From an uncultured Lentibacter sp. (GTDB lineage Bacteria; Pseudomonadota; Alphaproteobacteria; Rhodobacterales; Rhodobacteraceae), in the NCBI RefSeq assembly GCF_937123735.1, contig NZ_CAKZKL010000011.1:1833-65832 (forward strand): 64,000 nt of DNA. Direction: 5' to 3'. A program made the position numbers and the translations under genes. Below, one piece after another: positions 1 through 64,000 of the stretch. The notes below the pieces were generated by a model. It saw nothing but the letters and a program-made list of their open reading frames with translations, did not search any database and had not been told where the DNA came from. How positions within the stretch are numbered: position 1 is the first letter of the stretch; each line of letters begins with the position of its first letter.

Positions 1-33
1 AAGCGGCCATGGTCGGGCTCACATAAGCCTGCT

Positions 34-402
34 TCAGCTTTGTTGCACAACCGGTGCACCGATCAATTCGTTGAGCAATGCGCGGTGCCCACTGGGTATC
101 TTTCCGAGAGCTGCTTGAAGGCTTTCAAAGCTGAAAGCCACCATATCAAGCGGACCATGTGCAATCCCGAGACTTTGCCAAGTGCCGCCCACCAGCGCAT
201 CATTGATCCCGACAATCTGCTGTGGTCCAACCCAGCGCTTAAGCTGGGCTCCATCGGCCGAAAAATTGAGCAAAGTGCCTCTCACAACCAAAAAAATGGA
301 TGTCACAGGCATACCCTGCACAAAAAGCACCTCCGAATGGAAGAGGTGAACAGCTTGCCCATGACCAAGGGCATGGGGGCGGTGTAAACTTGCCATGGAC
401 AT
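34..402 (-). CDS. degenerate cyclic-nucleotide-binding-like (Crp-type beta-barrel) domain protein, 122 aa
   Basis: ORF track. The pattern VLFVQGMPVTSIFLVVRGTL...VGPQQIVGINDALV resembles a cNMP-binding fold, but I see no canonical phosphate-binding cassette. Its ATG (400-402) directly abuts the TGA (403-405) of the upstream ORF, in the same frame. Confidence 0.45.
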   Translation of the reverse strand: MSMASLHRPHALGHGQAVHLFHSEVLFVQGMPVTSIFLVVRGTLLNFSADGAQLKRWVGPQQIVGINDALVGGTWQSLGIAHGPLDMVAFSFESLQAALGKIPSGHRALLNELIGAPVVQQS

Positions 403-768
403 TCACGCCACACGATTTTGCGAGAGACATTCAACAGCGATTGATCGCGCGAGGGTCCAGGTGAGCGGATTCTCCTCACAAAGGCTGTCGCGAAAAAGCC
501 CGCGGGGAATATGAATAAGGATACAGGGCGCTTGGGTGCGCACTTCGCTCTGATAGTGCGATAAAGCAAGAAACTCGCGCAGGTTCAAAACCTGGCCACC
601 CTCATAGGCAACCCCGTCACTGCCCCTTGCCAACCCTTGTTGCAACCAAACCATACGATCTGTGGGCAAACCTGTGAGGTTCAAGGTCGTGCGCGCACTT
701 ACCTTTTGGCGTGGCAACTCGGCCAAAGACAGCTCGTCTATAAATTCTGATCGCATAGGCTCCCCCAT
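403..768 (-). CDS. degenerate cyclic-nucleotide-binding-like domain protein, 121 aa
   Basis: ORF track. GGQVLNLREFLALSHYQSEVRTQAPCILIHIPRGLF resembles the C-terminal half of a cNMP-binding barrel. It ends in a TGA that is in frame with the next ORF. Confidence 0.4.
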   Translation of the reverse strand: MGEPMRSEFIDELSLAELPRQKVSARTTLNLTGLPTDRMVWLQQGLARGSDGVAYEGGQVLNLREFLALSHYQSEVRTQAPCILIHIPRGLFRDSLCEENPLTWTLARSIAVECLSQNRVA

Positions 769-828
769 GTATGAGAGAACGGCACCCAGTGCGAATACTT
801 TAGCCCTTTCCAGGAAAAACGCGTTAAG

Positions 829-1623
829 TTAGGCCTGTGTTTGTTGTTCACGCAGACGTTTGCGCTCGAGCCTGTTGGGCCTGACCTCTTTTTGCTCCTG
901 CTCAAATGCAAAGCGAACATCCGGAGAAATCTGGCGGCAAACCTTGCGTGCCTCGCTTTCAGAGGTTGCTGCAACGGTCAGCCAATAAAGTTTGTCTTCA
1001 AACAAATGATAAGAGCGCAACAGGTTTATCTGAGCACGCTTCACATAGAGACTTGTCAGAATATAGGCCAAAACAAAAAGTGCGATATGGGTTAGAGCCG
1101 TGATTGCATAGACTATGCTGACAGCAATCATCGGATAATATAGGCGATGATTGAGCATCCAGAGAAGCGGCGCAATGGTCGCCAGGCCGTCAGGGCGTGT
1201 CTCATGCAAAGCGGCATTCAACCGAATATCGCGGAAAACTTCGTAGTTCTGGTAGGTTTCAATGCGGTCAAAATGCAGCTTCTTGAACTCTTGCGCAACT
1301 TCAAGCGCTTCCTCGGGCGTCGCAAAATCAAACCGGGCCCGAAAAGGTGTCTCAAAGCAGAGATTGAAGAAAACTCCATCGCGCCAAAACGTAAGCAACC
1401 ATGCGATATCTGGCTCGTTGGGGTCATAATCTTCAAAGGCCGCCTTAAGCGTCTCTTCATCACCCAAGAACGGCTCTCCATCAATGGCAGCCAGAATATC
1501 TCCCTCTCTCAGCCTGAAAGACACGCCCAAAGCGCTCATACCGGATTTCTGGAGTTTGAGCATCTGCATCGGAGGCAAGCCATCTGCTGCTGTCTCTTGC
1601 GTATTGTTTTCGTCCATCGTCAA
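829..1623 (-). CDS. membrane protein with an N-terminal PDZ-like segment and a C-terminal two-TM (DUF2628-like) region, 264 aa
   Basis: GVSFRLREGDILAAIDGEPF is PDZ-like. Two hydrophobic helices are present (LATIAPLLWML...MIAVSIVYAITALTHIALFVLAYILTSL). It is co-directional with the flhB operon. Confidence 0.5.
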   Translation of the reverse strand: MTMDENNTQETAADGLPPMQMLKLQKSGMSALGVSFRLREGDILAAIDGEPFLGDEETLKAAFEDYDPNEPDIAWLLTFWRDGVFFNLCFETPFRARFDFATPEEALEVAQEFKKLHFDRIETYQNYEVFRDIRLNAALHETRPDGLATIAPLLWMLNHRLYYPMIAVSIVYAITALTHIALFVLAYILTSLYVKRAQINLLRSYHLFEDKLYWLTVAATSESEARKVCRQISPDVRFAFEQEQKEVRPNRLERKRLREQQTQA

Positions 1624-1674
1624 ACCTCAATACCGCGTGCACAGATGTGCAATTATCTGGCTGCGCGCTTTTCG

Positions 1675-2469
1675 TCAGGGATAGGTGATCGGGTCATCTG
1701 CTTTCGGCTTCGGAGCCTTCTTCACGGCGACCGGCTTTTTGCGCGATTTTGGTGGCGGGCTGTTCGCCGCTGTGATCTTGGCTGAGATTTCTTTTTGCAA
1801 CAGAAGGATACCTTCTATCTTGGCGCTCAACTCACGAGAGACTTCGCCGCCGCCGGAAGCATCTCCAGCCATTGTTGACAAGATTTCTGACAGATCGCTT
1901 TGCGCCGTTTGCAGCTCGCTCAGAGAGGCCAAAATGGTCTCTGACTGCGCACTCAGGTCTGTCTCAAACTTTTCGAGCATCGCCGAACTGAATTGTGAAA
2001 CTGCCGCATTGGTTGTTTCTGCAATTTGGGTCAGGCCTTCGCTCGTCTCGCTCTGCACCTCAAGTTGCTTTTCTTCAAGGCGCCCAAGCATGAGCGTTGT
2101 TTCCTCAGCCGTTTTGGCCAAGCTCAGTTGTTGCTCGATGGCTTTGTCCAGAGAGGACGTGCTCATAGCCAGCTTATCGACGTTTTCTGCAAATATAACC
2201 AGCGCCTCCAACGACGTGCTGCTGCTGGTCTCCATGGCCTCCAATGTGCGGTAATACATCATTGAAGCTACGACGACTGCGACCAGGCTTGCCACCGCCG
2301 AGCTTACAAAAACAATAGTCGCATTTTTGTATATCTTTTTCACCTCGCCCTCCACGGCAGCATATTCTTGGTTAATACGGGCAAATTCATTCGTCGCATC
2401 CGTGGCCGCGTCCGCAGCGTCCAGTGCAATTTTGATACTGTCTTCAACAGCTTTGGCTTGCGTGCTCAT
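1675..2469 (-). CDS. single-TM coiled-coil protein, 264 aa
   Basis: I chose the internal ATG at 2467-2469 because GAGGAGAT lies just upstream. One TM helix (ATIVFVSSAVASLVAVVVASMMYY) is followed by a long Ser/Glu/Leu/Thr-rich heptad-like region and a Lys/Pro-rich tail. Confidence 0.55.
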   Translation of the reverse strand: MSTQAKAVEDSIKIALDAADAATDATNEFARINQEYAAVEGEVKKIYKNATIVFVSSAVASLVAVVVASMMYYRTLEAMETSSSTSLEALVIFAENVDKLAMSTSSLDKAIEQQLSLAKTAEETTLMLGRLEEKQLEVQSETSEGLTQIAETTNAAVSQFSSAMLEKFETDLSAQSETILASLSELQTAQSDLSEILSTMAGDASGGGEVSRELSAKIEGILLLQKEISAKITAANSPPPKSRKKPVAVKKAPKPKADDPITYP

Positions 2470-2471
2470 GC

Positions 2472-2687
2472 CTATCTCCTCACAGTGTTTGGTGTTGCGC
2501 GGGGTCGGCGCTGAAACTTGTCTTTGAACTGAGCACAATTCATGCCAGTTGCCGCAAAAACTTCAAAACTGGGTGGTTGGCTCGATTTGAAGCCGAAAAC
2601 CTTGCAGCCGTGCGGACGGGCCGCTTCAAAGGTCACAAAGTAGTGTTCACATCGTCCACAGGCGATATGGCGTGTTTTCTCTTTCAT
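2472..2687 (-). CDS. small four-cysteine (CxxC...C...C) protein, 71 aa
   Basis: Sequence MKEKTRHIACGRCEHYFVTFEAARPHGCKVFGFKSSQPPSFEVFAATGMNCAQFKDK. A GGAGGAGG RBS lies upstream. The ATG overlaps the TGA of the preceding ORF (ATGA). Confidence 0.55.
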   Translation of the reverse strand: MKEKTRHIACGRCEHYFVTFEAARPHGCKVFGFKSSQPPSFEVFAATGMNCAQFKDKFQRRPRATPNTVRR

Positions 2688-2905
2688 TTTGAAAACCTCC
2701 TCCGCCCCGCCTCGGCAACGTCTGCTATTACAAAACGCAGACCACCCAAGAAGCACATGAAAGACGCGCAAAAAAGCCCCCAGACTTGGATCTTTGGCAC
2801 TTGACCAAGGAGTGCGAGCGCTTCCAGCAATATCCATGCAGACATGCCAAAGAAGCAAACTGTCGAAATCATTTCGCCCATACTGCGGGTGCGTTTTCCA
2901 GCCAT
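2684..2905 (-). CDS. small two-TM membrane protein, 73 aa
   Basis: The ATG lies 1 nt after the flhB TAG stop. Two hydrophobic helices are present. There is a 4-nt stop/start overlap with the next ORF, which suggests translational coupling. Confidence 0.45.
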   Translation of the reverse strand: MAGKRTRSMGEMISTVCFFGMSAWILLEALALLGQVPKIQVWGLFCASFMCFLGGLRFVIADVAEAGRRRFSK

Positions 2906-2906
2906 T

Positions 2907-4067
2907 CTAGATCTCTCCGTTCAGGGCTTTGCCGTGTTCGTCAAACTGCAGTTCATCAGGAATATCCACCCAAGGCTCCTCCGGATTTTCACCCCGGTCC
3001 AAGCGGAAAACATAAGCCAAGACAGCCGCAACCGCAGTGTAAACCCCATCGGTAATTTCCTGGCCTATATCGCCAGTGAAATAGAGCGCCCGTGCCAACA
3101 GAGGGCTGCGGAAGACCGTCACATCATGCTCAGCACCCTTTTCAATAATCCGTTCTGCCATCTTTCCACGTCCCATTGCTAAGATAACTGGCGCGCGCAT
3201 TTCGCCGGGCACATATTTTAGCGCCACAGCAAAATGCGTCGGGTTGGTAATGATTGCCGTTGCATCGGAAACATTTTCCAATGCGGCATTTTGCTCTGAA
3301 GCTTTGCGGCTGGCCTCATATTGAAGGCGGCGAATGCGTGATTTTACTTCCGGCGAGCCTTCTTGCTGTTTGTGTTCATCCTTGAGGTCTTGCCGGCTCA
3401 TCCTGAGCTTTTGCATATGCGCATGCCATGAATAGGCGAGATCGAGGCCTGCTATTAAGCCCAAGACAACGAGCGCCGCCGCCAAGGCAAACAGGGTTCC
3501 CCAGAACACCTCATGAAGGGCTGGCACCAACCCTGTGCTCGTCAAGCGCAAGACTGTGGGCAATAACGCAGCGATCACGCCTGCAAAAGCCGCCCCCAAC
3601 AGTGTCACCTTTGCAATCGCCTTAGCCAACTCAACCAGACCTTTGACAGAAAACATGCGCTTGAAGCCACTCAGTGGGTTGATGCGATTGCCCTTGAAGG
3701 CCAGCGCCTTGGCCGTGAAGTTGAGCCCTCCCCCCACGGCTCCCTGAGTTGCCAATACAGCAACCAGCATTGGCAAACCGATAATGGCAGACAGCACAAG
3801 GAATATCCAAAGTGCATCCCCCAAGCGGATCAGAACTTGGCTATCCATTTGGTCCAAAGATCCAAACTGAAAAAACGCCATCCAATGGCCGATTTGCGAG
3901 GGGATATAGAGCGAAAATGCGTAAAGCATCGCAATACCCATGGCCATGGTCGAAAAAACGAACATCTCTTTTGAAGATAAGACCTCCCCATCTTCTGCCG
4001 CTTTCTCAAGCCGTTTCTGGGAGGGGTCCTCTGTCTTTTCCTGGCTCTCGTCACCACCTTCAGCCAT
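2907..4067 (-). CDS. flhB: flagellar type III export switch protein FlhB
   Basis: The NPTH autocleavage motif is present (AIITNPTHFAVALKY), with four N-terminal TM helices. I prefer the ATG at 4065-4067 (MAEGGDESQEKTEDPSQKRLEKA) over the TTG at 4082. Confidence 0.95.
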   Translation of the reverse strand: MAEGGDESQEKTEDPSQKRLEKAAEDGEVLSSKEMFVFSTMAMGIAMLYAFSLYIPSQIGHWMAFFQFGSLDQMDSQVLIRLGDALWIFLVLSAIIGLPMLVAVLATQGAVGGGLNFTAKALAFKGNRINPLSGFKRMFSVKGLVELAKAIAKVTLLGAAFAGVIAALLPTVLRLTSTGLVPALHEVFWGTLFALAAALVVLGLIAGLDLAYSWHAHMQKLRMSRQDLKDEHKQQEGSPEVKSRIRRLQYEASRKASEQNAALENVSDATAIITNPTHFAVALKYVPGEMRAPVILAMGRGKMAERIIEKGAEHDVTVFRSPLLARALYFTGDIGQEITDGVYTAVAAVLAYVFRLDRGENPEEPWVDIPDELQFDEHGKALNGEI

Positions 4068-4881
4068 CAGGCATACCCCCAATCATGGTTTGCAGGACAT
4101 TGAATGCATCATTCAGCAAGTCTGAAAAAGACCATGCAATCGGCGTCACGGATAAAATGAGCAGAACAAAAACACTCAAGATTGTAATCGGAAAGCCAAA
4201 TGAAAACAGGTTCAGCTGTGGTGCTGACTTGGTGATGACGCCAATTGCCAAATTGATGATGAACAAAACAGCAACAATAGGCAGCATGATGCTGGCCGCA
4301 AATGCAAACATCAAACCGCCGGCATCAATTCCGGTTTGGATCATTACGGGGAACACCACGGCACGCCCTATCGGCACTGTGTTATAGCTTTCAATCACGA
4401 GTGCGAGGATGAGCATGTGACCATTGAGTGAAAAGAAAATAACGAGCAAGAAAAGTGTCAACATCTGGCTGATCACCGGAGATTGGCCGCCACCAGATGG
4501 ATCGACCTGCATCGCAAAGGACAGCCCCGAAGTTGCGGCGATTTTCTCGCCCGCCAGGCCAACAGCCGCAAAAAGGATTGTCAGCGTCAACCCGACGCTG
4601 AGACCGATTGCCAACTCCTGGATCACCAGGGGAATTACATAAAACGAAGTCAAAACCTCCGGAACCGGCGGCTCAATCTGCGAAAAAACAAAGAGCCCCA
4701 AACCAAACGAAAACACGATCCTGATCTGCAAGGGCACCATCCCTGAGCCAAAAAAGGGTGATGAAATAAGAAACGCCCCGACCCGTAAGGTGACCACTAA
4801 CAACTGCAAGAGCAAATCAAGCAGACCTTGAAGGGGGACGCCCGGCAACCCGCCAAGTGATATGGCGTTAAGCGCATTCAT
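4060..4881 (-). CDS. fliR: flagellar export gate protein FliR
   Basis: A polytopic membrane protein of 273 aa sitting between fliQ and flhB. There is an ATGA overlap with the fliQ stop. Confidence 0.92.
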   Translation of the reverse strand: MNALNAISLGGLPGVPLQGLLDLLLQLLVVTLRVGAFLISSPFFGSGMVPLQIRIVFSFGLGLFVFSQIEPPVPEVLTSFYVIPLVIQELAIGLSVGLTLTILFAAVGLAGEKIAATSGLSFAMQVDPSGGGQSPVISQMLTLFLLVIFFSLNGHMLILALVIESYNTVPIGRAVVFPVMIQTGIDAGGLMFAFAASIMLPIVAVLFIINLAIGVITKSAPQLNLFSFGFPITILSVFVLLILSVTPIAWSFSDLLNDAFNVLQTMIGGMPDG

Positions 4882-5147
4882 CGGCCGACAGCGGCAATTT
4901 CTTCAAAGATGAAAGCAAAGTAATCACTCAGCTGGGTCATCATAAATGTCGATAACAAAGCAATCGTCATCAGCACAAGGATCAGCTTGGGCACAAAGCT
5001 CAAGGTCATTTCGTTGATTGATGTGGCCGCTTGCAAAATACCAACCAACAAACCAATCGCCAGCGCCACTCCCAAAATCGGGCCTGATGCCATAATGATC
5101 TGCCAGAAAGCGAGGCGTAGGTATTCTATATTATTGTCAAATTCCAT
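4878..5147 (-). CDS. fliQ: flagellar export gate protein FliQ
   Basis: An 89-aa two-TM protein with the typical FliQ sequence (ILGVALAIGLLVGILQAATSINEMTLSFVPKL). Confidence 0.95.
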   Translation of the reverse strand: MEFDNNIEYLRLAFWQIIMASGPILGVALAIGLLVGILQAATSINEMTLSFVPKLILVLMTIALLSTFMMTQLSDYFAFIFEEIAAVGR

Positions 5148-5153
5148 GGTGCC

Positions 5154-5921
5154 TCAAGGGGTGCTAAAGGTTGCGGCAAGTGAGCCCACTGTCATCGCCC
5201 AGCCATCGACCAGAACAAACAACAAGAGCTTGAAAGGCAGGGAAACCAGCATAGGCGACAGCATCATCATCCCCAAAGACATCAGGATGGAAGCAATCAC
5301 CATATCAACCACCAAAAAGGGTAGGAAAATCAAAAAGCCAATTTGAAATGCTGTCTTCAATTCCGAGGTGATGAACGCGGGCAACAATGTTGAAAACGGG
5401 ATATCCGCGTTGCTCTCATAGGCCGTTGCGCCCACCATATCCGAAAACATCAAAAGCGTATCACGCCGGGTGTTGGCCACCATAAAGTCTTTCATAACCC
5501 TCGAAGCTTCCGCTATCGCCGCATCTGCTGAGATCGTCTCAGACAGAAATGGCGACAGGGCAGAGTCATAAATTTGCGTCAAAGTGGGCTGCATAATGAA
5601 CAGCGACAGAAAAAGCGCGATCGCGATCAAAACCTGATTGGGCGGCGTTTGCTGGGTGCCCAACGCTTGACGCAAAATTGACAACACAATGATTATTCGG
5701 GTGAAAGAAGACATCCCCAGCACCAGAGATGGCAAGAGGGTCAACGCAGTCATCAGCGCCAAAATTTGCAACGACAGTGAGTAAGTCGTCGCGCCGTCTT
5801 CCCCCTGCGCAGACGACAGAGCCGGCAAGCCAGACACGTCAAACCCCTGTGCAACTGCGGGCGCAGCGCTCGCGATCAAAGCGACTGAACAGAACCCAGC
5901 AATGAAATGTATCTCACGCAT
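5154..5921 (-). CDS. fliP: flagellar export gate protein FliP
   Basis: FliP signature FQIGFLIFLPFLVVDMVIASILMSLGMMMLSP. The start was set to the ATG at 5919-5921 (MREIHFIAGF...) because it has an AGGAGA RBS. Confidence 0.95.
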   Translation of the reverse strand: MREIHFIAGFCSVALIASAAPAVAQGFDVSGLPALSSAQGEDGATTYSLSLQILALMTALTLLPSLVLGMSSFTRIIIVLSILRQALGTQQTPPNQVLIAIALFLSLFIMQPTLTQIYDSALSPFLSETISADAAIAEASRVMKDFMVANTRRDTLLMFSDMVGATAYESNADIPFSTLLPAFITSELKTAFQIGFLIFLPFLVVDMVIASILMSLGMMMLSPMLVSLPFKLLLFVLVDGWAMTVGSLAATFSTP

Positions 5922-6195
5922 CTTTGCTCTCCTGCGAAACCGAAGAATCTGGCAGTGGCAAAAGCGTGATGGCCCCCTGCTTGGCCTGGCCAACAAGAAT
6001 ATCAACCTCCCTCACCCGCACGAGCATGAGGCGCTCTTTTTGGCCGAGGCTCAAAGACTGCACGATCTGGATCGGCTGGCCGGAGAGCTTAAGGCTCCCA
6101 TGCCGACCGAACCGTTTGACAAAGATTTGCACAGCCAGAAGGGCTGCGAGAAAACAAATCACGATAATGATCTGAAAGGGTTGAATATCGACCAT
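5914..6195 (-). CDS. fliO: flagellar protein FliO
   Basis: A 93-aa protein with one N-terminal TM helix, then LSLGQKERLMLVRVREVDILVG, typical of FliO. It sits directly upstream of fliP. Confidence 0.8.
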   Translation of the reverse strand: MVDIQPFQIIIVICFLAALLAVQIFVKRFGRHGSLKLSGQPIQIVQSLSLGQKERLMLVRVREVDILVGQAKQGAITLLPLPDSSVSQESKDA

Positions 6196-6227
6196 GTTGC
6201 ACCTTGCTGGTTCACAGCGTTAACAAA

Positions 6228-6242
6228 GCAAGTTGCGTGCCA
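6228..6242 (-). promoter_or_regulatory. sigma54 (-24/-12) promoter for fliOPQR-flhB
   Basis: The minus strand reads TGGCACGCAACTTGC(T). This matches TGGCAC-N5-TTGC exactly. It lies about 33 nt upstream of the fliO ATG. Confidence 0.8.
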
Positions 6243-6331
6243 ACCTTTCGGGATACGGAAAAATTGAGTTAAATCAGTGTATATGGGCGAAAATCACTAT
6301 CCCCACTGACGGGAATTTGACGGCGCAGAGG

Positions 6332-6649
6332 TTAAAGGCTTTCAACGCGTTTCTCTGGTTCAACAATCTCGCCGAACCGTATTCCAAACCGCTCGCCGAC
6401 CATAACCACCTCGCCCTTTGCGATCATGGTGCCGTTGATCAAAATATCAAGCGGATCTCCGGCAAGCCGGTCAAGCTCCATGATCGACCCCTCGCTCAAG
6501 CGCAGTAGGTCACGAATGGTGATTTCAGACCGGCCGACCTCGACGGTCATTTGGACTTCAATGTTTTCAAGCACACGCAGGTTTTCGCTGCCGTCGCGCT
6601 CTGGCTTGCGCTCTACATTTTCTTCTGCTGTTGAGGCCTCATCTACCAT
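6332..6649 (-). CDS. fliN: flagellar motor switch protein FliN
   Basis: The SpoA-like C-terminus is present: VEVGRSEITIRDLLRLSEGSIMELDRLAGDPLDILINGTMIAKGEVVMV. Confidence 0.93.
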   Translation of the reverse strand: MVDEASTAEENVERKPERDGSENLRVLENIEVQMTVEVGRSEITIRDLLRLSEGSIMELDRLAGDPLDILINGTMIAKGEVVMVGERFGIRFGEIVEPEKRVESL

Positions 6650-6663
6650 GGGGTGCCTTTCCT

Positions 6664-7656
6664 CTAATTGCTATCTTTGTTGGTTTTGACGCGTTCACGC
6701 AAGTGAAGCGCCGCTTGTGGGCCAAGTTGACCGAGCTCAGCAATGAAAATATCCTTTCCCTCGACCAAAACCTTGATGCCATCGGAAAGCTGGATGGGAA
6801 AAGTGTCACCACTTTGCAGAGTCAGCAAGTTGCGCATGGACACCTTGGGTTTCGCCAGTTCAGCAGTCACCACAAGTGGGATGTTCAAAATAGCCCGCTC
6901 AAGCTTTTGGCGCCAAGACATGTCATCATCAACAAACTCTGATTGAACACGCGACCTTAACAGAGAGGCGATCGGCTTAAGGGTTTGCAAAGGGTACACG
7001 ACGTCAAAAGCAGCCGGCTCATTGCCCGGGAGCTGCACGAGGAACGTGCAAACAATCACGGTTTCGCTGTTGTCGACAAAAGACGCAAACTGCATGTTTT
7101 CTTCATGGCTTTGCACCGAAAAAGATACTGGCGTCAAATCACGCCAGGCCATCTGCATCGAGCTCATGAGCCCTTCTGTCACAATCTCGATCACCCGCTG
7201 TTCCGTTGCGGTGAACTCGCCCGTTGGCTTGCGCAGAGGGCGCACGGCGGTGCCGCCATAATAGGCATTCGTCAACAGCGAGATAAAATTCGGGGGCATA
7301 ACCAACAGGCTGCTTCCACGGAGCTCTTCCATACGGCTTGTGGTCAAGCTCATGAAGCTTTCAGCATCCGAGCTGTATTCCTCGAAAGTTTTTACTTCAG
7401 GTGGAAAAGACGAGATGCGCGGTTGAATGCGCAACATCGGCAAAAAGACGCTGCGTGCAAAACGACAGAAGCGCTCGTTGATCATCCGAAGAGCATAATA
7501 GTCGCCCAGAAGCGACAGATCGTCAGACCCGAAGGAAAAGGCACGCACCTCAACATGTTCGCCAGCACTTCCAACCGAGAGCGTTTCTGCCTGGTCTCCA
7601 AGCCCGTCTATCAGTGCATTCACTTCATCGGAGGTAAGTTTTTTGGAAGACGCCAT
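6664..7656 (-). CDS. fliM: flagellar motor switch protein FliM
   Basis: A 330-aa protein with an N-terminal LTSDEVNALI (CheY-P binding-like) motif and typical FliM middle and C-terminal regions. It sits between fliL and fliN. Confidence 0.93.
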   Translation of the reverse strand: MASSKKLTSDEVNALIDGLGDQAETLSVGSAGEHVEVRAFSFGSDDLSLLGDYYALRMINERFCRFARSVFLPMLRIQPRISSFPPEVKTFEEYSSDAESFMSLTTSRMEELRGSSLLVMPPNFISLLTNAYYGGTAVRPLRKPTGEFTATEQRVIEIVTEGLMSSMQMAWRDLTPVSFSVQSHEENMQFASFVDNSETVIVCTFLVQLPGNEPAAFDVVYPLQTLKPIASLLRSRVQSEFVDDDMSWRQKLERAILNIPLVVTAELAKPKVSMRNLLTLQSGDTFPIQLSDGIKVLVEGKDIFIAELGQLGPQAALHLRERVKTNKDSN

Positions 7657-7670
7657 CTTTGAACAGCCCT

Positions 7671-8261
7671 TTACTGCAACACAAATGAGGTGAAATGGAC
7701 ATGCTCGATACCACCAAAACCTTCGAGCATTTCCAGCCTCGCGTTGATGGCCTCAACCATTTTTTGCGCCAGCAAATCACGCCCGGCCTTGCCTTGAATG
7801 TCCTCTTCGCTGAATTCACTAATTGTGCCCAACACCTCCGAGCGCAACGCGAGCTGATGCGTTTGAACATGCTCGATAACACTGTCATCATATTGAGTAG
7901 ATACGCCGACACCAAGCTGCAAAAACTTCCGTGAATTGCGCAAATTGGTTGTAAAGTTGCCGTCAAATTCGAAGTAAGTCGTCACAAATGTGTCCACATC
8001 AGGGACATCTTTCTTATTCAATTCCGGCTCGGCGTCAGGGTCTTCTACAACCTCCTCCTCTTCAGGAAGCTGCCCACTCTCTTTGAGCTTACGTTCAATG
8101 ATCTGCTCAATTTCATCACTCGGCGACAAGTTAGAACCACCAAACAAAAAGAAACCGGCTCCCAGGCCTACGCCCACGAGCAGCAGCCCTCCTACAACGA
8201 AGCCAATAATCTTGACAAGTCCGCCTTTTTTCTTTGGTTCTTCGGTCTCTTGGTCAGCCAT
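7671..8261 (-). CDS. fliL: flagellar basal-body-associated protein FliL
   Basis: A single TM helix (IIGFVVGGLLLVGVGLGAGFFLF), then a FliL-type periplasmic domain ending in HVHFTSFVLQ. Confidence 0.85.
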   Translation of the reverse strand: MADQETEEPKKKGGLVKIIGFVVGGLLLVGVGLGAGFFLFGGSNLSPSDEIEQIIERKLKESGQLPEEEEVVEDPDAEPELNKKDVPDVDTFVTTYFEFDGNFTTNLRNSRKFLQLGVGVSTQYDDSVIEHVQTHQLALRSEVLGTISEFSEEDIQGKAGRDLLAQKMVEAINARLEMLEGFGGIEHVHFTSFVLQ

Positions 8262-8278
8262 GAAATGACTCCTAAAAT

Positions 8279-10093
8279 TTATGCAATAAGATTAACGGTG
8301 CCGGCGTGATCTCCACCACGCAACGCCGATGCCGCAGCGGTTTCCCCACCGCGTTGAGAGCTTCTGTCTGAAGAAACGCTTGAGCTATGTTTTTGCTTGC
8401 CATTTTGTGGCTGCCCCTGCCCAGACGGCGGATGATGAAATCCCGACATCGACGCTGACATCGAGCTCAGACGAAAGCCCGCCGCATCCAACATTTGCGC
8501 CAATCTATCTTCAGCGCCAATCAACACGCGGGAAGCTGCGGTGGTTTCTGTAACGATGCGAACTTGTGTATCATCTCCGCGAAACTCCAGGCTCACGCTC
8601 ATATCTCCCAAGTTTTTTGGCCGTAGCGAAAAATCATAACGTGCCACGCCCTCGCTGTGCATCTTCTCAATATGCGCGACCAGTTTTTGCCCCCATTGGG
8701 CGTCGCGCATATTCAATGCAATCGCTGTTCTCAACACTTGCGTTTGGAGTTGCGCCAGAGGTTGATTTTGCGCCTGTGATGGCGCGCCGCGTTCCATTTG
8801 CCCAAGCTCGGGCTTGGCTGGAACGGCTGAAGCTGGCGCAGACTCGCTATTCGTGGTCGAAACTTCCTCGCCCTCAAAAGCCAGCTTGAGCACAAAACGC
8901 TCGGGCTGTTGCTCTGGCTGTAGCTCTGGCGAAGGCAACGAATGGTTGGTGTCCTTTGCGCCTGTCATATCTGGGGCTGCACTGGCAAGATCCGGCTGGC
9001 CAAGCGGCCCTTGGCCCAAGTAGCGGGCAAATTGCGACAGGGCCGGTTCTGGCTTGGCATTGTCTGTGGCGTCGGCATCTGCCAGCTTGACCAGGGGGGC
9101 TTTGGCGTCAGCAAGAATTGTCTCCTCAGCACGCACCTTTGAGCCTGAAGCCTTGTCGCTGCTCGCAAGTTTTGAGTGAGGTGCCACGAGCGGCGCGACC
9201 AAACGCGCTTCGTGCGATTGCTCTTCTGAGGGGGTGACCTCAAGCTCAGTGGTCGGTGCAGCCGGCACAGCGCCCGCAACCTTATCTCTTATCTTGTCCA
9301 CGGAAGCTTCATGTCGCAGACTGGTACCAATGGGTTCAGGTGTCGGCATTTGCGGGGGCGTGCTGTTGTCTGCCTTGAGCGAATGCGCATTGTGCATGGC
9401 ACTGCTGAGAGCAGCTTCAGCAGTCGCGGTAGAAAACGTCTTTGCGGGCGATGGAGCGAGCCGCGCGGATGTTGACGCTTGTGCCGAATTCGTGTGCTCC
9501 AGCACGTCTTGCTCCGGCGTCACAAAGCCGAGCGCCTTAGAATTTTGAACAGATAGGGTCTCTAGTTTGGGCCTTGAAGCAGTATCTACAACCGCAAATT
9601 TCTCGGTTCTTTTCTCACTATTGGAATCAGTCGATCCCAGGAGTGCGCCCTGCCCTGCGCCCACTGCGTCATCGCGAAACTGCACTGGAGGAGTATCATC
9701 AGCACTCAGCAATAGCGGACCAGTTTCTGGCGTAATAAGATCAAGACCTCGTTTAGCACCCGAGCTCACAGTTTCAGCGGCAGGCACAACAGCGGCAAGC
9801 GGTTCTGCTGGTGTTAATTTCACATCAACAATCTCAGAAGCCTCTGTGAGGTCTAACGCGTCCGCCTCACCAAAGGTGGCTTCTTGCCCTTGGGCCAAGA
9901 GTTGTTCAAACGTGTTCTGATGATCGCTTTGCTCATTCGCTTCGCCATCTTGATGTGAGGCAACGACATTTCTTGCAACACTGACATTTGGCGCGCCAAG
10001 TGTGGATTTCAGAGGCGGCATTTCCTCAAATGCAGTTTTTTGCCCCGCGTCCTTGGGAAGCGCAATATCTGCCGCTGATCCAACACTGTTCAT
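8279..10093 (-). CDS. fliK: flagellar hook-length control protein FliK
   Basis: A long Ala/Pro/Ser/Glu-rich disordered region, with a C-terminal Flg_hook-type domain (LRPKNLGDMSVSLEFRGDDTQVRIVTETTAASRVL). It sits after fliJ. Confidence 0.8.
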   Translation of the reverse strand: MNSVGSAADIALPKDAGQKTAFEEMPPLKSTLGAPNVSVARNVVASHQDGEANEQSDHQNTFEQLLAQGQEATFGEADALDLTEASEIVDVKLTPAEPLAAVVPAAETVSSGAKRGLDLITPETGPLLLSADDTPPVQFRDDAVGAGQGALLGSTDSNSEKRTEKFAVVDTASRPKLETLSVQNSKALGFVTPEQDVLEHTNSAQASTSARLAPSPAKTFSTATAEAALSSAMHNAHSLKADNSTPPQMPTPEPIGTSLRHEASVDKIRDKVAGAVPAAPTTELEVTPSEEQSHEARLVAPLVAPHSKLASSDKASGSKVRAEETILADAKAPLVKLADADATDNAKPEPALSQFARYLGQGPLGQPDLASAAPDMTGAKDTNHSLPSPELQPEQQPERFVLKLAFEGEEVSTTNSESAPASAVPAKPELGQMERGAPSQAQNQPLAQLQTQVLRTAIALNMRDAQWGQKLVAHIEKMHSEGVARYDFSLRPKNLGDMSVSLEFRGDDTQVRIVTETTAASRVLIGAEDRLAQMLDAAGFRLSSMSASMSGFHHPPSGQGQPQNGKQKHSSSVSSDRSSQRGGETAAASALRGGDHAGTVNLIA

Positions 10094-10132
10094 AACAAGC
10101 TTTCTTGGGTTTCAAAATTCGAACTTAATCTA

Positions 10133-10147
10133 GCAATAAAAATGCCA
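10133..10147 (-). promoter_or_regulatory. sigma54 promoter for fliKLMN
   Basis: The minus strand reads TGGCATTTTTATTGC(T), with correct GG-N10-GC spacing. It lies about 40 nt upstream of the fliK ATG. Confidence 0.75.
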
Positions 10148-10159
10148 ACCAACAAAAAT

Positions 10160-10573
10160 TCAAAAAGAAACTTTTCGTGTTGGTGCCAATTGCTCGGCGA
10201 CTTTTTCTGCCTCTTTTATAAAGTCTTGATGTTCGGCATGGGCTTTTTCACCCAATAATTGCTCTCGCTGTTTGGAATGCGCAAGTCTTGTTTGCGCAGT
10301 TACTATTTCTATGTCCAAGAATTCCAGACGGTTTTTGGCAAACTCTTTTTGCTCCGCCATTTCACGACCGTAATGCGCGCGCGACCGCAAGGCTTGCACT
10401 GTTTGAGGGCCGGCCTTGTGCTCGTTTTCCGTCAACAAATTTGCCAGTTTTTCATTTAACTCTGCAAGCTTAGCTTGATCTGTCAAAAGCCCGTCGAGCG
10501 CATGTGCCTTTTGTCGCAACAAGAGCTTCTCTTTTTTCATCATCAGAGTATAAAGGCGCGATTTTTTGGACAT
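10160..10573 (-). CDS. fliJ: flagellar export chaperone/stalk protein FliJ
   Basis: A 137-aa all-coiled-coil protein immediately after fliI. Confidence 0.75.
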   Translation of the reverse strand: MSKKSRLYTLMMKKEKLLLRQKAHALDGLLTDQAKLAELNEKLANLLTENEHKAGPQTVQALRSRAHYGREMAEQKEFAKNRLEFLDIEIVTAQTRLAHSKQREQLLGEKAHAEHQDFIKEAEKVAEQLAPTRKVSF

Positions 10574-10575
10574 AA

Positions 10576-11907
10576 TCAGTCAGCTATGAGTTCCAACAAA
10601 CTTTGTGCGCTCATATCAAACGATGCCGCATCATGCGCAGGCTGCTTGATAAACGCCGTAATTTGAGGCCAAAGGGCTATTGCGAGATCGAGCTCGGGAT
10701 CCTGACCGGCCGCATACCCTCCCATCAACATCAAATCTCTGTTTTCCATATATACTGATACCAACCTTTTGAATTTCACTGCCGCCGCCTGATGCGGGCT
10801 CGAAACAATATCATTCATGACACGGCTGACAGATGCGGTAAGATCAACTGCCGGGTAAATTCCCAATTGGGTTTGCTTGCGTGACAAAACAATATGACCA
10901 TCCAGAATAGCCCGCGCCGTATCAACCACCGGATCATTTGTGGTATCGTCGCCATCGGCAAGAACAGTATAAATAGAGGTAATTGCCCCCTCCCCTTTTG
11001 TTCCTGTTCCTGACCGTTCCACAAGGTTGGGGATCATCGAAATGACAGATGGCGGATAACCTTTGGCAGTGGGTTGCTCGCCCAGTGCCAATCCAACTTC
11101 TCGTTTGGCGTGAGCAACGCGTGTCAAGGAGTCCATAATCAACAACACATCCTTGCCCTGCGCACGGAAATATTCGGCAATCGCAGTTGCTCTGTTTGCT
11201 CCGCGAATGCGCAGGAGTGCCGCCCGATCTGCTGGAACGGCAACAACACAAATTTTGTGTCGCGCCTCAAGAGTCATGGAACGTTCGACAAAGTCGCCAA
11301 CTTCGCGCCCACGTTCCCCTATCAGGCCAACGACAATAACATCCGCCGTTGAAAAGCGTGTCATCATTGACAACAGAACAGATTTCCCAACACCCGAGCC
11401 AGCGACAATCCCAACCCTTTGACCACGACCAATGCTGAGCAACGCGTTCACCGCGCGGACACCGACATCCAATGGCTTGGAAATCGGACGACGCTCAAGC
11501 GGGTTCACTGGCTTGCCATGCAAGGGCCACTCCTGATCCAGCGTGAGTGCCCCCCGACCGTCAAGCGGATTGCCTTGCGCATCAATCACGCGTCCAAGCA
11601 ACGCCTCTCCAACAGCGATGTTCCTTCCCGGATTTTCAACAGTGACCCGCGCGCCCACTTCAATATCCGCGTTCTGATCATAGAGAAATGCGAGGTTTCT
11701 TCCGTCACGAAACCCGATGATTTCTGCTTCCACAGTGCCTCCATCGGGGAGATAAACATGACAAATCGAGCCGACGGACACTGGAAATCCGTCGCACTCA
11801 ATCACCTGGCCATCAAACCGTGTCACATGCCCGGAGGCCTGCAAGACAGGCGGCTTGCCCATTTGCCGGATCAATGCATGTAAAGGCTCTATAACGCTCG
11901 CGCTCAT
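10576..11907 (-). CDS. fliI: flagellum-specific ATPase FliI
   Basis: Walker A (GSGVGKS) is present, with F1/T3SS-ATPase-like sequence throughout. Confidence 0.97.
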   Translation of the reverse strand: MSASVIEPLHALIRQMGKPPVLQASGHVTRFDGQVIECDGFPVSVGSICHVYLPDGGTVEAEIIGFRDGRNLAFLYDQNADIEVGARVTVENPGRNIAVGEALLGRVIDAQGNPLDGRGALTLDQEWPLHGKPVNPLERRPISKPLDVGVRAVNALLSIGRGQRVGIVAGSGVGKSVLLSMMTRFSTADVIVVGLIGERGREVGDFVERSMTLEARHKICVVAVPADRAALLRIRGANRATAIAEYFRAQGKDVLLIMDSLTRVAHAKREVGLALGEQPTAKGYPPSVISMIPNLVERSGTGTKGEGAITSIYTVLADGDDTTNDPVVDTARAILDGHIVLSRKQTQLGIYPAVDLTASVSRVMNDIVSSPHQAAAVKFKRLVSVYMENRDLMLMGGYAAGQDPELDLAIALWPQITAFIKQPAHDAASFDMSAQSLLELIAD

Positions 11908-13010
11908 TGCTCGTCATCACCATTGATATTGGACAAATCCGGGGCGGCCTCTAGATTCTGCTCGGCGGAGGACAGGCTATCAACGTTGTTTTCCTCCTCG
12001 GATGGTTCCTCCGCCAAGCTCAAATCGTGCATCTGTTCTTGGGGCTCGGGCTGCTCAGCGATCTCGGCGGCTGAAACAAGCGGAATATATTCCACGCGCG
12101 TCGTTTTTGGTTCAATTCGTGGCAAGACATCCGTCAGGCGTATGCCTTCCAGGGCAATGTCAATATCTCCCCGCTGCAACTCGGCGTTTGGAACAAGGCG
12201 CAAGCCCAACAGGTTTTCTGACTCTTCCAAGATCGGTTTCAGAACCAGTAGATCATTGGGATGAAGGCGCACCACCGGATGAGATACCGAGGCATGAACG
12301 CGCTCTGCCAAGGTTTCAATACGGGCCAGAAACAGCTCGGGCAACGCATCTATCTCAACCCCAGCCCGAGCGGTGGCCAAGCTGATCACACTTGCTTCAA
12401 TCGTCTGGGCCAAAGTTTCACTGGCGCTATGAGCGCTTGCTTCAAAAGCCCCAACAGTCTGCTCCAGGAGCGAAAGCGCTTGTGCCATCATGGCCTCCAC
12501 TTCGTCTCTGGCTTGTTGTTGCCCATCCGCGAGACCCGCCTCATAAGCTTGCTGAAGAGCAGCCTCAGAGACGCTCGAGCTAGGTGACTCGCGTTCTTGC
12601 TCCAAAGGCTCTTCATCTGCTTGCATCGCCACGGGCTCTTGCGCGACCGCATCTTCTGGCGCGTCCTCATAGGGCGGTTCGGGCGCAAGATCTGTTGGTT
12701 CTGGAGCCTCCGAACTGGCCGCAATTTCGGCTTCAGGTTCCGGCGAAGTCGGCTCCGGTGCCACTATAGGAGCGGGTTCCTTTTGGGCGGCTTCTTCTGC
12801 CATGCGCGCTGTTGCTTCACGCGCCAAATCAAGCAAGCTCTTGGGCTGGAAGGGGCTTTTCTCACGGCGAGAAGCCTCTTCATCTTTTTTGAAGACCTCC
12901 GCATCCATGGTGTTGATGAACTGCGTTATCTCAGACTGTTTCAAAGGCACGCCAGAAACGACATCCTCAGAGCGCAAGAAGCCCGTATGTGGCACAAACT
13001 CTTGGGTCAT
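11904..13010 (-). CDS. fliH: flagellar assembly protein FliH (expanded, acidic/Pro-rich)
   Basis: It sits between fliG and fliI with ATGA overlaps on both sides. The central helical region and C-terminal domain are FliH-like. Both termini carry long low-complexity extensions. Confidence 0.75.
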   Translation of the reverse strand: MTQEFVPHTGFLRSEDVVSGVPLKQSEITQFINTMDAEVFKKDEEASRREKSPFQPKSLLDLAREATARMAEEAAQKEPAPIVAPEPTSPEPEAEIAASSEAPEPTDLAPEPPYEDAPEDAVAQEPVAMQADEEPLEQERESPSSSVSEAALQQAYEAGLADGQQQARDEVEAMMAQALSLLEQTVGAFEASAHSASETLAQTIEASVISLATARAGVEIDALPELFLARIETLAERVHASVSHPVVRLHPNDLLVLKPILEESENLLGLRLVPNAELQRGDIDIALEGIRLTDVLPRIEPKTTRVEYIPLVSAAEIAEQPEPQEQMHDLSLAEEPSEEENNVDSLSSAEQNLEAAPDLSNINGDDEQ

Positions 13011-14047
13011 ACCATTTCGTCTCCGCCACGGCCGGCAAGAACAATCGTCCCATCATCCGACATCTTGCGAGCAACCGAAATAATCTGTTTTTGCGCTTCT
13101 TGAACGTCCGTGAGGCGGACAGGCCCAAGCGCCTCCATCTCATCCTTAATGTTCGAAGCGGCCCGCGTTGACATACAACCAAAGAGCTTGTCACGCAGCC
13201 CTTCGTCAGCCCCCTTGAGCGCAAGCACCAAGGCTTCCGTATCAATAGAGCGCAACAATGTCTGAAGAGACCGGTCGTCAGACATCACAAGGTTATCAAA
13301 GACAAACATATTGTCCTGGATGGCCTGCATGAGATCTTTGCTATCTTTCTTGATGTCCTTCATGATGCGCTGCTCCATGGCCGTCTTCGTGAAGTTCATG
13401 ATTTTGGCCGCTGCCTTCACGCCGCCAATTTGCGATGCGCGCAAGGTGGTGTTCGCTTGGAACTTTTGCTGCATCACACGCTCCAGCTCACGCACAGCAT
13501 CAGGCTGAACCGTTTCCAGCGTCGCAATGCGACGGACCACCTCTGGCTGAAGATCTGGCGGCAAAAGGCCCAAAACGTCGGCCGCGAGCCCGTAATCAAG
13601 ATACGAGACAATCAACGCAACAATTTGAGGGTGCTCATCGATGATCAATTCAGCGATGGCGCGCGCGTCCATCCAATCAAGAATTTCAATCGGGCGTTCT
13701 GATGAGGCCGGTGTGATACGGCTGAGGACGGATTGAGCCTTATCTCCCCCAAGTGCTTTGGTAAGGACGTTGCGGATGTAGTTGCCCGCCCCCAAGCCAA
13801 GGCTGGTTTGCTGTTTGATGATTGCCAAAAACTCGTCCAACACAGAGTTAACGGTGTCCTGGTCAACGCCTTGAACAGAATACATCGCGCCGCCCAAATG
13901 CTGCACTTCGCGCGGAGACAGGTTTTTCAATATCTCTGCTGCCTCATCCTCGCCCAAGAGCATCATCAATATTGCCGATTTTTGTGTCCCCGTGAGGGTA
14001 TCAAACAGGCTTTCTTCTTCGTTTTGAACGGCCGTTGCATCAGACAT
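13007..14047 (-). CDS. fliG: flagellar motor switch protein FliG
   Basis: Typical FliG sequence, including the C-terminal torque-helix region (LRDKLFGCMSTRAASNIKDEMEALGPVRLTDVQEAQ). Confidence 0.95.
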   Translation of the reverse strand: MSDATAVQNEEESLFDTLTGTQKSAILMMLLGEDEAAEILKNLSPREVQHLGGAMYSVQGVDQDTVNSVLDEFLAIIKQQTSLGLGAGNYIRNVLTKALGGDKAQSVLSRITPASSERPIEILDWMDARAIAELIIDEHPQIVALIVSYLDYGLAADVLGLLPPDLQPEVVRRIATLETVQPDAVRELERVMQQKFQANTTLRASQIGGVKAAAKIMNFTKTAMEQRIMKDIKKDSKDLMQAIQDNMFVFDNLVMSDDRSLQTLLRSIDTEALVLALKGADEGLRDKLFGCMSTRAASNIKDEMEALGPVRLTDVQEAQKQIISVARKMSDDGTIVLAGRGGDEMV

Positions 14048-14072
14048 AATTAATCCTCATCAGAGTTTAGGG

Positions 14073-15815
14073 TTAACCCAAAACATCCATTTCCTTTTTC
14101 ATCATCTGCTTGAATACATTCGAAACACGCCCCGCTTCATCGGATACGATCATCCGAATAATCGCAACTTTGTCATCATAGGTATTGGCGGTGTCGAGCA
14201 TTTCCATGGATATGTTGGCCTTTTTAGGCTTCAGCTTCGCTTTGATATCCTCCAAGGTTTCACCGGCGTTGACTTCGACGGACTCAAGCGCCGCTGCATC
14301 TTCGTCAGAAAGACCGCCACGCGCGACCATCTCTCCTCCAGCAGGGACCAGAAGGCGGTTCAGCAGAGGCCGGATCACGCCCAAGGAAACCACTGCAAGC
14401 ATCAAAATCATGCCCACCTGCTTGGCCAAACCCTCAACCCACTCAGCCTCATACCAATCAACTTCAATCCCCTCCAGTTCCTCGATGAAGGGTTGTGATT
14501 TAACGGTGAGAACGTCTCCGCGATCCGCTTGCAAACCGATCGCACTCGCCACCAAGTTCTCAATATCGGCAAGAACACTGGCATCAACAGGCCGCACAAC
14601 CATTTCACCAGTTTCCGGATCTTTGACTTTTTGATCCCGCACCAGCAACGCCGCATTGATACGGACAATGGTGTTTGTTGGCTGCTGGGTGGTCTGAACC
14701 TTGCGGCTAACTTCGTAATTTCGAACCTGGCTTGAGGACTCACTTTGCACGCCGTTTTTGTCGCTCATGCCAGCAGCCTGCGAACCATCGGTAATCAGCT
14801 CCGCTTCGGTGGGGGCCGTGTTGGACAATGCACCGGGGATTCCGATGGCTGCGCTTTTTGATGTTACATCCAATGTGCTTTGCTCGCTACGCAACGCATT
14901 TCCCTCAGGATCGACGCTTTCCTCAGTCACTTCACGCCGCGTAAAATCAAAATCGATGTTCACGCGCGCAGTTGCGTTGCCAGGCCCAACAATGGGTGTG
15001 ACGAGGCTTTCGATGCGCGAGCGGTAGATGTTTTCTAGGCGCATACGATACTGCAGCTGGTTGTCTGTCAAAATCGAAGACGGATCATCAGGCGCCTTAG
15101 ATAAGAGGCGTCCACTTTGATCAACAACAGTGACGTTGTCTTTTGCCAGGCTCGGAACGGAAGCAGCTACCAGGTTGATGATTGCAGCCACTTGGTTCTC
15201 ATCCATTGCGCGTCCACGGTCCAACTGCAAAAACACGGACGCCGTGGGCGGCATTTGTTCGCGCACAAAGACAGATTTTTCAGGCAATGCCAAATGAACC
15301 CGAGCCGAGCGCACCGCAGAAATCTCAGTGATGGAACGCGCCAGCTCGACTTCCTGCGCTTGCTTGAGACGCATGGTCTCGACCGAGCGAGATGTTCCCA
15401 TCGGGATATTTCCCAAAGTATCATAGCCGTCCGGCACAGACTGTGGAAGACCGAGTGCCGCCAGCTGTATCCGCGAGCTGTGATAATCCGCTGCAGGAAC
15501 CATCACTTCCCCCGTTGTCGGGTCAAGCGTGACATCCACACCGGCGTTCGTGAGTGCGTCGACAATGCGTGACTTCTCGGCTTCAGGGAGAGATGCATAA
15601 AGCGTCGTGCGTTCAGGTTTTTGCATTATTGCAAAAACAATCAGGCAAATTGCGATTGCCAAAACAGCAATCAAAGTCGGAAAGGCCCGCTGAAAGCTGG
15701 GTTGCTGGGTCACATTCCGAATTGTAGCAAGCATATTTCCTGAGGCAGGCACCAAACTGTTCCCGCCAGAATTTACTGCTGTCGTCCTATCGAGAGTTTG
15801 TGTGTTCGTGGCCAT
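14073..15815 (-). CDS. fliF: flagellar MS-ring protein FliF
   Basis: A 580-aa protein with two TM segments flanking a large periplasmic region that has typical FliF motifs. Confidence 0.95.
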   Translation of the reverse strand: MATNTQTLDRTTAVNSGGNSLVPASGNMLATIRNVTQQPSFQRAFPTLIAVLAIAICLIVFAIMQKPERTTLYASLPEAEKSRIVDALTNAGVDVTLDPTTGEVMVPAADYHSSRIQLAALGLPQSVPDGYDTLGNIPMGTSRSVETMRLKQAQEVELARSITEISAVRSARVHLALPEKSVFVREQMPPTASVFLQLDRGRAMDENQVAAIINLVAASVPSLAKDNVTVVDQSGRLLSKAPDDPSSILTDNQLQYRMRLENIYRSRIESLVTPIVGPGNATARVNIDFDFTRREVTEESVDPEGNALRSEQSTLDVTSKSAAIGIPGALSNTAPTEAELITDGSQAAGMSDKNGVQSESSSQVRNYEVSRKVQTTQQPTNTIVRINAALLVRDQKVKDPETGEMVVRPVDASVLADIENLVASAIGLQADRGDVLTVKSQPFIEELEGIEVDWYEAEWVEGLAKQVGMILMLAVVSLGVIRPLLNRLLVPAGGEMVARGGLSDEDAAALESVEVNAGETLEDIKAKLKPKKANISMEMLDTANTYDDKVAIIRMIVSDEAGRVSNVFKQMMKKEMDVLG

Positions 15816-15857
15816 ATCGCAACGCGTCCTTATTTACATTCACCGCAAGAGAACAAC

Positions 15858-16172
15858 TCAAACGGGCATGTTCATGATATCCTTGTAGGCGCTCAAAGCC
15901 TTATTTCTAACATTGAGAGTAAGCTGAAAACCCAGTGAGGAAACCTGTTGGCTCACCATGACCTTTGACAAATCCTGCTCAAGGCCAAGCTCGAAATCTC
16001 GCGCAAGCTTTGATGCTTCACCCTGAGCTGAAGCAACATCTTGCAACCCGTCTGAGAGCCTTTCTGAGAAGCTCGGGCCAGCTTGTTCTGTGCCTAGCGT
16101 CTCATGAGCCTTTTTCAGGCTTTGCAGATGGGTCTGGTCAACTTGATACTTCAATCCGCCAATTTGTGTCAT
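15858..16172 (-). CDS. fliE: flagellar hook-basal body protein FliE
   Basis: A 104-aa protein whose C-terminus (QQVSSLGFQLTLNVRNKALSAYKDIMNMPV) is typical of FliE. Confidence 0.9.
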   Translation of the reverse strand: MTQIGGLKYQVDQTHLQSLKKAHETLGTEQAGPSFSERLSDGLQDVASAQGEASKLARDFELGLEQDLSKVMVSQQVSSLGFQLTLNVRNKALSAYKDIMNMPV

Positions 16173-16185
16173 CGCTCTAACCCCC

Positions 16186-17340
16186 TCAACTGCTCAAGCG
16201 GCTCAGCGCCGGATGTGGGTTTGTCGGGCTGGGCATGACATGGGGAATTCGTGCGCCATCAATGATGATGTCTTCTGCTTGAATCATCCCATCAACTTGC
16301 AAAACAAGAGCGCGTTGGATCACGTTTTCAAGCTCTCTGACGTTCCCGGGCCATTCATGGCTGATTAGCAAAGAGCGCGCCTCAGCTGTTATCCAAGGAA
16401 TTGCTTCAATCGACGAGGCATGCTTACGCAAGAGCCCAATAGCGAGTGGCAAAATATCAAGCGGGCGCGCGCTCAAAGCTTGCGTGCTCATTGGGAAGAC
16501 GTTCAAACGATAAAAGAGATCTTCACGGAAGCGGTTTTCCTGAATTTCAAGCCGCATATCGCGGTTGGTTGTCGCTAAGACGCGCACATCAACTTCAATC
16601 TCCGCCTGTGCACCAAGCGGCGTCACCTTCCGTTCTTGTAAAACCCTTAATAACTTGGATTGCAAACCAAGGGGCATTTCCGAAATTTCGTCGAGCAAAA
16701 GGGTGCCTCTGTCAGCAGCCCTGAAAATGCCTTTGTTGGCAACAGACGCACCTGTGAACGCCCCTTTCTCGTGGCCAAAAAGCACCGCTTCCAGCATGTT
16801 TTCAGGGATAGCCGCACAGTTGATAGCAACAAAAGGTGCTTCGGCCCGATCAGACCGATCATGGATATAGCGCGCAAGAACCTCTTTCCCCGTCCCGGTT
16901 GGTCCGTTCACAAATACAGTGACGTCAGAGGTTGCGACACGGCTGGCCAAAGATAACATTTGCGAGGTCGCTGGATCAGCGGCTACCATCTTTGAGATAT
17001 CCGCAGCCAGTATCTCGGCTGCAACGGTGAGCTCGAAACCCTCATCTTCAGGTAAGCTCACGCGCAACAGCTTGCCTCCAAGTGAACTTACAATGGAAAA
17101 CTTGTCTGCACCAAATTTGAAAACAACGACACACTTTGGTTTTTGAGCTCGCGCAATGTTCAGAAGCGCTTGCTGCCCTCCGAGTACCTCTTCATAATCT
17201 GCTGAATATGCCCAAACAGCCCCAACAGAACCTTCAGCTGGAGCCTTTACGACCTCAGCGCTAATTTTCCGAATAGCCACACTGGCACATAACCTTTCGG
17301 CCTGTGGGAATTTGGCAGCTTCAATCAAAATAGAAGTCAT
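16186..17340 (-). CDS. fleT: sigma54-dependent activator lacking a DNA-binding domain (FleT-like)
   Basis: An AAA+ sigma54-interaction domain is present (VNGPTGTGKE, GAFTGA, NVRELEN). It follows a ~135-aa N-terminal domain. The protein ends about 45 aa after NVRELEN with no HTH. It is the first gene of the fliE-J operon, which as I recall matches R. sphaeroides fleT. Confidence 0.8.
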   Translation of the reverse strand: MTSILIEAAKFPQAERLCASVAIRKISAEVVKAPAEGSVGAVWAYSADYEEVLGGQQALLNIARAQKPKCVVVFKFGADKFSIVSSLGGKLLRVSLPEDEGFELTVAAEILAADISKMVAADPATSQMLSLASRVATSDVTVFVNGPTGTGKEVLARYIHDRSDRAEAPFVAINCAAIPENMLEAVLFGHEKGAFTGASVANKGIFRAADRGTLLLDEISEMPLGLQSKLLRVLQERKVTPLGAQAEIEVDVRVLATTNRDMRLEIQENRFREDLFYRLNVFPMSTQALSARPLDILPLAIGLLRKHASSIEAIPWITAEARSLLISHEWPGNVRELENVIQRALVLQVDGMIQAEDIIIDGARIPHVMPSPTNPHPALSRLSS

Positions 17341-17371
17341 AGCGCGTCTCCGAATTTCTCAGAACCAAAAG

Positions 17372-17386
17372 GCAATAACCGAGCCA
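17372..17386 (-). promoter_or_regulatory. sigma54 promoter for fleT-fliEFGHIJ
   Basis: The minus strand reads TGGCTCGGTTATTGC(C), with correct GG-N10-GC spacing. It lies about 32 nt upstream of the fleT ATG. Confidence 0.7.
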
Positions 17387-17564
17387 ACTTCCGGAGAACG
17401 CAAAATTATTCTCAAATATTTAACTCAAACATATGAAATAAATGCACAAAAACTGGATCAGTTCAGAAACAAGCTCAAAGCTTAATCAAAAAATTCTAAT
17501 GTCAAAAAGTCGTCAAATCAGAATTTTCCACTTAGCCAGCCTTTCAAAAAAATGACACTGCGCC

Positions 17565-17591
17565 TAAAAATGCTAAAACAAAGGTCGTTGC
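17565..17591 (+). promoter_or_regulatory. candidate sigma28 (FliA) promoter for the fliL paralogue
   Basis: Reads TAAA-N15-GTCGTTGC. It shares the GWCGTT core with three other candidates in this window and ends about 22 nt before the ATG at 17614. Confidence 0.35.
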
Positions 17592-17613
17592 TCTATTGGG
17601 GAGAATAATATCA

Positions 17614-18156
17614 ATGCGCGCGCCAATAAAACTTGCAGCTCTATACGGCCTCCCGGCCGCGCTCACAATTGGCGCATTTTCCATCGGCCATTTAAGCATT
17701 AGCCCTGAGACAAGCCCCCTGAACCCGCCGAATGTCGAGGCAATCAACGAAGCAGCCTCTGAGCAAGACGCAGAAGAGCCCTCAGTAGATGACACTGAAT
17801 TGGCAGAAGGCAACATACTTTCAGAGCCAGACTTTCAATACTACCCTTATCCTTCGACCGTTATTGGCAATATTCCTGGTAGCAACAAGTTATTCAGTTT
17901 TGAAATAGCGGTTTCCATATTTGAAACCCCTCTGAGCGCAAGCAACTTAATGTCCGCTCTGGAAGAACGAGAACCTCAGCTACGCCCTGTAATCCTCGAT
18001 CAAACTGTTGATCTAACAGAAGAGGCATTGCTCTCCAAAGAAGGACGGAGCAACCTGGCTGAACTTATAAAGGCTTCAATAAACAACTCACTCATCCGCT
18101 GGGGGTATGAACCGTTCATTCACTCTGTGGAAATAACATCCTTTATCGTCACCTAA
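17614..18156 (+). CDS. FliL-family protein (second paralogue)
   Basis: An N-terminal TM helix and a C-terminal region (KLFSFEIAVSIFE...EGRSNLAELIKASINNSL...VEITSFIVT) that resembles the FliL domain. The ATG has a GGGGAGA RBS. The track ORF starts at an upstream TTG. Confidence 0.6.
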   Translation: MRAPIKLAALYGLPAALTIGAFSIGHLSISPETSPLNPPNVEAINEAASEQDAEEPSVDDTELAEGNILSEPDFQYYPYPSTVIGNIPGSNKLFSFEIAVSIFETPLSASNLMSALEEREPQLRPVILDQTVDLTEEALLSKEGRSNLAELIKASINNSLIRWGYEPFIHSVEITSFIVT

Positions 18157-18181
18157 CTCTTAAGGGCAAAAATCTGCCCCT

Positions 18182-18197
18182 TGGCACTAAAATTGCA
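18182..18197 (+). promoter_or_regulatory. sigma54 promoter
   Basis: TGGCACTAAAATTGCA matches the consensus exactly. It lies 34 nt upstream of a 56-codon ORF and upstream of fliS. Confidence 0.75.
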
Positions 18198-18230
18198 GCT
18201 GTTTGGCAGGAAGCAAGGTTAGGGTCAGCA

Positions 18231-18401
18231 ATGGAATTATTCAAAAACTTTACGCAGCGTGAAAGACAAACAGACGCTCAAATGAGCCAATTGAACGTCT
18301 ACGTTGAAATTTGTCACTTTGACGAAGCAGGACACGAACAGGTCAAACTGACCGTTCCACTTGCCGAGTACTCAGCTGACAGGGAAGCTTTGAAAAGATA
18401 A
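18231..18401 (+). CDS. small hypothetical protein, 56 aa (below the ORF-track cutoff)
   Basis: My own translation: MELFKNFTQRERQTDAQMSQLNVYVEICHFDEAGHEQVKLTVPLAEYSADREALKR. It lies directly downstream of a consensus sigma54 promoter. The RBS is weak. Confidence 0.3.
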   Translation: MELFKNFTQRERQTDAQMSQLNVYVEICHFDEAGHEQVKLTVPLAEYSADREALKR

Positions 18402-18420
18402 CTTTTGCTGTGCAAATAAC

Positions 18421-18447
18421 TAAACAAGACGCCCCTTCAGACGTTAT
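18421..18447 (+). promoter_or_regulatory. candidate sigma28 promoter for fliS
   Basis: Reads TAAA-N15-GACGTTAT and ends 33 nt before the fliS ATG. Confidence 0.35.
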
Positions 18448-18479
18448 ACTTTATAACAAATGAAGCTCGGGAGCGATCT

Positions 18480-18851
18480 ATGAATTACGCGTTTGCACGA
18501 AATCAATATGCAAGATCAAAGCAAGCTGCATTGAGCAATATTTCTGATCCACATGAGATGATCTTGCTAACCTTACGCGAGCTCACGCGCAGCTTGGCTT
18601 TGCTTGATGCGCCAAATCTCGGGGCCGCTAAGCGCAAGAACCATTTTTCAAAAGCCTTCACTGCAATCTATATTTTGCAAACCAGCTTGGATTTTGAGGC
18701 CGGCAGTGAAATTGCTCAAAATCTTTTTAAAATATACGAGTATTGCCGGGACCAGCTATTACTGGCACTCAAGGGTAGCTCCGATCACGATCTGAAGAGC
18801 TGCATCACTATTGTAAATGACATAATTGACGCTTGGGAGCAGATAAAGTAA
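18480..18851 (+). CDS. fliS: flagellin-specific export chaperone FliS
   Basis: A 123-aa four-helix pattern typical of FliS (HEMILLTLRELTRSL...KAFTAIYILQTSLDFEAGSEIAQNLFKIYEYCRDQL...IIDAWEQI). Confidence 0.8.
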   Translation: MNYAFARNQYARSKQAALSNISDPHEMILLTLRELTRSLALLDAPNLGAAKRKNHFSKAFTAIYILQTSLDFEAGSEIAQNLFKIYEYCRDQLLLALKGSSDHDLKSCITIVNDIIDAWEQIK

Positions 18852-18907
18852 TCCCGCTTCCTATATAGATCAACGCTTTGTGGCGGACGTGTCTTGGGGA
18901 GAAATAA

Positions 18908-19396
18908 ATGCTTCGTTACTGTCCTATGTGGATTTACTCGGCCGTATGCTCGCTATCTGCCCAGCGTTATCTTTCCGAGAACTTGGGCTTGGAAGCCTAT
19001 GCCGGCAAATACGCAAACGAATTATCTCTTCGATACGCTGATATCAGCAGCGATATGATACTGGACACATCTGAAAGTTATCTACGCCACCTGATGGACG
19101 CAGAAATCGAAAATGCCTCTGAAGTATTGGACGCGTTTGCTTTTAAACAACTAACCTATGAGGCAAACGGACTTCCGCGCAAAATTAGAAGCTTCTTCTC
19201 TTCAAGTCTCGATGGGCTTAAAGCACCGGAAATAAATATCGATACAGCCGATAAGGAATTCAAACCGTTCATTTACATGTTTCGTGCCAAACCTGAGCTT
19301 GCCCCACCAGCAGGCTGGAATTGGACAAAAATCGAGGATGGTGAATTTCTCCAAGATTTTCCCAACCTAGAGGTATCTTTTCTCGACGGGATCTGA
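18908..19396 (+). CDS. hypothetical protein, 162 aa
   Basis: Good RBS (GGGGAGA). No recognisable motif. It follows fliS, the position where fliT often lies, but it shows no FliT-like features that I can verify. Confidence 0.4.
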   Translation: MLRYCPMWIYSAVCSLSAQRYLSENLGLEAYAGKYANELSLRYADISSDMILDTSESYLRHLMDAEIENASEVLDAFAFKQLTYEANGLPRKIRSFFSSSLDGLKAPEINIDTADKEFKPFIYMFRAKPELAPPAGWNWTKIEDGEFLQDFPNLEVSFLDGI

Positions 19397-19407
19397 CTCC
19401 GAACGGC

Positions 19408-19749
19408 TTAGCACAACAAATCTACAGCAGATCCAAATCGTGGTGCATCTTGGAACATATTTGACAGCCGAGCCATCTTAGTCGCTGCCGAAGAATGTGC
19501 AAAGACAGGAGACATCAAGGCCTTGGCCAAGAGCGCATTCTCAGTTGAAATACCCGAGGGCGCCTGGCTAGGATGGTAAATCTGGATCTTAGATGCATCA
19601 GAGTTGTAAGCACGCGCAAGCTCCCGTTCGTCACCAACATTGACCGCTGGCAGCAAAGTTTCGGCCTTTGGCCGCATGCGATTGTCAGTTCTCGTCAGGC
19701 CAAAATCATTACTGCCAATCAGTCCAGCCGAGGTCGGCAATTGAGGCAT
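19408..19749 (-). CDS. hypothetical protein (~113 aa from the ATG)
   Basis: The track ORF starts at a TTG (19764). The first ATG is at 19749 with no clear RBS. The sequence is hydrophilic and looks disordered. Whether it is coding is uncertain. Confidence 0.3.
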   Translation of the reverse strand: MPQLPTSAGLIGSNDFGLTRTDNRMRPKAETLLPAVNVGDERELARAYNSDASKIQIYHPSQAPSGISTENALLAKALMSPVFAHSSAATKMARLSNMFQDAPRFGSAVDLLC

Positions 19750-19867
19750 ATTTAAGGGTAGCAATCCCGCAACTCCAGTTTAGTTGCAGATTATCTAAAG
19801 TAAATTGTAACTTTTCTCCAGTAAATTTTTCTTGCTATCGAATGGCACATCATTGACTGGAGCACTC

Positions 19868-20107
19868 ATGAAGCGTGAAAAACAAAAATCACCGATATGC
19901 CGTCAATGCATGATTATAAGATATTTTATATTTGCCGCTGGCTTGGGTATTCTCAGCATTCCCTTTGCAGGAGAGCGCTTTTCCCCCCTGTCAAACCTCA
20001 CGGCTTGGCATTTTGTTTTTGTCATTTGGGGCATCGGGGTGATTGGGTTTCTTTTGAAGCTGGTGCTTGAAATGCGGCCAACGTCTGAGACTGAAACCGA
20101 CGAATGA
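19868..20107 (+). CDS. small two-TM membrane protein, 79 aa
   Basis: The ATG has a GGAG RBS. Two hydrophobic helices are present (YFIFAAGLGILSIPF; WHFVFVIWGIGVIGFLLKLVL). Confidence 0.4.
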   Translation: MKREKQKSPICRQCMIIRYFIFAAGLGILSIPFAGERFSPLSNLTAWHFVFVIWGIGVIGFLLKLVLEMRPTSETETDE

Positions 20108-20134
20108 GCCTCGACGCCCCTGTTAAGGGTTTAA

Positions 20135-20950
20135 TCATCGCGTCAACTTTTCAACGAGATCCGAATTGGCCTGAAGAACGCGCGCAGCCCCGCTAAACTG
20201 TTGTTGTGCACGGATCATTACAGTCATTTCTTGAGTAATATCAACGTTTGACCCCTCAAGAGCCCCTGCCTCGATCGACCCAAAGCCGTTCTGACCGCCG
20301 ACCCCAATGAGCGGTTCTCCGGATTGACCAGACTGTGCGAAACGCGCGGACCCAACATTGCGCAAACCACCCAAGTTTGAGAAAGTGGCCAGTGCCAGTT
20401 GGCCAACCTCTTCAACATTTTTATTTCCATAAGTCACGGTCACAACACCGTCTGCACTCACTTCAAGTTGGCTCATGGTATCGCCTTCCTCAGACTTAAA
20501 AGGAACCTGAATCGTGGTTAGCGTAGCCCCAGCAGCTCCATCTTCCGATGCAACCACGCCACGCACAAATGAGCCATCTGACGCGCGCAAAAATCCGTCT
20601 TTGTCTAATGACATCTCTCCATTTCGCGTGAACAAATTTGAATCTGAAACCTCGCCTGCGGCATCAGGCGCGGAGGTGACGAACATGCCTTGGCCAACCA
20701 ACGCCAGGTTAAGGGCGCCTGCGCGGTTTACAATTGTGCCTTGGCCATCGTTGCGCCTTGTGTCTGATATTGAGCTACCAAAACCTGTTGTTGTGCGAGC
20801 TACGGTATCAGGTGTTGCAGACCCATAGATATCAGTAAATGACACGTCGCTTTTCTTAAAACCTGTTGAGCCAGAGTTCGCGATATTGTTTGAAACAACC
20901 GCGATTTCATGCATAGCAGTTGCCATTCCCGCCCTGATAATTCCGTACAT
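20135..20950 (-). CDS. minimal flagellar hook/rod-family (FlgE/FlgG-like) protein, 271 aa
   Basis: The N-terminus carries VVSNNIANSGSTGFKK. The C-terminus carries GALEGSNVDITQEMTVMIRAQQQFSGAARVLQ. The middle region is FlgE-like (LALVGQGMFV...FTRNGEMSLDKDGFL). It is a separate gene from flgB, C, E, F and G. Confidence 0.75.
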   Translation of the reverse strand: MYGIIRAGMATAMHEIAVVSNNIANSGSTGFKKSDVSFTDIYGSATPDTVARTTTGFGSSISDTRRNDGQGTIVNRAGALNLALVGQGMFVTSAPDAAGEVSDSNLFTRNGEMSLDKDGFLRASDGSFVRGVVASEDGAAGATLTTIQVPFKSEEGDTMSQLEVSADGVVTVTYGNKNVEEVGQLALATFSNLGGLRNVGSARFAQSGQSGEPLIGVGGQNGFGSIEAGALEGSNVDITQEMTVMIRAQQQFSGAARVLQANSDLVEKLTR

Positions 20951-20985
20951 ATGTGTCTCTCCTTGTTTAGATCTCGCAAGGAAAC

Positions 20986-21001
20986 TGCATAAAGTGTGCC
21001 A
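20986..21001 (-). promoter_or_regulatory. sigma54 promoter for the flgE-like paralogue
   Basis: The minus strand reads TGGCACACTTTATGCA (GG-N10-GC). It lies about 36 nt upstream of the ATG at 20950. Confidence 0.7.
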
Positions 21002-21073
21002 TGTGGAATAAATTGATTATTAGAAATATATTCCGAAAGGAGTTACCCTTTTGATAAAATAAAGCTGATCGTG

Positions 21074-22792
21074 ATGAATATCGACCAAACAACAACAAAG
21101 CTTAAAAATAGCTACATTGTATCGACCTACGCGTCCTCGGCGTTTGGAGCTGTGATCGGGGTTATTGTTTCTATTGCCGCCGCTCTTTTTGTCCATATCG
21201 TTCGCTATTTTAGCGATCAAAACCATTTCTCGGACATAAAAGCCCTTAGCTACGGACCGATCACGCTAAACTTAACCACAGTCTTTTTGATTGCTTGTGC
21301 TGCCGTCGCAATTTTGGTTTTGCGGCGGTTGTTTAATGTCAACCGCTGGCATGGTCCGGCCGATACGATATACGCCGCACATCAAGATCTGGAACCCATC
21401 GATCTCAAAATGGGACTCGCCTCAACCTTGGCTGCACTTGTATCCGCTTGCGGGTCCGCTTCGGTTGGGCAATATGGTCCGCTCGTTCATTTTGGGGCTA
21501 CCCTCGGCCTTGCGCTCAAACAAACATTATTCGTGCCAATGCGCTCCAATGTTGTGATTGGATGTGGTGTCGCTGCTGCAATTTCAGCCGGCTTTGACGC
21601 GCCGATTGCGGGGATCATCTTTGCTCATGAAGCAATCCTGAGGCATTTTTCAGCGCGCGCGATGGCGCCCATAGCAACAAGCGCGATAGTTGCGGCTGCG
21701 ATGGTCAATTATGTTTTCCAACTCCCCAATCCCTTGTCATTGCGCAGCGAGGCCCCGCCCCTCCTTGAGGCTCTCTTGCCAGTCATTTTGTCAGCTGTGA
21801 TATTCGGGTTTGTCGCGATACTGTTCATGCAGAGCTTGCGGTTTTTCATGTCCCTGAACAAACGGCTCGCGTTGCCGGCTTACAAGTCGCTCTTTATTGC
21901 CTCGCTTTGCGTTGTTCTCGTCGGGGCCTACATTCCCGAGACGCTTGGGCTCGGCACCCAGACACTGGGCGAGCTACTAAACGTTCCTCCAACGTTGGGA
22001 TTTGCTTTGGCGCTCTTTGCGGGCAAGATATTCCTCACCAGCATTTGCCTTGGGTTTGGCTTCTTTGGTGGAGTCTTTTCACCTGCACTCTTTGTCGGTG
22101 CATCAGCAGGAGCAGTGCTCGGAAGCGCTTTTGTTTCTACTTCCCAAGGAGACCTAAGCACAGCATTAACCCTTGCAGGAATGGCCTCGGTTGCGGCCTG
22201 CGTGGTTGGCGCGCCTTTGGCGACAGTCTTTATTGTCCTTGAGTTGACCCTCTCATACGAGTTTACTTTGATTACACTCTTGGCTGTTGTGGTCAGCCAA
22301 GTGGTTTCTTCCAATATTTTTGGCCATTCGTTTTTTGACCGTCAACTGATTGACCGCGGAATAGATCTGCGCCAGGGCCGCAGCCAATTGTTGCTCACGC
22401 AAACAAAAATTGGCGCCTATGCAACATCAGATTTTGTCACAAGCCGATCAGAGCAATCTGTCAAACAGCTCCTCGACGCTCTCAGACGAAAAAACCATAC
22501 TGAGGCATATTTTGTTTCAGATAGCGGTTTGTTTGTAGGCAAGCTCACAATCAATCAATTGTTGACAGCACCGCCAGATGCGGCTGTTGATGATCTGGTT
22601 GACCATGCCCCTCTGTTGTTGGAGGCAAATACATCCTTGCAACAGAGCATCGAAAAAGCCTCGTCATTTGTTGGCGAAAGCATCCCCGTGGTTTCATCTG
22701 AAACTGGTCATTTATTGGGTGTCGTCACCGAAGCCGATCTATTTTCCGCTTACCTTGAAATCCAAGAAACCATCAGAGATGTAGAGCGCTGA
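21074..22792 (+). CDS. ClC-family chloride channel/transporter with a C-terminal CBS pair
   Basis: A polytopic protein with ClC motifs (GSASVGQYGP, GFFGGVFSPALFVGA). The C-terminal ~150 aa is CBS-like. The start could be the GTG at 21071 or the ATG at 21074. Confidence 0.85.
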   Translation: MNIDQTTTKLKNSYIVSTYASSAFGAVIGVIVSIAAALFVHIVRYFSDQNHFSDIKALSYGPITLNLTTVFLIACAAVAILVLRRLFNVNRWHGPADTIYAAHQDLEPIDLKMGLASTLAALVSACGSASVGQYGPLVHFGATLGLALKQTLFVPMRSNVVIGCGVAAAISAGFDAPIAGIIFAHEAILRHFSARAMAPIATSAIVAAAMVNYVFQLPNPLSLRSEAPPLLEALLPVILSAVIFGFVAILFMQSLRFFMSLNKRLALPAYKSLFIASLCVVLVGAYIPETLGLGTQTLGELLNVPPTLGFALALFAGKIFLTSICLGFGFFGGVFSPALFVGASAGAVLGSAFVSTSQGDLSTALTLAGMASVAACVVGAPLATVFIVLELTLSYEFTLITLLAVVVSQVVSSNIFGHSFFDRQLIDRGIDLRQGRSQLLLTQTKIGAYATSDFVTSRSEQSVKQLLDALRRKNHTEAYFVSDSGLFVGKLTINQLLTAPPDAAVDDLVDHAPLLLEANTSLQQSIEKASSFVGESIPVVSSETGHLLGVVTEADLFSAYLEIQETIRDVER

Positions 22793-22831
22793 GCGCCCCG
22801 CGTTCTCGCTCAGATTAAAAGACAGTTCAGA

Positions 22832-24121
22832 TCACCTGATCAGGTCAAAGAGGCTTTGTTGACCCACATTTGCAAAGACCTGGCGCAACGCATCACGATT
22901 GACCAACAGGCTTTGCAGCTGTGTTACAACAGCCGAAAGATCCGCGTCTTCAATGCCGGATAAAGTTTCCTCAACCATCAGTTCTTGTTGTGCCAGCATG
23001 TCAGATCTCAGTTCCGCAGTCGCAGAAAATGCGCCCACCTGTGCTTGGGTCAACGCCATGTGAGAAATAACTGCATCAAGGCCTGACAGGGATACATCAA
23101 GGGCACCATCTTTATCAACCAGCACCACGGATGAGCCTACGGCCTCGCCACTTACAATCTCCTGTACCAGGATCTGGTTGTCCGGCTTTGATTGCGCCCC
23201 CCGCACGGCACCTGTCTCAAACTGTGCAATACGAAATGGACGCTTTGACAAATCGCTCAGAACTATGCCGTTCCCGTCTTCAGAGGCTTCGGCAACCACA
23301 CCTGTGTGTGCGCTTTCGGCGTTGATTGCCTCGATCATTGGCTGCATGGCCCCAGAAACCATAGTTACGGTGATATCAGCGCTGCCAGTAGCCCCCTCAA
23401 TTCTGAGTGACTGCGGTTCAGGCTGCCGCCCAATGTCAAATGACAGCAGCGCGCCTTCGGCAGAGGTCACATTTACGTCGGTTTGATAGTGCGCTGACGT
23501 CTCCAAAGCTGTTTCAAACTCTCGCACAATATCAAAGACTGATTTTGGCCCCTGCGCTGTTTGGATGCGCATAAAGCTCGATGCCCCGTCTATGCCCGTT
23601 GAAATGCTGAGCGATGCCGAGACCGGCAGGCTGTGCATCCCATCATCTCCAGAATAAGACACCGAGCCGTCCAAGCCAATTTCAAAGGGGTCAGAATTGG
23701 TCATGTATCCACCAAACAATGCCTGACCCTGTGCATCTCGGCTGTTGCCCAAACCCACGAGGAACCGCTTATGTTCGGCAACCTCTTTTTGAATAGACAG
23801 CCGGTCTTGTGCATTCAGGGTGTCATTTGTAGCCTGAATCGCCAGTTCCTTGATACGGATCATAACGTTTTGAACCTGCCCAAGCGCAACATCCGTTTCT
23901 GACAAGCGATTTTCAATACGGGTCATATTCCCACGGTAGCGCGACAGACCAGCCTGCAAGTCTTTTGCAGCAGACAGCTTGGACATTTCGATAGGGTCGA
24001 TAGACGGCTTGATCGGCTTCTTCCCCGAGGCAACCTGCTCCTGAAGCCCGTTCAACTGGTCAGACAATCGCCCCAAATTGGCAATCGTTTGCTCATTAAA
24101 CATTTTGGTGCTGATGGTCAT
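22832..24121 (-). CDS. flgL: hook-filament junction protein FlgL (HAP3)
   Basis: Flagellin-like N-terminus (MFNEQTIANLGRLSDQLNGLQEQVASGKK) and C-terminus. It sits directly after flgK. Confidence 0.88.
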   Translation of the reverse strand: MTISTKMFNEQTIANLGRLSDQLNGLQEQVASGKKPIKPSIDPIEMSKLSAAKDLQAGLSRYRGNMTRIENRLSETDVALGQVQNVMIRIKELAIQATNDTLNAQDRLSIQKEVAEHKRFLVGLGNSRDAQGQALFGGYMTNSDPFEIGLDGSVSYSGDDGMHSLPVSASLSISTGIDGASSFMRIQTAQGPKSVFDIVREFETALETSAHYQTDVNVTSAEGALLSFDIGRQPEPQSLRIEGATGSADITVTMVSGAMQPMIEAINAESAHTGVVAEASEDGNGIVLSDLSKRPFRIAQFETGAVRGAQSKPDNQILVQEIVSGEAVGSSVVLVDKDGALDVSLSGLDAVISHMALTQAQVGAFSATAELRSDMLAQQELMVEETLSGIEDADLSAVVTQLQSLLVNRDALRQVFANVGQQSLFDLIR

Positions 24122-24136
24122 GGCCTAGCCCCTCTC

Positions 24137-27100
24137 TCAAATTGCGTTCATCAAGGTATCAAGAAGCTCTTTTGCCGTGCTCAAGACACGCGCGAGAGCC
24201 TGGTAGGCTTGTTGCTGCTCCAACAGCCGTGCGGCTTCGGTGTCCAGGTTCACACCTGAGAATTCTGACTCCATCTCAGCAGCAGCATCTCGCACAGCCA
24301 AGGACGATGCCGCCGCAATTGTGCTGGCCTGCACCTTCGCGCCTGCATCAGTGATCAAGACACTAAAACTTTGCGAAAACCCGCCTTTGCCACTCTGTAA
24401 ATCAGTTGTTTGCAAACCAAGCAGTTTGGCCACATTGCGGCCGTCTCCTTCGCCGGCAGTATTGGGTGCAATACTAAAGCGATCGCCCGTTTTCACCGCA
24501 CCGCTTATCACCAAGTCTACACCAGCCACGGAGAAGCGACCCGTTTCATCCAGATACCGGCTTGCGATGGAGTGCCCGCTTTCCCGGTCCAAAATTTCAA
24601 TACGTCCAGACGCACCATCTTCAACAACGATATCAAGTGGCCGCTGCAACCCAACTTCAATATCAGACGTATCTCTCTCAAATTGAGCCGAAAGCCTGCG
24701 CGCCCCATCCCCGGTCAGAATAACAATCAGCTCTTCAGGCGGCAGGTTTTTCAAAGAAATACGTTCAGAAATCAAACCACCAGACGTCGCCTGCACATCA
24801 ATCGCACTTTGGTCTAGCGCGCTTAAACGCAAGCCATCTTGATTGACCAAGATTTGATTTGGAGAGGTCACAAAGCCAAGCGCCCGGCCTCCTTCACTCG
24901 GAAGGATACGCAAGGCCCCAGCTGTTCCAGCCTCCGTGCGGCGAATGGTGATCTGAACTTCAGTGTCGGAAACGGAGTTCACAGACAGTGTTGTGCCCAA
25001 AGGCAAATCTGGGTTTTGTGCGATCTGAACAACGTCATTCTCGTCAAGAGTCAGCGAGATATCGTATTGTGTGTCATCAATCTCAAGCGACAGAACGTGA
25101 GGCTGGCTGCTCAACGTGTTTTGCAAAAACGAACGGCCCGTCAGAACTTCTAATTGCTGGTCCACTTCAAGGCCAAATGCGGTCATGGAAGCGGTGCTCG
25201 CATCGGACGAAACTCTCAAGGTCTGCCCGGTTTCAAAGCCTTGCGACGCACTGACAACAAGCTTGAAACTGTCGTCAAAACCAGCCGTTAACCGCTCCGC
25301 TTCAGGGCCCTCAACAACAACTTCGCCATCCACCATGCGCAGAACAAAACTTTGCTCTCCTAACTCTAAAGTTATGGTTTCGCCATCGCTGGGCAAACCA
25401 TCAACATCAGAAAAACTGCGCCCGCTCAACACTGGCACAGGCGCCAAAGACCGCAGATCAGTTGCAAGCGCCTGAGCAATCGCCTGGGAGCTCAACTCAT
25501 CCAGATCCGAGCTGAGAACCGAGGCAGATAAGCGCGCGCTTGATCCGTCCGTTTCAAGTGAAACCGAAAACGATGCCGCCGCGGCGCTTGCAAAGCTCCC
25601 ATCGGGGCGGGCTTCGTTCCCGTCGATCCCTTCGATTGCCCTAAAGCTCAACTGCTGCCAACTGCCCGCAGGATCAGCTGCGCGGCTGATGAAGCCCTGA
25701 TGAAGCGGATCGGCGGTGCTCGTTTTGGTGCCTCCAGCGCCACTCACCGTAAAGCTGCGCGCGGCAGACAGGCTCACCTCGCCACCAAAGCGCGCAAATT
25801 GATTTGCAGCTGTTCCAAGAAGGACGGGGCTATCGCTTCGCAGCTGGCCTTGCGCCCCAACAGCAAAAGCCTCAAAGCCCTCCCCCTCGACCACGATATC
25901 ACTCAACAAAATATCGGAACCTGCTTCGTTGACCAATACCAGCTGGCCCAAATCAGAGGACAGATGCGCGGATATACCCGTGTTGCTGGTTTGTGCGTTT
26001 ATCAGCTCAACCATGTCACTGAGATCGCCGGCGCGGGCGTAACCTTGGATGGCCACTGGGTCTTTGTTTTCCCCTGTTAGGCCAAAACTGACAATTCCCT
26101 CCGGTATCGCTTGCAACAAGACTCGTGTTTCGGCTTTTGCCCTGATCCCCAAATCTGAACTCAGCGTGTTGACTTGCTCTGCGATATAATCGGCCATAAC
26201 CCCTTGAGGGATCTCAAGTTTGGTCTCTGGATCACTTCCAACGGCAATCGAAAGCGTTTGCGCCGGAGTAGCGACGCTTACCGGAAGAGAACTTCCAGCC
26301 CATACAGGAGGTGCAAACCCTTCCCCCGAAACTTTGAGACCATAGGCCCCACCCGGCGTTGCACGCGAAACCTCTGTTGATTGGAAACCCCCACTGCCCA
26401 CCCCGTTCAAATGTTCAGCCCGATATTCAACCGTCTCTAGAAATCCATTCGCAGGGGTCAGATATCGCATCACCTCGCTGTCGCTGAGCGGCGTTCCGGC
26501 GATTTGACGCCCTTCACGGGTAAACACTTGAATTTGCGAACCGATGTCATTTTTTTGCGAAATGCTGCCTGTAACGGTTTCATCGGCTTGCAAGACGGCC
26601 GCGCTCAGTCCGGCAATTCCACTTGCAATCGACAGAACGCCCGCTTCACCACTTGCAAACAAGCCGAGATCCGCAAAGCTGGCCCCACTTGATGATTGCA
26701 AAATTCCAGCATTGAGCATGTCGGCCAACTCCGACAAGTTGACGTTGCTCTCAGTGCTGCGGCGCTCCGCAAAAGCCGCAGTATCAAACTGGTGGCTCAC
26801 CTCATCAAGCGTCAGGGTTATACTGCTCAAGTTGGCAAATTGGGCGTCGGCCAAAGTAAACGACGCGAGATCTTGCCGCGTGAGCGAGAACAGATCCACC
26901 TCAGATACATCCGCCGGGATAACACCAATAACACCGTCCGAGCGGAACCGTGTTGCCGCCGCAATACCAATGTCGTTGGCGAGCAGCTGCGTGAGCATTG
27001 GAAGGTCGCTCGGCGCCTGTGCTGAAAATGCCTCAAACGCCAAATTCGCAGAGCCTGTGTTGCTGACATCGGAGGTTGTAAGAAGTGGGCCGGCCGCTGC

Positions 27101-28387
27101 GAACTCTTGCGGACGGGTCAACAAGAACTGCATATTTGCAGCCTTTCCACGCGACAATTCCAGCGCGAACGTGTCACCATCAGCCGGCTGTCCCACCAAC
27201 GACACATTTAGACCCGCAAAAACAAATCCGTTTTGCCCCTGTGCGACCACATCACCTGCCTCATCGCGGCCTTGCCACATTGAGTTGGCAGAATTGTAAA
27301 CGATTTCTAGCTCCACATCTTCTTCTGGCAAGGGCCCTACAGACGAGACATAGCCGGTTACCGACCCGAGGTTTGTCGCAGAGGGTTCAAGCATAAAGCT
27401 ATCCAAACCGAACAGCGCCCCTCCCGTTTTTCCGTCAAGGCTGACACCTTCCGAATGCACAGAGTTCAGCTCGCTGGCCACTTTGCGTGCAAGAGCATCC
27501 AATTCTCGGGAAGTTTGCGAGACCGTCTCATATGCTGCGATCAAACCCGCTAATCCACCAGAGGTCATTTGCTGGGTCTGCAAGGCGCCCCCCCCGGCAC
27601 CGATATACACATCGATCTGGCTGTCTTGCGCGATAACCGAGATTTGGCTGGCAGTTTTTCCCTCCAAGAGCACGGGGCCACTCCCAGTTGCTCCGAGTGT
27701 CAAAGTTGTATCACCGCGCACGTTGTATCGGGCCGAAACGCCTGCGTAGTCGGCAATCGCAGCAATAGACTTGTCACGTTGATCCATCAGGGCGTTGGAG
27801 GCCTTGCCACTCCCTCCGGCAGAAATAAGGCGCGCTTGGATATCCGCCAAACCAGCCAACTCGGTGTTTAAAGAGCCCACCATGTTGTCAACTTCGCTGG
27901 TGATTGCCGATTGAAAAGTTTGCAATGAACCAGAGAGCGACTGAAACGCTGATGCCAAAGAACGCCCCTGCTCCAGCGCGACAACGCGCCCAGAGAGATC
28001 ACCTGGCGCTTGGGCGATACTGCTGATGCCGTTGAAGAACTCGTTTATTGAAAATGTCAGATCATAGTCTTCTGGCAGCAGGATGCTCTCAAGTGTCGTA
28101 AGCGCTTCTTTATACGACTCTGCTCTTTCGTAATCAGATGAGGTGTCTCGCGCGCGTGAGGCGATAAAGCTGTCAAAGGCTCGCGACACATCCGACACAC
28201 GCACACCAAGACCAGCTTGGTCCGATATACTCAGTATTCCGCCTTGTGTTGCTGAAACCTCTTCCATGGAAGCTTCTCGGCGGCGATACCCTTCAGTGTT
28301 GAGATTGGCAATATTTTGGCCCGTGACACTAAGGGCTTTTCGATAGGCCTGAATCCCGCTGCTACCGATGTCAAACAAGCCAGCCAT
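24137..28387 (-). CDS. flgK: hook-filament junction protein FlgK (HAP1), giant 1416-aa form
   Basis: The N-terminus (GLFDIGSSGIQAYRKALSVTGQNIANLNTEGYRRR) and C-terminus (VNLDTEAARLLEQQQAYQALARVLSTAKELLDTLMN) are canonical FlgK. About 1000 aa of extra central sequence lies between them. Confidence 0.9.
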   Translation of the reverse strand: MAGLFDIGSSGIQAYRKALSVTGQNIANLNTEGYRRREASMEEVSATQGGILSISDQAGLGVRVSDVSRAFDSFIASRARDTSSDYERAESYKEALTTLESILLPEDYDLTFSINEFFNGISSIAQAPGDLSGRVVALEQGRSLASAFQSLSGSLQTFQSAITSEVDNMVGSLNTELAGLADIQARLISAGGSGKASNALMDQRDKSIAAIADYAGVSARYNVRGDTTLTLGATGSGPVLLEGKTASQISVIAQDSQIDVYIGAGGGALQTQQMTSGGLAGLIAAYETVSQTSRELDALARKVASELNSVHSEGVSLDGKTGGALFGLDSFMLEPSATNLGSVTGYVSSVGPLPEEDVELEIVYNSANSMWQGRDEAGDVVAQGQNGFVFAGLNVSLVGQPADGDTFALELSRGKAANMQFLLTRPQEFAAAGPLLTTSDVSNTGSANLAFEAFSAQAPSDLPMLTQLLANDIGIAAATRFRSDGVIGVIPADVSEVDLFSLTRQDLASFTLADAQFANLSSITLTLDEVSHQFDTAAFAERRSTESNVNLSELADMLNAGILQSSSGASFADLGLFASGEAGVLSIASGIAGLSAAVLQADETVTGSISQKNDIGSQIQVFTREGRQIAGTPLSDSEVMRYLTPANGFLETVEYRAEHLNGVGSGGFQSTEVSRATPGGAYGLKVSGEGFAPPVWAGSSLPVSVATPAQTLSIAVGSDPETKLEIPQGVMADYIAEQVNTLSSDLGIRAKAETRVLLQAIPEGIVSFGLTGENKDPVAIQGYARAGDLSDMVELINAQTSNTGISAHLSSDLGQLVLVNEAGSDILLSDIVVEGEGFEAFAVGAQGQLRSDSPVLLGTAANQFARFGGEVSLSAARSFTVSGAGGTKTSTADPLHQGFISRAADPAGSWQQLSFRAIEGIDGNEARPDGSFASAAAASFSVSLETDGSSARLSASVLSSDLDELSSQAIAQALATDLRSLAPVPVLSGRSFSDVDGLPSDGETITLELGEQSFVLRMVDGEVVVEGPEAERLTAGFDDSFKLVVSASQGFETGQTLRVSSDASTASMTAFGLEVDQQLEVLTGRSFLQNTLSSQPHVLSLEIDDTQYDISLTLDENDVVQIAQNPDLPLGTTLSVNSVSDTEVQITIRRTEAGTAGALRILPSEGGRALGFVTSPNQILVNQDGLRLSALDQSAIDVQATSGGLISERISLKNLPPEELIVILTGDGARRLSAQFERDTSDIEVGLQRPLDIVVEDGASGRIEILDRESGHSIASRYLDETGRFSVAGVDLVISGAVKTGDRFSIAPNTAGEGDGRNVAKLLGLQTTDLQSGKGGFSQSFSVLITDAGAKVQASTIAAASSLAVRDAAAEMESEFSGVNLDTEAARLLEQQQAYQALARVLSTAKELLDTLMNAI

Positions 28388-28389
28388 GA

Positions 28390-28740
28390 CTATTCACCAG
28401 CCTTCGGAAGGCCGCGGCCTAGCTGTGTAACCATGGCATCTGCGATACCGAGGTTCATATTTCGGCTGCTGGCGCGCGCCATCTCAACATCCAACATTCC
28501 CTGAAATGTCTTCCCAGCCTCGGATGAAAACAGCCCTTCTGAAAGCTCTCCCGCGCGCGCTTGCTTCAAGAACTCGGTGAGGAAAAGAGCCTCATATTCT
28601 TTTGCAACGTCTGCAAGCTGCTCCCGTTGGCTTTGACCTTGATTTACCGATGTGCGGTTCCAAGCCGCAGTGCTACCAGCACTGCCGCTTTGATGCACAA
28701 CCGTCGTCAGGTTCATTGAACTGCTGATCATCTCCCCCAC
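28390..28740 (-). CDS. flgJ: FlgJ, rod-binding domain only (no muramidase domain)
   Basis: A 116-aa protein with the Rod-binding motif YEALFLTEFLKQARAGE...FQGMLDVEMARA. It has a GTG start with an AGGAGG RBS. No glucosaminidase or SLT domain follows. Confidence 0.75.
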   Translation of the reverse strand: MGEMISSSMNLTTVVHQSGSAGSTAAWNRTSVNQGQSQREQLADVAKEYEALFLTEFLKQARAGELSEGLFSSEAGKTFQGMLDVEMARASSRNMNLGIADAMVTQLGRGLPKAGE

Positions 28741-28749
28741 ATCAGCCTC

Positions 28750-29886
28750 CTATATCACAACCAGTTCAGCCCGCAGGGCACCCGCCTCGCGCAAAGCCTC
28801 CAGGATAGCCACCAGATCGGCGGCCGAAGCCCCCACGGCATTGATTGCATCGACAAGAGAAGACAGGGACACACCCGTATCAAAAATGAAGGCACGCGCC
28901 GTCTCAGCCTCCACATCAATATCTGTGTCTGGTGTTACAACTGGCTCATTATCCACAACGGTTGTCTGATCGCCGTTGCTCACAACTGTTTGCCCTTGAT
29001 CAACATTGAAGTCCTCATTCACCCGAACTGTCATGGATCCATGGGTCACCGCAGCAGGAGTCACCCGTACATTCCCCCCGATCACCACAGTGCCGGTGCG
29101 CGAATTGATAATCACCCGTGCGGGCGGCTCAGCCTGCGTCACCTCCACGTTCTCCATCAGAGAAATATAGGAAACGCGCTGGCTGGGGTCTTGAGGGGCT
29201 TGCACCCGCACAGAGTTGGCATCGAGCGGCACAGCGACATCCGGACCAAAGATCTGGTTGATCGCCTCGGCCATATTGGTGGCCGTTGTAAAGTCCCCTT
29301 TGTGAAGGTTCAAAATCAGATGGGGAGTCTCCAAAAAGGAGCTTGGAACCATTCGCTCCACCGACGCGCCGCGCGGAACACGCCCCACCGTGGGCACATT
29401 CACAACCAGCGAGGACTGGTCTCCACCCTGCACACCTAAGCCACCAACAACCAGGTTGCCTTGCGCTATCGCATATGTTTCGCCATCCGCGCCCAGCAAA
29501 GGCGTCATCAAGAGTGTGCCTCCGCGTAAGGAGTTGGCTCCGCCCATGGTCGAAACCGTTATATCGAGAGTTTGCCCGGGCTTCAGGAAGGGTGGCAGCT
29601 CCGCTGTCACCATGACAGCGGCGGCATTCTTTGCATTCAAGCCAGACACATCGGTGACAAGGCCAAATCGCGACACCATCGCCTGCATGGATTGCAAAGT
29701 AAGGCCCGAATTGCCGTCACCTGTGCCCGCAAGGCCAACAACGATGCCATAGCCAACCAGCTGGTTTGACCGAACACCCGCGACGCTTGCGATATCCTTA
29801 ATCCGCTCGGCGGCACTTTCGCCCACCGAAAACAACAGCAGAGCAAGGCTCGTCAAAACTGGTTTTGCCCAAGAGAACAGCTGCAT
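28750..29886 (-). CDS. flgI: flagellar P-ring protein FlgI
   Basis: Signal peptide plus [30 protein letters not shown], a canonical FlgI sequence. Confidence 0.96.
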
Positions 29887-29898
29887 CGACGTCTCCTA

Positions 29899-30579
29899 TC
29901 AATAAGGCGACAAGGTGGTGACAGCGCGTTGCAGCCAGCCCGCCTTGCCAGTGTCCGCCACATCACCAGCGCCAATGTATTTGATTTCAGCATTGGCTAT
30001 CCTATCAGATAGGATAACGTTATTTGAGGAAATATCTTCAGGACGCACGATCCCGCGAACGCGAATATATTCATCCCCGTTGTTCAATGTCAGTTTCTTT
30101 TGACCAAGAATTTCCAGGTTTCCGCCCTCAAAGACACGCGCAACAGTAACCGACATCTGGCCTGTGAGACTGTTTGATTGCGCAGCCGACCCCGAGCCCG
30201 AGAAGGACTGCGTTGTGCCTGCGCTCAGCCCCTCTTCCAGAGCGTTCAAGCCAAACACGTTCGGGAGATTCATATCTACGTTGGCAGATTTTCCATTGGC
30301 TGCGTTTTGCGATTTGGTCGCTTGAAAGCGTTCGGAAAAAGACACTGTCAGAATATCGCCGACTCGGCTGGCCCGCCTGTCGGTGGCGAAGAGGCCAGCT
30401 TGCGACGGATTGTAAATTGCCCCGGAAGGAAAGCCAGCCTGAATGGGAGTGGTTTGGGCCGGCATAACCGGCAGGTAGCTCAAACTGTTTTGCTCTTCCA
30501 CATAGCTGGCACCGCAAGCCGCGAGAAAAAGCGGCCACAACAGTATAACACCCGATCGCACGCAAACCGTCATCGTCAT
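29899..30579 (-). CDS. flgH: flagellar L-ring lipoprotein FlgH
   Basis: Lipobox LAAC, plus typical FlgH sequence (RASRVGDILTVSFSE...YIRVRGIVRPEDIS). Confidence 0.93.
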   Translation of the reverse strand: MTMTVCVRSGVILLWPLFLAACGASYVEEQNSLSYLPVMPAQTTPIQAGFPSGAIYNPSQAGLFATDRRASRVGDILTVSFSERFQATKSQNAANGKSANVDMNLPNVFGLNALEEGLSAGTTQSFSGSGSAAQSNSLTGQMSVTVARVFEGGNLEILGQKKLTLNNGDEYIRVRGIVRPEDISSNNVILSDRIANAEIKYIGAGDVADTGKAGWLQRAVTTLSPY

Positions 30580-30590
30580 ATCCTCTGCCT

Positions 30591-31379
30591 TTACAGATTA
30601 TTTGAGAGATAGCGCATCATCTCATCGACCGATGAAATCGACTTCGAGCTTACCTCATATGCACGTTGCGTTTCGATCATATCCACAAGCTGCTGAACAA
30701 CGTTGACGTTTGAGCCTTCCAAATATCCCTGGACAAGTTTGCCAAAGCCCCCGTTCAGGGGGGCTCCCTCAATGGGCGCTCCGCTTGCTGGCGTTTCAAC
30801 TGCAAATGTTTCACCGATTGGCTGCAAGCCCCGCGGGTTTGCAAAGTTGGCCAAGGTCAATTGCCCCACTTCTTGCGGCGCGGTCTCTCCTGCCAACATG
30901 ACAGACACAATTCCGTCTGAGGAAATATTGATTTCGCTTACATTGTCTGGAATTTGAATCTCAGGCTGAACGACATATCCGCTTGAAGTGGTCAATGTCC
31001 CCTCTCCATTGCGCGAGAAGGTGCCGTTGCGTGTGTAGCCCATGCGCCCGTCCGGCATCAAAACTTGAAAGAAACCCGACCCGTCAATGGCCAAATCAAG
31101 CGAATTGTCCGTGCTCACAAGGCCACCTTGGGAATACAGCTTCTGGGTGTTTACCAAGTTCACACCGGTCCCGACAGTGGAGGCCGAGGTCAGCATATTG
31201 CCGTCCGCAGTTTGCGCGCCCCCTGAGCGGGTGACCTGGTACAGCAAGCTTTCGAAATTCACACGATCACGCTTGAAGCCTGTTGTGTTCACGTTTGCCA
31301 GATTGTTGGCAATCACTTGCATCTTGGTTTGTTGTGCGTTGAGGCCTGTCTTGGCCACATGCATTGCATTTGAAGACAT
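30591..31379 (-). CDS. flgG: distal rod protein FlgG
   Basis: A 262-aa protein with MHVAKTGLNAQQTKMQVIANNLANVNTTGFKRDR at the N-terminus and LEGSNVNVVQQLVDMIETQRAYE at the C-terminus. Confidence 0.96.
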   Translation of the reverse strand: MSSNAMHVAKTGLNAQQTKMQVIANNLANVNTTGFKRDRVNFESLLYQVTRSGGAQTADGNMLTSASTVGTGVNLVNTQKLYSQGGLVSTDNSLDLAIDGSGFFQVLMPDGRMGYTRNGTFSRNGEGTLTTSSGYVVQPEIQIPDNVSEINISSDGIVSVMLAGETAPQEVGQLTLANFANPRGLQPIGETFAVETPASGAPIEGAPLNGGFGKLVQGYLEGSNVNVVQQLVDMIETQRAYEVSSKSISSVDEMMRYLSNNL

Positions 31380-31414
31380 CGCTTAACTCCTACATCAGAG
31401 ACTTACACTCATGC

Positions 31415-31430
31415 TGCAAGAGCTGTGCCA
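31415..31430 (-). promoter_or_regulatory. internal sigma54 promoter upstream of flgG
   Basis: The minus strand reads TGGCACAGCTCTTGCA, an exact consensus match. It lies in the 59-nt flgF-flgG spacer, about 36 nt before the flgG ATG. Confidence 0.75.
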
Positions 31431-31438
31431 ACCAAGCG

Positions 31439-32197
31439 TCAGTTTTGCGGCAACCGCATCAACTCTGCACCGCCGCGATCAATATCTTCTGCGAGCTTGA
31501 TAAATTTGACCCCCATTTCAAACTGGCGCTGGGTTTCAATAGAGTGAATCAGTTCTGATACCGTATCAACGTTGGAAGCCTCCAAGACACCTTGAGCGAC
31601 CTTGACTTGTTGGTCAGGTGCGGGAACCGAGCCGTCAGGGCGGCGAATTTGGCCATCCAACCCTTTGCTCAATCGCTCATCTGTTGCAGACGTTGTGCCC
31701 AAAAAATCGACCTGAAGAAACTGGCCAGCCGGCGCGTCTAGTGGGGTCACCGAAATTTCACCACTTTCTGAAAGCTTGAACTCAGCAAACGGCGGCAGCT
31801 CTATCGGTTCCAGGTTTTCGTTTAAGATGCGCTCTTGCGCGCCGTTTACCAAAAATCCGTCTGCATCAATTGACAGATCACCCCGCCGAGACAACGCAAT
31901 CTCTCCATTGAGAGGCTGCACATACAAGTAACCGTCTGACACCACCGCGATGTCCATTTCAGAACCGAGTTGGCGCAAGGCCCCCTGCCGTGTCGAAAAC
32001 CCCGCCTTCCCAGTTTCCAAATTCATGGCCCGCGCAGAGGCTTGATCCATAGATTGGATGAAGGCTGTGCCGCCATCATTGGGCAAGTCTTTACGAAAGC
32101 CCGGAATGTCGACACTGCTCAGATTGTTCGCCGTTGTTGAGCGCACATCATGCAGGTTTTTCAACGTGTTCAACGCTGTATGTATCATCCTGTCCAT
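31439..32197 (-). CDS. flgF: proximal rod protein FlgF
   Basis: A 252-aa rod-family protein with matching N- and C-termini (LEASNVDTVSELIHSIETQRQFE). It sits between flgE and flgG. Confidence 0.9.
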   Translation of the reverse strand: MDRMIHTALNTLKNLHDVRSTTANNLSSVDIPGFRKDLPNDGGTAFIQSMDQASARAMNLETGKAGFSTRQGALRQLGSEMDIAVVSDGYLYVQPLNGEIALSRRGDLSIDADGFLVNGAQERILNENLEPIELPPFAEFKLSESGEISVTPLDAPAGQFLQVDFLGTTSATDERLSKGLDGQIRRPDGSVPAPDQQVKVAQGVLEASNVDTVSELIHSIETQRQFEMGVKFIKLAEDIDRGGAELMRLPQN

Positions 32198-32220
32198 ATA
32201 ACTTCTCCCAGCTTGTCGCG

Positions 32221-35200
32221 TTACATACGGATATTGATGATGGTCTGGGTGAGGCTCGTGGTTGTTTCAATCGCTTTTGCAGAGGCCTGATAATTTCGCT
32301 GTGCCGTGATCAAGTTAACCAGTTCCTCCGTGATATCGACGTTTGAGCGCTCGAGTGAACCCGACAGAATATTCCCGAAGCCCTCTGCGCCAGCCTCACC
32401 AACCTGAGGTGTGCCTGAAACCGCAGTTTCAACGTAGGTCGCGTTTCCAATTTGTTTCAAACCGTTTTGGTTGTTGAAGTTCGCCACAACAATCTTGCCA
32501 AGAGGATTGTTTTGCCCATTTGTATAATTTGCACGGATGGTGCCGGAACTGTCAATTTCAAGGCCATCCAAGCGCCCAGAAGTGAAACCATCCTGCTCGA
32601 CCGACAGCACCGAAAATGGCTGCGCAAACTGTGTTGACGCCGCGTAGTCAATATCAAGTGAAATCGAAAAGCCTTCTGCTTGTTGCTCATAGCGAACATT
32701 GTTTTTGGGGCTGATGAGCTTACCTGTTTTGTCAAAGGTCAGCTCGCCTTCATCAATGTAGAGCGGGAAATAGCCATCCACCATATCTTCTGGAGGGGTG
32801 GTAACAACTGTGCCCTCAGGGTCGACATAGAGCGCGACGCCTTCAGCGTTTGTTGCCTGCACCAGATTGAATATTTTCGGGACCGAACCAACACCCAGCG
32901 GAACATCATCCAAACCCAGGCGAGAGGCGCCTTTGACTTTGATTGTCGATCCGTCGCCCGTTGTCCCCGTCTGGAAGACAAAGCCATTGTCGGCCGTCGA
33001 ATAGCGCACCGTCACGCCACCAACAGTTTGCCCTGTTACTGGGTCTGAAATCTGGTTGATTCTTTCCTCGAGTGCGGTGGCCAAAGTGGTGCCAACATAG
33101 TTGCCCGGCGGCACATCAATGATACCAGCAATGCCATTTACAGAAACATTGAAGCGGTTTTCGCCGTTGTTGGATGTCAGGCGGAACACTTCAGTCAAGT
33201 CGCCCTGGGCTGCGCGGCCAGTCGCAATTGCAGGTTCAGCCGCAAGACCGCTGCCTTCTTGGAAGGTAAAGTCCTGCTTGGACGCACCAAAGCCAAACAG
33301 TGCGTTTTCACCCCCGCCAATAATCCGGGAATCCAGCGCGATCGTCTCACTTTGGTCAGCACTCCCATCCCCGCTGGCCGGAATAATTCTGCGACCAATC
33401 TGGATATTGGAAGATTTCTGATTTGTGCTGACGCCAAGCGCCCCGTTGGCATCAATGCTTTCGCCTGTCGTGCCACTCGCAACAGTAAACGATTTCGTAT
33501 CGCCATTGTAACTGACGGACACACCATACCGTTTGTCGTTCAGCTGGATTTCTTCACCGTCTGCAATAAACGGCTCGGTAGACAAGATCTCTCCCCCGCG
33601 AATGAGAACTGTCTCAGCATTGCCCCCCGCAGGGATACCAAGCCCGTTTGTCCCATCGGCATCCGCAGATCCGTAAACAGTGAAGGCGTTAAAGTTACTG
33701 CCTGTGCCCGTTCCCAAAACCGTGCGATCAACATTGAACTGCAAGCGCTGATTGGTTTCATCATAGGATACTTTGATGGGAGGATTGTTTTCATCAACCC
33801 AGGCCACTTTGCTGGTTGTTGCGTTTGTGACGGTCTGAGCGCTCACACTCCCCAAATCAGTGTTCACATTGGCCGCCGTGATAACAATCTGATCGCTGCC
33901 ATTTTTGGAGAACACAACACCTGCGGCCGAGGTTGCTGTCAGCGCATTCAACCCGGTTACCACCGCGTCAATATCTGCAAAGTTGGCATCTTGAAAATCG
34001 GCGGTGACAGTTTTGTCTCCAATCGTGAAGCGCGTGAACTTGTTGTTCAATTCGGCAAAGCCGAGGGCTGAAAAGCTATGCACTTCGGCAACGGCTGTGT
34101 CCGCGGCTGTTGTTTCAGTCGCTGCAATTGCGGCCCCTGAAACAGGCAGGCCAAGCGCAGTCAAGGAAGCGCCGCTTGTGTCGATCATCGTCTGACCGAA
34201 GGCGATTGCCTCTTCCACGGAAAGCTCACCCGAGTTGCGTTGCGCTGCTGTGCCAATTTCGCGCATCACAATTCGCTTGGAATTGAACGTTTCAAAGGCA
34301 CCATCAACAGTTGCTTTGGCCCCTTCAAAGAAGGCCTCCAGATCTTGTGAGGGCTCATAAAGAAGCGACACATCGGTGCCATCCAGTTCAAAGCCAGATT
34401 CTGGCAAGTTCAGGCCCGAGGTGTCGATCCGCAACATTCGGTAGCCTGCATCCATGGCTACATTTTCAAAGATACGCAGCTCGCGCCCATTCAGGTGATC
34501 TTGAAAATCTGTGTTCGTAGAGGCGCCCACCAGACGGATAGAGGAGGATGTGGGTGCTCCAAATTCAGTTGGAACATAGACTGTCAAGGTGTTTTGCGTG
34601 TTGTCGTATACAACCGACTTACCACCAGAGCTTACGAGTGCACCCTCAGCATCAACCGATTTCAGCTCAGTGTTCTTATCATAAACAGAAAGACTGGGGC
34701 GCTTGCCATAGTATGAGTAGGCTAGGAAACGCTCTTGCGAAACCGTGCCGCTGTCGGTGTCTTGGGTGTGCGTAATGGTGACCACTTCAGGCTCAGGATG
34801 TGGTTCAGCCATCTCGCTGCCAATACTACGCACAAACAGCCGCCCTTCAACGCCGAGCGTTGCAGCCCCGGTGCCAAGAGTGCCATCGCTGTCATAGATA
34901 TAGTCGTTCATTTCATCTACGAGGCGGGTTTGCGTATGCGCCAAAAACTCTTCGCGCGTGAAATCCGGTGATGCGCCCTCAACGTCCATGCCCATCAGAT
35001 CTGAAACAGATGTGGGCTGAAGAAGGTCTATCTCGATTTTCTTGTCACCCAGACCTTGCAAAGAGCCGTCGGGCGCCAATTTGAAGAGATCAATCGTCAA
35101 CCGATCGTCGATATTCTGGAAAATTTGAATTTTCTTGTCATCACCATAGGCTTCGTTGATGGCCCGTTCCACTTCCGCTGCCAGCTGTTCAGCGTTGTAT

Positions 35201-36297
35201 TTTCCCGGGCGCAGATCAATGGAGACCGGTGCATCGCTGTCATCCACGTTCACGGTAAGAAAATCTTTACCCCAGAACAAATCACTGTCGGCATTGCCGG
35301 CTTCTCGAGTGGCCTTGAACAGCAGCGGATCCGTGACAATCTCTACGAGCTTGTCGCCTTCCTCGCCAAAATCAAATGCGCTTTGCTCGCCTTGAAGGGT
35401 GGCAGGTTGTGACTCGACCTGCTGGTTGAGGTCATCCAGCTTGTAAAGCGGAGAGCCCTTTCCTTCGAGGAAGTAGTTGTCATCTGGAACAGAGGTCGTT
35501 TGGTTCCCGAAACGGTCAATGAATATTTGCTTACCCGTATCATCCACCGCATTCACCAAGTCGGGTTCAATGATGGTATCATTGATGACCAGCCGGGTAT
35601 CATATTTGTTGGTTGGGTCTTCCGCAGAAGCATTTTGTGTCTTGATAAAATAGATTGTCGCGATCGTCGGGTTACCAAGGTCATCGAAGATCGTAATTGA
35701 CGTGGAGTTGGTGTAACTGTCCGCATCATTCGGATCAAACCTGTAACCATCGGCAAACTGATCCAGATCGGTGACAACCGGCGCATCCGCCGGCACGTTC
35801 ACACCAAGGTCAATTTTACCTGTCGCCTTGGGTTCTCCGGATGTCACCGGAAGCTGCAAAGGCACCGCGCTGTCTAGATCTTTCGCCGTGACAGACCCAT
35901 CTAGGTTGACAGGGTAGGTCATCAGATACTGACCGGCACTATCAACAACGTATCGGTCATTATCGACGTTAAATGACCCGTTCCTGGTGTAAACTGTCTG
36001 AGTAGACGTGAGCGACGGCTTCAACGCAAAGAAACCTTGCCCCGAAATGGCCAAATCAAGAGCATTCAGAGACGAGGCAATGTTGCCTTGGGTGAACTGC
36101 TGCTTGATCCCCTTCAAGATGGTGCCGGAACCGATTGAGGACGATGCGTTTTGCAACGGGGACGTCGCAAAGATATCACCAAATTCCGCGCGGCTTCTCT
36201 TAAAACCGGTCGTGCCGACGTTGGCAATATTGTTTGATGTGGCTGAAATATCGGCCTGCGCACCATTAAGGCCGGTCAATGCGGTATAAAATGACAT
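32221..36297 (-). CDS. flgE: flagellar hook protein FlgE, giant 1358-aa form
   Basis: The N-terminus (MSFYTALTGLNGAQADISATSNNIANVGTTGFKRSR) and C-terminus (LERSNVDITEELVNLITAQRNYQASAKAIETT) are canonical FlgE. It sits between flgD and flgF. A very large central insertion is present. Confidence 0.88.
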   Translation of the reverse strand: MSFYTALTGLNGAQADISATSNNIANVGTTGFKRSRAEFGDIFATSPLQNASSSIGSGTILKGIKQQFTQGNIASSLNALDLAISGQGFFALKPSLTSTQTVYTRNGSFNVDNDRYVVDSAGQYLMTYPVNLDGSVTAKDLDSAVPLQLPVTSGEPKATGKIDLGVNVPADAPVVTDLDQFADGYRFDPNDADSYTNSTSITIFDDLGNPTIATIYFIKTQNASAEDPTNKYDTRLVINDTIIEPDLVNAVDDTGKQIFIDRFGNQTTSVPDDNYFLEGKGSPLYKLDDLNQQVESQPATLQGEQSAFDFGEEGDKLVEIVTDPLLFKATREAGNADSDLFWGKDFLTVNVDDSDAPVSIDLRPGKYNAEQLAAEVERAINEAYGDDKKIQIFQNIDDRLTIDLFKLAPDGSLQGLGDKKIEIDLLQPTSVSDLMGMDVEGASPDFTREEFLAHTQTRLVDEMNDYIYDSDGTLGTGAATLGVEGRLFVRSIGSEMAEPHPEPEVVTITHTQDTDSGTVSQERFLAYSYYGKRPSLSVYDKNTELKSVDAEGALVSSGGKSVVYDNTQNTLTVYVPTEFGAPTSSSIRLVGASTNTDFQDHLNGRELRIFENVAMDAGYRMLRIDTSGLNLPESGFELDGTDVSLLYEPSQDLEAFFEGAKATVDGAFETFNSKRIVMREIGTAAQRNSGELSVEEAIAFGQTMIDTSGASLTALGLPVSGAAIAATETTAADTAVAEVHSFSALGFAELNNKFTRFTIGDKTVTADFQDANFADIDAVVTGLNALTATSAAGVVFSKNGSDQIVITAANVNTDLGSVSAQTVTNATTSKVAWVDENNPPIKVSYDETNQRLQFNVDRTVLGTGTGSNFNAFTVYGSADADGTNGLGIPAGGNAETVLIRGGEILSTEPFIADGEEIQLNDKRYGVSVSYNGDTKSFTVASGTTGESIDANGALGVSTNQKSSNIQIGRRIIPASGDGSADQSETIALDSRIIGGGENALFGFGASKQDFTFQEGSGLAAEPAIATGRAAQGDLTEVFRLTSNNGENRFNVSVNGIAGIIDVPPGNYVGTTLATALEERINQISDPVTGQTVGGVTVRYSTADNGFVFQTGTTGDGSTIKVKGASRLGLDDVPLGVGSVPKIFNLVQATNAEGVALYVDPEGTVVTTPPEDMVDGYFPLYIDEGELTFDKTGKLISPKNNVRYEQQAEGFSISLDIDYAASTQFAQPFSVLSVEQDGFTSGRLDGLEIDSSGTIRANYTNGQNNPLGKIVVANFNNQNGLKQIGNATYVETAVSGTPQVGEAGAEGFGNILSGSLERSNVDITEELVNLITAQRNYQASAKAIETTTSLTQTIINIRM

Positions 36298-36354
36298 AGG
36301 TTACCCTCTCGTCTCGTGTTTTCCAGCTCTACAGAGCTTCAATGTTCCAGCGCC

Positions 36355-37056
36355 TTAGCGAATGCGGCTCACTGTGCTTGCATCAATCGTGCCATAATCC
36401 TCAACATCCAACGTTGGAGCATTCTCGGCTTCGCCATAGGAGGAGGCAGAAAGCACACGCGCATAGATTGACGGACCCATCGTCTCCATCCCTGCGCCCG
36501 TATTGGCAGCCACATCCACTTTAATTTTCCTGTTCCCCTCTCGCAGCGCTGTGGGGATATCTGTCCAGCTAAACCCAACCAGGCCTGTGCCTTGTGGCCC
36601 CAGGTCATCCGAATGAAGCAATTCACCTGTTGTGGCATCTGTAAATGAAACCCGCGTTGCGCTGGCTGCTTGGGGCAGCTCAAAGACCCCGTGTATTTCA
36701 CCGTTGTCATCTGGACGGGCCATTGAACCGGGAACCAAAACAGAATGACCGAGCAAAGTAGATGCCGTTGCTATCCGTGTTTGAGACATCTCGGCAGATA
36801 GAGATTTCAGGTTTGTATTGATTTCCTCAATACCTGAAACAGTTGAAAACTGGGCCATTTGGGCGATAAAATCACCGTTTTCCATCGGCGCAAAGGGATC
36901 TTGGTTTTGCAGTTGTGCGGTCATAAGTTGCAAAAAGTCGTCCTGACCCAACTTGTCATCACTGGCCCGCTCTGCCGCCGACTTTTGTGTGTTAATCCCA
37001 AGTTTGTCAAAAATTGCTTGCTGCGCCGCTGCGCCCGTTGAGTCGATATTGGACAT
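36355..37056 (-). CDS. flgD: hook capping/assembly protein FlgD
   Basis: FlgD N-terminal motif LGQDDFLQLMTAQLQNQDPFAPM. It sits between flgC and flgE. Confidence 0.9.
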   Translation of the reverse strand: MSNIDSTGAAAQQAIFDKLGINTQKSAAERASDDKLGQDDFLQLMTAQLQNQDPFAPMENGDFIAQMAQFSTVSGIEEINTNLKSLSAEMSQTRIATASTLLGHSVLVPGSMARPDDNGEIHGVFELPQAASATRVSFTDATTGELLHSDDLGPQGTGLVGFSWTDIPTALREGNRKIKVDVAANTGAGMETMGPSIYARVLSASSYGEAENAPTLDVEDYGTIDASTVSRIR

Positions 37057-37070
37057 GTCTTTTCCTTTTC

Positions 37071-37487
37071 CTAGCGGCCCATGTTGACGGTGCGCATCAT
37101 AAGCGAGCGCAAAGTCGACACGACTTCCAAATTGTTTTGATACTGGCGCGAGGCTTCAAGCATCTCGACCATTTCTTCTTCGACATCCACTGCTGCGCCC
37201 CAAACATAACCTTCGTCATCGGCCTTGGGGTGCTCGGGTTGATAAACTTTGCTGGGTTCTCGGTTTGCTGTCACGATCCCAGCAACATTTACCGTTGCAA
37301 CACCGCTGGTCTTCGCGTGGCTTGCATATTCCGTTTCAAAAAGCGGCTTGATCGCTTGATAAGCCTCTTCGCGGCTGCCCGCGACACTGTTGGCGTTTGC
37401 GATATTACTGGCGACGGTATTCAAGCGCGTCATTTGCGAAGACATCGCCCGGCTTGCTATATCAAAAATATTCTCAATACCCGACAT
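37071..37487 (-). CDS. flgC: proximal rod protein FlgC
   Basis: A 138-aa protein with typical FlgC termini (ASRAMSSQMTRLNTVASNIANANS...MVEMLEASRQYQNNLEV). Confidence 0.95.
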   Translation of the reverse strand: MSGIENIFDIASRAMSSQMTRLNTVASNIANANSVAGSREEAYQAIKPLFETEYASHAKTSGVATVNVAGIVTANREPSKVYQPEHPKADDEGYVWGAAVDVEEEMVEMLEASRQYQNNLEVVSTLRSLMMRTVNMGR

Positions 37488-37488
37488 A

Positions 37489-37875
37489 TCACTCCCCCTT
37501 TATTGCAGCCATAAGACCCGAAACCTTGCGATTCAGAAAAGTTAACGAAGTCTGATAGCGCACCACATTTTCGGAAAACTCCATTTGCTCAACCGCAAGC
37601 TCGACCGTATTTCCATCCAGCGCAGGGTTTACCGGATCGCGATATTGCAAACGCCCAGCGTGAAGGTTCTCTGGCCGCGCAACATGTTTGTCATCAGATG
37701 TGCTCAAAAGCCCGCCGGGCAAAGCTTTTGCGAGGGTCGCCTCAAAATCGACATCTCTGGCCTTAAAATTTGGGGTCGCCGCATTTGCAATATTCGATGC
37801 CAAAATCGTATTGCGCTTTGAACGCAACGCTAAAGCCTCATCATGAATACCAAAGTGTTGTCTAATTCCGTCCAT
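37489..37875 (-). CDS. flgB: proximal rod protein FlgB
   Basis: A 128-aa protein (LRSKRNTILASNIANAATPNFKARD...FSENVVRYQTSLTFL). It is the first gene of the flg operon. Confidence 0.93.
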   Translation of the reverse strand: MDGIRQHFGIHDEALALRSKRNTILASNIANAATPNFKARDVDFEATLAKALPGGLLSTSDDKHVARPENLHAGRLQYRDPVNPALDGNTVELAVEQMEFSENVVRYQTSLTFLNRKVSGLMAAIKGE

Positions 37876-37915
37876 CTGTCTTTCGCTTCATCTTTTTGAG
37901 AAAAAGGGGCAATCT

Positions 37916-37931
37916 TGGAGCGTTATTTGCA
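37916..37931 (+). promoter_or_regulatory. sigma54 promoter for the divergent orf185-orf116 pair
   Basis: The plus strand reads TGGAGCGTTATTTGCA (GG-N10-GC). It lies 36 nt upstream of the ATG at 37967. Its -12 element shares the palindrome TTGCAA (37927-37932) with the flgB promoter. Confidence 0.6.
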
Positions 37932-37943
37932 AGTTGGATGCCA
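37928..37943 (-). promoter_or_regulatory. sigma54 promoter for flgBCDEF(GHIJKL)
   Basis: The minus strand reads TGGCATCCAACTTGCA (consensus spacing). It lies about 53 nt upstream of the flgB ATG. Confidence 0.8.
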
Positions 37944-37966
37944 AATAAAGAGAGGAGCGAAAATTT

Positions 37967-38524
37967 ATGGCAAAAGTCTCAGATTATAAAAAGGCAGATA
38001 CAGGTCACGACACCGTTTTATCGTATCAAATGAAACGACTACGCCTGCGTGTCTTGAAGACTGTTAAATCAAAAACGCTAGATGAAGCCTTAGAGGCGTT
38101 GCGCGCTCAGTTGCCCACCGAGAAAGACGCAACAGCGCGCCTGGGCCTGCTCGCCGCAAAGACATGGCTCATTCGCCAAAAAATTCTTTACATAGGCAAG
38201 GCAGAACCAAAATCAGTCGCGGACGACATCGCCTTGCTTGAGCCAAGCTCCAAGCAACCAAAGGCACAAAGCCTGACTGAAGCGGCACAAAATCATGATG
38301 CCGCGGGAGAAAACAGCACAGCCCCACAAAGCTGGAAAAAAGTCAAAATTCTGGAAGAAACAGTTGTGAATGGGATGAGGTTTTTTAAGGATTTCGTGAT
38401 TGAAGTGAATATAGAAGATGCCCAACGGTTGGTCGACGCGGGTAAAGCGGTGGTTGTGGAGCAATTAGATCAAGCTTCGAAACCAGAAACCAGCAAGCCC
38501 ACAAGTAAAACGAGTAAAGAATGA
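37967..38524 (+). CDS. hypothetical soluble protein, 185 aa
   Basis: RBS GAGGAG. No TM helix and no motif that I recognise. The tail is Lys/Ser/Thr-rich. It is divergent from flgB. Confidence 0.5.
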   Translation: MAKVSDYKKADTGHDTVLSYQMKRLRLRVLKTVKSKTLDEALEALRAQLPTEKDATARLGLLAAKTWLIRQKILYIGKAEPKSVADDIALLEPSSKQPKAQSLTEAAQNHDAAGENSTAPQSWKKVKILEETVVNGMRFFKDFVIEVNIEDAQRLVDAGKAVVVEQLDQASKPETSKPTSKTSKE

Positions 38525-38871
38525 CAAAAAATTGGGGGATTATTCTTGGCTTTATTTCAATCGCTGCTTTGTGTTTTTTTTACGCCCAAGGCAGCTTCAC
38601 GCGTTTTGAACATAAGACGCTGAGTTGCACGAGCCCGCTTATTGGTCCATTTGAATTGGTTATCAACAAGCCTCGCGTTGGTCAAAATATCCAGCTTACA
38701 CAGCCCCAGGGAATGAGCCTCATTCCAATCGCAGAAATCGAAGGGGATGTTGTTGTTGTGAAAAAGGGGGACTTAACTTTGGCCATCCATTTCGAAGATG
38801 CCCAAGTCCATGTTCAACACCGCTCGCAGTTAAGAATCTCGCAATGTGAGACGACAGTATTCACCATGTAA
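38521..38871 (+). CDS. hypothetical membrane-anchored protein, 116 aa
   Basis: ATGA overlap with orf185. An N-terminal TM/signal-anchor (WGIILGFISIAALCFFYA) is followed by a beta-rich region. Confidence 0.5.
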   Translation: MTKNWGIILGFISIAALCFFYAQGSFTRFEHKTLSCTSPLIGPFELVINKPRVGQNIQLTQPQGMSLIPIAEIEGDVVVVKKGDLTLAIHFEDAQVHVQHRSQLRISQCETTVFTM

Positions 38872-38886
38872 CGATAAATGCGCGCT

Positions 38887-39621
38887 CTAAAGGTCGCCCG
38901 CCTTTGCGCTCGCTGAAAAACTGGCCATGCCACTGCGTAAATGGCCTATTGCGGATTTCTTGATTTGCGACACACGCCCGGTGCTGATGCCCAAGATCTC
39001 GGCTATCTCATAGACGTTCAATTCTTCAACATAGTATAGCTGGATGACCATAGCCTCCCGCTCAGAAAGCTTCTCAAGCTCCCCCCTCAATCCACGTTTG
39101 ATCTCTTGGTTACTGAGCGCTTCCTCCGGATTCACATCATCCGAAACAAACCAAATTGAGTGTTCATCATGCACCTCATCAATGGATTGATGCAGATTTG
39201 CCTCAAAGGCCTGTTGCCATTTGCGCAGCTCTTCAACGCTGATTAACAGCTCTTGCGCCACTTCTTCGTCGGAAGGCACGCGCTGTAGTTTTCTCTCCAG
39301 ACCGAGTGATGTTTGATTGACCTTTTGCTTCATAGCGATTGTCGAGCGGCACAAATTCGAATTACGGCGCAAGAAGTCAACGATCGCGCCGCGAATGCGG
39401 ATTTTGGCATAGCTCCCAAAAGTGACGCCGCTTTTTTTCACATATTTTTGGCTGGCATCAATCAAGCCAAGGTATCCAACTTGCACAAGATCATCCACTT
39501 CAACCGCGCCCTTAACGCGGCCGTAGAAATAGAACGCAATGCGCCGGACAGTTTGAAGCTCGGCTTCAATCAGTTCCTCCGAGGAAGGGTTTTGTTCTGA
39601 GTATTGCCCGCGTGATACCAT
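38887..39621 (-). CDS. fliA: flagellar sigma factor FliA (sigma28)
   Basis: Sigma70-family regions 2-4 are present (DLVQVGYLGLIDASQKY; ELNVYEIAEILGISTGRVSQIKKSAI). It sits after flhG. Confidence 0.92.
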   Translation of the reverse strand: MVSRGQYSEQNPSSEELIEAELQTVRRIAFYFYGRVKGAVEVDDLVQVGYLGLIDASQKYVKKSGVTFGSYAKIRIRGAIVDFLRRNSNLCRSTIAMKQKVNQTSLGLERKLQRVPSDEEVAQELLISVEELRKWQQAFEANLHQSIDEVHDEHSIWFVSDDVNPEEALSNQEIKRGLRGELEKLSEREAMVIQLYYVEELNVYEIAEILGISTGRVSQIKKSAIGHLRSGMASFSASAKAGDL

Positions 39622-40427
39622 CAGACATCCCCTAGCTGTGCCAAGTCATCCGCAAAAAACCTGATGCCATCAAAGCTGTTTCTTGGCGATTTTAATACAG
39701 CCTGCGCAATATTTTTGAATGCAATCAACTCTTTGTCTGGCGTTCCATTCTGTGACGCTAACAAAGGTTTGCGTTGCACAACCGAGCGGCGCATCGGTGC
39801 CGAAAAAGGGACATGCCCCGCAAAGCTCAGCTCGACATCCAAAAAGCGGGCCGCGATCGCACGGAAGTTTTCAAAATTCCGCAACGCTTCCGCCGAATTT
39901 GTCGCCATGTTCAGCACAATTGAAAAATGCTTCAGGCCATGTTCTGTATGGGCGGCCTTGATCATTGCGTAAGCGTCCATGAAACTCGTGGGCTCTGCCA
40001 CCACAACGACCAACACCCGCTGGGATGCTGCGACAAATGACAAAGCATTGTCGCTTGCCCCTGCCGGCGCATCTGTAATCAGAATATCGGTTGAATCTGC
40101 AATGGCATCTACATTTCGAATAAGCTGAAAGCGGGCCTTGTCGTCGATATTCATCATATCGACCAGCCCGCTGCCACCTGCGAGCAGCTGAACTCCCTCT
40201 ACACCACGTTCCAATATCTGTTCAATCGGAACACCGTTTACCAAAGTGTCCCGCAGCGTTTTGCCTGCATTTTTTCCCATCAGAATATGAGAATTGGCGA
40301 GCCCAAAATCAGCATCAAACAAACATACCCTGTGGCCCAATCTGGCATACATTATCGCCAAGTTCACTGCGATACATGTTTTGCCAACGCCACCTTTTCC
40401 GCTCGCGATGGTAATGGATTGTGTCAT
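39621..40427 (-). CDS. flhG: MinD/ParA-type flagellar number regulator FlhG (FleN)
   Basis: Deviant Walker A IASGKGGVGKT. The start was set to the ATG at 40425-40427 (MTQSITIASGKGG), which overlaps the flhF TGA (ATGA). Confidence 0.9.
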   Translation of the reverse strand: MTQSITIASGKGGVGKTCIAVNLAIMYARLGHRVCLFDADFGLANSHILMGKNAGKTLRDTLVNGVPIEQILERGVEGVQLLAGGSGLVDMMNIDDKARFQLIRNVDAIADSTDILITDAPAGASDNALSFVAASQRVLVVVVAEPTSFMDAYAMIKAAHTEHGLKHFSIVLNMATNSAEALRNFENFRAIAARFLDVELSFAGHVPFSAPMRRSVVQRKPLLASQNGTPDKELIAFKNIAQAVLKSPRNSFDGIRFFADDLAQLGDV

Positions 40428-41872
40428 ACGTTTGTTTCCATTTGCGCAGTTTCGGATGACACCTCGTCGCCCAACAGGGTTTCTTGCAAGTATTGTTCCA
40501 TTATTGCCCCTGTGGCCTGCGAGACATTCCCCACAAGCGCGCGCGTGCCGGCCAGCCAACCGATTTCAACGGGGCTGGCATGAACTTGCGCCATTTCGAG
40601 AACCGAATAAGTGCACTCGTCCAGCTTGGTCAAAACAACTTCCGGTGCGGCAGGTGCAACAAGCGCAAGATCGCGCTGAAGACGCTGGCTTCCAAGGCCG
40701 CTTGGCACCGCAAAAACCGTGTGGATACGGTGCTGAGAAAAGAAAGTTTGCAATTGTGGCAGAATTTCAAGGGCTGCCTCAAGTGAGCACGCCATATCAA
40801 GGATCAAAGTTTGTCCTGAATTTGGCAGTCTCCAGCCCGTTTTCGTTTCAGGAGACCAGTGTTCCACCGGCACGTCAACAAGTCGGCCATAGTGCTCCAT
40901 CAAACCAAGCTGCGGTGCCGCCTCTCCAACAAAATTTACCAAAGACACCTCGCGTGCTTCGCGCGTTTCCTTGAGCAAAGCAGCAAATTTCGCTGCCAAG
41001 GTTGTCTTTCCGCTGCCAGAAGCTCCGATCACAAACAGCACATCAGCATCCAAAGCCTGTGTCGGATCATATGACACAATATTTTCAACCAATGCGCCAA
41101 TCAGATCTGATCGCTCAATTTTTGCCGCCGGAAAACCGCGCTGCACCAGCATATCCAGCGCATTTTCCACATCTGAGGGATCAAATCCGGCGTCAACAAG
41201 CTCACGTCCGTCGTAAGCTTGAGGGGCAGTCTCACAAATTTCGCGACTGTTTGGGACAACGCCCAACGCGATTTCAACCCGCCGCAAGCGCGCCTCAAGG
41301 GTTTCCTCTACCGTATCGCTTATGCTTTCAGCACTATAGGCTTCCTGATTCTCAGGGTCTGATGATTTTTCCGGCGCGCTTGGCCCGGACACCTCTTTTT
41401 CAGCCAACACGGGCTTTGCCGGTTCATCCTCAGCCTCAAGAGGAGCGGTTTGCGCAGCCATCAACTTGCCCAAATGTGAAGCCAGATCGCCGGTGTGTGA
41501 GGCCTGCGCAGCACCATCCCGCCCGAGAGACAAACCGCCCTCCATTGCCACAAGGTGTGGGCGCTCCTCATGTGGCCTAACCGTCTGTTGGGAAGGCGCA
41601 TTTCGCCCCCCGTCATCTTGGCCATTTTCCAGAGGAGCAGACCTTCTTGGGGGCTCTCCAGCCACAACGTGAAGCGCCTCTTCATCCTCATAAACGGTGT
41701 GCACGAGGCTGTTACGTTTGGGGGCACTGTTCATTGGATCGTTGGTGGCCTTAATCCGGATCATGCCGTCTTGCTGCGTCGTCGACAAAATATAAGCGCC
41801 GTCTCCCAATTGACGAACGACTTCATCCATGGCGAGTGCGCTGTCTGGCGCCATTACGGTGATGGTTGGCAT
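40424..41872 (-). CDS. flhF: SRP-type GTPase FlhF
   Basis: The C-terminal NG domain is present (VIGASGSGKTTLAAKFAA...LTKLDE). The N-terminal region is long and acidic. Confidence 0.88.
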   Translation of the reverse strand: MPTITVMAPDSALAMDEVVRQLGDGAYILSTTQQDGMIRIKATNDPMNSAPKRNSLVHTVYEDEEALHVVAGEPPRRSAPLENGQDDGGRNAPSQQTVRPHEERPHLVAMEGGLSLGRDGAAQASHTGDLASHLGKLMAAQTAPLEAEDEPAKPVLAEKEVSGPSAPEKSSDPENQEAYSAESISDTVEETLEARLRRVEIALGVVPNSREICETAPQAYDGRELVDAGFDPSDVENALDMLVQRGFPAAKIERSDLIGALVENIVSYDPTQALDADVLFVIGASGSGKTTLAAKFAALLKETREAREVSLVNFVGEAAPQLGLMEHYGRLVDVPVEHWSPETKTGWRLPNSGQTLILDMACSLEAALEILPQLQTFFSQHRIHTVFAVPSGLGSQRLQRDLALVAPAAPEVVLTKLDECTYSVLEMAQVHASPVEIGWLAGTRALVGNVSQATGAIMEQYLQETLLGDEVSSETAQMETNV

Positions 41873-41883
41873 ATTGAATTACC

Positions 41884-44046
41884 TCAGACGTTTTCTGGTT
41901 GAGATTGCGGCGAGGCCGAGGAGGCCGATGTGCTCCCCTCCGCACCAAGGGCATCAAAGCCGCCAATCGTGGCATAGACTTCAACGCGACGGTTTTCGGG
42001 GAGCTCTGTGAAGCTCAAGATGATCATATCCGGCAGATGCGTGCGCACAAAATCTGAGAAAACCGCTCTGATTTGTGGTGCAACCACCATGATGGTTGGA
42101 CGCCCATCTGCACTAAGTTTTTCGCTGGTATCGTTGATCGAGCGCATCAATTGTTCAGCAAGGCTGCCCTCCAAAACAAGCCCGTCCTGCCCATTTTGGC
42201 GCACTGTGCGCAACATCAGCTGTTCGAGCTCCGGAGTGAGCGTCATCAAGGGCAATACCGTGCCCAGAGGGGCAACCTGTTGAATGAGCAGAGGCGTTAA
42301 CGCGGGTCGCAACGCTTCAGCCATATCGTTGGGCGACATATTCGGCCCAACGAAATTTGAAAGCCCTTCCAAAATGCGCCGCAGATCTGAAATTGGGATC
42401 CGCTCTGACAAAAGCCGCCTCAGAACCAAGGTCAACATGTGCAAAGGCACAAGCTTCGGCACGATTGACTTCACAAGATTTGGGCTTGCCTCCCCCAACT
42501 GGTCTAACAACGCCTGAACATCATCCTGGCCAATCAGATCGGCCGCGTGCTTGTTGAGCAACTGGCTAAGATGCGTTGAGATCACTGAGTCAGGTTCAAT
42601 AACGACATAATCATTTGCCTCAGCCTCGGCCTGTTGCTGCGGTCTGATCCATACCGCATCCATGCCAAAGGACGGATCTTTCACCTCAATGCCGTCAAGC
42701 TGGATATGTGTCCCATCTCCCGGCAAAGCGAGCTTGCGGTCTGGATAAGCAATATCCTCCCCCACAATCGTTTGCCCGATCCGAATACGGTATTGATTGG
42801 GTTGCAACGACAGATCATCACGGATGCGCACCCCTGGCACAACAAAGCCAAGCCCGCGGGACACCTCCCGGCGCACACCGGTAATTCGGCTCACCAGCGG
42901 GCCAGACTGTTCTTCGTCCACCAAGCTGATAAGACCGTAGCCAAGCTGCATTGAAACGGCCGAATAGTCCGTGACATCCGACAGCAGAACAGACTCGGCA
43001 TCAGCCTGCTCCTCTTCGTCCAGATCTTGCGCCTCAACGGCGTCTTCCTCTGCGGCAAGCGCCTCTGACTTGCGCGCAAAATATGCTGCAACGCCTGTGA
43101 GAACAGCAAAAAACATGAACAGCTGATTGGGCATTCCCGGCACCAAGCCCAAAATAAAAATAACCCCTGCGGTGGGCATCCAAGCGCGAGACAGATTTAC
43201 CTGCCCACCTATGTGCTGTGCCATGTCCTGCGTGGAGGAAACGCGCGTCACAATGATGGCGGTCGCAATTGACAGAAGCAAAGACGGAATTTGCGCTACA
43301 AGGCCATCTCCGATAGACAATAGAATATAGGCTTGCGCAGCATCCCCCACAGCCATCTGATGTTGAGCGACACCAATAATCAGACCACCAATAATGTTGA
43401 TCGCCAAGATCAACAGACCAGCAATGGCGTCGCCCTTCACAAACTTGGAGGCACCATCCATTGAACCGTAAAAATCGGCTTCATCCGCCACTTCCTGGCG
43501 GCGTGCAGTTGCCTCTTCAGGGGTCATGATCCCGGCATTCAAATCCGCATCAATCGCCATTTGTTTGCCCGGCATGGCGTCAAGGGTGAAGCGTGCAGAC
43601 ACCTCGGAAACACGTCCAGCACCCTTTGTGATCACCACAAGGTTGATGATCACGAGAATGATGAACACAAAAATACCGACAGCATAGTTGCCCGCGACAA
43701 CAAACTCTCCGAACGCTTTGATAACCTGCCCGGCAGCATCTGCACCAGTGTGGCCCTCACTCAATACCACCCGCGTTGAAGCAACATTGAGAGCCAGCCG
43801 CAAGACAGTGGCAATCAAGATCAGGTTCGGAAAAGAGGAGAAATCAAGCGGGCGGTGCGTGTGCAACGCCACCATCAAAATCAGCAGAGACAACACGATA
43901 TTCACAACAAAGAAGCTATCCAGCAGAAATACTGGCAGCGGCAAAACCATCATCGCCACAAGGATCAAAATACCGATCGGAAGCACCGAGCTGCCCGCTG
44001 CCAGCTTTGCATCTTCTATCAGGGTTTGTTGGCGTGTCAGATCCAT
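41884..44046 (-). CDS. flhA: flagellar export gate protein FlhA
   Basis: A 720-aa protein with a canonical FlhA TM domain (FVVAGNYAVGIFVFIILVIINLVVITKGAGRVSEVSARFTLDAMPGKQMAIDADL) and a cytoplasmic domain. Confidence 0.97.
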   Translation of the reverse strand: MDLTRQQTLIEDAKLAAGSSVLPIGILILVAMMVLPLPVFLLDSFFVVNIVLSLLILMVALHTHRPLDFSSFPNLILIATVLRLALNVASTRVVLSEGHTGADAAGQVIKAFGEFVVAGNYAVGIFVFIILVIINLVVITKGAGRVSEVSARFTLDAMPGKQMAIDADLNAGIMTPEEATARRQEVADEADFYGSMDGASKFVKGDAIAGLLILAINIIGGLIIGVAQHQMAVGDAAQAYILLSIGDGLVAQIPSLLLSIATAIIVTRVSSTQDMAQHIGGQVNLSRAWMPTAGVIFILGLVPGMPNQLFMFFAVLTGVAAYFARKSEALAAEEDAVEAQDLDEEEQADAESVLLSDVTDYSAVSMQLGYGLISLVDEEQSGPLVSRITGVRREVSRGLGFVVPGVRIRDDLSLQPNQYRIRIGQTIVGEDIAYPDRKLALPGDGTHIQLDGIEVKDPSFGMDAVWIRPQQQAEAEANDYVVIEPDSVISTHLSQLLNKHAADLIGQDDVQALLDQLGEASPNLVKSIVPKLVPLHMLTLVLRRLLSERIPISDLRRILEGLSNFVGPNMSPNDMAEALRPALTPLLIQQVAPLGTVLPLMTLTPELEQLMLRTVRQNGQDGLVLEGSLAEQLMRSINDTSEKLSADGRPTIMVVAPQIRAVFSDFVRTHLPDMIILSFTELPENRRVEVYATIGGFDALGAEGSTSASSASPQSQPENV

Positions 44047-44060
44047 GACAGCCCCCCTTT

Positions 44061-44074
44061 GTCAAAAGGCTGAC
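44061..44074. promoter_or_regulatory. palindrome GTCA-N6-TGAC (FleQ-box-like) in the flhA leader
   Basis: GTCAAAAGGCTGAC lies 15 nt upstream of the flhA ATG. It has the same half-sites and spacing as the reported Pseudomonas FleQ box (GTCA-N6-TGAC). Confidence 0.3.
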
Positions 44075-44145
44075 TGGCCCCAACCACGAGATGGGAACTC
44101 AAGCTGCTGTAAAGCCTTATTTGCAAACGCATTGTCAAAAGTAAC

Positions 44146-44161
44146 TGCCTTATCATGCCCA
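44146..44161 (-). promoter_or_regulatory. weak candidate sigma54 promoter for flhA-flhF-flhG-fliA
   Basis: The minus strand reads TGGGCATGATAAGGCA, which has GG-N10-GC spacing but poor flanking matches. An alternative is aGGCTTTACAGCAGCt at 44103-44117. Neither is convincing. Confidence 0.25.
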
Positions 44162-44255
44162 CGCGGAAATCTGCGCACGCCTCAGATATGCAAAGCCCAT
44201 GCCAACCCCGTATTTCGGGCGGTTTTCTCCAACCAATCGAGCCAATCAAGAAAGC

Positions 44256-44271
44256 TGGCATAAATCCTGCA
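44256..44271 (+). promoter_or_regulatory. sigma54 promoter for flgP-flgT-flgA-flgM-flgN
   Basis: TGGCATAAATCCTGCA (GG-N10-GC). It lies 40 nt upstream of the ATG at 44311. Confidence 0.7.
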
Positions 44272-44310
44272 AACACCTTGGCAACCAACACTTCACAGGA
44301 GACACCGCCA

Positions 44311-44853
44311 ATGAGCCGTGCAATTTCGAACAGTCTGCCTCTGAAAACAGCCCGCGCCCTTGGCTTGGGGGTGAGCCTCGTGCTTGTTTCGGGCTGTCAG
44401 ATGGGCTTGGGCCAGATGCTGACATCATCCAAATCCCCACAGGAAATCACCTCGCAGGCGCAGGCCCGCGAGCTGTCACAGACAAAGAAACTGCTCGATG
44501 TAACGACAGTAAAATCTGTCCCCGTCCCAACGATCTCGGCAGTCGGCTATTCTGTCATCTCGTCTCAGCCGGGCAAGACACTCAATCAAAAACGCCTCAT
44601 GGCCATTCGCGCCGCGCGCATGGACGCCATGCGGATCTTGACCGAACAAATTCACGGCTTGTCTGTGCAAAGCGAAACGCAGCTCTCGGAGAATGTGCTC
44701 CAATCAGACACAATGCGTGCCTCCATTGCTGGTGTCATTCGGGGCGCCCGAACGGTCAAGATTGAGCCAAAGGGTGGCGATACCTACTCTGTGCATCTTG
44801 AGATTGATCGTGCAACGATTGCGCAAGTTCTCAAAGCACACAGAGGCTTCTGA
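44311..44853 (+). CDS. flgP: LPP20-family outer-membrane lipoprotein, FlgP-like
   Basis: The start is at MSRAISNS with a GGAGA RBS. The lipobox is LVSGC. An LPP20-like core is present (LMAIRAARMDAMRILTEQIHGLSVQSET...IAGVIRGA). Confidence 0.65.
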   Translation: MSRAISNSLPLKTARALGLGVSLVLVSGCQMGLGQMLTSSKSPQEITSQAQARELSQTKKLLDVTTVKSVPVPTISAVGYSVISSQPGKTLNQKRLMAIRAARMDAMRILTEQIHGLSVQSETQLSENVLQSDTMRASIAGVIRGARTVKIEPKGGDTYSVHLEIDRATIAQVLKAHRGF

Positions 44854-44860
44854 GGCCGCA

Positions 44861-46003
44861 ATGTTTCGTCTTTGGCCCACGCGCATGACAAACGTCATGC
44901 ACTATATCTTTGTTCTCGGCCTGTGCTTGGGCAGCTTGCCGCACGCCGTAAGGGCTGAGGCTATGGCCGTGCGCGCAACAGGGCAAGCTATTGCAACCGG
45001 TGCCCCTTCAGATGCGCGCCTCGAACAGCGCGCGCTTCAAGACGCCCTGTATCAAGCCGCTCTCCAAGGCGGCGCGCAAGTGAGCGGATACAGCGCAATA
45101 TCCCAATCGGTCATGCGCAGCGATGTGCTGGTTGTGCGCCCAGATTCCAAAATCCTTGGTTACACCGTTCTCAATAGAAAAACGACCAAACAAAAATCAA
45201 CCGTTACAATCAACGCGATTGTGGGCAACCTGAGCGCACCCGTGGTCTGCGGGCGACGGGCCGAACTTGACATTGCCCTGGCCCCGCCCCGCGTTGAAAC
45301 CTCGTGGCAATCACCTGCCTGGCTGGAAAATCTGGAGCCGCATATCTCGGCTGGGGTTCAGAAGGCGCTTGCAGCAAAACCGGGCATATCAGTGTCCGCA
45401 ACAGCTCGGGCGGCAGCCCAAACCTCAAACCCCAGCTTTGACTACGCCACCTTGACGCGCGGCGCTGCACCGCAAACCAAAAGATCACCAGCAACCGCGT
45501 CACTTGAGAGTTTTGTAACGATCAAGGCACCAGAGCGGCGCAACATGGCGGAAATTCTTCCGGTCTCCATCAGTGTGTCCTTGGACCGCCATCATATTGG
45601 CAAATCTGCGCTCTCTAAGGTTGTTCAAAAAGAAATCACTTTGAGCAAACGCACACCCTTCGCAAGCCTCAACGCGTCTTCCATCAAGTCGCGCCAAACC
45701 GTGATCGAGGACATTGTTCAAACCGTCACCGAGCTTTCGCAAATCGTTGCAGATGAGCGGGCCTGTGAGCCATTGACAGCGCGGCTTACCCTTAAAGGCG
45801 AACAGCTCACTTTGCCATTTGGTCGGCGTGATGGCTTAACCAAACATCACCTCGCCTACACAAAAGGGCGCGACACACCCTATGAACTTTTGGAAATCAT
45901 CACTCTGAACCCCAATTCAGTCTCCCTAAGGCCGCTAGACAGCAGTATGAGACCCAGAGATTTGTCTGGAAAAACAGTGCAATTCATGGAGTTGAGCAAA
46001 TGA
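44861..46003 (+). CDS. flgT: FlgT-like flagellar H-ring protein
   Basis: A signal peptide, then a FlgT-N-like segment (VRATGQAIATG...ARLEQRALQDALYQAALQGGAQVSGYS). It sits between flgP and flgA. Start chosen at MFRLWP. Confidence 0.5.
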   Translation: MFRLWPTRMTNVMHYIFVLGLCLGSLPHAVRAEAMAVRATGQAIATGAPSDARLEQRALQDALYQAALQGGAQVSGYSAISQSVMRSDVLVVRPDSKILGYTVLNRKTTKQKSTVTINAIVGNLSAPVVCGRRAELDIALAPPRVETSWQSPAWLENLEPHISAGVQKALAAKPGISVSATARAAAQTSNPSFDYATLTRGAAPQTKRSPATASLESFVTIKAPERRNMAEILPVSISVSLDRHHIGKSALSKVVQKEITLSKRTPFASLNASSIKSRQTVIEDIVQTVTELSQIVADERACEPLTARLTLKGEQLTLPFGRRDGLTKHHLAYTKGRDTPYELLEIITLNPNSVSLRPLDSSMRPRDLSGKTVQFMELSK

Positions 46004-46731
46004 TGCAGCGCCCTCCCCTCAGCATGACACTCATCACTTTGATCGTTGCTCTTTTGACGGCTCAGAGCGCTCAGGCACGCCAAGTCGTTACAGGGGCTGA
46101 CATCAAAGAAGCCATTCTGGAACAACTTCAAAATGAAAACATTTCTGCCAAGCCAATAGTATCAGACCGAAGACGCTTCTACGCCTGCGCAAGCCCTCTG
46201 CACGTTACGCCCAGATTTGCAGACAGCTGGGAAACGGCTCGCGTCTCCTGCACGGACCCTGAGAATACATGGCACGTTCTGGTGCGCACAGAGGTGCTGA
46301 TGCCACAGGTATCGGAAACACAAATCCAGACAAGTGATGAGGGCCCAAAAGGCGTCGTGTTGTTGGCCAGCGTCAAGAAGGGCGCCGTGCTGACGGAAGA
46401 CATCTTATCCCTTACCCAACTTCCACCAGGCAGGCGCCTTGGTGCCTTTTTCCGTTTGGAAGATGTAATTGGGCGGCGCGCCAAACAGAACCTGAGTGCC
46501 CTGCAACCCTTGAAAGCACGTCACCTAGAATTTAACTGGGCCGTAGAGGCGGGGCAAACAGCCATGATTGTGAAAAATGTCGGTGGATTTGAGGTTTCTA
46601 CAGCCGGAAAAGTGCTTGAAAATGCTCAAATTGGTGACATAATAAGCGTCGAAAACATAAAATCTGGCAAGAAAATCAATGCCATGGTAGAAAGTTCAAA
46701 AAAAGTATCCCCCATCACTAACACGAACTAG
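46000..46731 (+). CDS. flgA: P-ring assembly chaperone FlgA
   Basis: Signal peptide plus a C-terminal SAF/FlgA domain (VEAGQTAMIVKNVGGFEVSTAGKVLENAQIGDIISVENIKSGKKINAMV). Confidence 0.85.
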   Translation: MMQRPPLSMTLITLIVALLTAQSAQARQVVTGADIKEAILEQLQNENISAKPIVSDRRRFYACASPLHVTPRFADSWETARVSCTDPENTWHVLVRTEVLMPQVSETQIQTSDEGPKGVVLLASVKKGAVLTEDILSLTQLPPGRRLGAFFRLEDVIGRRAKQNLSALQPLKARHLEFNWAVEAGQTAMIVKNVGGFEVSTAGKVLENAQIGDIISVENIKSGKKINAMVESSKKVSPITNTN

Positions 46732-46745
46732 ATATGCGTCGTTAA
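46719..46745 (+). promoter_or_regulatory. candidate sigma28 promoter for flgM
   Basis: TAAC-N15-GTCGTTAA, inside the 3' end of flgA. It would place the transcription start just before the AGGAGG RBS of the ATG at 46766. Confidence 0.4.
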
Positions 46746-46765
46746 GGATGTATCAGGAGGATGTC

Positions 46766-47065
46766 ATGGTTGACTCAATTAAACATAATCTAAGGCAAAT
46801 GGTTGCACCGGCGCCGCAAGACGCCAAGGGTGCCTCCGCCCGCACAAGTGTTGCGTCCTCAGGCGCGACACCAAATGCACCTCAAGCGTCCGTGGACAGC
46901 CAGCTGTCCGTGAAAGCCTCTGTTGCCTCGCTGGCGTCCAGCCCACCCATTGATATGGAAGCGGTGACACGCATCAAGCAAGCAATAGCCGATGGAAAAT
47001 ATCCGCTCAATCTTGAGCTTATTTCCGAGCGCTTGATGGAAAGCTACATAGAGATGCAAGGATGA
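46766..47065 (+). CDS. flgM: anti-sigma28 factor FlgM
   Basis: Disordered N-terminus and a conserved C-terminus (DMEAVTRIKQAIADGKYPLNLELISERLME). The ATG at 46766 has an AGGAGG RBS. The track ORF starts at 46748. Confidence 0.75.
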   Translation: MVDSIKHNLRQMVAPAPQDAKGASARTSVASSGATPNAPQASVDSQLSVKASVASLASSPPIDMEAVTRIKQAIADGKYPLNLELISERLMESYIEMQG

Positions 47066-47096
47066 CGGGCAGCCTGCGCCCCTTGAAAGTTGGTCA

Positions 47097-47378
47097 ATGC
47101 AACTAAGAGAAGCGCTTGCCCGTTTAGAGACATTGCTTGCCCTCGCAAGGGACAAAGAAGAGACTTCGACGCGACCAGAGGAAGTGGCTGAAGAGATGAG
47201 TACTTTGATCGCTGAGTTTATCGCTCCAGCGCTCAAAACGGGTGGCGCATTGCCACTTCCAGAAACGACCAAACAAGAAATACAAAAACTTTTGCTCGAA
47301 ATCTCCAAATTGGAACAAAATTTGCTCCTAAAGTCCAAAGCGATTTCCGAGTTCAAGCCAGCCCGCCCTGGCCAGTGA
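47097..47378 (+). CDS. small helical protein, possible FlgN-type chaperone
   Basis: A 93-aa helical, acidic protein directly after flgM, the usual flgN position. Sequence similarity was not verifiable by eye. Confidence 0.35.
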   Translation: MQLREALARLETLLALARDKEETSTRPEEVAEEMSTLIAEFIAPALKTGGALPLPETTKQEIQKLLLEISKLEQNLLLKSKAISEFKPARPGQ

Positions 47379-47416
47379 GCAAACCAAATCGCTTCACCGA
47401 AAAAGGAGCGAGCTGA

Positions 47417-47839
47417 ATGCAACTTACTAATCTCGAAATTTCGCCGGAACTTATACTTGCGTCAGCGGGTATTTTGGCTGCTCTGCTGGTTGTATGCGCG
47501 GGCCTTTGGCTCACGCAGCGCGCAACCAAACGCTGCATTAGACTGTTGCAAGATCAACAAAACCGCGCCCAAAAAATCAACTCTGAACAGCTTCAGAAAA
47601 TTCGACACGATCTTGATGGCCTCGCAATACTTGTCGAGAGCCTTGGCAAGACCACCAAGAGGATGCCGCCGAAAGGCGCTTCACTGGCTGCTGAAAAAGT
47701 CGAGATAGCCATTTCCTTGGCTGCGGCCGGCGAGAGCGCAGAAAACATCTCACGCGCCACCGGGCTCTCAGACCTTGATGTCAACACTATCATCCGCTTT
47801 CACAAAAATAAGCCAGGCGGAGAGCCCGCCCTCATCTAG
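47417..47839 (+). CDS. DUF2802-like protein (N-terminal TM, coiled coil, C-terminal HTH-like segment)
   Basis: A TM helix (LILASAGILAALLVVCAGLWL), then a coiled coil, then AISLAAAGESAENISRATGLSDLDVNTIIRFH. This architecture is typical of DUF2802 proteins found in polar flagellar loci. Confidence 0.5.
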   Translation: MQLTNLEISPELILASAGILAALLVVCAGLWLTQRATKRCIRLLQDQQNRAQKINSEQLQKIRHDLDGLAILVESLGKTTKRMPPKGASLAAEKVEIAISLAAAGESAENISRATGLSDLDVNTIIRFHKNKPGGEPALI

Positions 47840-47863
47840 CAGCGTATTGGCAATGCCAGTTCC

Positions 47864-48517
47864 TTAGTTCTGCGGGTCCATAGCGTTCCTCTGACCAAAT
47901 GGGGACCCCAAGAATATCTCTTGGGCCTTGGCTTGGGCCGCAATCAAGGCAGCAGGCTCCATATTGTCAACCATCGCCGCACTGCCCTGCGCGCCCCCCC
48001 GTATGGCCAAAGCCTGCGCAATAGAATACCAAATATAGGCTGTTTCGAAATCAGGCTCTTCCAGAAACTCCGCGTGTATACGCGCATATTTCAAAATGGC
48101 TGATCTATTACCGTCTGCAAGCTGATCACTTAACCGTTTGATAATACGTTGATGCACTTCAGAACGCTTCTCAACAGGTAAAAACGCTGCAAGCTCTGTT
48201 ACCATTTTGACAGCCCGGTGCTCGCGCCCAAGGTCAGATAAGACAGCCCAATAATAAGCACCAATGTAGTTTTTGGGTTGCCCTAGTCCTGTTTTCAAAA
48301 GCAACGCTAAATTAAACTGCGCATCTGGCGCATCTGTTTCGGCCAAAGCCGTAAACCCCGAGATAGCCACAGCATAATCGCCAGCGTGAACAGCCTCCAC
48401 GGCCAAATCAAACCGCTCATCCGCGCTCAACTCTGCTTGCTGTGACAAAACAGGCGCGCCAAGAAGCGTCACGCTCAGTCCAAGCCCTATCGCATATGCC
48501 CAAAAAATCCTGCTCAT
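47864..48517 (-). CDS. secreted Sel1-repeat protein (MotX-like size and architecture)
   Basis: Signal peptide (AIGLGLSVTLLGAPVLSQQ). Sel1-like repeats are present (DAQFNLALLLKTGLGQPKNYIGAYYWAVLS; ...FETAYIWYSIAQ). It is 217 aa long. Confidence 0.6.
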   Translation of the reverse strand: MSRIFWAYAIGLGLSVTLLGAPVLSQQAELSADERFDLAVEAVHAGDYAVAISGFTALAETDAPDAQFNLALLLKTGLGQPKNYIGAYYWAVLSDLGREHRAVKMVTELAAFLPVEKRSEVHQRIIKRLSDQLADGNRSAILKYARIHAEFLEEPDFETAYIWYSIAQALAIRGGAQGSAAMVDNMEPAALIAAQAKAQEIFLGSPFGQRNAMDPQN

Positions 48518-48903
48518 TTTCCCGCCAACATAACGAGTTGAAGATAGAGCACCCGCGATTTGAACTTGGATCCATCCTGTTGTTCATAAACAACAATTTT
48601 TGGTCGATCTGCGACCGATTTTGAAACCTCAATAAACATCGTCGCCGGCAGATGAACTCCGGCCTCAGCCAGTGCCGCCAAGGGCTCCATACTGAACTGA
48701 CGCTCAAAATCAGGATCAAGCCACGCCTTTGCCAAAGCCCGCCCCAGGATATCGGGAAGCTTGTTGCGCACCTCTTCTCGGTTGTGCAGCGTGACATCCT
48801 TGCCGGCCAAGAGAGTGGCTTCTCCACGCGAAGCATTCTGCGGAACAAGTCCGGTTGAAGAAGTCGGGAGCGTCACCAGAGCGGTAGACTTGTTCGTTGT
48901 CAT
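48514..48903 (-). CDS. protein with a nitrile-hydratase-alpha/NHLP-leader-like domain, ~129 aa
   Basis: LGRALAKAWLDPDFERQFSMEPLAALAEAGVHLPATMFIEVSKSVADRPKIVVYE follows the AKAW-D--F...P...L-E-G+-LP pattern of NHLP/nitrile hydratase alpha N-terminal regions. There is an ATGA overlap with the Sel1 gene. The start is uncertain because no RBS is visible. Confidence 0.4.
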   Translation of the reverse strand: MTTNKSTALVTLPTSSTGLVPQNASRGEATLLAGKDVTLHNREEVRNKLPDILGRALAKAWLDPDFERQFSMEPLAALAEAGVHLPATMFIEVSKSVADRPKIVVYEQQDGSKFKSRVLYLQLVMLAGK

Positions 48904-49042
48904 TATGAGATCGCAGCCATGGCAATATAAACAGAGGCAAGTGTAGTATAAACGACACTCAATTAAACGCAATTAGCATATTAGGTGTCAAAATACGGAC
49001 TATTTATTAATCTGACACTAATCTTCGCACACAAATCAAATA

Positions 49043-50188
49043 ATGGTTACCAAAAATTTAAATAACCTAGATGGACACAAAATGGCCGATTGTTCGCACT
49101 CTGCAACATCCAAAATAATTGTCGGGGGTTCGCCTGCCACAATGCAGATGAAACGGCTGATAGAAACTGTTGCGCCGTCAATTGGGCCGGTTCTTGTGAC
49201 AGGGCCAACAGGCGCAGGCAAAGAACTTGTGGCTCAGGCGCTGCACGATGACAGCGCGCGCTCCGGAAGGCTTGTGGCCGTCAATTGTGCCGCTATCCCC
49301 GGCGAGCTGATGGAGTCAGAGCTTTTTGGCTACGAAAAAGGCGCCTTCACCGGGGCCGACAAGCGTCGTTTTGGTCGGTTTGAGCAATCCCATAATGGCA
49401 CGTTGTTTCTTGACGAAATCGGTGACATGCCCCTCAGCTTGCAAACAAAGCTCCTGCGGGTTTTAGAGAACCACACGATCCAACGGGTTGGTGGGAATGA
49501 AGATATCCCTCTCAATCTCAGGTTGGTTTGCGCCACCCATAAGGATCTGCTCGCCATGGTTGAGGCCGGCAGCTTCAGGGCAGATCTCTACTATCGGCTC
49601 AATGTTTTTCCCATTGCCGTCCCCCCCTTGAGCGAGCGCAGAGAGGATATCCCGGCCCTTCTGGAAAAGCTGGTTGAGAAACGCCGCGCTCAAGATGCCG
49701 AGGCCGCGCCACCAGTCTTTACCGAAACGGCCTTAACAGCCCTACTGGCCTATGATTGGCCGGGAAATGTGCGCGAACTGCGCAATCTGGTTGAGCGCGC
49801 ATTTGCCTTGTTTTCGGGACGAGATGTTACGGGGGCGCACATTCGCGAAAACCTGCTGTCGCTGAAGCTTCCAAACGAGCTGTTGCAAATCGAGCAAGAC
49901 GCTTTGTGGGACGCCAGCAGCGCATTGCTTGGAAATTCCGAGCTGGAAATTGAAGACCTCTTAGTGCCTATGCCGCCAAGGCCAGAAGACTATAAGCCCT
50001 GGTTTGTCCACCACGACAGCATTGATCTGCGCGGGCACTTGAGAGATATCGAAGTGGTGCTGATCGAGGCCGCGTTGACCATGACAGATGGAATGGTCAG
50101 CCATGCTGCCGAGCGTCTCAACATCGGGCGCACCACGCTCATTGAAAAAATGAAGAAGCTGGTCATCGACAAACCTCAAAATATCTAG
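49043..50188 (+). CDS. fleQ: sigma54-dependent master activator FleQ-like (AAA+ plus HTH, no N-terminal regulatory domain)
   Basis: Motifs VTGPTGAGKE, GAFTGA and NVRELRN, with a C-terminal Fis-type HTH (AAERLNIGRTTLIEKMKKL). Only ~30-45 aa precede the AAA+ core. The upstream region is AT-rich. Confidence 0.85.
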   Translation: MVTKNLNNLDGHKMADCSHSATSKIIVGGSPATMQMKRLIETVAPSIGPVLVTGPTGAGKELVAQALHDDSARSGRLVAVNCAAIPGELMESELFGYEKGAFTGADKRRFGRFEQSHNGTLFLDEIGDMPLSLQTKLLRVLENHTIQRVGGNEDIPLNLRLVCATHKDLLAMVEAGSFRADLYYRLNVFPIAVPPLSERREDIPALLEKLVEKRRAQDAEAAPPVFTETALTALLAYDWPGNVRELRNLVERAFALFSGRDVTGAHIRENLLSLKLPNELLQIEQDALWDASSALLGNSELEIEDLLVPMPPRPEDYKPWFVHHDSIDLRGHLRDIEVVLIEAALTMTDGMVSHAAERLNIGRTTLIEKMKKLVIDKPQNI

Positions 50189-50207
50189 CGCACCGCGCAA
50201 CCGCGGG

Positions 50208-51824
50208 TCAGTCGCGGTTCTTCCAGGCCTCCATCATGGTTGTGATATATTCGCCGGTCGATTTCAGTTGCGTGACCATCTGTTCCATTTTGGCAAAGCG
50301 CTGCATTTCACGCGCCTCGACAACAAGAGCCTTCGCATCCAACTCAGAAAGCTCCTCTGAATACTCGCGCGTTTTCGTGCCCAAATAGGTTTCCTTGGTG
50401 GCAATTTCGCCTTTGGAGCCCAAAACATCTGCGAGATAGGCATCAAGCTTATCAATGAGAGACACCCCAACATAGAGGTTCGTGCTTGCCGCCGCCCCTT
50501 CCAAGACTGTGATCGTCATCCCCGCAAAGTCACCGGTGAGGGCGTAATACTCCTGCTGGCCGGCCGAATTGGTCCGCGCCGAGAGGGTTTCGCCTTCAAG
50601 GGTCGCATCGCCACTGCTGTCAAATTCAAAGCTGTGGACACCCTCAGGCGGCGTAGCTGTGGCAGAAAAACTCACCTCAAGATTGCTCTGACCCATAGAG
50701 TTGAGGGATTGATAAATCGCCTGAAACTTCTCGGGAGCCTGCGCCAGCGTTGCGGTGAAGGCCTCCTCATCCAAGCTCAATGTCCCGTCAAGCTCTGTGC
50801 GGACACCGATTTCGGACAAATAAAGAGGGGTATCCCCAAACCCATTCAATGGTGCGGTGGTCAGGCTTGCCAATTCTCGCTTGATCGCGCCAATCGCAGC
50901 ATCCCCAGCCAAAGCGCCCCGCTCGCTACCGCCCAGGCCACGCGCTGTCGCCTCGTCCAAATACCCGCGCATTCCGTTGATCTGTTCAATCAGCGCGCCC
51001 AGACGCGCTTTTGCGCCAGATTCATCCATCGAAACCGTCAGGCTATGGGCGGAAGACGTCACCGCATTCAGGGTCAGCTCCACTCCAGCAATCACATCCG
51101 TGATCTGGTTGCTTGGGCGCTCCAGGGCAATCCCGTCCAGTTCGATCTGCGCGTTGCCCGCAGCGATCACCTCATTGGAGGCATCTGTTGTATCAAAGGC
51201 ATCCAGCGCCGCGGTCGATGCGGTGAGGCGTAACGCATTTTCAGCGCCCATGTCAGAGACAACACTGAGAGAAAACGTGCCGTCCCCTTTGTCAACGACC
51301 CGTGCACTTATACCGGTCAGCTCGGAAAGCGCTGTTGCAAACCCGGTCAGTGTCATCGTGCCATCGAGGCTTACAGACCGGGCCGCCACATCTGGGTTGG
51401 CCGCAAAATCGGTGCCGCTCCATGCGCCCACCTCAACGGAAACCGCACCCGCAGCAAGCACATCCTCTGCGCTGCTAAAGCCCCCGAACTCAAGCACCTG
51501 AGCAGTGGCAAGTTGGGTGACATTCAGTTGTGTCGCAGCCTCTGTCAGCGCATTGGGGGCTGTCACCTCAACAGAGACAGCCGTGGTTGAACTTTCAGCG
51601 CGATACAGCCCGCCTGTGCCCGCCGCGCCAAGCGCTGCCTGCAACGTGCTCATCCGGGACCGCAACAAGGCCACTGCCGAAATAGACAAATCGTTGGCGC
51701 TCGATTTCTCGTTGATCAGATTTTTCGCAGGCTCCGTCTCGGCCGCAACTATGCTGTCAACAAGCTGGGTAATATTCAGCCCCGAACCCTTGCTGTTCAG
51801 TGTGCTCAGATAGTCTACAGCCAT
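50208..51824 (-). CDS. fliD: filament cap protein FliD (HAP2)
   Basis: The N-terminus (GSGLNITQLVDSIVAAETEPAKNLINEK) and the coiled-coil C-terminus are typical of FliD. Confidence 0.9.
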   Translation of the reverse strand: MAVDYLSTLNSKGSGLNITQLVDSIVAAETEPAKNLINEKSSANDLSISAVALLRSRMSTLQAALGAAGTGGLYRAESSTTAVSVEVTAPNALTEAATQLNVTQLATAQVLEFGGFSSAEDVLAAGAVSVEVGAWSGTDFAANPDVAARSVSLDGTMTLTGFATALSELTGISARVVDKGDGTFSLSVVSDMGAENALRLTASTAALDAFDTTDASNEVIAAGNAQIELDGIALERPSNQITDVIAGVELTLNAVTSSAHSLTVSMDESGAKARLGALIEQINGMRGYLDEATARGLGGSERGALAGDAAIGAIKRELASLTTAPLNGFGDTPLYLSEIGVRTELDGTLSLDEEAFTATLAQAPEKFQAIYQSLNSMGQSNLEVSFSATATPPEGVHSFEFDSSGDATLEGETLSARTNSAGQQEYYALTGDFAGMTITVLEGAAASTNLYVGVSLIDKLDAYLADVLGSKGEIATKETYLGTKTREYSEELSELDAKALVVEAREMQRFAKMEQMVTQLKSTGEYITTMMEAWKNRD

Positions 51825-51859
51825 AGCTTTTGCATCCTTGCTTGCGCCTTCTCTTCACA

Positions 51860-51886
51860 TAAACGACCTATCAACCGCAAAGTTGA
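51860..51886 (-). promoter_or_regulatory. candidate sigma28 promoter for fliD
   Basis: The minus strand reads TCAA-N15-GTCGTTTA and ends about 35 nt before the fliD ATG. No GG-N10-GC motif is present in this spacer. Confidence 0.35.
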
Positions 51887-51896
51887 CCTTGCCGGT

Positions 51897-53120
51897 TCAG
51901 TAGCTGATCTCAATTTCGATCCGGCGGTTCTTCTCGCGGCCTTCAGGCGTGGAATTGTCTTCAATCGGCTGCGTTTCTCCCAAGCTGACAGCCTTCATTT
52001 TTCCGGGGGCCACAAGCCCGGTTCCCTGCATGGACTGAACCACACTCGCCGCGCGAGCCGCAGCCAAATCCCAATTGTCGCGAAACAGAGCGCCGTCGGA
52101 AATGGGAACATCATCGGTGTGCCCGGTCACTGTCACCTCGCTGTCCCCCTCCATGGAGGCAAAGGCGACACGGCTGAGGATCTCAGTGGCCTCACGGGTC
52201 AGATCCGCAGAACCTGACGGAAATGCCCCGCCCGATCCGATGGTCACAAAGACAGAATCTTCGCGTTGTTCAACCGTTACAAGACCCTGTGCAATCTCGC
52301 TTTCGAGCGCCACAGAGAGCCTGTCTTGTGTCAGGGATGCGCTCTGGATGGCGGCCTGTTTTTGCTGGGCTTCAATAATTGTCTGCTCAGACGGGCCCGC
52401 GCCCTCCCGGTCGGCACTGGTGACTTGCGCAAGCTCCTTGAGCTGCTGCTCCAGTCCGCCAAACAAAACTTCGCTCTCGGCTTGCCCGCTCGCGTTGCGC
52501 GCTTCTGCAAGCGCGGCAAGGGTTTCTTCCAGCAAGCTTGGCAGGTCTTTTTCGGTTTGATCCTGGGTCGGGAAGTTGATCACAACATTCTCACCCATCA
52601 TTTCAACAGAGACCTCACCACTCGCGATCGCGTCTTGCAAGGCTTCTCCCAGCTCGGCCGCATTCATTTCCGCAGCGGTTTTCTGACCTTCCGTTTCCCC
52701 GGGCTGGCCTGAGCCTTCGCTCTGTCCGAAATCATCATCCCGGTCGCCATCGACGGAATCTTCTTTTTTGCTGTCGACTTCTATCTCAGGTTTTTGAACT
52801 TCTGTGGTTTCCTGCGTCATCTCCTGCGTCACCGAAGGGCTGGGCGAGGGGCTAAACTCCATGGAGATCACAGTTGTGCCCTTGGGCTGCTCCACCACCG
52901 GAACAACTTTCTGAACACCAAACGCATTTTTCAAAGACCCCGAAATTTGCTTGAATTTGGGGGTGTTAAACTCGGCGAAAGACAAGATCAAAACGAAGAA
53001 AGCCATCAGAAGCGTTGCCATATCAGCAAATGTGGCCATCCAGGCAGGCGCCCCAACCGGGGGGCACTTTGGGCATTCTTCTTCCTCTTGTTCTTCTTCC
53101 AATTCAATCGGATCAGCCAT
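51897..53120 (-). CDS. motB: flagellar stator protein MotB (PomB-like) with a long acidic linker
   Basis: The N-terminus ECPKCPPVGAPAWMATFADMATLLMAFFVLILSF is very PomB-like. The C-terminus has an OmpA-like peptidoglycan-binding domain (VTGHTDDVPI...NRRIEIEI). Confidence 0.92.
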   Translation of the reverse strand: MADPIELEEEQEEEECPKCPPVGAPAWMATFADMATLLMAFFVLILSFAEFNTPKFKQISGSLKNAFGVQKVVPVVEQPKGTTVISMEFSPSPSPSVTQEMTQETTEVQKPEIEVDSKKEDSVDGDRDDDFGQSEGSGQPGETEGQKTAAEMNAAELGEALQDAIASGEVSVEMMGENVVINFPTQDQTEKDLPSLLEETLAALAEARNASGQAESEVLFGGLEQQLKELAQVTSADREGAGPSEQTIIEAQQKQAAIQSASLTQDRLSVALESEIAQGLVTVEQREDSVFVTIGSGGAFPSGSADLTREATEILSRVAFASMEGDSEVTVTGHTDDVPISDGALFRDNWDLAAARAASVVQSMQGTGLVAPGKMKAVSLGETQPIEDNSTPEGREKNRRIEIEISY

Positions 53121-53160
53121 GGGTGACTCCTTGAAAGCCTAAGGTTCTCTTACGGCGCGC

Positions 53161-53922
53161 TTAGGCCGCTTCGAGCTTGGCTTGCAGTTTGGGCGGCAGA
53201 TTTGCCGCCATTTGATCTTGAATGTTGCGTGGGCTCTCACTGCGCGCAATGCCGCGCAAGCCTTCGATCACCATCTCGCGATAGGTCACCTCGTAGGCGG
53301 TGTAGCCCTCCAGTTTGGTTTGCATGGGCATGAACAAAACATTCGCAATGAAGGCGCCATAAAGTGTTGTCAGCAAGGCCACGGCCATGGCCGGGCCAAT
53401 GGCCTTCGGATCGGCCATGTTGCCCAGCATCAAAACAAGCCCGACCAAGGTTCCGATCATGCCCATCGCGGGGGCAAGATCAATCCAGGCCTTGATACAG
53501 CCCTGGTTTTGCTCGTGGCGCACTTTCATGGCCTTGATTTCCTGTGTCAGCTGCTTGACGAGCTTGCCCTCGTCCGCCCCGTCCACCAGCATCTGAAGGC
53601 CTTTCTCAAAGAATTTGTCAGGCACGTCCTGACCTTCGAGCGCCATCATCCCGTCTTTGCGCGCAATCGTGGCCAGCTCGATCATGCGCTCAATCATCGT
53701 GTCCATCTTTTTGACAGGTGGCAAAAATGTCTTGGCCATGGCACCGAAGCTGCCCAGAAAAACCGGCAGCGGCGCCGTATACATGGCCGCAAAAAAGGTG
53801 CCGCCAAACACGATCAAGATGGACGGCACATCAATAAACGCACCCAGCCCCCCGCCAGACAGCATGGCCCCGATGATCATGCCGACAGCACCAATAAGCC
53901 CAATGAGTGATGCGAGATCCAT
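53161..53922 (-). CDS. motA: flagellar stator protein MotA (PomA-like)
   Basis: A 253-aa protein. MDLASLIGLIGAVGMIIGAMLSGGGLGAFIDVPSILIVFGG closely recalls the Vibrio PomA N-terminus. Confidence 0.95.
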   Translation of the reverse strand: MDLASLIGLIGAVGMIIGAMLSGGGLGAFIDVPSILIVFGGTFFAAMYTAPLPVFLGSFGAMAKTFLPPVKKMDTMIERMIELATIARKDGMMALEGQDVPDKFFEKGLQMLVDGADEGKLVKQLTQEIKAMKVRHEQNQGCIKAWIDLAPAMGMIGTLVGLVLMLGNMADPKAIGPAMAVALLTTLYGAFIANVLFMPMQTKLEGYTAYEVTYREMVIEGLRGIARSESPRNIQDQMAANLPPKLQAKLEAA

Positions 53923-53957
53923 TTTGAAACCTTTTCGTTATATTCGACACAAACCTG

Positions 53958-53972
53958 TCAAGTTTCGTGCCA
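53958..53972 (-). promoter_or_regulatory. sigma54-like promoter for motAB (imperfect -12)
   Basis: The minus strand reads TGGCACGAAACTTGA. The -24 element is perfect, but -12 has GA instead of GC. It lies about 36 nt upstream of the motA ATG. Confidence 0.45.
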
Positions 53973-54104
53973 ACCTTGGCAAAAAGGGCTGGCCGCTTGA
54001 GCATCTGATGAAAACAAATTTACTGCCTTCCAAACTCAAGAATTTGAGTTCTTGGTCCAAATCTTGCAAACTGGATGACAGGAAAAACCCGCGCGGAGAA
54101 AACA

Positions 54105-54584
54105 ATGGTGCGCTTTGCCTTCGTTATCATAGCCCTCATCGCCTGTCAGCCCGCCTCGGCCCAATACTACACGCGGGGTCATATTATTGACGACCTGCTT
54201 CAGGGGGTCAGCTGGTTGCGTTGCAGTGTCGGCCAAAGGTGGGAGGCAGAGAACGCCCGCTGCATCGGAGAAGCTGTCCGGCTCAACTACGATGAAATCG
54301 AACAGGCCATAGAACAAGCCAACGCACAGCTTGGCGGAACCTGGCGCCTGCCAACAGAAGAAGAGCTGAGCCAGCTTGTCTGCAAGACCTGCCCACCGCC
54401 CATGATTGATGCCGACCTTTTCCCGGACACCGCAGCTGAACCTTACTGGACTTCCGACAAGAACTGGATTGCGCCACGCAACCGTTGGAGCGTGAATTTC
54501 ATGACAGGCGAGAGCTATGGGCGTTTCTTCCCCGAACAACGGCTGGCTGTCCGGCTGGTCTCTGAGCGCGCGCCCCGGCCCTGA
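54105..54584 (+). CDS. secreted DUF1566 (Lcl C-terminal domain) protein
   Basis: Signal peptide MVRFAFVIIALIACQPASA. It carries WRLPTEEELSQLV and YWTSD motifs typical of DUF1566. RBS GGAGA. Confidence 0.6.
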   Translation: MVRFAFVIIALIACQPASAQYYTRGHIIDDLLQGVSWLRCSVGQRWEAENARCIGEAVRLNYDEIEQAIEQANAQLGGTWRLPTEEELSQLVCKTCPPPMIDADLFPDTAAEPYWTSDKNWIAPRNRWSVNFMTGESYGRFFPEQRLAVRLVSERAPRP

Positions 54585-54658
54585 AGATTGCCGCTTTCCT
54601 GACGTGACAATCTGTGCTGCACTGCACGACAGGAAAGCATCAACAAGAAGGCGCACCC

Positions 54659-55951
54659 ATGCAGCACCGGCAGGACAGTGTAGATGTGCTCGTCATCGGC
54701 GGGGGCACGGCTGGCTTTGGGGCCGCCCTCACGGCCGCCCGTGAGGGCCTGTCTGTGGTGCTGTTGGAAGCCAGCAGCAAAGTCGGGGGTGTTATGGCCT
54801 TCTGCCCGGGAATGCCCTGGGGCGGTGGTTACCCCGTCGACGAGATCATCGGTGGGGTGCTACAAGAGCTGACAGAGCGGCTCGCCAAGATGCAGCCCCC
54901 CGCCGCAGAAAAGCGCCCCTGCACGCTGGCCAATTTCGGCCCTGAAATTATTTATGACCATGATGTCGCCACGCTCACCATGTTTGAAATGCTGGAAGAG
55001 GCCGGCGTGCAGATCCGCTTGAACACGACCGCCATAACGCCTTGTATGCAGGACAACCGGATTGCGCGGGTGCAGTGCTATGACCGCCACGGCCCCTTGG
55101 ATGTGCTTGCGGGCATTGTGATAGATTGTTCCGGCGATGGCGATATTTCGGCCAAGGCGGGTGTGCCTTTCAGCCTGGGCGACGCCGCGGGAAATATGAT
55201 GGCTGTGACCATCTCCTTTCACATGATGAACGTGGATTGGGCCCGTGCCTTTGCCACAGATGACCCATATTTTGAAGCCTATGCCCGTCGGGGTGTGGCG
55301 CAGGGGCGGCTGCACCCGGACCTCGCCAAACTCTACCTGATGAAGGGGCTTTATGACGGGGATGTCTTTTGCAACTCCGTCCATGTGCGCGGTGTGGACG
55401 GCACCGACCCGGCCGCCGTGGCCAAAGCCACCCAGGAGGGGCGGCGGCGATGCTATCAGCTCGCCCAGTTCCTGCGCTCTGATGTGCCCGGCTTTGATCA
55501 TGCCTATATGGCCATGCTCTCTCCCAATGTGGGCGTGCGCGAAACCCGCAAACTCGAAGGGCTCTACCGCATCACCGGACAAGACCTTGCAAACGCAACA
55601 AAATTTCCAGATGGAATAGTCGCCTGTGACAATCCGGTGGATGATGTGATGCGCGCCAAGGGCGGCATGAGCCACGAAGCGGCTCTCGCCCCTGGCCAGT
55701 ATTACACGATCCCGTTTCGTGCGCTGCTGCCTGCAAAGATAGAGAACCTCATGTTTGCCGGCAGGCTGGTTTCGGCCGACCCTGTGGCCTTTGCTTCGGT
55801 GCGCGGAATGCCGCAATGCATGGCGATGGGACAGGCCACCGGCGTGGCGGCGGCTCTGGCTTTGGGCACGCGCGCGGCGGTGCAGGAAGTGCCAACGGCG
55901 CAGCTGATCAGCCGCCTCACCGCCTTGGGGCTGAACCGGATTGGGGCGTAG
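54659..55951 (+). CDS. FAD-dependent oxidoreductase
   Basis: Dinucleotide-binding motif VDVLVIGGGTAGFGAALTAAREG. The start is set at MQHRQDS. Confidence 0.8.
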   Translation: MQHRQDSVDVLVIGGGTAGFGAALTAAREGLSVVLLEASSKVGGVMAFCPGMPWGGGYPVDEIIGGVLQELTERLAKMQPPAAEKRPCTLANFGPEIIYDHDVATLTMFEMLEEAGVQIRLNTTAITPCMQDNRIARVQCYDRHGPLDVLAGIVIDCSGDGDISAKAGVPFSLGDAAGNMMAVTISFHMMNVDWARAFATDDPYFEAYARRGVAQGRLHPDLAKLYLMKGLYDGDVFCNSVHVRGVDGTDPAAVAKATQEGRRRCYQLAQFLRSDVPGFDHAYMAMLSPNVGVRETRKLEGLYRITGQDLANATKFPDGIVACDNPVDDVMRAKGGMSHEAALAPGQYYTIPFRALLPAKIENLMFAGRLVSADPVAFASVRGMPQCMAMGQATGVAAALALGTRAAVQEVPTAQLISRLTALGLNRIGA

Positions 55952-56046
55952 GCCGCCTGACGGCGGACCGCAAGCGCCGCCGCTGCGGACGGCTTTGCCC
56001 TTGGACGCGCCGTGCGATTGGCGCTATAGTCGGGCGGGTAACGAGT

Positions 56047-57063
56047 ATGAGCACCCCAATGGCCCCAGAGCAAGCCTCTTCCGAGAATTTCAACATTTGT
56101 GTGATCGGCCAAGCGGGGCGGCTTCAGTATGAAGCCCTGCTCTTCGTGGCCTCGTTGCGCCACTTCAGCCCCGGCTTTCGGGGCCGGGTGTTTGTGGCCG
56201 AGCCCCAGCCGGGGCCGCTTTGGCCACGCGATCCGCGCATCAATGACGGCGAAGTGCTGGCCGCTTTGCAAGCCCTTGAGGCCGAGATCCTGCCGTTTGA
56301 GAGCGCCGCTTTTGGCGCGGCCTACCCCTACGGCAACAAGATCGAAGCGCTGACGGCCCTTCCCAAGGGCCAAGCCTTTGTTTTCTTTGATACAGACACG
56401 TTAATCTTGGGAGATTTGGCCGCTGTTCCCTTTGATTTCACGCGCCCCAGCGCCTCGCTTAAGCGCGAGGGAACATGGCCAAAACCTGAGCTCTATGGCC
56501 CCGGCTATGGCCAGATCTGGCGCTCGCTTTATGACAAGTTCGGGCTCGATTACGACAGCTCCCTGGACCTGTCACAGCCCGATGAATATTGGCAGCGGTA
56601 TCTCTATTTCAACGCTGGTTTTTTCTATTTTCACTGCCCCCATGAATTTGGCGAGAAGTTTCTTTCCTATGCGCTGGCCATTCGCGATGATCCCCCCGCA
56701 GAGCTGGTTTGCCAGAGCCTTGACCCTTGGCTTGATCAGGTGGCCCTGCCCTTGGTGATCCATGCACTCGGGGGCGCGCGCGACAGCCTGCCAGAGGGCT
56801 ATCTTGATGGCGCGGTTTCCTGCCACTACCGTCTGTTTCCGCTGCTATATGCGCGCGAAAGCGACACTGTGGTTGAGGCGCTTGAAACTGTCTGTGCCCC
56901 CAACCGGATCAAGAAAGCGCTCAAGGCCCATGAGCCCATCAAGCGCATGGTGTATCAGGGGCGCGGCGCAAAGCTGCGAGCGCTTTTTGACCGGGACAAT
57001 TTGCCCCGCAAAGAGCAAGCCATTCGCAACCGGATCAAGCGCGAGGGCTTCTGGATACGGTGA
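56047..57063 (+). CDS. hypothetical protein with GT8-like glycosyltransferase features
   Basis: FVFFDTDTLILGDL (DxD-like) and YFNAGFFYF resemble family-8 glycosyltransferases. The start is set at MSTPMAPEQ. The long N-terminal extension in the track looks spurious. Confidence 0.4.
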   Translation: MSTPMAPEQASSENFNICVIGQAGRLQYEALLFVASLRHFSPGFRGRVFVAEPQPGPLWPRDPRINDGEVLAALQALEAEILPFESAAFGAAYPYGNKIEALTALPKGQAFVFFDTDTLILGDLAAVPFDFTRPSASLKREGTWPKPELYGPGYGQIWRSLYDKFGLDYDSSLDLSQPDEYWQRYLYFNAGFFYFHCPHEFGEKFLSYALAIRDDPPAELVCQSLDPWLDQVALPLVIHALGGARDSLPEGYLDGAVSCHYRLFPLLYARESDTVVEALETVCAPNRIKKALKAHEPIKRMVYQGRGAKLRALFDRDNLPRKEQAIRNRIKREGFWIR

Positions 57064-57310
57064 AAACGCGCTTGGCGCCCGTTTTGCGGTCTGAGGGCAG
57101 TTTAGCCTGAAAGAGCTTAACAGGGCTGGCACGCAGCGTGCGCTGCAAATTTCTGTCCGAATCGTTGGCACAATAGAAACGGATTTCCCGGTAACCCGCC
57201 GAAGACGAAACCAGTATCCTTATTGGCTGCGCACAGTTGCTCCCACGCGCCGATCCCCCTAAGGTCTCGCTCGATCCACATTCGCACCGCAGCACCAATG
57301 GGAGGCCAAA

Positions 57311-58591
57311 ATGGCTTACGGCTTTGACACACTTCAAATTCATGCAGGCGCAGCACCTGATCCGGCAACGGGCGCGCGCCAGACGCCCATCTATCAGACA
57401 ACCGCTTATGTCTTTCGCGACGCCGACCACGCGGCAGCCCTGTTCAACCTTCAGGAAGTTGGCTTTATCTATTCGCGTTTGACCAACCCCACCGTCGCTG
57501 TGCTTGCAGAACGGATTGCCACGCTTGAGGGCGGCCAGGGCGCTGTTTGCTGTTCCTCCGGCCATGCGGCACAGATCATGGCTCTGTTCCCGCTGATGGC
57601 ACCGGGGCGCAATGTTGTGGCCTCCTCGCGCCTTTATGGCGGCACCATCACCCAGTTCAGCCAGACCATCAAACGCTTCGGCTGGAGCGCGAAATTTGTT
57701 GATTTTGACGATCTGGAGGCCGTGAAAGCCGCCATTGACGAGGACACCCGCGCGGTCTTTTGCGAGAGCATTGCAAACCCGGGAGGGTATATCACCGATC
57801 TGGACGCCATTGCGGCGATTTCAGATGAAGCCGGCTTGCCGCTGATTGTCGACAACACCTCCGCAACGCCCTACCTGTGCAACCCAATCGCCCATGGCGC
57901 GACGCTGGTTGTGCATTCAACCACCAAATATCTGACAGGCAACGGAACCGTCACTGGCGGCTGTGTTGTGGATTCAGGCAAGTTTGACTGGTCCGCCTCA
58001 GACAAATTCCCCTCTCTGTCAGAGCCCGAACCTGCCTATCACGGTCTCAAGTTTCATGAAACCTTTGGCGCCTTGGCCTATACCTTCCATGGCATTGCCA
58101 TCGGGTTGCGCGACCTTGGCATGACCATGAACCCGCAGGCGGCGCATTACACGCTCATGGGGATCGAAACTCTGAGCCTGCGGATGCAGCGCCATGTTCA
58201 GAATGCCGAGCAAGTTGCAGCCTGGCTTGAGGGCCATGATGCGGTCGATTATGTGACCTACGCCGGTTTGGCCTCTTCGCCCTATAACGGGCGTGTTGCC
58301 AAGATCTGCCCCAAGGGCGCGGGCGGGCTGTTCACGGTTGCCCTCAAGGGTGGCTATGAAGCCTGCCTGAAATTTGTCGACAGTCTGGAAATTTTCAGCC
58401 ATGTGGCCAACCTCGGAGACACTCGCAGCCTGGTGATCCATTCGGCCTCCACCACGCACCGCCAGCTCACGCCCGAGCAGCAGGAGGCTGCGGGCGCTGG
58501 CCCCAGTGTTGTGCGCATCTCAATCGGGATTGAAGACCCGACAGACCTGATCGCCGATCTCGCGCAGGCTCTGGACAAGGCCAGCGCATAA
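57311..58591 (+). CDS. metY: O-acetylhomoserine sulfhydrylase (PLP-dependent)
   Basis: FDTLQIHAGAAPDPATGARQTPIYQTTAYVF and STTKYLTGNG (PLP lysine region) are typical of the MetY/MetZ family. Confidence 0.92.
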   Translation: MAYGFDTLQIHAGAAPDPATGARQTPIYQTTAYVFRDADHAAALFNLQEVGFIYSRLTNPTVAVLAERIATLEGGQGAVCCSSGHAAQIMALFPLMAPGRNVVASSRLYGGTITQFSQTIKRFGWSAKFVDFDDLEAVKAAIDEDTRAVFCESIANPGGYITDLDAIAAISDEAGLPLIVDNTSATPYLCNPIAHGATLVVHSTTKYLTGNGTVTGGCVVDSGKFDWSASDKFPSLSEPEPAYHGLKFHETFGALAYTFHGIAIGLRDLGMTMNPQAAHYTLMGIETLSLRMQRHVQNAEQVAAWLEGHDAVDYVTYAGLASSPYNGRVAKICPKGAGGLFTVALKGGYEACLKFVDSLEIFSHVANLGDTRSLVIHSASTTHRQLTPEQQEAAGAGPSVVRISIGIEDPTDLIADLAQALDKASA

Positions 58592-58732
58592 ACCGCTGAG
58601 GGCCGCAGGGTAAGAGCATTCCTGCCAAAAGCCGCCCAGCCTTGCGCCGGGCGGCATCTGCTATGTTTCATTTGCGAAGCAGGTGTTATAACAGGGGCTG
58701 AAGAGTGTTGTGACCGGCTTTGAGGCGCCTGT

Positions 58733-60715
58733 ATGAAACCAGATTTTGCGCTGAGTTTATCTTTTGAAGGCATTGGCCTTTTGCATCGTTCAGCCGAGGG
58801 TTGGACGCGGATAAAAGAAGTGCCTCTGGACACCCCAGACCTGAGTGCGGCGCTTGCAACGCTCCGGGCCGAAGCCGAGGCGCTTGGGGCGGCTCCGCTC
58901 ACAGCCAAGCTCTTGCTCCCAGAAGAGCAAATCAAATATCTGCACCTGACGGCTCCTGCGGACACATCCCAAGACGCGGCCGTGCGCGCCGCTCTTGAGG
59001 GAGCGACCCCTTACCCGCTGGACGAACTCGCCTATGATTTTGCGCAAAGCGAAACCGGCCTCAGCGTTGCGGCTGTGGCGCAGGAAACGCTGCACGAGGC
59101 CGAGGCATTTGCACGCGAAAACGGGTTTGAGCCAGTCTTCTTTGCGGCCACGCCAAACGCGCAGACCTATCCCGGCGAGCCTTTTTTCGGTTATTGCGAA
59201 GGCCACGGGCCTGCGCCCGAAAGCGCCGATGATAGCCCGGATGCGCAGTCCGAGAGCACCCCCCTCCCCCCAGAGCCGCAGGCCGCCCCGAAAGAGCTGC
59301 GCGCAGCAGAAGCGGTTGCCTTTTCAAGCCGCCGCAGCGTGCCAGCAGAAGACCTGCCCTCAGTGGCGGTGCCACCAGCGCCCCGCGCAGCGCCTGCGCC
59401 AGCCTTAAAAACAGGCGCGCAGGCGCCACAGGCGCGCCTCACTCAAACCGGCAAGCCGCGTCACTTGGGGCTTGTTCTCACGGCCATCTTGCTGCTGTTC
59501 TTGCTCGGCATTGCGGCATGGGCCTCGGTCTTTGCAGGCGAAGGGCTTTCGCGGCTCTTTGGCCGCGAGCGCGCCCCCGTGCAAACCGCGCTATCAGAGC
59601 CTGATGTCACCGACATCGAGGGAGAGGAGGCCATGCTGGCGCAACCACCGCAGCTGGCAGAACCACCCACGGACACCCCCGCGTCGCCACAGCTCGCCGC
59701 GCCTCTCAGCCCGCGAGAAGCGCAGGAAAAATACGCTGTGACAGGTATTTGGGTGCTGCCGCCCGACGCGCTGCCCCCCCCGGCGCTGCGCGGGGAAGAT
59801 GAGCTCTACATCGCCTCGATTGACAGTGGCATCCGCGCGCAGGATGCGATTGCCTTGCCGCCCTTGGCGCTTGAAAGCCTTGATCAAACACCGGGCCGCC
59901 AGACCGACCCCGCGCCACGGGGACAAAGCTTTGTGCTCGATGAGAACGGACTGGTTATTGCCACGCCAGAGGGGGCGCTGTCACCAGATGGGCATCTGGT
60001 TTTTGCGGGTCAACCTCCTAATTTTCCTAAAGAAATTCCCGCGCGTCTAGAGGGGCCGGCGGCTGTGGAGCCGGCGGTGGCCCAGCTGCGGCCGCAGGTG
60101 CGCCCTGAGGGCCTCGCGCTGGCCAATGAGCGGGCCGTTCTTGGCGGGATGAGCCGCGAGGAGCTGGCGGCGATTCGCCCAAGACCCCGCCCCGCAAATC
60201 TGCCCCAGCAGAGCGCCGCTTTGGCGGTCAGCGAAACGCTCAGCACGGCCATTGAAGACGCGGTGGCCGCCGCCGTTCCGCAAAGCCCGCCCACCGACAC
60301 CGATCTGGACCCCAACGCCACAGCCCAGGCTGTGGCCCGCTCTGTCAAACCCAAAGACCGGCCCAAGAACTTTGAAACCATCATCCAGAAAGCCGAGAAA
60401 GATGAGGAAAGTGAGGGGCTTACAGAGGTTGCGGCGGTTGCCCCCCGCACGGTGTCTCCGGCCATTCCCTCGCGGGCCTCGGTGGCCAAACAGGCCACGG
60501 AGCGCAATGCCATCAACCTCAGGCGGGTCAATTTGATCGGGGTCTATGGCAAGCCCTCCAGCCGCCGCGCGCTCGTGCGGCTCTCCAACGGGCGCTACAA
60601 GAAAGTGGCAGTCGGGGACCGTATTGATGGCGGGCGGGTCTCCGCGATTGGCGACACGGAACTGCGCTATCAAAAGAACGGTCGCGACGTGACCTTGAAA
60701 ATGCCTCGGGGCTGA
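58733..60715 (+). CDS. Pro/Ala-rich protein with one central TM helix and a small conserved C-terminal domain, 660 aa
   Basis: TM helix LGLVLTAILLLFLLGIAAWASVF. The C-terminus is INLRRVNLIGVYGKPSSRRALVRLSNGRYKKVAVGDRIDGGRVSAIGDTELRY. No function can be assigned. Confidence 0.5.
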   Translation: MKPDFALSLSFEGIGLLHRSAEGWTRIKEVPLDTPDLSAALATLRAEAEALGAAPLTAKLLLPEEQIKYLHLTAPADTSQDAAVRAALEGATPYPLDELAYDFAQSETGLSVAAVAQETLHEAEAFARENGFEPVFFAATPNAQTYPGEPFFGYCEGHGPAPESADDSPDAQSESTPLPPEPQAAPKELRAAEAVAFSSRRSVPAEDLPSVAVPPAPRAAPAPALKTGAQAPQARLTQTGKPRHLGLVLTAILLLFLLGIAAWASVFAGEGLSRLFGRERAPVQTALSEPDVTDIEGEEAMLAQPPQLAEPPTDTPASPQLAAPLSPREAQEKYAVTGIWVLPPDALPPPALRGEDELYIASIDSGIRAQDAIALPPLALESLDQTPGRQTDPAPRGQSFVLDENGLVIATPEGALSPDGHLVFAGQPPNFPKEIPARLEGPAAVEPAVAQLRPQVRPEGLALANERAVLGGMSREELAAIRPRPRPANLPQQSAALAVSETLSTAIEDAVAAAVPQSPPTDTDLDPNATAQAVARSVKPKDRPKNFETIIQKAEKDEESEGLTEVAAVAPRTVSPAIPSRASVAKQATERNAINLRRVNLIGVYGKPSSRRALVRLSNGRYKKVAVGDRIDGGRVSAIGDTELRYQKNGRDVTLKMPRG

Positions 60716-60789
60716 CCTTAAAATCTGCTTAAGGCTGCGTGCTGCGCCGTTAACTCTCTGACAGAGGCCAAATCCTGGGGGGTGACATG

Positions 60790-60818
60790 CGTGCACACCC
60801 CGTGCACCGGGCGTGCAC
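60790..60818 (+). repeat. three direct CGTGCAC heptamers at exact 11-bp phasing
   Basis: CGTGCAC occurs at 60790, 60801 and 60812, in the spacer upstream of the Lrp/AsnC gene. Confidence 0.6.
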
Positions 60819-60941
60819 CGCCCGTCTGCGACCCCTGTTAAGACTTTATTGATTAATCCAGCGCGCGCAGAAGGCCCGTCAAGGCCCGAACAAGCGGCCT
60901 GGCTTCTCGTAATGTTTACCCAAAGCGCGTAAAAGAGTGTC

Positions 60942-61397
60942 ATGAGAGATAGGATTGATTCCACATTGCTGGCGGCCTTGCAGGAGAATGCCCAAGTCAC
61001 CGCGCAGGAGCTTGCCGAGCGCTTGGGGCTGTCGCCCAGCCAGGCGGCGCGCCGCCGCTTGCGGCTGGAAGCCAGCGGGGTGATCCGCGGCTATCGCGCC
61101 GAGCTGGACGCCGAGGCGCTTGGGCTCGGTGTGCAGGCCTTTGTTCAGGTTCAGCTGCGCAACCATGACAGCGTCCAATCAAAAAGTTTTGGCAAGCTCA
61201 TCAAGGCCCAACCGGAGATTGTCTCGGCCTGGTCCATGACGGGCGATGCTGATCTGCTTTTGCGGGTCTATTGTCAGGATCTGGCCTCGCTAAACCATCT
61301 GATCCATGCCATTCTGCTGGCTCATGGGTCTGTGAGCCGTGTGCACAGCCAGATTGTCATGAACCAACTGAAACAAGACGCAGCTTTGCCCGCCTGA
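60942..61397 (+). CDS. Lrp/AsnC-family transcriptional regulator
   Basis: N-terminal HTH (DRIDSTLLAALQENAQVTAQELAERLGLSPSQAARRRLRLEASGVI) and a C-terminal RAM-like domain. Confidence 0.9.
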   Translation: MRDRIDSTLLAALQENAQVTAQELAERLGLSPSQAARRRLRLEASGVIRGYRAELDAEALGLGVQAFVQVQLRNHDSVQSKSFGKLIKAQPEIVSAWSMTGDADLLLRVYCQDLASLNHLIHAILLAHGSVSRVHSQIVMNQLKQDAALPA

Positions 61398-63256
61398 TGC
61401 ATTCCTTATTACTCCTTCCCACGATTTATCTTTTGGCAGCGGTGATTGCCGTGCCTCTGGCCTCTCGGCTGGGGCTTGGCTCGGTGTTGGGCTATCTCAG
61501 CGCCGGTATGATCATCGGGGTGATGCCGGGGCTGGGCGACGAGACCCGCGATTTGCAGCATTTTGCCGAGTTCGGCGTTGTGATGATGCTCTTTATCATC
61601 GGGCTGGAGTTGAGCCCGGGTGCGCTTTGGGCCATGCGCCACAGACTTGTCGGGTTGGGCGGGTTGCAGATTGTGCTGACAATCCTTGCGGTGTTTGTGG
61701 CTGCGTCCTTGTTTGGCTTTGCCTGGCAGACGGGCCTGGCCATCGGCCTTGTGCTCTCGCTCAGCTCAACGGCGATTGTGCTGCAAACGCTGAGCGAAAA
61801 AGGGCTTGTGCAAACCTCGGGGGGGCGTTCGGTTTTTGCGGTGCTGCTCACGCAGGATATTGCGGTCATCCCCTTTCTGGCGTTGATCCCGCTTTTGGGC
61901 GTGGCAGGGGCCGCCGCGATCAATCCGGACGGCTCCATCGCGCGGGCCGCGGGGGAGGCAGCGCATCATGCGACCCTGTTTGAAAACCTGCCCGCCTGGG
62001 GGGTGACACTGGCCACGTTGGGCACCATTGCGCTGGTGATCGCCGTGGGGGTGTTTTTGACCAAACCTATTTTTCGCTACATCCATGCGACCCGGCTCAG
62101 AGAGATGTTTACGGCCCTGGCTTTGCTGATTGTGATTGGCAACGCCTATGTGATGACCCTCTTGGGGCTGTCGCCCGCTTTGGGCGCGTTTTTGGCCGGG
62201 GTTGTGTTGGCCAACAGCGAGTTTCGCCACGAGCTTGAGAGCGATATTGAGCCGTTCAAGGGCCTGCTTCTGGGGCTGTTTTTCATCACTGTGGGCGCAA
62301 GCATCAACTTTGAGGCGCTGATGGCAGAGCCCGGACGGATGCTTGGGCTGGCGCTCGGGCTGATCGTGATGAAGGGGCTTGTGCTGTTTGCTCTGGGCTT
62401 TGGCTTCGGGTTGCGCCGCCGCGAGCTTTGGCTCTTTACGCTGGCGCTGGCGCAGGCGGGCGAATTTGGCTTTGTGTTGATTTCCTTTGCCGGCCAGCAG
62501 GGGGTCTTTGCTGACGTTGTCGGCAATACGCTTTTGCTTGTGATCACCCTTTCGATGCTGATGACGCCGATCCTGTTTTTGATCTACGATTTCGTATCCA
62601 AGCGCTTCGAAGGCGGAAAGCAGGCGGCGGAACCGGACGAGATCGACAAGGCGGGGCCGGTGATCATTGCCGGGGTCGGGCGGTTTGGGCAGATTGTCAA
62701 CCGGCTGGTGGAAAGCAGCGGCTTTAAGACCGTGGTTTTGGACAACAACCTTGAGCGCATTCAGCTTATGCGCAGTTTTGGATACCGCGCCTTTCTGGGC
62801 GATCCGACCCGGCCTGAGCTTTTGCGCGCCGCAGGGCTGCGCGACGCGCGGGTATTGGTTGTCTCAATTGACGACACCGCCGCTGCGCTGCGGCTGGTGC
62901 GCCATGCCCGCAAGGAGCGGCCTGACATCCATATCATCGCACGGGCGCGAGACCGTGGCCATGTGTTTGCGCTTTATGAGGCGGGGGCAAATGATATTGT
63001 GCGCGAGCTGTTTGACAGCTCGTTGCGCGCCGGGCGCTATGTGCTCGAGAATGTGGGCATGAGCGACTATGAGGCCGCCGAGGCCGAGCAGGCCTTTTAT
63101 GCCCATGACCGTATGGCGCTCAAGGAGCTGGCGCAGCTTTGGGAGCCGGGCCAGGATATGGCCAACAACGAGGCCTACCGCAAGCGCGTGCGCGAGCTGG
63201 AAAAAGAGCTGGAGCTGAGTTTGCAGGCCCTGGCCGAGGGCAAGAAAAGCGCCTAG
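61397..63256 (+). CDS. CPA2-family cation/proton antiporter with a TrkA-N (RCK) domain, KefB/KefC-like
   Basis: The start is set at MHSLLLLPTIYLLAAV, overlapping the lrp stop (TGATG). A polytopic Na_H_exchanger-type region is followed by VIIAGVGRFGQIV, a Rossmann motif. Confidence 0.9.
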   Translation: MHSLLLLPTIYLLAAVIAVPLASRLGLGSVLGYLSAGMIIGVMPGLGDETRDLQHFAEFGVVMMLFIIGLELSPGALWAMRHRLVGLGGLQIVLTILAVFVAASLFGFAWQTGLAIGLVLSLSSTAIVLQTLSEKGLVQTSGGRSVFAVLLTQDIAVIPFLALIPLLGVAGAAAINPDGSIARAAGEAAHHATLFENLPAWGVTLATLGTIALVIAVGVFLTKPIFRYIHATRLREMFTALALLIVIGNAYVMTLLGLSPALGAFLAGVVLANSEFRHELESDIEPFKGLLLGLFFITVGASINFEALMAEPGRMLGLALGLIVMKGLVLFALGFGFGLRRRELWLFTLALAQAGEFGFVLISFAGQQGVFADVVGNTLLLVITLSMLMTPILFLIYDFVSKRFEGGKQAAEPDEIDKAGPVIIAGVGRFGQIVNRLVESSGFKTVVLDNNLERIQLMRSFGYRAFLGDPTRPELLRAAGLRDARVLVVSIDDTAAALRLVRHARKERPDIHIIARARDRGHVFALYEAGANDIVRELFDSSLRAGRYVLENVGMSDYEAAEAEQAFYAHDRMALKELAQLWEPGQDMANNEAYRKRVRELEKELELSLQALAEGKKSA

Positions 63257-63978
63257 GCGTTTTGCAGCGCCGCAAGCTCACAAAGCGAGACGCGCGGGAG
63301 CGCCTCAAACAGCGCATGGGTGAGGCGGCGGGCTTCAAACCCGGCCCAGTCTTCGCCCAGCAGCGCCTCGGGCAATTCGGGCTGGCGCAGAATGATCCGC
63401 CGCCATGTGTGCAGCACCAGAAGGCGCAGCGCGAGCCTGTCTTGCGCGCAGAGTGTGACGCCAGAAGCCGCATTCAAGACAGGGCGCAGCGCTTTGGTAT
63501 AAAGTGAAAATTCCACCAAGGCTTCGGGGGGCATTAGGGCCGCGCGCATCCAGTCCGGGACATCTTCTGCTGCCAAGGTGAGCGGCGCGGCAGGTGTGGC
63601 CGGCGCAACAAGAATGTTCGGCCCGATGGCCACGGAGCCGGCTTTGGCCTCACGCGTGGCATCTTCCACAAGGGTGATCTGCCAGTCAGCGCGCCTGCTC
63701 TCGGGCGCGCGGTAGATGCGCACATAGGCGGCGCGGGTGAGCGCTTCGCCCGTGGGTGAGAGGTGATAGGCGCTGCGGCGGCCTGTCTTGACCGCCTCAA
63801 GCCAACCGTCCTTGCGCAAACGGTGCAGCGCCACGCGCAGCGCTTCGGGCTTGACCCCGAAAGGCGCTGTGAGCGCGGCGAGCAACTGGCTGTCAATGAG
63901 CCCATCGCGCGCCGGGGCGATATCGCCAAAGATTGTCACGATGAGCGACCATGTCTTGAGAGGCCCCTGCCCCTGCAA
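63253..63978 (-). CDS. PaaX-family transcriptional regulator (5' end uncertain, frame open to the window edge)
   Basis: SLIVTIFGD...ALRVALHRLRKDGWL is typical of PaaX. The track start is a TTG and the reading frame has no stop up to position 64000. Confidence 0.75.
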   Translation of the reverse strand: MQGQGPLKTWSLIVTIFGDIAPARDGLIDSQLLAALTAPFGVKPEALRVALHRLRKDGWLEAVKTGRRSAYHLSPTGEALTRAAYVRIYRAPESRRADWQITLVEDATREAKAGSVAIGPNILVAPATPAAPLTLAAEDVPDWMRAALMPPEALVEFSLYTKALRPVLNAASGVTLCAQDRLALRLLVLHTWRRIILRQPELPEALLGEDWAGFEARRLTHALFEALPRVSLCELAALQNA

Positions 63979-64000
63979 AGCCTGAAATGTCGTCTCAAAT

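Follow-up and report, generated by a model that had tools for sequence, protein, structure and literature searches.

The flagellar gene cluster called 'fla3' in the Rhodobacterales is best known from Rhodobacter (Cereibacter) sphaeroides, where MotF and FliL jointly release the MotB plug, allowing protons through the stator and rotation of the motor. Cells that lose MotF have paralysed flagella, a defect suppressed by MotB plug mutations, and the protein needs FliL, MotB and FlgT for its localisation. In R. sphaeroides motF reportedly heads a transcription unit that also holds two hypothetical genes. The Fla1 ('fla3'-type) cluster of Rhodobacterales follows the order fliK-L-M-N-O-P-Q-R-flhB, with rpoN, fliA, two sigma54 activators and FlgT inside, and with sigma54 promoters ahead of fliK and fliO. 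The motF gene of R. sphaeroides (RSP_0067) is located directly after flhB (RSP_0066), and overexpression or deletion of the small RNA UdsC alters its expression together with that of the flagellar genes (PMC9779115). Its product, a 24-kDa single-pass protein with a transmembrane segment at residues 54-74 and a periplasmic C-terminus, is required for rotation via the MotB plug; FlgT recruits it, and rpoN2 lies inside the same fla1 locus (PMC7277832). MotF has been termed 'Cereibacter-specific' by the group working on C. sphaeroides (PMC10954123). The Sinorhizobium meliloti 'MotF' is a FliL paralogue that shares only the name (PMC9541039); together with FliL, MotE/MotK of the Fla2 system and MotX/MotY, it belongs to a set of proteins, located in the membrane or the periplasm and encoded within flagellar clusters, that aid stator engagement or activation.

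Here we analysed a window of 64,000 nt from an uncultured Lentibacter sp., in which six genes, ORFs A-F, follow flhB. We consider it about 60% probable that these are conserved Fla1 accessory genes organized in three nested expression units, with ORF C most likely the counterpart of MotF and ORFs E and F forming a late unit. None of the six ORFs has a sequence or fold relationship to FliL, MotE/MotK, MotX/MotY or the S. meliloti 'MotF'.

A conserved gene tail in a Fla1-type flagellar cluster

ORF calling across the window placed the six co-directional genes on the minus strand, downstream of flhB (Table 1). The anchor gene matched Pfam Bac_export_2 (2.4e-100) and TIGR00328 (3e-100), and its gene call is 386 aa long in a 98%-identical contig (L001). 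The coordinates bear out the arrangement given in the original prediction: the flhB stop and the ORF A start are separated by 1 nt, A and B overlap by 4 nt (ATGA), and the D-E gap measures 60 nt, while the start codon of F abuts the stop codon of E. A sequence scan of the junctions also agreed with the original prediction in revealing no convincing terminator among the six genes.

The flagellar genes of the window run fliF-G-H-I-(J)-K-L-M-N-O-P-Q-R-flhB and are accompanied by FlgT, FliA, FlhA, two sigma54 activators and a flanking rpoN. As in other clusters of this type, fliK and fliO are preceded by sigma54 promoters. The fliK...flhB order, with rpoN, fliA, FlgT and sigma54 activators inside, identifies the cluster as one of the R. 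sphaeroides Fla1 type ('fla3' in Rhodobacterales), and its relatives are found in the Rhodobacteraceae.

Table 1. Positions of the genes and predicted promoters discussed in the text, in window coordinates.
Feature	Position	Strand	Description
rpoN (sigma54) 3' end	1..26	+	convergent on F; end of the tail
ORF F	34..402	-	122 aa; soluble; second degenerate cyclic-nucleotide-binding-like domain
ORF E	403..768	-	117/121 aa; soluble; degenerate cyclic-nucleotide-binding-like fold
Predicted sigma28 (FliA)-type promoter	778..802	-	TAAAG-N16-CGTT, in the D-E gap
ORF D	829..1623	-	262/264 aa; PDZ-like N-terminal domain, small alpha/beta domain, basic C-terminal tail
ORF C	1675..2469	-	264 aa; single-pass membrane protein; 2-nt gap after B
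ORF B	2472..2687	-	71 aa; soluble basic protein, CxxC...C...C
Predicted sigma54 (-24/-12) promoter	2533..2548	-	CTGGCATGAATTGTGCT = CTGGCATGAATTGTGC(T), in the 3' end of ORF B
ORF A	2684..2905	-	73 aa; small membrane protein, two-helix hairpin, basic ends
flhB	2907..4067	-	export-gate switch protein; anchor gene ahead of the six-ORF tail
fliO	5914-6195		
Predicted sigma54 promoter, fliO	6228..6242	-	TGGCACGCAACTTGC, 0 mismatches, upstream of fliO
fliA	38887-39621		within the window

The order fliQ-fliR-flhB-A-B-C-D was repeated in more than 40 loci with GC contents of 29-67%, from Lentibacter, Nereida, Roseicyclus, Donghicola, an Octadecabacter plasmid and marine metagenomes. These comprised L001-L017, a Donghicola locus (L018), a locus of 43% GC (L019), the plasmid of Octadecabacter arcticus (L020) and 22 long metagenome loci (GC 29-59%). 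ORFs A-D were present in every example of the cluster, and E-F in a subset only. All six ORFs were recovered elsewhere in the same order by tblastn or HMM searches, at identities down to 30-40%. ORFs A-F are genuine genes and conserved accessory members of the Fla1-type cluster, and their original assignment to a flagellar cluster stands, as they were syntenic with flhB in every relative examined. The published descriptions of the Fla1 cluster consulted here make no mention of A, B, D, E or F, which are conserved parts of the cluster here. We infer flagellar roles for these five. None of the six ORFs (0/6) reached a curated family threshold in Pfam or NCBIfam. On the Octadecabacter plasmid, RefSeq leaves A and B unannotated and labels C and D hypothetical.

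A sigma54-type promoter motif within ORF B

The product types originally described (a two-TM peptide, a four-Cys protein, a TM protein with a coiled coil, a PDZ-like protein and degenerate cNMP-like proteins) hold for the tail. ORF A has hydrophobic segments at residues 12-36 and 41-64 and no family match in Pfam or NCBIfam; it was conserved after flhB in all loci (E 1e-8 to 1e-31, tblastn or HMM), and in every locus its start lay within a few nt of the flhB stop. ORF B carries four cysteines that are invariant in the family alignment (C10, C13, C28 and C51), is probably zinc-binding, and had no Pfam, NCBIfam or PDB relative in our searches.

The 3' end of ORF B contains, in addition to its protein-coding information, a -24/-12 element, a motif that the original prediction had reported as missing between the ORFs. 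As a sigma54 site we required GG and GC dinucleotides 10 nt apart within TGGCAC-N5-TTGCW, upstream of a gene. The window element, TGGCATGAATTGTGC, agrees with this consensus at 13/15 positions and has both dinucleotides intact; its -24 part reads TGGCAT (consensus TGGCAC) and its -12 part GTGC (consensus TTGC). The start codon of ORF C lies 64 nt downstream, and transcription is predicted to start near 2521. Across loci, the element was found 70-85 nt ahead of C in 86/95, and it was retained where ORF B itself is missing (L005, L007 and L018).

Codon usage within B points to the same element. Among 45 unique B sequences, the codons overlapping the motif were ACT, GGC and TGT in every case (45/45 each), and one further codon was GCT or GCA (40 and 5, respectively). 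Elsewhere in B, invariant Gly, Cys, Phe and Pro are encoded by 2-4 synonymous codons each, and synonymous variation outside the promoter motif was normal. The motif inside B is a conserved, predicted sigma54-type promoter; any activity of this motif as a promoter, like that of the conserved sigma28-like motif described below, is predicted from the sequence.

ORF C is probably the counterpart of MotF

In all loci, the first large gene to follow flhB was ORF C. Its predicted topology has a sole hydrophobic segment, the transmembrane segment at residues 48-73, which is preceded by a conserved acidic cytoplasmic helix and followed by a conserved segment, TSLEALVIFAENVDKL, just outside the membrane. 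Beyond it, a helix of about 120 residues extends in the periplasm, and the protein closes with a basic, Pro-rich tail whose end reads I-x-[FY]-P. The AF2 model (pLDDT 81.9) places helices at residues 3-79, 84-202 and 208-236. The family comprises 273 representatives at E<=1e-3, many of them 230-245 aa long.

As described, MotF resembles ORF C in several respects. Both genes directly follow flhB in a cluster type that also holds rpoN, and both belong to flagellar systems that contain FlgT (H-ring) and are controlled by sigma54 and sigma28. Both products are single-pass inner-membrane proteins with the transmembrane segment at about residues 50-74, and in both a long C-terminal part lies in the periplasm. 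The motF gene is reported to come first in its own unit, followed by hypothetical genes; ORF C has a predicted sigma54-type motif 64-85 nt upstream. ORF C is somewhat larger (264 aa, about 28 kDa, as compared with 24 kDa), and its family of 273 representatives differs from a MotF described as restricted to Cereibacter or to the Rhodobacteraceae. Position, size, topology and a predicted promoter of its own all match MotF, and make ORF C a probable counterpart of that protein. The original statement that no member of the tail is a canonical flagellar component overlooked that flhB of R. sphaeroides is immediately followed by motF, a motor protein gene (PMC9779115, PMC7277832).

A different reading, which we regard as rather unlikely, is that ORF C is no MotF counterpart and that A-B-C-D are accessory to the export gate (FlhB, FliPQR), or serve to assemble or position the basal body, rather than acting on the stator. 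The placement of A within a few nt of the flhB stop everywhere would suit such a role, as would the translational coupling of A-B-C. In addition, no Cereibacter protein was among the matches in the C-family searches, and MotF has been called Cereibacter-specific (PMC10954123); ORF C could therefore be a positional analogue of MotF and not a homologue. Against the export-gate reading, the position after flhB, the size class and the topology of C all match MotF, and the predicted promoter ahead of C parallels the reported organization of motF. Moreover, motAB adjoins D in many loci, with motB and motA right after D in other lineages, and the most conserved periplasmic stretch of C, close to the membrane, would sit where the MotB plug sits.

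ORF D, a PDZ-like protein coupled to ORF C

The gap between C and D is 51 nt if D starts at its TTG and 57 nt if it starts at the ATG at 1617. The latter is the likely start: it follows GAGG, and it is used by the gene caller in the 98%-identical contig. In most loci the C-D junction measured -4 to 12 nt. D is nearly always translationally coupled to C and may be its partner. We found 77 homologues of D, all from Rhodobacteraceae or metagenomes.

The AF2 model of ORF D (pLDDT 79.8) had PDZ domains as its top PDB matches in Foldseek, all of them (RseP PDZ2, MucP PDZ2 and DegS; probability 0.98-1.0), although these matches were weak (E 7e-3 to 3e-2, TM-score to target about 0.5). Profile matches to PDZ domains in the PDB were also weak (E 0.1-0.9), and no Pfam PDZ model was matched. 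PDZ domains (RseP/MucP PDZ2, DegS, CtpA) gave the best fold match to residues ~20-115, which carry the PDZ-typical G-[LM]-[GS] loop and a GD-[VI]-L-x-A-[IV]-[DN]-G motif. The hydrophobic region at 146-195 of this membrane protein may comprise one or two spans and includes a hydrophobic stretch at 164-195. Unlike the PDZ membrane proteins RseP/MucP, DegS and CtpA, ORF D has no protease domain, and its PDZ-like domain is probably cytoplasmic rather than periplasmic.

ORFs E and F form a separate block that travels with rpoN

The likely start of ORF E is the ATG at 756, which encodes an invariant Met5 behind GGGGAG. In line with the folds originally assigned, the profiles of both proteins matched cNMP-binding domains in the PDB: PKG and PKA-R for E (E 2e-7), and 2pqq (3e-6) as well as CNG channels (1e-3) for F. 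The profiles align with PF00027 domains (PKA/PKG, Crp/Fnr, PDB 2pqq) across the whole beta-barrel and the following helix, but, unlike PKA/PKG and Crp/Fnr proteins, E and F are stand-alone domains of 115-125 aa with no effector domain. As single sequences they scored 15.1 (E) and 19.3 bits (F), below the Pfam PF00027 cut-off of 27.5, and their likeness to each other is distant (hhalign probability 57%).

When the phosphate-binding cassette was placed by eye on the family alignments, Gly-Glu...Arg-[ST]-Ala was found in neither family. The phosphate-binding Arg position of E is variable (R, K, T, S or V), and F has an invariant Gly65-x-x-Asp68 and Gly79-[VIL]-Ala81 in place of Gly-Glu and Arg-[ST]-Ala. 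Conventional binding of cAMP or cGMP by E and F is improbable; the sensing role originally proposed for the cNMP-like proteins is left unsupported, since the phosphate-binding Arg is not conserved.

The tail ends at F, where the next gene is the convergent rpoN, and does not continue to the left as had been thought possible. The two stop codons lie 7 nt apart in the window; a 490-aa sigma54 gene is convergent on F in L001 and L002, with the rpoN and F genes overlapping in L002, and about 300 nt separate the two genes in metagenome loci. In other lineages D is separated from E-F by motB, motA and rpoN, and E-F is encoded by the other strand; E-F are convergent on rpoN in both arrangements. The Gemmobacter-like, Donghicola, Octadecabacter and L019 clusters retain A-D and lack E-F. 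Thus E-F is a separate block that travels with rpoN, and A-B-C-D travels with flhB.

The D-E gap of the window holds TAAAG-N15-CCGTTCTC, as compared with the sigma28 form TAAA-N15-GCCGATAA; its -10 core reads CGTT (textbook CGAT). TAAAG-N16-CGTT has its sole exact match in the 64-kb window here. The sigma28-like motif occurred at the same place in 13/13 loci with this arrangement, while the rest of the gap was unalignable, and a similar motif precedes the flagellin genes of L001, L002 and L018 as well as fliS (motif at 18421-18447 in the window).

The neighbourhood of rpoN raises the alternative that E and F are not associated with the motor and instead regulate sigma54-dependent transcription, or give rise to a transcript antisense to rpoN. 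Both gene arrangements converge on the rpoN 3' end, with the short spacing or overlap noted above, so that a late sigma28-driven transcript would run antisense into rpoN, and cNMP-binding-like domains are typical of Crp/Fnr-type regulators. Neither E nor F has a DNA-binding domain, and the wide spacing in the metagenome loci also speaks against this alternative, which we judge improbable.

Three proposed nested expression units

The six ORFs would thus form three nested expression units rather than one operon tail. The first would consist of A and B. Given their overlapping or abutting junctions with flhB and with one another, they would be expressed along with the export-gate genes from the fliO sigma54 promoter, the probable source of a fliO...flhB-A-B transcript. 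The second, C and D, would be served by a further sigma54 promoter located within the final codons of B; the periplasmic helix of C would be long enough to span much of the periplasm. The third, E and F, translationally coupled and convergent on rpoN, would be expressed from a sigma28-type late promoter, and its products may form a cytoplasmic heterodimer that acts late in flagellar assembly and influences either how the motor behaves or sigma54-dependent expression.

The original prediction had joined all six genes into one extension of the fliO transcript and a single sensing or anchoring module at the export gate or motor. Part of this survives, in that read-through from the fliO promoter through A-B-C is plausible because these genes overlap or abut. 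The co-directional genes, their tight junctions, the lack of a convincing terminator between them and the perfect sigma54 site upstream of fliO are all consistent with the single module. The conserved sigma54-type and sigma28-like promoter motifs ahead of C and E indicate that the tail is not simply an extension of that transcript; the separation of E-F from D by motB, motA and rpoN elsewhere, with E-F on the opposite strand, and the loss of E-F from clusters that retain A-D further make one module of six genes quite unlikely. A reading of the ORFs, the small A and B above all, as chance frames or unrelated passenger genes between flhB and rpoN, as the lack of curated family matches and the RefSeq annotation of the Octadecabacter plasmid might suggest, is ruled out by protein conservation in fixed order across more than 40 loci (GC 29-67%), by the four invariant Cys of B and by its normal synonymous variation outside the promoter motif.

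Within the three-unit reading, a more specific and less probable proposal is that A-B-C-D and E-F are previously unrecognised working parts of this flagellar type. C, resembling MotF, would bridge the periplasm as a strut and would join the PDZ-like membrane protein D in a stator-activating complex whose production is timed by the sigma54 promoter within the zinc-ribbon-like gene B. A late E-F heterodimer would control the stopping and starting of the motor, or feed back on sigma54 via the convergent rpoN. If so, the core would occur in marine lineages well outside the Rhodobacteraceae and would be ancestral to the flagellar type; the loci fetched with low-GC members of the C family as query reached a total GC as low as 29%.

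Features of the window discussed in the text, with coordinates and strands
Feature	Position	Strand	Remarks
rpoN, 3' end	1-26	plus	
ORF F	34-402	minus	122 aa; 0 nt after E
ORF E	403-768	minus	121 aa; 60-nt gap after D
sigma28-like motif	778-802		TAAAGTATTCGCACTGGGTGCCGTT
ORF D	829-1623	minus	264 aa; 51-nt gap after C
ORF C	1675-2469	minus	264 aa; 2-nt gap after B
ORF B	2472-2687	minus	71 aa; ATGA overlap with A
sigma54-type element	2533-2547	minus	TGGCATGAATTGTGC; within ORF B, 64 nt before ATG of C
ORF A	2684-2905	minus	73 aa; 1 nt after flhB
flhB	2907-4067	minus	
fliO	5914-6195	minus	
sigma54 match, perfect	6228-6242	minus	33 nt 5' of fliO
fliL	7671-8261	minus	
fliK	8279-10093	minus	
fliM, fliN, fliP, fliQ, fliR	first 10 kb	minus	
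sigma54 activator, first	16186-17340		
FliL-family ORF, second	17596-18156	plus	186 aa
sigma54 match, perfect	18182-18196	plus	TGGCACTAAAATTGC; 5' of fliS-like ORF
sigma28-like motif	18421-18447	plus	upstream of fliS
fliS-like ORF	starts at 18480		
CLC-type chloride channel	21071-22792	plus	with CBS domain
flgK	24137-28387	minus	1416 aa
flgE	32221-36297	minus	1358 aa
fliA (sigma28)	38887-39621		
FlgT homologue	44693-46003		
sigma54 activator, second	49043-50188		

The window encodes a complete flagellar gene cluster of Fla1-like organization

The window contains a complete flagellar gene cluster, in which every gene of the first 10 kb is on the minus strand and which also includes fliF, fliG, fliH, fliI, flgD, flgE, flgF, flgG, flgH, flgI, flgK, flhA, flgA, fliD and a gene for an FlhG/MinD-like ATPase. 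The Fla1 flagellum of R. sphaeroides is a main model of a one-directional, stop-start motor. Common to Fla1 and the window are the control by sigma54 and sigma28, the presence of FlgT, and the gene order fliK-L-M-N-O-P-Q-R-flhB; such an organization is named fla3 type in the Rhodobacterales literature, and among the clusters of 306 genomes 8% belong to it (PMC7277832; PMC12363192). A CLC-type chloride channel gene lies mid-cluster, between rod-like and flagellin-like genes, and a second ORF of the FliL family (Pfam FliL, 7e-7) is present in addition to fliL. The hook protein FlgE and the hook-associated protein FlgK of the window are both far longer than the usual forms.

The genes downstream of flhB fall into two blocks

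Six co-directional ORFs, here called A to F, follow flhB, and the gene coordinates reproduced exactly the six junctions of the original prediction. The start of D is probably the ATG at 1617, located behind GAGG and giving a 262 aa product; the gene caller used this start in a contig 98% identical to the window (L001). For E, the probable start codon is the ATG at 756, behind GGGGAG, which corresponds to the invariant Met5 of the E family. Searching Pfam and NCBIfam with the single sequences of A-F yielded no match above the curated thresholds, and an exact look-up of ORF F returned no match. Rfam detected nothing over positions 1-7000 of the window, and a repeat search of positions 1-3000 found short chance pairs only.

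A-F are real genes, and they belong to the flagellar cluster. The same six genes occur 3' of flhB in L001 and in Lentibacter algarum (L002), where they are followed by a convergent rpoN gene of 490 aa and then by flagellin; the module therefore ends at F, and does not continue leftward as had been considered possible. The order fliQ-fliR-flhB-A-B-C-D was found in each locus examined. It was present in all 17 genome or assembly loci (L001-L017), though B is missing in two of these, while E-F occurred in 13/17, being absent from L014-L017, three of which are Gemmobacter-like. In Donghicola, A, C and D were found by HMM (2.6e-16, 7.8e-24 and 4.2e-16, respectively), and A, B, C and D are present in a contig of 43% GC (L019) as well as in the Octadecabacter arcticus plasmid pOA238_118 (NC_020909.1). 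In the RefSeq record of this plasmid, the one plasmid record checked, C and D are named hypothetical and A and B have no annotation; A and B nevertheless have clear homologues there, of 77 and 65 aa, respectively, at 7747-8174 between flhB and the C-like gene. The plasmid's rpoN has the same direction as the tail.

Among the marine metagenome loci, all 22 with a length of 9 kb or more (GC 29-59%) also carried flhB-A-B-C-D. In this group convergent motB and motA genes, and then rpoN, lie 3' of D, and in 7/9 of the loci reaching far enough these are followed by F and then E, which are encoded on the other strand and converge on rpoN. With motB, motA and rpoN placed between D and F-E, the tail therefore comprises two blocks, flhB-A-B-C-D and an E-F pair converging on rpoN, which adjoin in the lineage of the window by happenstance. 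The original prediction had taken A-F for an extension of the fliO transcript encoding a single sensing or anchoring module, a view that is correct only in part: the genes are indeed real and flagellar, with read-through from upstream likely, but they contain conserved internal promoter motifs and separate into two blocks.

A predicted sigma54 promoter is embedded in the coding sequence of ORF B

Scanning with the sigma54 pattern TGGCAC-N5-TTGC, we found a perfect match 5' of fliO and a match with one mismatch 5' of fliK. Contrary to the earlier statement that no -24/-12 motif occurs between the six ORFs, a sigma54-type element was also detected inside B. The corresponding TGGCA[CT]G...TGC[TA] element is located 70-85 nt before C in 86/95 loci, and the nine loci that do not have it are mostly those with contig ends or a longer B-C spacer. 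It is retained in three loci that have no B (L005, L007 and L018).

The element overlaps B codons 47-52 (T-G-x-x-C-A). Constraint on the DNA was told apart from constraint on the protein by the codons that 45 unique sequences of B use. Thr47, Gly48 and Cys51 were encoded by a single codon throughout (ACT, GGC and TGT, respectively, each 45/45), and Ala52 by GCT in 40 sequences and GCA in 5, while the other invariant residues of B (Gly27, Gly32, Cys10, Cys13, Cys28, Phe31, Phe33 and Pro39) each used 2-4 synonymous codons. Since codons are fixed within the motif and vary elsewhere, in loci whose GC content spans 28-67% overall, the constraint acts at the nucleotide level, as expected for a promoter. 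The -24 GG and -12 GC form bases one and two of the codons for the invariant residues Gly48 and Ala52, and the codon of the fourth cysteine, a putative zinc ligand, lies between them. The region (2533-2548, minus strand) thus appears as a clear case of dual-use DNA, with a predicted sigma54 promoter fixed within the coding sequence of B.

The terminator scan agreed with the earlier view that no convincing terminator separates the six genes, the hairpins listed being within coding sequence. Read-through into the tail from upstream is likely, and the transcription units would therefore be nested rather than separate. The hits of a sigma70 scan did not outnumber those obtained with shuffled sequence.

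A sigma28-like motif precedes the E-F pair

Directly before E, the motif TAA[AC]-N15-18-CGTT was found in 13/13 loci of this arrangement; the D-E gaps cannot be aligned between distant loci, yet the motif is kept. Its copy in the window is the sole exact match in 64 kb. A similar motif, CTAAAC followed by N14-16 and [TC]CGTT, occurs upstream of the flagellin genes in L001, L002 and Donghicola (L018) and upstream of fliS in the window, and fliC of R. sphaeroides is a sigma28 (class IV) gene. We therefore predict a late promoter of the sigma28 type for E-F, with the -10 core CGTT in place of the textbook CGAT. A sigma54 site was rejected for this gap, as the GG-N10-GC spacing does not fit.

The family profiles of E and F match cyclic-nucleotide-binding domains (2e-7 and 3e-6, respectively), and the two are distantly related to one another (hhalign probability 57%); neither keeps the phosphate-binding cassette. 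Their genes abut or overlap, which suggests that the proteins form a 1:1 pair. The stop codons of F and rpoN are 7 nt apart (window 1-36; compare L001 11584-11592), and in Lentibacter the two genes overlap by 4 nt (L002 11595-11598). This leaves no room for terminators, so that transcription of E-F late in assembly would continue into rpoN in the antisense direction.

Elsewhere in the window, the fliS-like ORF is preceded by a perfect sigma54 match as well as by a sigma28-like motif, which suggests that this ORF is under dual control.

ORF C as a candidate counterpart of MotF

C begins with an invariant acidic helix (E9, I12, K13, A15, L16, A18, A19, D20), followed by a transmembrane segment (48-73) and, just outside the membrane, by an invariant stretch, T85-N96 (TSLEALVIFAEN). 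Beyond it, a helix of about 120 residues and then a second one are predicted; the basic tail that follows is rich in Pro and has I-x-[FY]-P at its end. The family comprises 273 representatives at 50% clustering, and a profile search of the PDB with C found no real relative, only coiled-coil composition matches.

In R. sphaeroides, motF (RSP_0067) reportedly heads a transcription unit that also contains two hypothetical genes, according to a 2012 study. In strain 2.4.1 it is the gene next to flhB (RSP_0066), and its expression follows that of the flagellar genes upon overexpression or deletion of the small RNA UdsC (PMC9779115). MotF, a 24 kDa single-pass protein (TM 54-74) whose C-terminal part is periplasmic, is recruited via the FlgT H-ring and is essential for rotation, becoming dispensable once the MotB plug is mutated (PMC7277832). 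C resembles MotF in its position after flhB, topology and size class, as well as in its own predicted promoter and the hypothetical genes that follow it, and motAB adjoins D in many loci. By these likenesses we infer, with a probability of roughly 0.6, that C is the MotF counterpart. The assignment is held at this level because homology, representative and cluster searches of the C and D families returned no Cereibacter protein, and because the C. sphaeroides group describes MotF as Cereibacter-specific. The 'MotF' of S. meliloti and Agrobacterium was discarded as a relative, because this protein of about 177 aa is a paralogue of FliL.

A, B and D and a model for stepwise expression

A, which always starts at most a few nt from the flhB stop, is predicted from its sequence to be a two-helix hairpin with basic ends, both probably cytoplasmic. 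B is a soluble, basic protein with four invariant cysteines in its family alignment, and no relative of it was found in Pfam, NCBIfam or the PDB. The AlphaFold model of D is confident (pLDDT 79.8) and has an N-terminal domain whose PDB matches were all PDZ domains (RseP PDZ2, MucP PDZ2 and DegS; probability 0.98-1.0, weak E-values), and a PDB profile search likewise gave weak PDZ matches and no real relative. A hydrophobic region (146-195) and a basic tail follow. This region would form one or two membrane spans; two, with both ends cytoplasmic, are favored, as a signal peptide is lacking in the 145 residues that precede it. Homologues of D were found only in Rhodobacteraceae and metagenomes (e.g., Lentibacter algarum, 62%; Roseicyclus, 48%). 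Most loci have a C-D junction of between -4 and 12 nt, and C and D are therefore presumed to be made together.

In the model we propose, A and B would be produced alongside the export-gate proteins, in the early or middle phase of assembly, and C and D would be boosted by their own sigma54 promoter at the stage of basal-body and stator production, which is class III in R. sphaeroides. C may sit beside the stator, with the segment just outside the membrane level with the MotB plug and the long helix pointing towards the FlgT ring, and the PDZ-like domain of D could hold the conserved cytoplasmic helix of C or another partner. E and F would appear last, together with flagellin, and their target in the cytoplasm could be either the running motor or sigma54-dependent expression. 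One of the six genes probably has a known counterpart, and the other five are conserved and unannotated or hypothetical. The results suggest five or six conserved, unnamed genes per Fla1-type cluster, with E-F absent from some loci. For flagellar specialists, D emerges as a candidate MotF partner, A and B as two small proteins presumably produced together with the export gate, and E and F as a predicted late-expressed, sensor-like pair tied to rpoN. Two promoters are predicted in all, one of them within protein-coding sequence.

Probable distribution beyond the Rhodobacteraceae

The full flhB-A-B-C-D core was also observed in metagenome loci of only 29-32% GC, such as L061, L063, L079 and L086; to our knowledge, described Rhodobacteraceae do not reach so low a GC content. 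A Fla1-type flagellum with the tail is probably present in other marine lineages. The L014 contig (JBIKVM010000001.1) is labeled as a Limisphaerales (Verrucomicrobiota) MAG and is probably mis-binned; its flagellar cluster is Gemmobacter-like and highly similar to those of L015 and L017. In L094, a locus of the metagenome arrangement, an unassigned 231-aa ORF (11615-12310, minus strand) lies between D and motB, and the side beyond rpoN (19768-20577, plus strand) carries two genes for bactofilins together with one for an M23 peptidase.

Follow-up and report, generated by a model that had tools for sequence, protein, structure and literature searches.

The flagellum is classically described as having four rod proteins, together with FliE, and a single hook protein. 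In Bacillus subtilis this sole hook protein is a FlgE of about 264 aa devoid of a D2 domain. We found that Sphingomonas paeninsulae possesses a 276-aa D2-less homologue, which is its only FlgE and sits in the flgD-flgE-flgF slot; this species makes it plausible that FlgE can build a hook-like tube without D2. Epsilonproteobacteria carry second FlgE paralogues beside the main hook gene, the function of which has not been established. Among them are Helicobacter pylori FlgE2 (PDB 5npy) and Campylobacter Cj0043. Finally, in the Fla1 flagellum of Cereibacter sphaeroides, FlgK reaches 1363 aa and FlgE 423 aa (PMC7277832).

The window analysed here, i.e. the whole 64,000-nucleotide stretch of DNA from an uncultured Lentibacter sp., shares with C. 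sphaeroides Fla1 the genes fleQ, fleT-fliEFGHIJ, flhA-flhF-flhG-fliA and flgT, as well as sigma-54 promoters and a giant FlgK, but its FlgE has 1358 aa. It also encodes an extra hook-type axial protein of 271 aa, hereafter mini-FlgE, which, as far as can be judged from sequence, is conserved, selected and separately promoted. In our best reading, mini-FlgE is a sixth rod/hook-class axial protein of the Cereibacter-Fla1-like (fla3-type) polar flagellum. It has the minimal architecture of the S. paeninsulae FlgE, to which it is about 34% identical. However, the D2-less FlgE of Sphingomonas and Bacillus is the sole FlgE and occupies the canonical slot, whereas mini-FlgE is additional, has its own predicted promoter and coexists with a giant FlgE. 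It also differs from the second FlgE of Helicobacter and Campylobacter, a protein of about 550-620 aa which carries outer domains and belongs to an unrelated lineage, mini-FlgE having no such domains; 5npy is indeed among its PDB matches, but as a weak and partial one (Foldseek E 1e-3; phmmer 1e-15, over the termini). The features on which the argument rests are the following:

20135..20950, minus strand: coding sequence of mini-FlgE (271-aa D2-less FlgE paralogue), ATG start, from the open reading frame and its translation
20957..20964, minus strand: strong Shine-Dalgarno sequence AAGGAGAG, with 6 nt between it and the ATG, read from the sequence
20986..21001, minus strand: sigma-54 type -24/-12 element TGGCACACTTTATGCA, from a pattern scan
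30591-31379, minus strand: flgG, TIGR02488 at 361.7 bits (cutoff 252.75)
31439-32197, minus strand: flgF, best model NF009280 at 186 bits, below its cutoff of 210; assigned by synteny and a 100%-bootstrap FlgF clade
32221..36297, minus strand: flgE, 1358 aa, in the flgD-flgE-flgF slot, NCBIfam FlgE models matching its N- and C-terminal cores

Mini-FlgE is a member of the FlgE/FlgF/FlgG axial-protein superfamily. The Pfam search found Flg_bb_rod (PF00460, 21.3 bits, cutoff 20.7), LlgE_F_G_D1 (PF22692, 35.8 bits, cutoff 27) and Flg_bbr_C (PF06429, 45.9 bits, cutoff 23), and the NCBIfam model FlgEFG_subfam (TIGR03506) scored 182.7 bits against a cutoff of 70.25. The motifs LALVGQGMFV and FTRNGEMSLDKDGFL are both present in the translation, so that open reading frame, motifs and domain models agree with the preliminary description of a 271-aa rod/hook-family protein with a FlgE-like core. 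Isoelectric point and net charge do not help to place it further, the pI being about 4.6 for mini-FlgE, FlgG and FlgF alike.

The window also encodes flgB (37489-37875), flgC, flgD, flgH, flgI, flgL and a flgK with a 1416-aa product, and the FlgB/C/F/G/E set which the preliminary description had placed beside mini-FlgE was found in full. It had also claimed that hook-type proteins of 1358 aa and 271 aa are encoded at one locus, and both reading frames, with their family matches, are indeed there. About 950 residues are inserted at the D2 site of the larger one, which we presume to be the partner of mini-FlgE. On the other hand, the distance of 11 kb given between the mini gene and the flg operon applies to flgE alone: the 3′ end of flgL is only 1.9 kb away, separated from the mini gene by a single ClC-channel gene on the opposite strand. 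With this divergent ClC gene on one side and a convergent neighbour, orf91, on the other, the mini gene looks monocistronic in the window, and in this sense it stands alone here; the term does not extend to most of its relatives, where it follows flgK-flgL directly, in the same orientation and inside the flagellar cluster.

Could mini-FlgE simply be one of the known members of the family? It is not FlgG: it scores 133.4 bits with TIGR02488 (cutoff 252.75), falls outside the FlgG clade, and the true flgG is found elsewhere in the window. Nor is it FlgF, for which it scores 117.5 bits with TIGR02490 (cutoff 178.5), again outside the clade and with flgF elsewhere, although no FlgF model exceeds its cutoff for the window FlgF itself. 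Since flgG and flgF are encoded separately, mini-FlgE replaces neither. Both clades are recovered with 100% bootstrap (100 replicates), and in neighbour-joining mini-FlgE joins FlgE first in 186 of 200 replicates and FlgG in one (1/200). This is the tree placement that had been proposed as a check, and it puts the protein on the FlgE side. Identity is 30% with FlgG across the full length, 23% (39 bits) with the window FlgF, and 31% and 29% with the N and C parts of the window FlgE (BLASTP). FlgE provides the nearest clade and also the best PDB sequence matches, with Vibrio FlgE at the top of the phmmer search (E 1e-26). With the FlgE of Salmonella and Vibrio (PDB 6jzt, 8z5u, 9yee), mini-FlgE shares the core fold, the length of the Dc segment and the export motif. 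However, it reaches none of the cutoffs of the roughly 10 FlgE equivalog models of NCBIfam (best, NF004238, 164.5 against 400 bits), it gave no match to the D2 domain PF07559 in the Pfam search, having a hairpin instead, and it is encoded outside the flgD-flgE-flgF slot, which the 1358-aa FlgE occupies here, the mini gene being a unit of its own in each of the 70+ loci. Mini-FlgE is a paralogue in its own right, placed with FlgE within the family, and not the orthologue of a characterised rod protein.

The predicted structure points in the same direction. The AF2 model (pLDDT 89.7, pTM 0.83) has D0 helices at residues 2-24 and 238-270 and an all-beta D1. Its top Foldseek match is the D0-Dc-D1 core of Vibrio FlgE (8z5u_D, TM 0.90/0.91), ahead of FlgG (0.82/0.89) and FlgF (0.71). 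With FlgG, mini-FlgE has in common a size of about 260-270 aa and an architecture limited to D0, Dc and D1; it departs from it by the missing Dc insert and by a D2-site segment some 20 residues longer. The Dc segment counts 49 residues in mini-FlgE, 48 in FlgE and 59 in FlgG, and the FlgG-specific sequence of roughly 10-18 residues is missing. Indeed, the window FlgG carries a GSS-like insert, YQVTRSGGAQTADGNMLT, after FESLL, where mini-FlgE reads GSATPDTV, like FlgE. In FlgG the GSS is the source of rod rigidity (PMC5399456). The D2 site is reduced in the model to a hairpin of only about 20 residues (about 128-146); its full length is 37 residues, against more than 119 in FlgE and 14 in FlgG. 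Across the mini-FlgE family this segment varies from 28 to 41 residues. The two D0 helices and the core of D1 are fully conserved in the alignments. A variable segment of this size, compared with the 14 residues of FlgG, makes it probable that mini-FlgE does not reside inside the LP-ring bushing. Our best reading is that of an old FlgE-derived paralogue, reduced to the tube-forming core D0-Dc-D1.

Mini-FlgE also bears the signature of an early export substrate. The motif FxxxPhi, a short way after the N-terminal helix, is the signal by which the FlhB gate recognises early (rod/hook-type) substrates. It reads FTDIY (residues 38-42) in mini-FlgE, of the FlgE type FxDxY/F, and F38 is invariant in one family alignment (A3) and present in at least 90% of the sequences of another (A2). 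The motif is found at the corresponding position in FlgB, FlgC, FlgD, FlgE, FlgF and FlgG of the window and is missing there in FlgK, FlgL and FliD. We infer the export class from this motif.

Its expression is likely to be flagellar as well. The element TGGCACACTTTATGCA reads TGGCAC-N5-ATGCA, its GG and GC being spaced as a -24/-12 promoter requires, and 35 nt separate its end from the ATG. A counterpart is present 41-75 nt ahead of the start codon in 63 of 68 related loci, irrespective of gene order; the intergenic alignment has diverged, yet the GG and GC are invariant, and GGAG-type motifs stand at the place of the Shine-Dalgarno in most orthologous loci. The sigma-54 promoter announced for the gene is thus in place here and kept in its relatives, and these data support transcription of the mini gene from its own predicted promoter; a sigma-70-like promoter and an intrinsic terminator were both looked for around the gene and not found. 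The window contains 12 matches to the consensus TGGCAC-N5-TTGCW (up to one mismatch), where shuffled sequences give 4.7 ± 2.2; sites upstream of fliK, the fliP-containing operon, fliS, flgG and flgB are among the 12. Activators are encoded in the window, a FleQ-like protein (49043-50188) and a FleT-like protein (16186-17340), and by analogy with C. sphaeroides the mini gene would fall in the FleQ/FleT class.

Orthologues were found in about 70 genomes of Rhodobacterales and SAR116 with a Cereibacter Fla1-like cluster, and length, promoter and cluster position are kept in both groups. The label fla1-type initially given to this system is right in the Cereibacter nomenclature; in the Rhodobacterales scheme the cluster is fla3-type, and the carrier taxa are classed as such in Table S1 of PMC12363192. 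Across 13 orthologue pairs dN/dS ranges from 0.02 to 0.14, a sign that mini-FlgE is under strong purifying selection. We considered that the gene might be the relic of a second flagellar system and rejected this, as Nereida, Planktomarina, HTCC2083, HIMB11 and O. arcticus have the fla3-type cluster only; that the gene is embedded in this cluster with a conserved promoter further contradicts such an origin. For C. sphaeroides itself, absence from the genome-scan matches is uninformative, since the family peptide patterns miss the divergent protein of the Paracoccaceae Plastorhodobacter (P0131); a word-indexed search seeded with the latter returned few relatives, no Cereibacter among them. Neither the Fla1 review nor the supplements of the Rhodobacterales paper contain a mini-FlgE-like gene. 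The preliminary description knew of no described function, and none was found here in the literature or in curated family libraries.

The co-occurrence with giant FlgE, suggested at the outset as worth checking, is complete where it can be seen: FlgE has 1250-1465 aa in all eight mini-FlgE genomes in which both genes are visible (8/8), and each of the loci examined encodes a giant FlgK. This co-occurrence is the one finding in favour of the hypothetical roles initially put forward, a proximal hook, an adaptor or a compensation for the bulky FlgE. However, no mini-FlgE lies within ±10 kb of a giant FlgE of 1164 aa that belongs to another, gamma-like cluster, so bulky hooks do not always need such a neighbour protein. 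Similarly, the large hooks of the Campylobacter type have no known need of a mini-FlgE-like protein.

What could be the role of such a protein? Mini-FlgE is very probably a structural, early-exported axial subunit. It would be expressed from a sigma-54 promoter of its own, along with the remaining basal-body and hook genes, leave the cell through the flagellar type III apparatus as a rod/hook-type substrate, and polymerise on the helical lattice common to FlgG and FlgE. With neither the rigidity insert of FlgG nor outer domains, it would give a thin hook-like part of the axis that is able to bend. The flexibility of the segment is thus predicted from what mini-FlgE lacks. We tentatively favour a thin flexible segment of this kind, likeliest at the rod-hook transition. 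Its site may be the hook base, near the L-ring and the outer membrane, with the thick hook of 1358-aa FlgE standing above the mini-FlgE layer; this assignment to the proximal hook or neck is equally tentative. Against it, a distal role would be just as consistent with the gene order of most genomes, in which the mini gene follows flgK-flgL, and nothing in the sequence explains how the order FlgG, then mini-FlgE, then FlgE would be enforced. Evolutionary-rate covariation (mirror tree, 21 taxa) brought out the established pairs FlgF-FlgG, FlgE-FlgG and FlgF-FlgI but gave mini-FlgE no robust neighbour; its top partner was FlgH with a linear background (0.61) and the FlgE core with a quadratic one (0.51), and within-clade results differ. 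A further step, which we regard as possible but rather doubtful, is a two-part hook in which a thin, bare, flexible mini-FlgE neck carries a thick decorated part of 1250-1465-aa FlgE, probably stiffer. If so, the bending or buckling point would be fixed at a defined spot, as in a composite universal joint, which would be relevant to the run-reverse-flick swimming of small, fast, single-flagellum marine bacteria, and this would be the first segmented hook with a dedicated subunit per segment.

Among the other explanations, a mixed or alternative hook survives best, although we consider it unlikely. Mini-FlgE would then co-polymerise with giant FlgE all along the hook, or substitute for it under some conditions; the proportion of the two, and hence hook thickness, stiffness or surface exposure, would be tuned through the separate promoter of the mini gene. 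The core lattice domains, the FlgE-type Dc and the export motif common to both proteins are consistent with this, as is a dedicated conserved promoter, which permits independent dosage. The Sphingomonas D2-less FlgE plausibly makes a complete hook, and the FlgE core is the only partner with a consistently positive, though weak, rate covariation. However, identity between the two proteins is only about 30% and their lineages have long been separate, which speaks for lattice positions proper to each protein and against an exchange between them, and random gaps in the sheath of outer domains would bring no obvious benefit.

An adaptor at the other end of the hook, forming a layer between the last giant FlgE subunits and the 1416-aa junction protein FlgK, appears improbable. 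The position of the mini gene immediately 3′ of flgK-flgL, on the same strand, in most genomes speaks for it, as does the giant size of FlgK in every locus examined, and in some analyses the rate covariation of FlgL with mini-FlgE is modestly positive. But FxxxPhi is placed as in rod and hook proteins and not as in FlgK, FlgL and FliD, and an addition after hook completion and before the export switch would require an extra ordering mechanism. Moreover, the FlgK of C. sphaeroides is giant too (1363 aa, PMC7277832), and no extra junction protein has been described for that species.

A fifth rod protein, extending the distal rod like the extra rod paralogues FlhO/FlhP of Bacillus, is less probable still. 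Such an extension might span additional envelope structures, e.g. a FlgT/FlgP H-ring or disk, and the cluster does encode a FlgT-like protein, its relatives also LPP20/FlgP-like proteins. The FlgG-like size, the D0-Dc-D1-only architecture (TM 0.82; 30% identity) and a sigma-54 promoter such as the rod genes have would all suit a rod component. Nevertheless, mini-FlgE is devoid of the GSS insert that rigidifies FlgG, it groups with FlgE and not with FlgG, and its variable, protruding D2-site hairpin would be awkward inside a close-fitting LP ring. Finally, a non-structural product, whether a secreted or cytoplasmic regulator, a decoy competing for FlgD, FliK or the export gate, or a functionless relic, recalls the second FlgE paralogues of Epsilonproteobacteria, likewise without clear role, but is very improbable in view of the strong purifying selection, the full conservation of the polymerisation surfaces (D0 helices and D1 core), and the constancy of length, promoter and cluster position in Rhodobacterales as well as SAR116.

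Should mini-FlgE prove to be a structural segment, the rod-hook architecture would be more modular than thought, and these flagella would offer a natural experiment on the purpose of FlgE outer domains and on the tuning of hook mechanics. In every checkable case the hook protein that accompanies mini-FlgE is three times as large as usual. The carriers include some of the marine heterotrophs of highest abundance (the Planktomarina/RCA cluster, HIMB11, Nereida, Planktotalea, Octadecabacter and SAR116). Several carriers are in culture, among them Nereida ignava DSM 16309, Thalassobacter stenotrophicus CECT 5294, Planktotalea arctica and Planktomarina temperata RCA23. The family also poses an annotation problem, as pipelines label its members inconsistently as FlgE, FlgG, 'hook basal-body protein' or hypothetical, 'FlgG' being frequent in those of JGI.

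Mini-FlgE, the D2-less 271-aa FlgE-like paralogue, is encoded by a genuine open reading frame, and its translation contains both motifs quoted in the preliminary description (LALVGQGMFV and FTRNGEMSLDKDGFL). The gene, its signals and the other features discussed here are the following.

6227-6242: sigma-54 -24/-12 element, 5' of the fliP-containing operon
10132-10147: sigma-54 -24/-12 element, 5' of fliK
18182-18197: sigma-54 -24/-12 element, 5' of fliS
18908-19396, + strand: conserved 162-aa ORF, between fliS and mini-FlgE
19832-20107, + strand: conserved 91-aa ORF, predicted membrane protein, between fliS and mini-FlgE
20135-20950, - strand: mini-FlgE, ATG start, 271 residues
6 nt 5' of this ATG, - strand: Shine-Dalgarno AAGGAGAG, read in the sequence
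20986-21001, - strand: sigma-54 element TGGCACACTTTATGCA of mini-FlgE, GG and GC at the canonical -24/-12 spacing
21071-22792, + strand: ClC-type chloride channel/transporter with CBS domains, between mini-FlgE and flgL
22832-24121: flgL
24137-28387: flgK, 1416 aa, about three times the usual size
31415-31430: sigma-54 -24/-12 element, 5' of flgG
32221-36297: flgE, 1358 aa, about three times the usual size
37928-37943: sigma-54 -24/-12 element, 5' of flgB
51897-53120, - strand: MotB-like 407-aa ORF adjoining fliD

The sigma-54 promoter earlier attributed to the gene is borne out by comparison. Indeed, an equivalent element (pattern TGG[CT]A[CT]-N5-N[TC]GC[AT]) lies 41-75 nt 5' of the mini-FlgE start codon in 63 of 68 related loci irrespective of gene order, and when the upstream regions of the window and Planktomarina are aligned, GG and GC are unchanged amid flanks that have diverged. 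Since the element is found whatever the arrangement, mini-FlgE appears almost always to keep a promoter of its own, even 60-110 nt behind flgL. The surroundings of the gene yielded neither a sigma-70-like promoter nor an intrinsic terminator. The preliminary description placed it 11 kb from the flg operon, which is the distance to flgE; the end of flgL is 1.9 kb away, and the single ClC-channel gene, on the opposite strand, is all that lies between.

The remainder of the window makes up a complete flagellar cluster of polar type. Besides mini-FlgE, the full rod/hook set that had been reported is present (flgB, C, the giant flgE, flgF and G), together with flgD, flgH, flgI, flgK and flgL. A fleT-like gene is followed by fliF-G-H-I-J and fliK, in a run where fliL and fliM are putative, being named by position alone; fliP, fliR, flhB, an flhA-flhF-flhG-fliA block, flgT, flgA, a fleQ-like activator, fliD and the MotB-like gene are also encoded. 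The latter matches genes that are annotated or Pfam-typed as MotB/OmpA in Octadecabacter (52% identity) and in contig L082, and is not a flagellin; no flagellin gene was found among the scanned ORFs of the window. FlgE and FlgK owe their size to some 950-1000 residues inserted between conserved N- and C-terminal cores. With at most one mismatch allowed, the window has 12 copies of the motif TGGCAC-N5-TTGCW, versus 4.7 +/- 2.2 in shuffles, and the elements preceding several flagellar transcription units suggest that the whole cluster may be under the kind of FleQ/FleT-RpoN hierarchy found in C. sphaeroides Fla1. That system is of cluster type fla3, whose hallmarks, including a giant FlgK, are shared by the window. 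The 162-aa and 91-aa ORFs have no Pfam match; the former follows fliS in the window clade and, more weakly, in Octadecabacter, and the latter is convergent with mini-FlgE only in the clade of the window, Planktomarina and Nereida.

To which axial family does mini-FlgE belong? It has the three Pfam modules Flg_bb_rod, LlgE_F_G_D1 and Flg_bbr_C and passes the generic NCBIfam FlgEFG model (182.7 bits, cutoff 70), but reaches no equivalog cutoff (FlgE 164.5 versus 400, FlgG 133.4 versus 252.75, FlgF 117.5 versus 178.5). It therefore falls within the FlgE/F/G superfamily and outside the FlgE, FlgG and FlgF equivalog families as now defined; no curated family is dedicated to it. Its identity to the window FlgE is 31% at the N-terminus and 29% at the C-terminus, with a gap-free Dc segment, compared with 30% over the full length to FlgG, whose Dc is about 10 residues longer, and 23% to FlgF. 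In the family-wide alignment Dc measures 49 residues in the mini family (range 47-49, n=69), 48 in FlgE, 59 in FlgG and 47 in FlgF, and the D2 site holds 28-41 residues in the mini family, 14 in FlgG and 17 in FlgF. The extra Dc stretch of FlgG, YQVTRSGGAQTADGNMLT, corresponds to the Salmonella FlgG-specific sequence (GSS), which makes the rod rigid and, put into FlgE, straightens and stiffens the hook (PMC5399456).

In the AlphaFold2 model (48-sequence alignment; pLDDT 89.7, pTM 0.83), residues 2-24 and 238-270 form the terminal helices, D1 is rich in beta structure and a hairpin spans about 128-146. The top Foldseek match of the model is the core of the Vibrio polar-hook FlgE (8z5u_D, TM 0.90/0.91), ahead of FlgG chains (about 0.82/0.89) and FlgF (0.71), and a PDB sequence search gave the same ranking. 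The neighbour-joining tree comprised 122 non-redundant sequences (mini orthologues, FlgE cores, FlgG, FlgF and short representatives from a 1.8-billion-protein library). Orthology to FlgG or FlgF was rejected, both clades having 100% support without the mini family. In 186/200 replicates no long FlgE and no FlgG falls within the group formed by the family and its short relatives. When the tree is rooted on FlgF, the first partner to join the family is FlgE in 186/200 and FlgG in 1/200, which upholds its earlier description as FlgE-like. Mean distances are 1.40-1.45 to FlgE, 1.6 to FlgG and 2.3 to FlgF (FlgE-FlgG, 1.37-1.39). Topology and distances together indicate that the mini family branched off long ago, on the FlgE side, as a lineage of its own, and reject a recent copy of the resident FlgE. 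Mini-FlgE would work most like FlgE.

Homologue searches returned hundreds of orthologues of 254-292 aa, inconsistently annotated as FlgE, FlgG, 'flagellar hook basal-body protein' or hypothetical; the named ones belong to Planktomarina temperata, Tateyamaria, Paracoccaceae and Rhodobacteraceae MAGs, Plastorhodobacter daqingensis, 'Rhodobacter sp. BACL10' and SAR116-like MAGs. Family-specific patterns, applied to one genome per GTDB species, yielded 68 loci, a list from which absence is uninformative, as the patterns miss a divergent Paracoccaceae member. The loci include Nereida ignava (77% identity), Sulfitobacter and Pseudosulfitobacter MAGs, Planktomarina, HIMB11, HTCC2083, Planktotalea, Thalassobacter, Yoonia, Loktanella, Roseovarius, Marivita, Octadecabacter, Ascidiaceihabitans and Puniceispirillum/SAR116. 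According to a Rhodobacterales census, the cultured carriers are fla3-type, and this is the sole flagellar cluster in Nereida, Planktomarina, HTCC2083, HIMB11 and O. arcticus (PMC12363192 Table S1). Short contigs with this Rhodobacterales-type gene (L060, L067, L070, L027) come from MAGs labelled Flavobacteriaceae, Candidatus Microthrix, Methanobacteriota archaeon and Gammaproteobacteria, labels that most likely reflect binning contamination and not the true distribution.

The reported pairing with a giant FlgE held in each of the eight genomes that show both genes: 1358 aa in the window, 1465 in HIMB11 (L011), 1410 on the Octadecabacter arcticus plasmid, 1250 in Plastorhodobacter, and 1372, 1261, 1258 and 1336 in contigs L012, L013, L014 and L076. 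The converse is not strict, as a giant FlgE also exists without mini-FlgE nearby: none was found within 10 kb of a 1164-aa FlgE gene in a gamma-like cluster of unknown taxon. In C. sphaeroides Fla1, FlgE has just 423 aa despite a giant FlgK of 1363 aa (PMC7277832), so the giant FlgE (1250-1465 aa) appears to be a feature of marine fla3-type lineages.

Mini-FlgE is a real, selected gene (dN/dS 0.02-0.14 in 13 moderately diverged orthologue pairs) with an axial fold, intact polymerisation helices, a FlgE-like Dc, a conserved sigma-54 promoter and membership of the flagellar cluster. If the C. sphaeroides FleQ/FleT hierarchy is a guide, it would be expressed with the sigma-54 basal-body/hook class (PMC7277832). 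FleQ-like and FleT-like activators are both encoded in the window. Residues 38-42, FTDIY, form an FxxxPhi motif that we take to be the FlhB gate-recognition motif, F38 being invariant among orthologues (alignment A3); in the broader alignment A2 its conservation is 90% or more. Because the motif is kept at the place it occupies in the window FlgB, C, D, E, F and G, where FlgK, FlgL and FliD lack it, mini-FlgE is predicted to be an early export substrate; we hold it very probable that mini-FlgE is a structural, early-exported axial protein. The conserved assembly surfaces speak against a non-structural role, which is disfavoured.

Lacking the GSS, mini-FlgE would polymerise into a thin tube that is flexible and not rigid. 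An extra rod segment is disfavoured on the same ground, and the phylogeny is also against it. We tentatively favour the hook base, at the rod-hook transition, a placement to which we would give somewhat less than even chances; it is suggested by the early-type substrate, the FlgE-like character, the small variable protrusion that FlgG lacks and a FlgE partner with about 950 extra residues per subunit. A segmented hook, with a thin mini-FlgE neck at the cell surface and a thick giant-FlgE segment above, is a rather doubtful elaboration. The competing readings are a mixed or alternative hook, and a distal adaptor towards the giant FlgK. The one point favouring the adaptor is gene order: in the tblastn synteny map the commonest arrangement, at most loci, is flgE-F-G-H-I-(J)-K-L-mini, with the mini gene directly 3' of flgL on the same strand. 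Rate covariation recovered known contacts (FlgF-FlgG 0.67, FlgE-FlgG 0.54, FlgF-FlgI 0.63), and the top partner of mini-FlgE is model-dependent (a linear background puts FlgH first, at 0.61, a quadratic one the FlgE core, at 0.51, and within clades other partners emerge).

A D2-less FlgE is by itself not unusual. Sphingomonas paeninsulae has a D2-less 276-aa homologue in the flgBCD-E-FG slot as its sole hook gene, and Bacillus subtilis FlgE is similarly small, while Helicobacter and Campylobacter possess second FlgE paralogues whose role is unexplained. In neither of these nearest precedents, sole D2-less hooks or second paralogues, does a minimal paralogue with its own sigma-54 promoter coexist with a giant canonical FlgE. 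What is unusual here is an additional, separately promoted mini-FlgE beside the giant FlgE; no described function had been known for it, and the literature searched, relevant reviews included, indeed contains no description.

The flanking genes vary. The ClC gene separates flgL from the mini gene in the window, Planktomarina (L001 8171-9964) and Nereida (L008), where an unassigned stretch of about 870 bases lies between flgL and ClC. An unrelated giant-FlgE cluster also has a ClC gene next to fliS (L082 1-236), and a CBS-domain gene adjoins fliS on the Octadecabacter arcticus plasmid (L073 27761-28402); the association of ClC/CBS genes with flagellar genes is recurrent. In Planktomarina, related MAGs and strain SB2, a gene for an SLT-domain, SltF-like flagellar lytic transglycosylase comes right after flgL (L001 7330-8166, L003 7361-8170, L077 9142-9909); in L001 and the L003/L004 MAG contigs it is called, alongside the ClC gene, between flgL and the mini gene. 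The window has no space for it after flgL (22792-22832), and tblastn with the Planktomarina protein found no homologue in the 64 kb.

HIMB11-like and Paracoccaceae loci have the mini gene between fliA and flgB, and in SAR116 it is divergent from fliA. In HTCC2083 (L015 10001-13128), L016-L022, L036 and L077, it is followed on the same strand by an ORF of about 228-250 aa, flhG and fliA, an order in which, within the HTCC2083 clade, the mini-FlgE sigma-54 promoter may also drive expression of fliA (sigma-28).

What the first reader, a model, noticed from the sequence alone, without database searches (positions are those of the whole stretch)
32221..36297. Giant hook protein FlgE (1358 aa) with a ~900-aa central insertion
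The first ~150 and last ~250 residues are canonical FlgE, and the gene sits in the normal flgD-flgE-flgF position. The protein is more than three times the length of enterobacterial FlgE (about 400 aa). It is well above the large epsilonproteobacterial hooks (about 850 aa, from memory). The insert has no TM helix and is Asp/Thr/Gly/Asn-rich. It contains several segments that recall the 'flagellin hook IN' motif, such as VSIDLRPGKYNAEQLAAEVERAINEAYG, FTIGDKTVTADFQDANFADIDAVVTGLNALTA and IIDVPPGNYVGTTLATALEERINQISD. A hook built from about 120 copies of this subunit would carry an enormous outer-domain layer. That could give a stiffened, sheathed-like or adhesive hook. I know of no characterised hook of this size.
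Basis: partly seen in the sequence, partly recalled or inferred. Interest (0 to 1): 0.75.

Follow-up and report, generated by a model that had tools for sequence, protein, structure and literature searches.

The report
Giant flagellar hook protein FlgE
This is an intact 144-kDa flagellar hook protein, about three times normal size because a roughly 890-residue block of extra folded domains is inserted into its outer domain. It belongs to a conserved but apparently undescribed family found in several groups of marine bacteria.

Summary
Window 36297..32221 (minus strand) encodes a 1358-aa FlgE between flgD and flgF, in a complete γ-type ("fla3"/R. sphaeroides Fla1-like) flagellar cluster. Residues 1-269 and 1156-1358 are canonical D0/D1/D2. 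An 886-aa (93.6 kDa) insertion sits inside D2.

It is not an assembly artefact. Sixty-seven species genomes carry intact 1239-1763-aa orthologues. They include roseobacters (Nereida closest, Planktomarina, HIMB11), SAR116, PS1 and an Octadecabacter plasmid. These are almost always next to a giant FlgK.

AlphaFold predicts a well-folded multi-domain insert (pLDDT 87.8, pTM 0.79). Only D2 finds PDB matches. The insert is unrelated to Campylobacter D3/D4 and to the FlgK insert. It was found only in FlgE proteins.

The core is 86-100% identical across orders, more conserved than FlgG, although synonymous sites are saturated. A central ~100-aa module is hypervariable and varies in copy number.

The best reading is a thick (about 33-35 nm), reinforced hook with a variable exposed tip. 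No paper describing this class was found. I rate it a new variant of a known kind, of moderate to high interest.

The parts
32221..36297 (-). flgE coding sequence: 1358 aa plus stop, 144.0 kDa, pI 4.24, no Cys
36304..36310 (-). GAGAGGG Shine-Dalgarno-like site upstream of the flgE ATG
   Evidence: read directly from the sequence
35491..36297 (-). Residues 1-269: canonical N-terminal D0, Dc, D1 and the N-terminal half of D2. Residues 1-150 are 89-100% identical across orders.
32833..35490 (-). Residues 270-1155: 886-aa insertion within D2 (93.6 kDa), predicted to be folded and multi-domain
34840..35490 (-). Residues 270-486: conserved proximal N-arm of the insert. It is alpha/beta, with predicted helices at 369-383 and 448-465. 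Residues 251-400 are 68-97% identical across lineages.
34174..34839 (-). Residues 487-708: beta-rich middle domain, moderately variable (33-72% identity)
33811..34173 (-). Residues 709-829: Ala/Thr-rich disordered linker (709-739) followed by a hypervariable module of about 100 aa (beta-beta-alpha-alpha-beta-beta-beta). There is one copy here and two in the 1452-aa and 1680-aa homologues. It is weakly Flagellin_IN-like.
32833..33810 (-). Residues 830-1155: conserved C-arm of the insert, mostly beta with a helix at 1069-1080; 56-92% identical across lineages
32224..32832 (-). Residues 1156-1358: C-terminal half of D2, then D1 and D0. Residues 1226-1358 are 86-100% identical across orders.
24137..28387 (-). 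flgK encoding a giant hook-filament junction protein (1416 aa) with a Pfam Flagellin_IN match at 778-820. It co-occurs with giant FlgE in related loci.
36355..37056 (-). flgD (hook cap, 233 aa, normal size) immediately upstream
31439..32197 (-). flgF (252 aa) immediately downstream
8279..10093 (-). fliK (hook-length control protein, 604 aa)

Best explanation
This is the functional hook subunit of a gamma-type (fla3 / R. sphaeroides Fla1-like) flagellum; polar placement is inferred from the FlhF/FlhG genes and the Fla1 analogy. Its D0, D1 and D2 domains build the usual 11-protofilament hook tube. The 886-aa insertion leaves and re-enters D2 and folds into several extra domains, which add outer concentric layers to the hook. 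The two sequence-proximal arms (about 270-486 and 830-1155) are strongly conserved. I infer that they make subunit-to-subunit lattice contacts that thicken and stiffen the hook. By mass scaling from the Salmonella and Campylobacter hooks, the diameter would be about 33-35 nm. The sequence-central segment is a flexible linker followed by a module of about 100 aa. It is hypervariable and varies in copy number, so I infer that it is the outermost, solvent-exposed tip and is under diversifying pressure. The giant FlgK next door would match this wide hook at the hook-filament junction. Shown here: gene identity, intactness, fold confidence, conservation pattern and distribution. Inferred: assembly into the hook, the radial order of the domains, stiffening, and the cause of the variability.
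For: The best PDB sequence matches are FlgE chains of 434-437 aa, on the termini only. Foldseek recognises D2 with probability 1.0. Intact orthologues of 1239-1763 aa occur in 67 species genomes, including isolates and complete genomes, and on the O. arcticus plasmid. AlphaFold gives mean pLDDT 87.8 and pTM 0.79 for residues 140-1240, with only 709-739 disordered. The core is 86-100% identical and the proximal insert 68-97%, against 69-92% for FlgG in the four locus groups with a flanking flgG, while four-fold degenerate sites are saturated. That indicates strong purifying selection on the insert arms as well as the core. The cassette at 700-825 has 5-8% identity and 58-79% gaps, with no tblastn hit outside the closest group. 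The module is duplicated in longer homologues. Giant FlgK co-occurs. Precedents: C. jejuni D3/D4 widen the hook from 180 to 280 A and make it more robust (PMC5097172). R. sphaeroides FlgK1 (1363 aa) forms a visibly bulky HAP region (PMC7277832).
Against: I have no protein-level or imaging evidence for any carrier. Motility of HIMB11 and CHAB-I-5 is only predicted from genomes, and the Octadecabacter type strains are described as non-motile. The tools return no coordinates or PAE, so the radial order of the insert domains and any lattice contacts are inferred from sequence topology and conservation only. Bulky outer layers could hinder hook bending rather than usefully stiffen it. A second small FlgE/F/G paralogue (271 aa) exists in the window.
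Confidence: 0.6

Rival explanations
1. The protein builds the hook, but the extra domains are mainly an ecological surface layer rather than a mechanical reinforcement. They could shield the conserved hook from flagellotropic phages or grazers, or mediate adhesion.
For: The central module is hypervariable and varies in copy number. Foldseek against viral models gives local matches of probability >=0.98 to predicted myovirus tail-sheath and tail proteins. This fits generic decoration domains on helical polymers. The insert is acidic, has no Cys and no TM helix, so it is compatible with export.
Against: About 540 of the 886 insert residues (the two arms) are conserved as strongly as, or more strongly than, FlgG and FlgI across orders. 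That is not expected for a purely antigenic or adhesive coat. No adhesin, lectin or enzyme family was detected. The insert has no phage sequence relative.
Confidence: 0.22
2. The giant FlgE is not the main hook subunit. The 271-aa FlgE/F/G-like paralogue (20950..20135, minus strand) or another FlgE elsewhere in the genome builds the hook. The giant protein would be accessory, a minor component or unused.
For: A D2-less FlgE/F/G-family ORF is present. It has orthologues of 47-56% identity near giant flgE in several roseobacter loci. C. jejuni also has two hook paralogues, of which only one is used (PMC5069557).
Against: The giant gene occupies the canonical flgD-flgE-flgF slot. Its core is under extreme purifying selection. 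In C. jejuni it is the large paralogue that forms the hook. The SAR116 and PS1 loci have giant FlgE, and no small-paralogue orthologue was found within their 10-kb flanks.
Confidence: 0.07
3. The long ORF is an assembly chimera, a pseudogene, or a precursor that is processed to a subunit of about 45 kDa.
For: None found. One related MAG (L039) has a FlgE ORF truncated at 733 aa, which shows that breaks do occur in draft assemblies.
Against: There are 67 independent intact orthologues with the same architecture, including complete genomes and a finished plasmid. An identical protein was recovered from other assemblies (P0001). The insert is confidently folded and under purifying selection. Pfam found no intein or protease domain, and there is no Cys.
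Confidence: 0.03

Closest known systems
Campylobacter jejuni / Helicobacter FlgE with extra domains D3 and D4 (865 aa; PDB 5jxl, 5az4)
   Same: It is a hook subunit enlarged by domains nested inside D2, which add concentric outer layers. In C. jejuni these widen the hook from 180 to 280 A and make it more robust (PMC5097172). It is the best functional analogue.
   Different: The insert here is about twice as large (886 aa). It shows no structural similarity to D3/D4 (Foldseek probability 0.01 for 5jxl and 5az4). The protein fails the epsilon FlgE model (155 bits against a cut-off of 412.85). The insert has a hypervariable, copy-number-variable central module. The hosts are marine alphaproteobacteria with a gamma-type flagellar system. 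This looks like an independent expansion.
Rhodobacter (Cereibacter) sphaeroides Fla1 flagellum: FlgK1 of 1363 aa with a 'bulky HAP region' and a straight hook (PMC7277832)
   Same: The flagellar cluster is of the same type: FlhF/FlhG/FliA, sigma-54 activators, FlgT and FlgP-like H-ring genes, a rod-binding-only FlgJ and a giant FlgK of about 1400 aa with conserved ends. It corresponds to the horizontally spread fla3 type of Rhodobacterales (PMC12363192).
   Different: R. sphaeroides FlgE1 is only 423 aa, whereas FlgE here is 1358 aa. The FlgE insert shows no profile-level relationship to the FlgK insert.
Giant flagellins of Bermanella marisrubri and Oleibacter marinus (>1000 aa; PMC6248924)
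   Same: This is a marine bacterial axial flagellar protein, enlarged several-fold by outer-domain insertions between conserved termini. In those species the giant flagellins produce visibly thicker structures.
   Different: It is a different protein (filament rather than hook) and a different host class (Gammaproteobacteria). No flagellin gene is present in this window to compare.
Gamma-proteobacterial-type FlgE of 434-437 aa (PDB 9yee, 8z5u, 8z5y 'L-hook of the polar flagellum'; P. aeruginosa D2, 9wx3)
   Same: These are the closest solved relatives of the core. They match residues 4-234 and the C-terminus at E 1e-69 to 1e-72. D2 matches structurally with probability 1.0.
   Different: They lack the 886-aa insertion entirely.

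Membership tests
FlgE, flagellar hook protein (FlgE/F/G subfamily TIGR03506) | N-terminal D0 rod motif (PF00460) and C-terminal D0 helix (PF06429) | tested here: met
   PF00460 at 3-33 (E 2.3e-6) and PF06429 at 1312-1356 (E 2.9e-16). TIGR03506 scores 289.6 bits against a cut-off of 70.25.
FlgE, flagellar hook protein (FlgE/F/G subfamily TIGR03506) | D1 domain and the FlgE-specific D2 domain | tested here: met
   PF22692 at 83-135. PF07559 at 183-269 and at 1156-1238. Foldseek matches to FlgE D2 of P. aeruginosa, the polar-flagellum hook and Salmonella have probability 1.0.
FlgE, flagellar hook protein (FlgE/F/G subfamily TIGR03506) | Position between flgD (hook cap) and flgF/flgG in the flg operon | tested here: met
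   flgB-C-D-E-F-G-H-I-J-K-L on the minus strand. The same order is found on the O. arcticus plasmid.
FlgE, flagellar hook protein (FlgE/F/G subfamily TIGR03506) | Score above the curated cut-off of an NCBIfam FlgE equivalog model | tested here: not met
   The best is NF004238 at 382.9 bits against a cut-off of 400. The match is split into two stretches by the insertion. This explains the generic RefSeq name 'flagellar hook-basal body complex protein'.
FlgE, flagellar hook protein (FlgE/F/G subfamily TIGR03506) | Polymerises into the hook between rod and filament | not testable with these tools
   This needs purified hooks, mass spectrometry or cryo-EM.
Epsilon-proteobacterial large FlgE (TIGR02489; domains D3/D4) | Sequence match above the model cut-off | tested here: not met
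   155.1 bits against a cut-off of 412.85, on the termini only.
Epsilon-proteobacterial large FlgE (TIGR02489; domains D3/D4) | Extra domains with the D3/D4 folds | tested here: not met
   Foldseek against 5jxl and 5az4 gives probability 0.01 and rmsd 50-58 A.
Flagellin_IN motif (PF07196) | Pfam match at or near the gathering threshold (22.7 bits) | tested here: not met
   There is no hit in the whole protein or in eight fragments at E<=10. Only 2 of 12 homologous module copies match, with best E=0.032.
Flagellin_IN motif (PF07196) | Profile-profile similarity to a bona fide IN motif (FlgK 778-820) | tested here: inconclusive
   The cassette module aligns in register with the FlgK IN core, but at E=1.5e-3 and probability 17%. 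The two conserved 'AINEA' and 'RINQI' segments do not align to it.
fla3-type flagellar gene cluster of Rhodobacterales (= R. sphaeroides Fla1 type) | Gamma-type gene set: FlhF, FlhG, FliA, sigma-54 activators, H-ring FlgT/FlgP, PomA-like stator and a rod-binding-only FlgJ | tested here: met
   The FlgP-like match is weak (LPP20, E 7.5e-4).
fla3-type flagellar gene cluster of Rhodobacterales (= R. sphaeroides Fla1 type) | Giant FlgK with conserved termini | tested here: met
   FlgK is 1416 aa; TIGR02492 scores 254 bits against a cut-off of 170.75. It compares with 1363 aa in R. sphaeroides (PMC7277832).
fla3-type flagellar gene cluster of Rhodobacterales (= R. sphaeroides Fla1 type) | Phylogenetic placement with reference fla3 clusters (FlhA/FliF/FlgH/FlgI tree) | not tested
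   Support is indirect only. The cluster is co-linear with that on the Octadecabacter arcticus plasmid, with 58.6% FlgE identity. PMC5030684 appears to count Octadecabacter among strains with a sole fla3 cluster.
Spirochete-type lysinoalanine cross-linked FlgE | Conserved Cys in D2 that forms the cross-link | tested here: not met
   The protein contains no cysteine.

The most novel reading that the evidence does not exclude
Several groups of marine alphaproteobacteria (RCA/Planktomarina, HIMB11 and relatives, SAR116, PS1) may share a distinct flagellar architecture. About 120 copies of a 140-190-kDa FlgE, plus a 120-220-kDa FlgK, would build a drive shaft at least 33 nm thick. Its outer lattice would be made of folds with no solved relative, and it would carry a hypervariable tip. 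The extreme constraint on the FlgE core, which exceeds that on the distal rod, would reflect a new mechanical regime. One possibility is a rigid, non-buckling hook for very small, fast cells driven by a PomA-like (possibly Na+-type) stator.
Probability: 0.35. Interest if true: 0.8.

Novelty: new variant of a known kind. Interest (0 to 1): 0.6.

Why it matters
The hook is the flagellum's universal joint, and its stiffness sets how cells steer, for example by run-reverse-flick. All mechanistic models rest on subunits of 400-865 aa. A family of 1240-1760-aa hook proteins extends the known size range about two-fold, and the insert has no solved structural relative. The family occurs in marine bacterioplankton lineages (roseobacters, SAR116, PS1) whose motility has been predicted only from genomes in the papers I could read. 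Cultured carriers exist (P. temperata RCA23, HIMB11, Nereida ignava, Seohaeicola, IMCC14465), so the prediction of a thick hook can be tested directly by EM. The pattern of a hyper-conserved core with a hypervariable tip is also a clean system for asking how outer domains constrain a helical polymer.

Tried and rejected
- BLASTP self-comparison of FlgE, and FlgE against FlgK, found no internal repeats and no shared insert.
- Profile-profile FlgE against FlgK aligned only the D0 helices, so I rejected a common origin of the two giant inserts.
- Pfam on eight fragments at E<=10 found nothing in the insert.
- The first AlphaFold run, with 36 close homologues, was poor (pLDDT 53.8). Foldseek on that model was uninformative. 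I replaced it with a 59-sequence alignment that included divergent representatives.
- tblastn of the insert against phage genomes gave no match. I therefore did not pursue a phage origin, despite local Foldseek hits to predicted tail-sheath models. The aligned region of my model is not reported for those hits.
- Recent HGT or gene conversion as the cause of the 86-100% core identity is rejected, because four-fold degenerate sites are saturated.
- Chimera and pseudogene explanations are rejected.
- Seven of my ten literature searches targeted giant or large FlgE, hook outer domains, or flagella in carrier organisms. None found a description of this class. Subscription-only papers were not searchable.


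Full report
**Observation**

The window holds an ATG-to-stop ORF of 1358 codons at exactly 32221..36297, on the minus strand. A GAGAGGG ribosome-binding-like site lies 7 nt upstream of the ATG.

Pfam finds the full FlgE domain set, split in two: Flg_bb_rod at 3-33, D1 at 83-135, FlgE_D2 at 183-269 and again at 1156-1238, and Flg_bbr_C at 1312-1356. NCBIfam FlgE models match residues 1-~250 and ~1185-1357. The FlgE/F/G subfamily model passes its cut-off. The equivalog models fall just short because the match is interrupted.

The neighbours are flgB, flgC and flgD upstream, and flgF, G, H, I, J, K and L downstream. So this is FlgE with an 886-aa insertion (residues 270-1155, 93.6 kDa) inside D2. 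The whole protein is 144.0 kDa with pI 4.24. It has no cysteine and no predicted TM helix.

**Genomic context**

The 64-kb window is essentially one flagellar regulon of the gamma-proteobacterial type. It encodes:
- FlhA, FlhF, a MinD/FlhG-like ATPase and FliA;
- FlhB, FliR, FliP, FliM, FliL and a 604-aa FliK;
- FliI, FliH, FliG, FliF, a sigma-54 activator and FliS;
- a second sigma-54 activator, FlgA, FliD, a PomA-like stator protein and a 407-aa MotB;
- FlgT and an LPP20/FlgP-like lipoprotein.

FlgJ is a 116-aa rod-binding domain only. FlgK is also giant at 1416 aa, with a real Pfam Flagellin_IN match at 778-820.

This is the make-up of the R. sphaeroides Fla1 flagellum. That flagellum has an H-ring and a 1363-aa FlgK1 that forms a bulky HAP region, but its FlgE1 has only 423 aa (PMC7277832). 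In the Rhodobacterales nomenclature this is the horizontally spread fla3 type (PMC12363192).

A co-linear cluster with a 1410-aa FlgE and a 1436-aa FlgK lies on plasmid pOA238_118 of Octadecabacter arcticus 238. RefSeq calls that FlgE simply 'flagellar hook-basal body complex protein'.

**It is real, and it is a family**

A search of 5.8 billion proteins returned 4214 hits. The best 120 are all 1127-1680 aa long. The named ones come from Planktomarina temperata, Lentibacter algarum, Marivivens and Paracoccaceae.

A scan of one genome per species found 299 relatives. Among the best 80, 67 have intact genes of 1239-1763 aa, and all start with MSFYTALTGLNG. They come from:
- roseobacters: Nereida ignava is closest at 88%; also Planktomarina, HIMB11, LSUCC0031 and Seohaeicola (1763 aa);
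- SAR116/Puniceispirillales;
- the PS1 clade/Parvibaculales, and IMCC14465;
- many single-cell genomes.

In the same loci FlgK is 1127-2037 aa. A chimera or pseudogene is therefore excluded.

A search with the insertion alone against 1.84 billion cluster representatives found only 353 relatives. Every relative of 800 aa or more aligns to FlgE core regions flanking the insert, most with recognisable FlgE termini, and they are 830-2492 aa long. The insert domains therefore appear to be specific to FlgE.

**Architecture of the insert**

BLAST finds no internal repeats and no similarity to the FlgK insert. Profile-profile comparison of the FlgE and FlgK families aligns only the D0 helices. The two giant axial proteins therefore expanded independently.

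A first AlphaFold run with 36 close homologues was poor (pLDDT 53.8). With 59 sequences that included divergent representatives, the model of residues 140-1240 is confident: mean pLDDT 87.8, pTM 0.79, and 698 residues at pLDDT >=90. From its secondary structure the parts are:
- the N-terminal half of D2;
- an alpha/beta N-arm (about 274-486, helices at 369-383 and 448-465);
- a beta-rich domain (about 487-703);
- a disordered Ala/Thr-rich linker (709-739);
- a small beta-beta-alpha-alpha-beta-beta-beta module (748-824, pLDDT 64-85);
- a largely beta C-arm (829-1139, helix at 1069-1080);
- the C-terminal half of D2.

Foldseek against the PDB recognises only D2. The hits are P. aeruginosa FlgE D2, the polar-flagellum hook, and Salmonella FlgE, all with probability 1.0. 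C. jejuni FlgE scores probability 0.01. No PDB sequence covers the insert.

Against predicted viral structures there are a few local matches, of probability >=0.98, to myovirus tail-sheath and tail proteins over 119-247 columns. The tool does not say which part of my model aligned. The insert also has no phage sequence relative. I treat this as a lead only.

**Conservation pattern**

Across 65 homologues, the core (1-150 and 1226-1358) is more than 90% identical. The insert arms are about 55-85% identical. The region 501-700 is 20-50% identical. The segment at about 700-825 has 5-8% identity with 58-79% gaps.

The variable segment is a module of about 100 aa. It is present once here and twice in the 1452-aa Lentibacter protein and in a 1680-aa homologue.

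The FlgE core is more conserved than any neighbouring gene. Against SAR116 loci it is 92-94% identical, compared with 69% for FlgG, 65% for FlgI and 60% for FlgC. Even insert residues 251-400 reach 76%. Four-fold degenerate sites in codons 1-150 are saturated (0.19-0.52 identity against about 0.26 expected at random), even where the protein is 100% identical. This is extreme purifying selection, not recent transfer or gene conversion. I have no firm explanation for why the core of a giant hook should be more constrained than the distal rod.

**The Flagellin_IN claim**

Each is a strand followed by a helix in the model.

The third segment lies in the hypervariable module. That module aligns in register with FlgK's true IN motif, but only at E=1.5e-3 and probability 17%. 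Pfam finds Flagellin_IN in 2 of 12 module copies at best E=0.032, and never in this protein. The resemblance is therefore suggestive for the cassette and unsupported for the other two segments.

**Mechanism**

The steps that are shown are gene identity, intactness, fold confidence, conservation and distribution. The rest is inference, mainly by analogy.

In flagellin and in C. jejuni FlgE, nested insertions place the sequence-central segment furthest from the axis. In C. jejuni, D3 and D4 add outer rings, widen the hook from 180 to 280 A and make it more robust (PMC5097172). I scaled cross-section with subunit mass. The references were 42 kDa for Salmonella FlgE (from my own knowledge) at 18 nm, and 92 kDa for C. 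jejuni FlgE (PMC5069557) at 28 nm. A 144-kDa subunit then predicts a hook of about 33-35 nm.

I propose that the conserved arms form an ordered outer lattice that reinforces the hook, and that the linker and variable module form an exposed tip under diversifying pressure. The giant FlgK would match this wide hook at the junction. About 120 subunits of this size would still cost only a small fraction of a filament (my estimate).

The rivals are: a mainly ecological coat; a role for the 271-aa FlgE/F/G paralogue; and processing. They are listed with their tests in the Rival explanations section.

**Novelty**

A 2016 structural paper calls the 865-aa C. jejuni FlgE 'one of the longest' hook proteins (PMC5069557). 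A 2022 review lists only the epsilon-proteobacterial D3/D4 as extra hook domains (PMC9254593). The giant-flagellin paper does not treat FlgE size. Seven of my ten literature searches were aimed at giant or large FlgE, hook outer domains, or flagella in the carrier organisms, and none found a description of this class. In the papers I read, motility of HIMB11 and CHAB-I-5 is only predicted from genomes.

The principle of enlarging axial proteins by outer-domain insertion is known, so I rate this a new variant of a known kind rather than categorically new. Several features make it worth an experimental look: its size, its unmatched folds, its spread across marine bacterioplankton lineages, and the unusual conservation pattern.

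Noticed in passing
window 24137-28387 (-): FlgK is also giant (1416 aa), with a true Pfam Flagellin_IN match at 778-820. In related loci FlgK is 1127-2037 aa and almost always accompanies giant FlgE. The FlgK and FlgE inserts show no profile-level relationship.
   Followed up: partly
window 32224-36297 (-) compared with 28750-31379 and 36355-37875: The FlgE core (86-100% identical across alphaproteobacterial orders) is more conserved than FlgG, FlgI, FlgC, FlgB, FlgD, FlgF and FlgH in the same loci. Four-fold degenerate sites are saturated. The extreme purifying selection is unexplained.
   Followed up: yes
window 20135-20950 (-): An extra 271-aa FlgE/F/G-family ORF has D0 and D1 but no D2, and lies apart from the flg operon. 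Orthologues of 47-56% identity lie a few kb from giant flgE in loci L003, L013, L027, L028, L030, L034 and L046. None was found within the 10-kb flanks of the SAR116 and PS1 loci.
   Followed up: partly
window 21071-22792 (+); L079 7836-9578: A CLC-type chloride channel gene with a CBS domain is embedded in the flagellar cluster. A chloride channel gene also lies next to fliD in the O. arcticus plasmid flagellar cluster, so the linkage may be conserved.
   Followed up: no
window 1-64000: No flagellin gene was detected in the 64-kb window, although fliD (50208-51824), fliS (18480-18851), flgL and the rest of the regulon are present. The size of the flagellin that goes with the giant hook is therefore unknown.
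   Followed up: partly
window 8279-10093 (-): The hook-length control protein FliK is 604 aa. It matches no NCBIfam model and matches Pfam only in its Flg_hook C-terminal domain. Its length might relate to hook length in this system.
   Followed up: no
window 44155-46003 (+), 51897-53922 (-): The window encodes the H-ring component FlgT and an LPP20/FlgP-like lipoprotein, a PomA-like stator protein, and an unusually long MotB (407 aa) whose two matched parts are separated by an unmatched middle.
   Followed up: no
window 37967-38871 (+), and 34-2538 (-): Several ORFs inside the flagellar cluster have no Pfam or NCBIfam match. These are 185 aa and 116 aa between flgB and fliA, and 122, 121, 264 and 287 aa at the left end. 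They may be lineage-specific flagellar proteins or chaperones.
   Followed up: no
L039 10001-12202: In one Puniceispirillum MAG the FlgE reading frame stops after 733 aa, while FlgK (1620 aa) is intact. It is either a draft-assembly error or a real disruption.
   Followed up: no
L079 (O. arcticus plasmid pOA238_118) 4335-6769 and 28958-31532: IS110, ISAs1 and IS21 transposase genes flank and interrupt the plasmid-borne flagellar cluster. They lie where flhF would be expected, next to the FlhG-like ATPase gene. The literature describes the Octadecabacter type strains as non-motile, which would fit this.
   Followed up: no
model mc71ee20e9396 (FlgE residues 140-1240): Foldseek against predicted viral structures gave local matches of probability >=0.98 to myovirus tail-sheath and tail proteins (119-247 columns). 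The tool does not report which region of the query aligned.
   Followed up: partly
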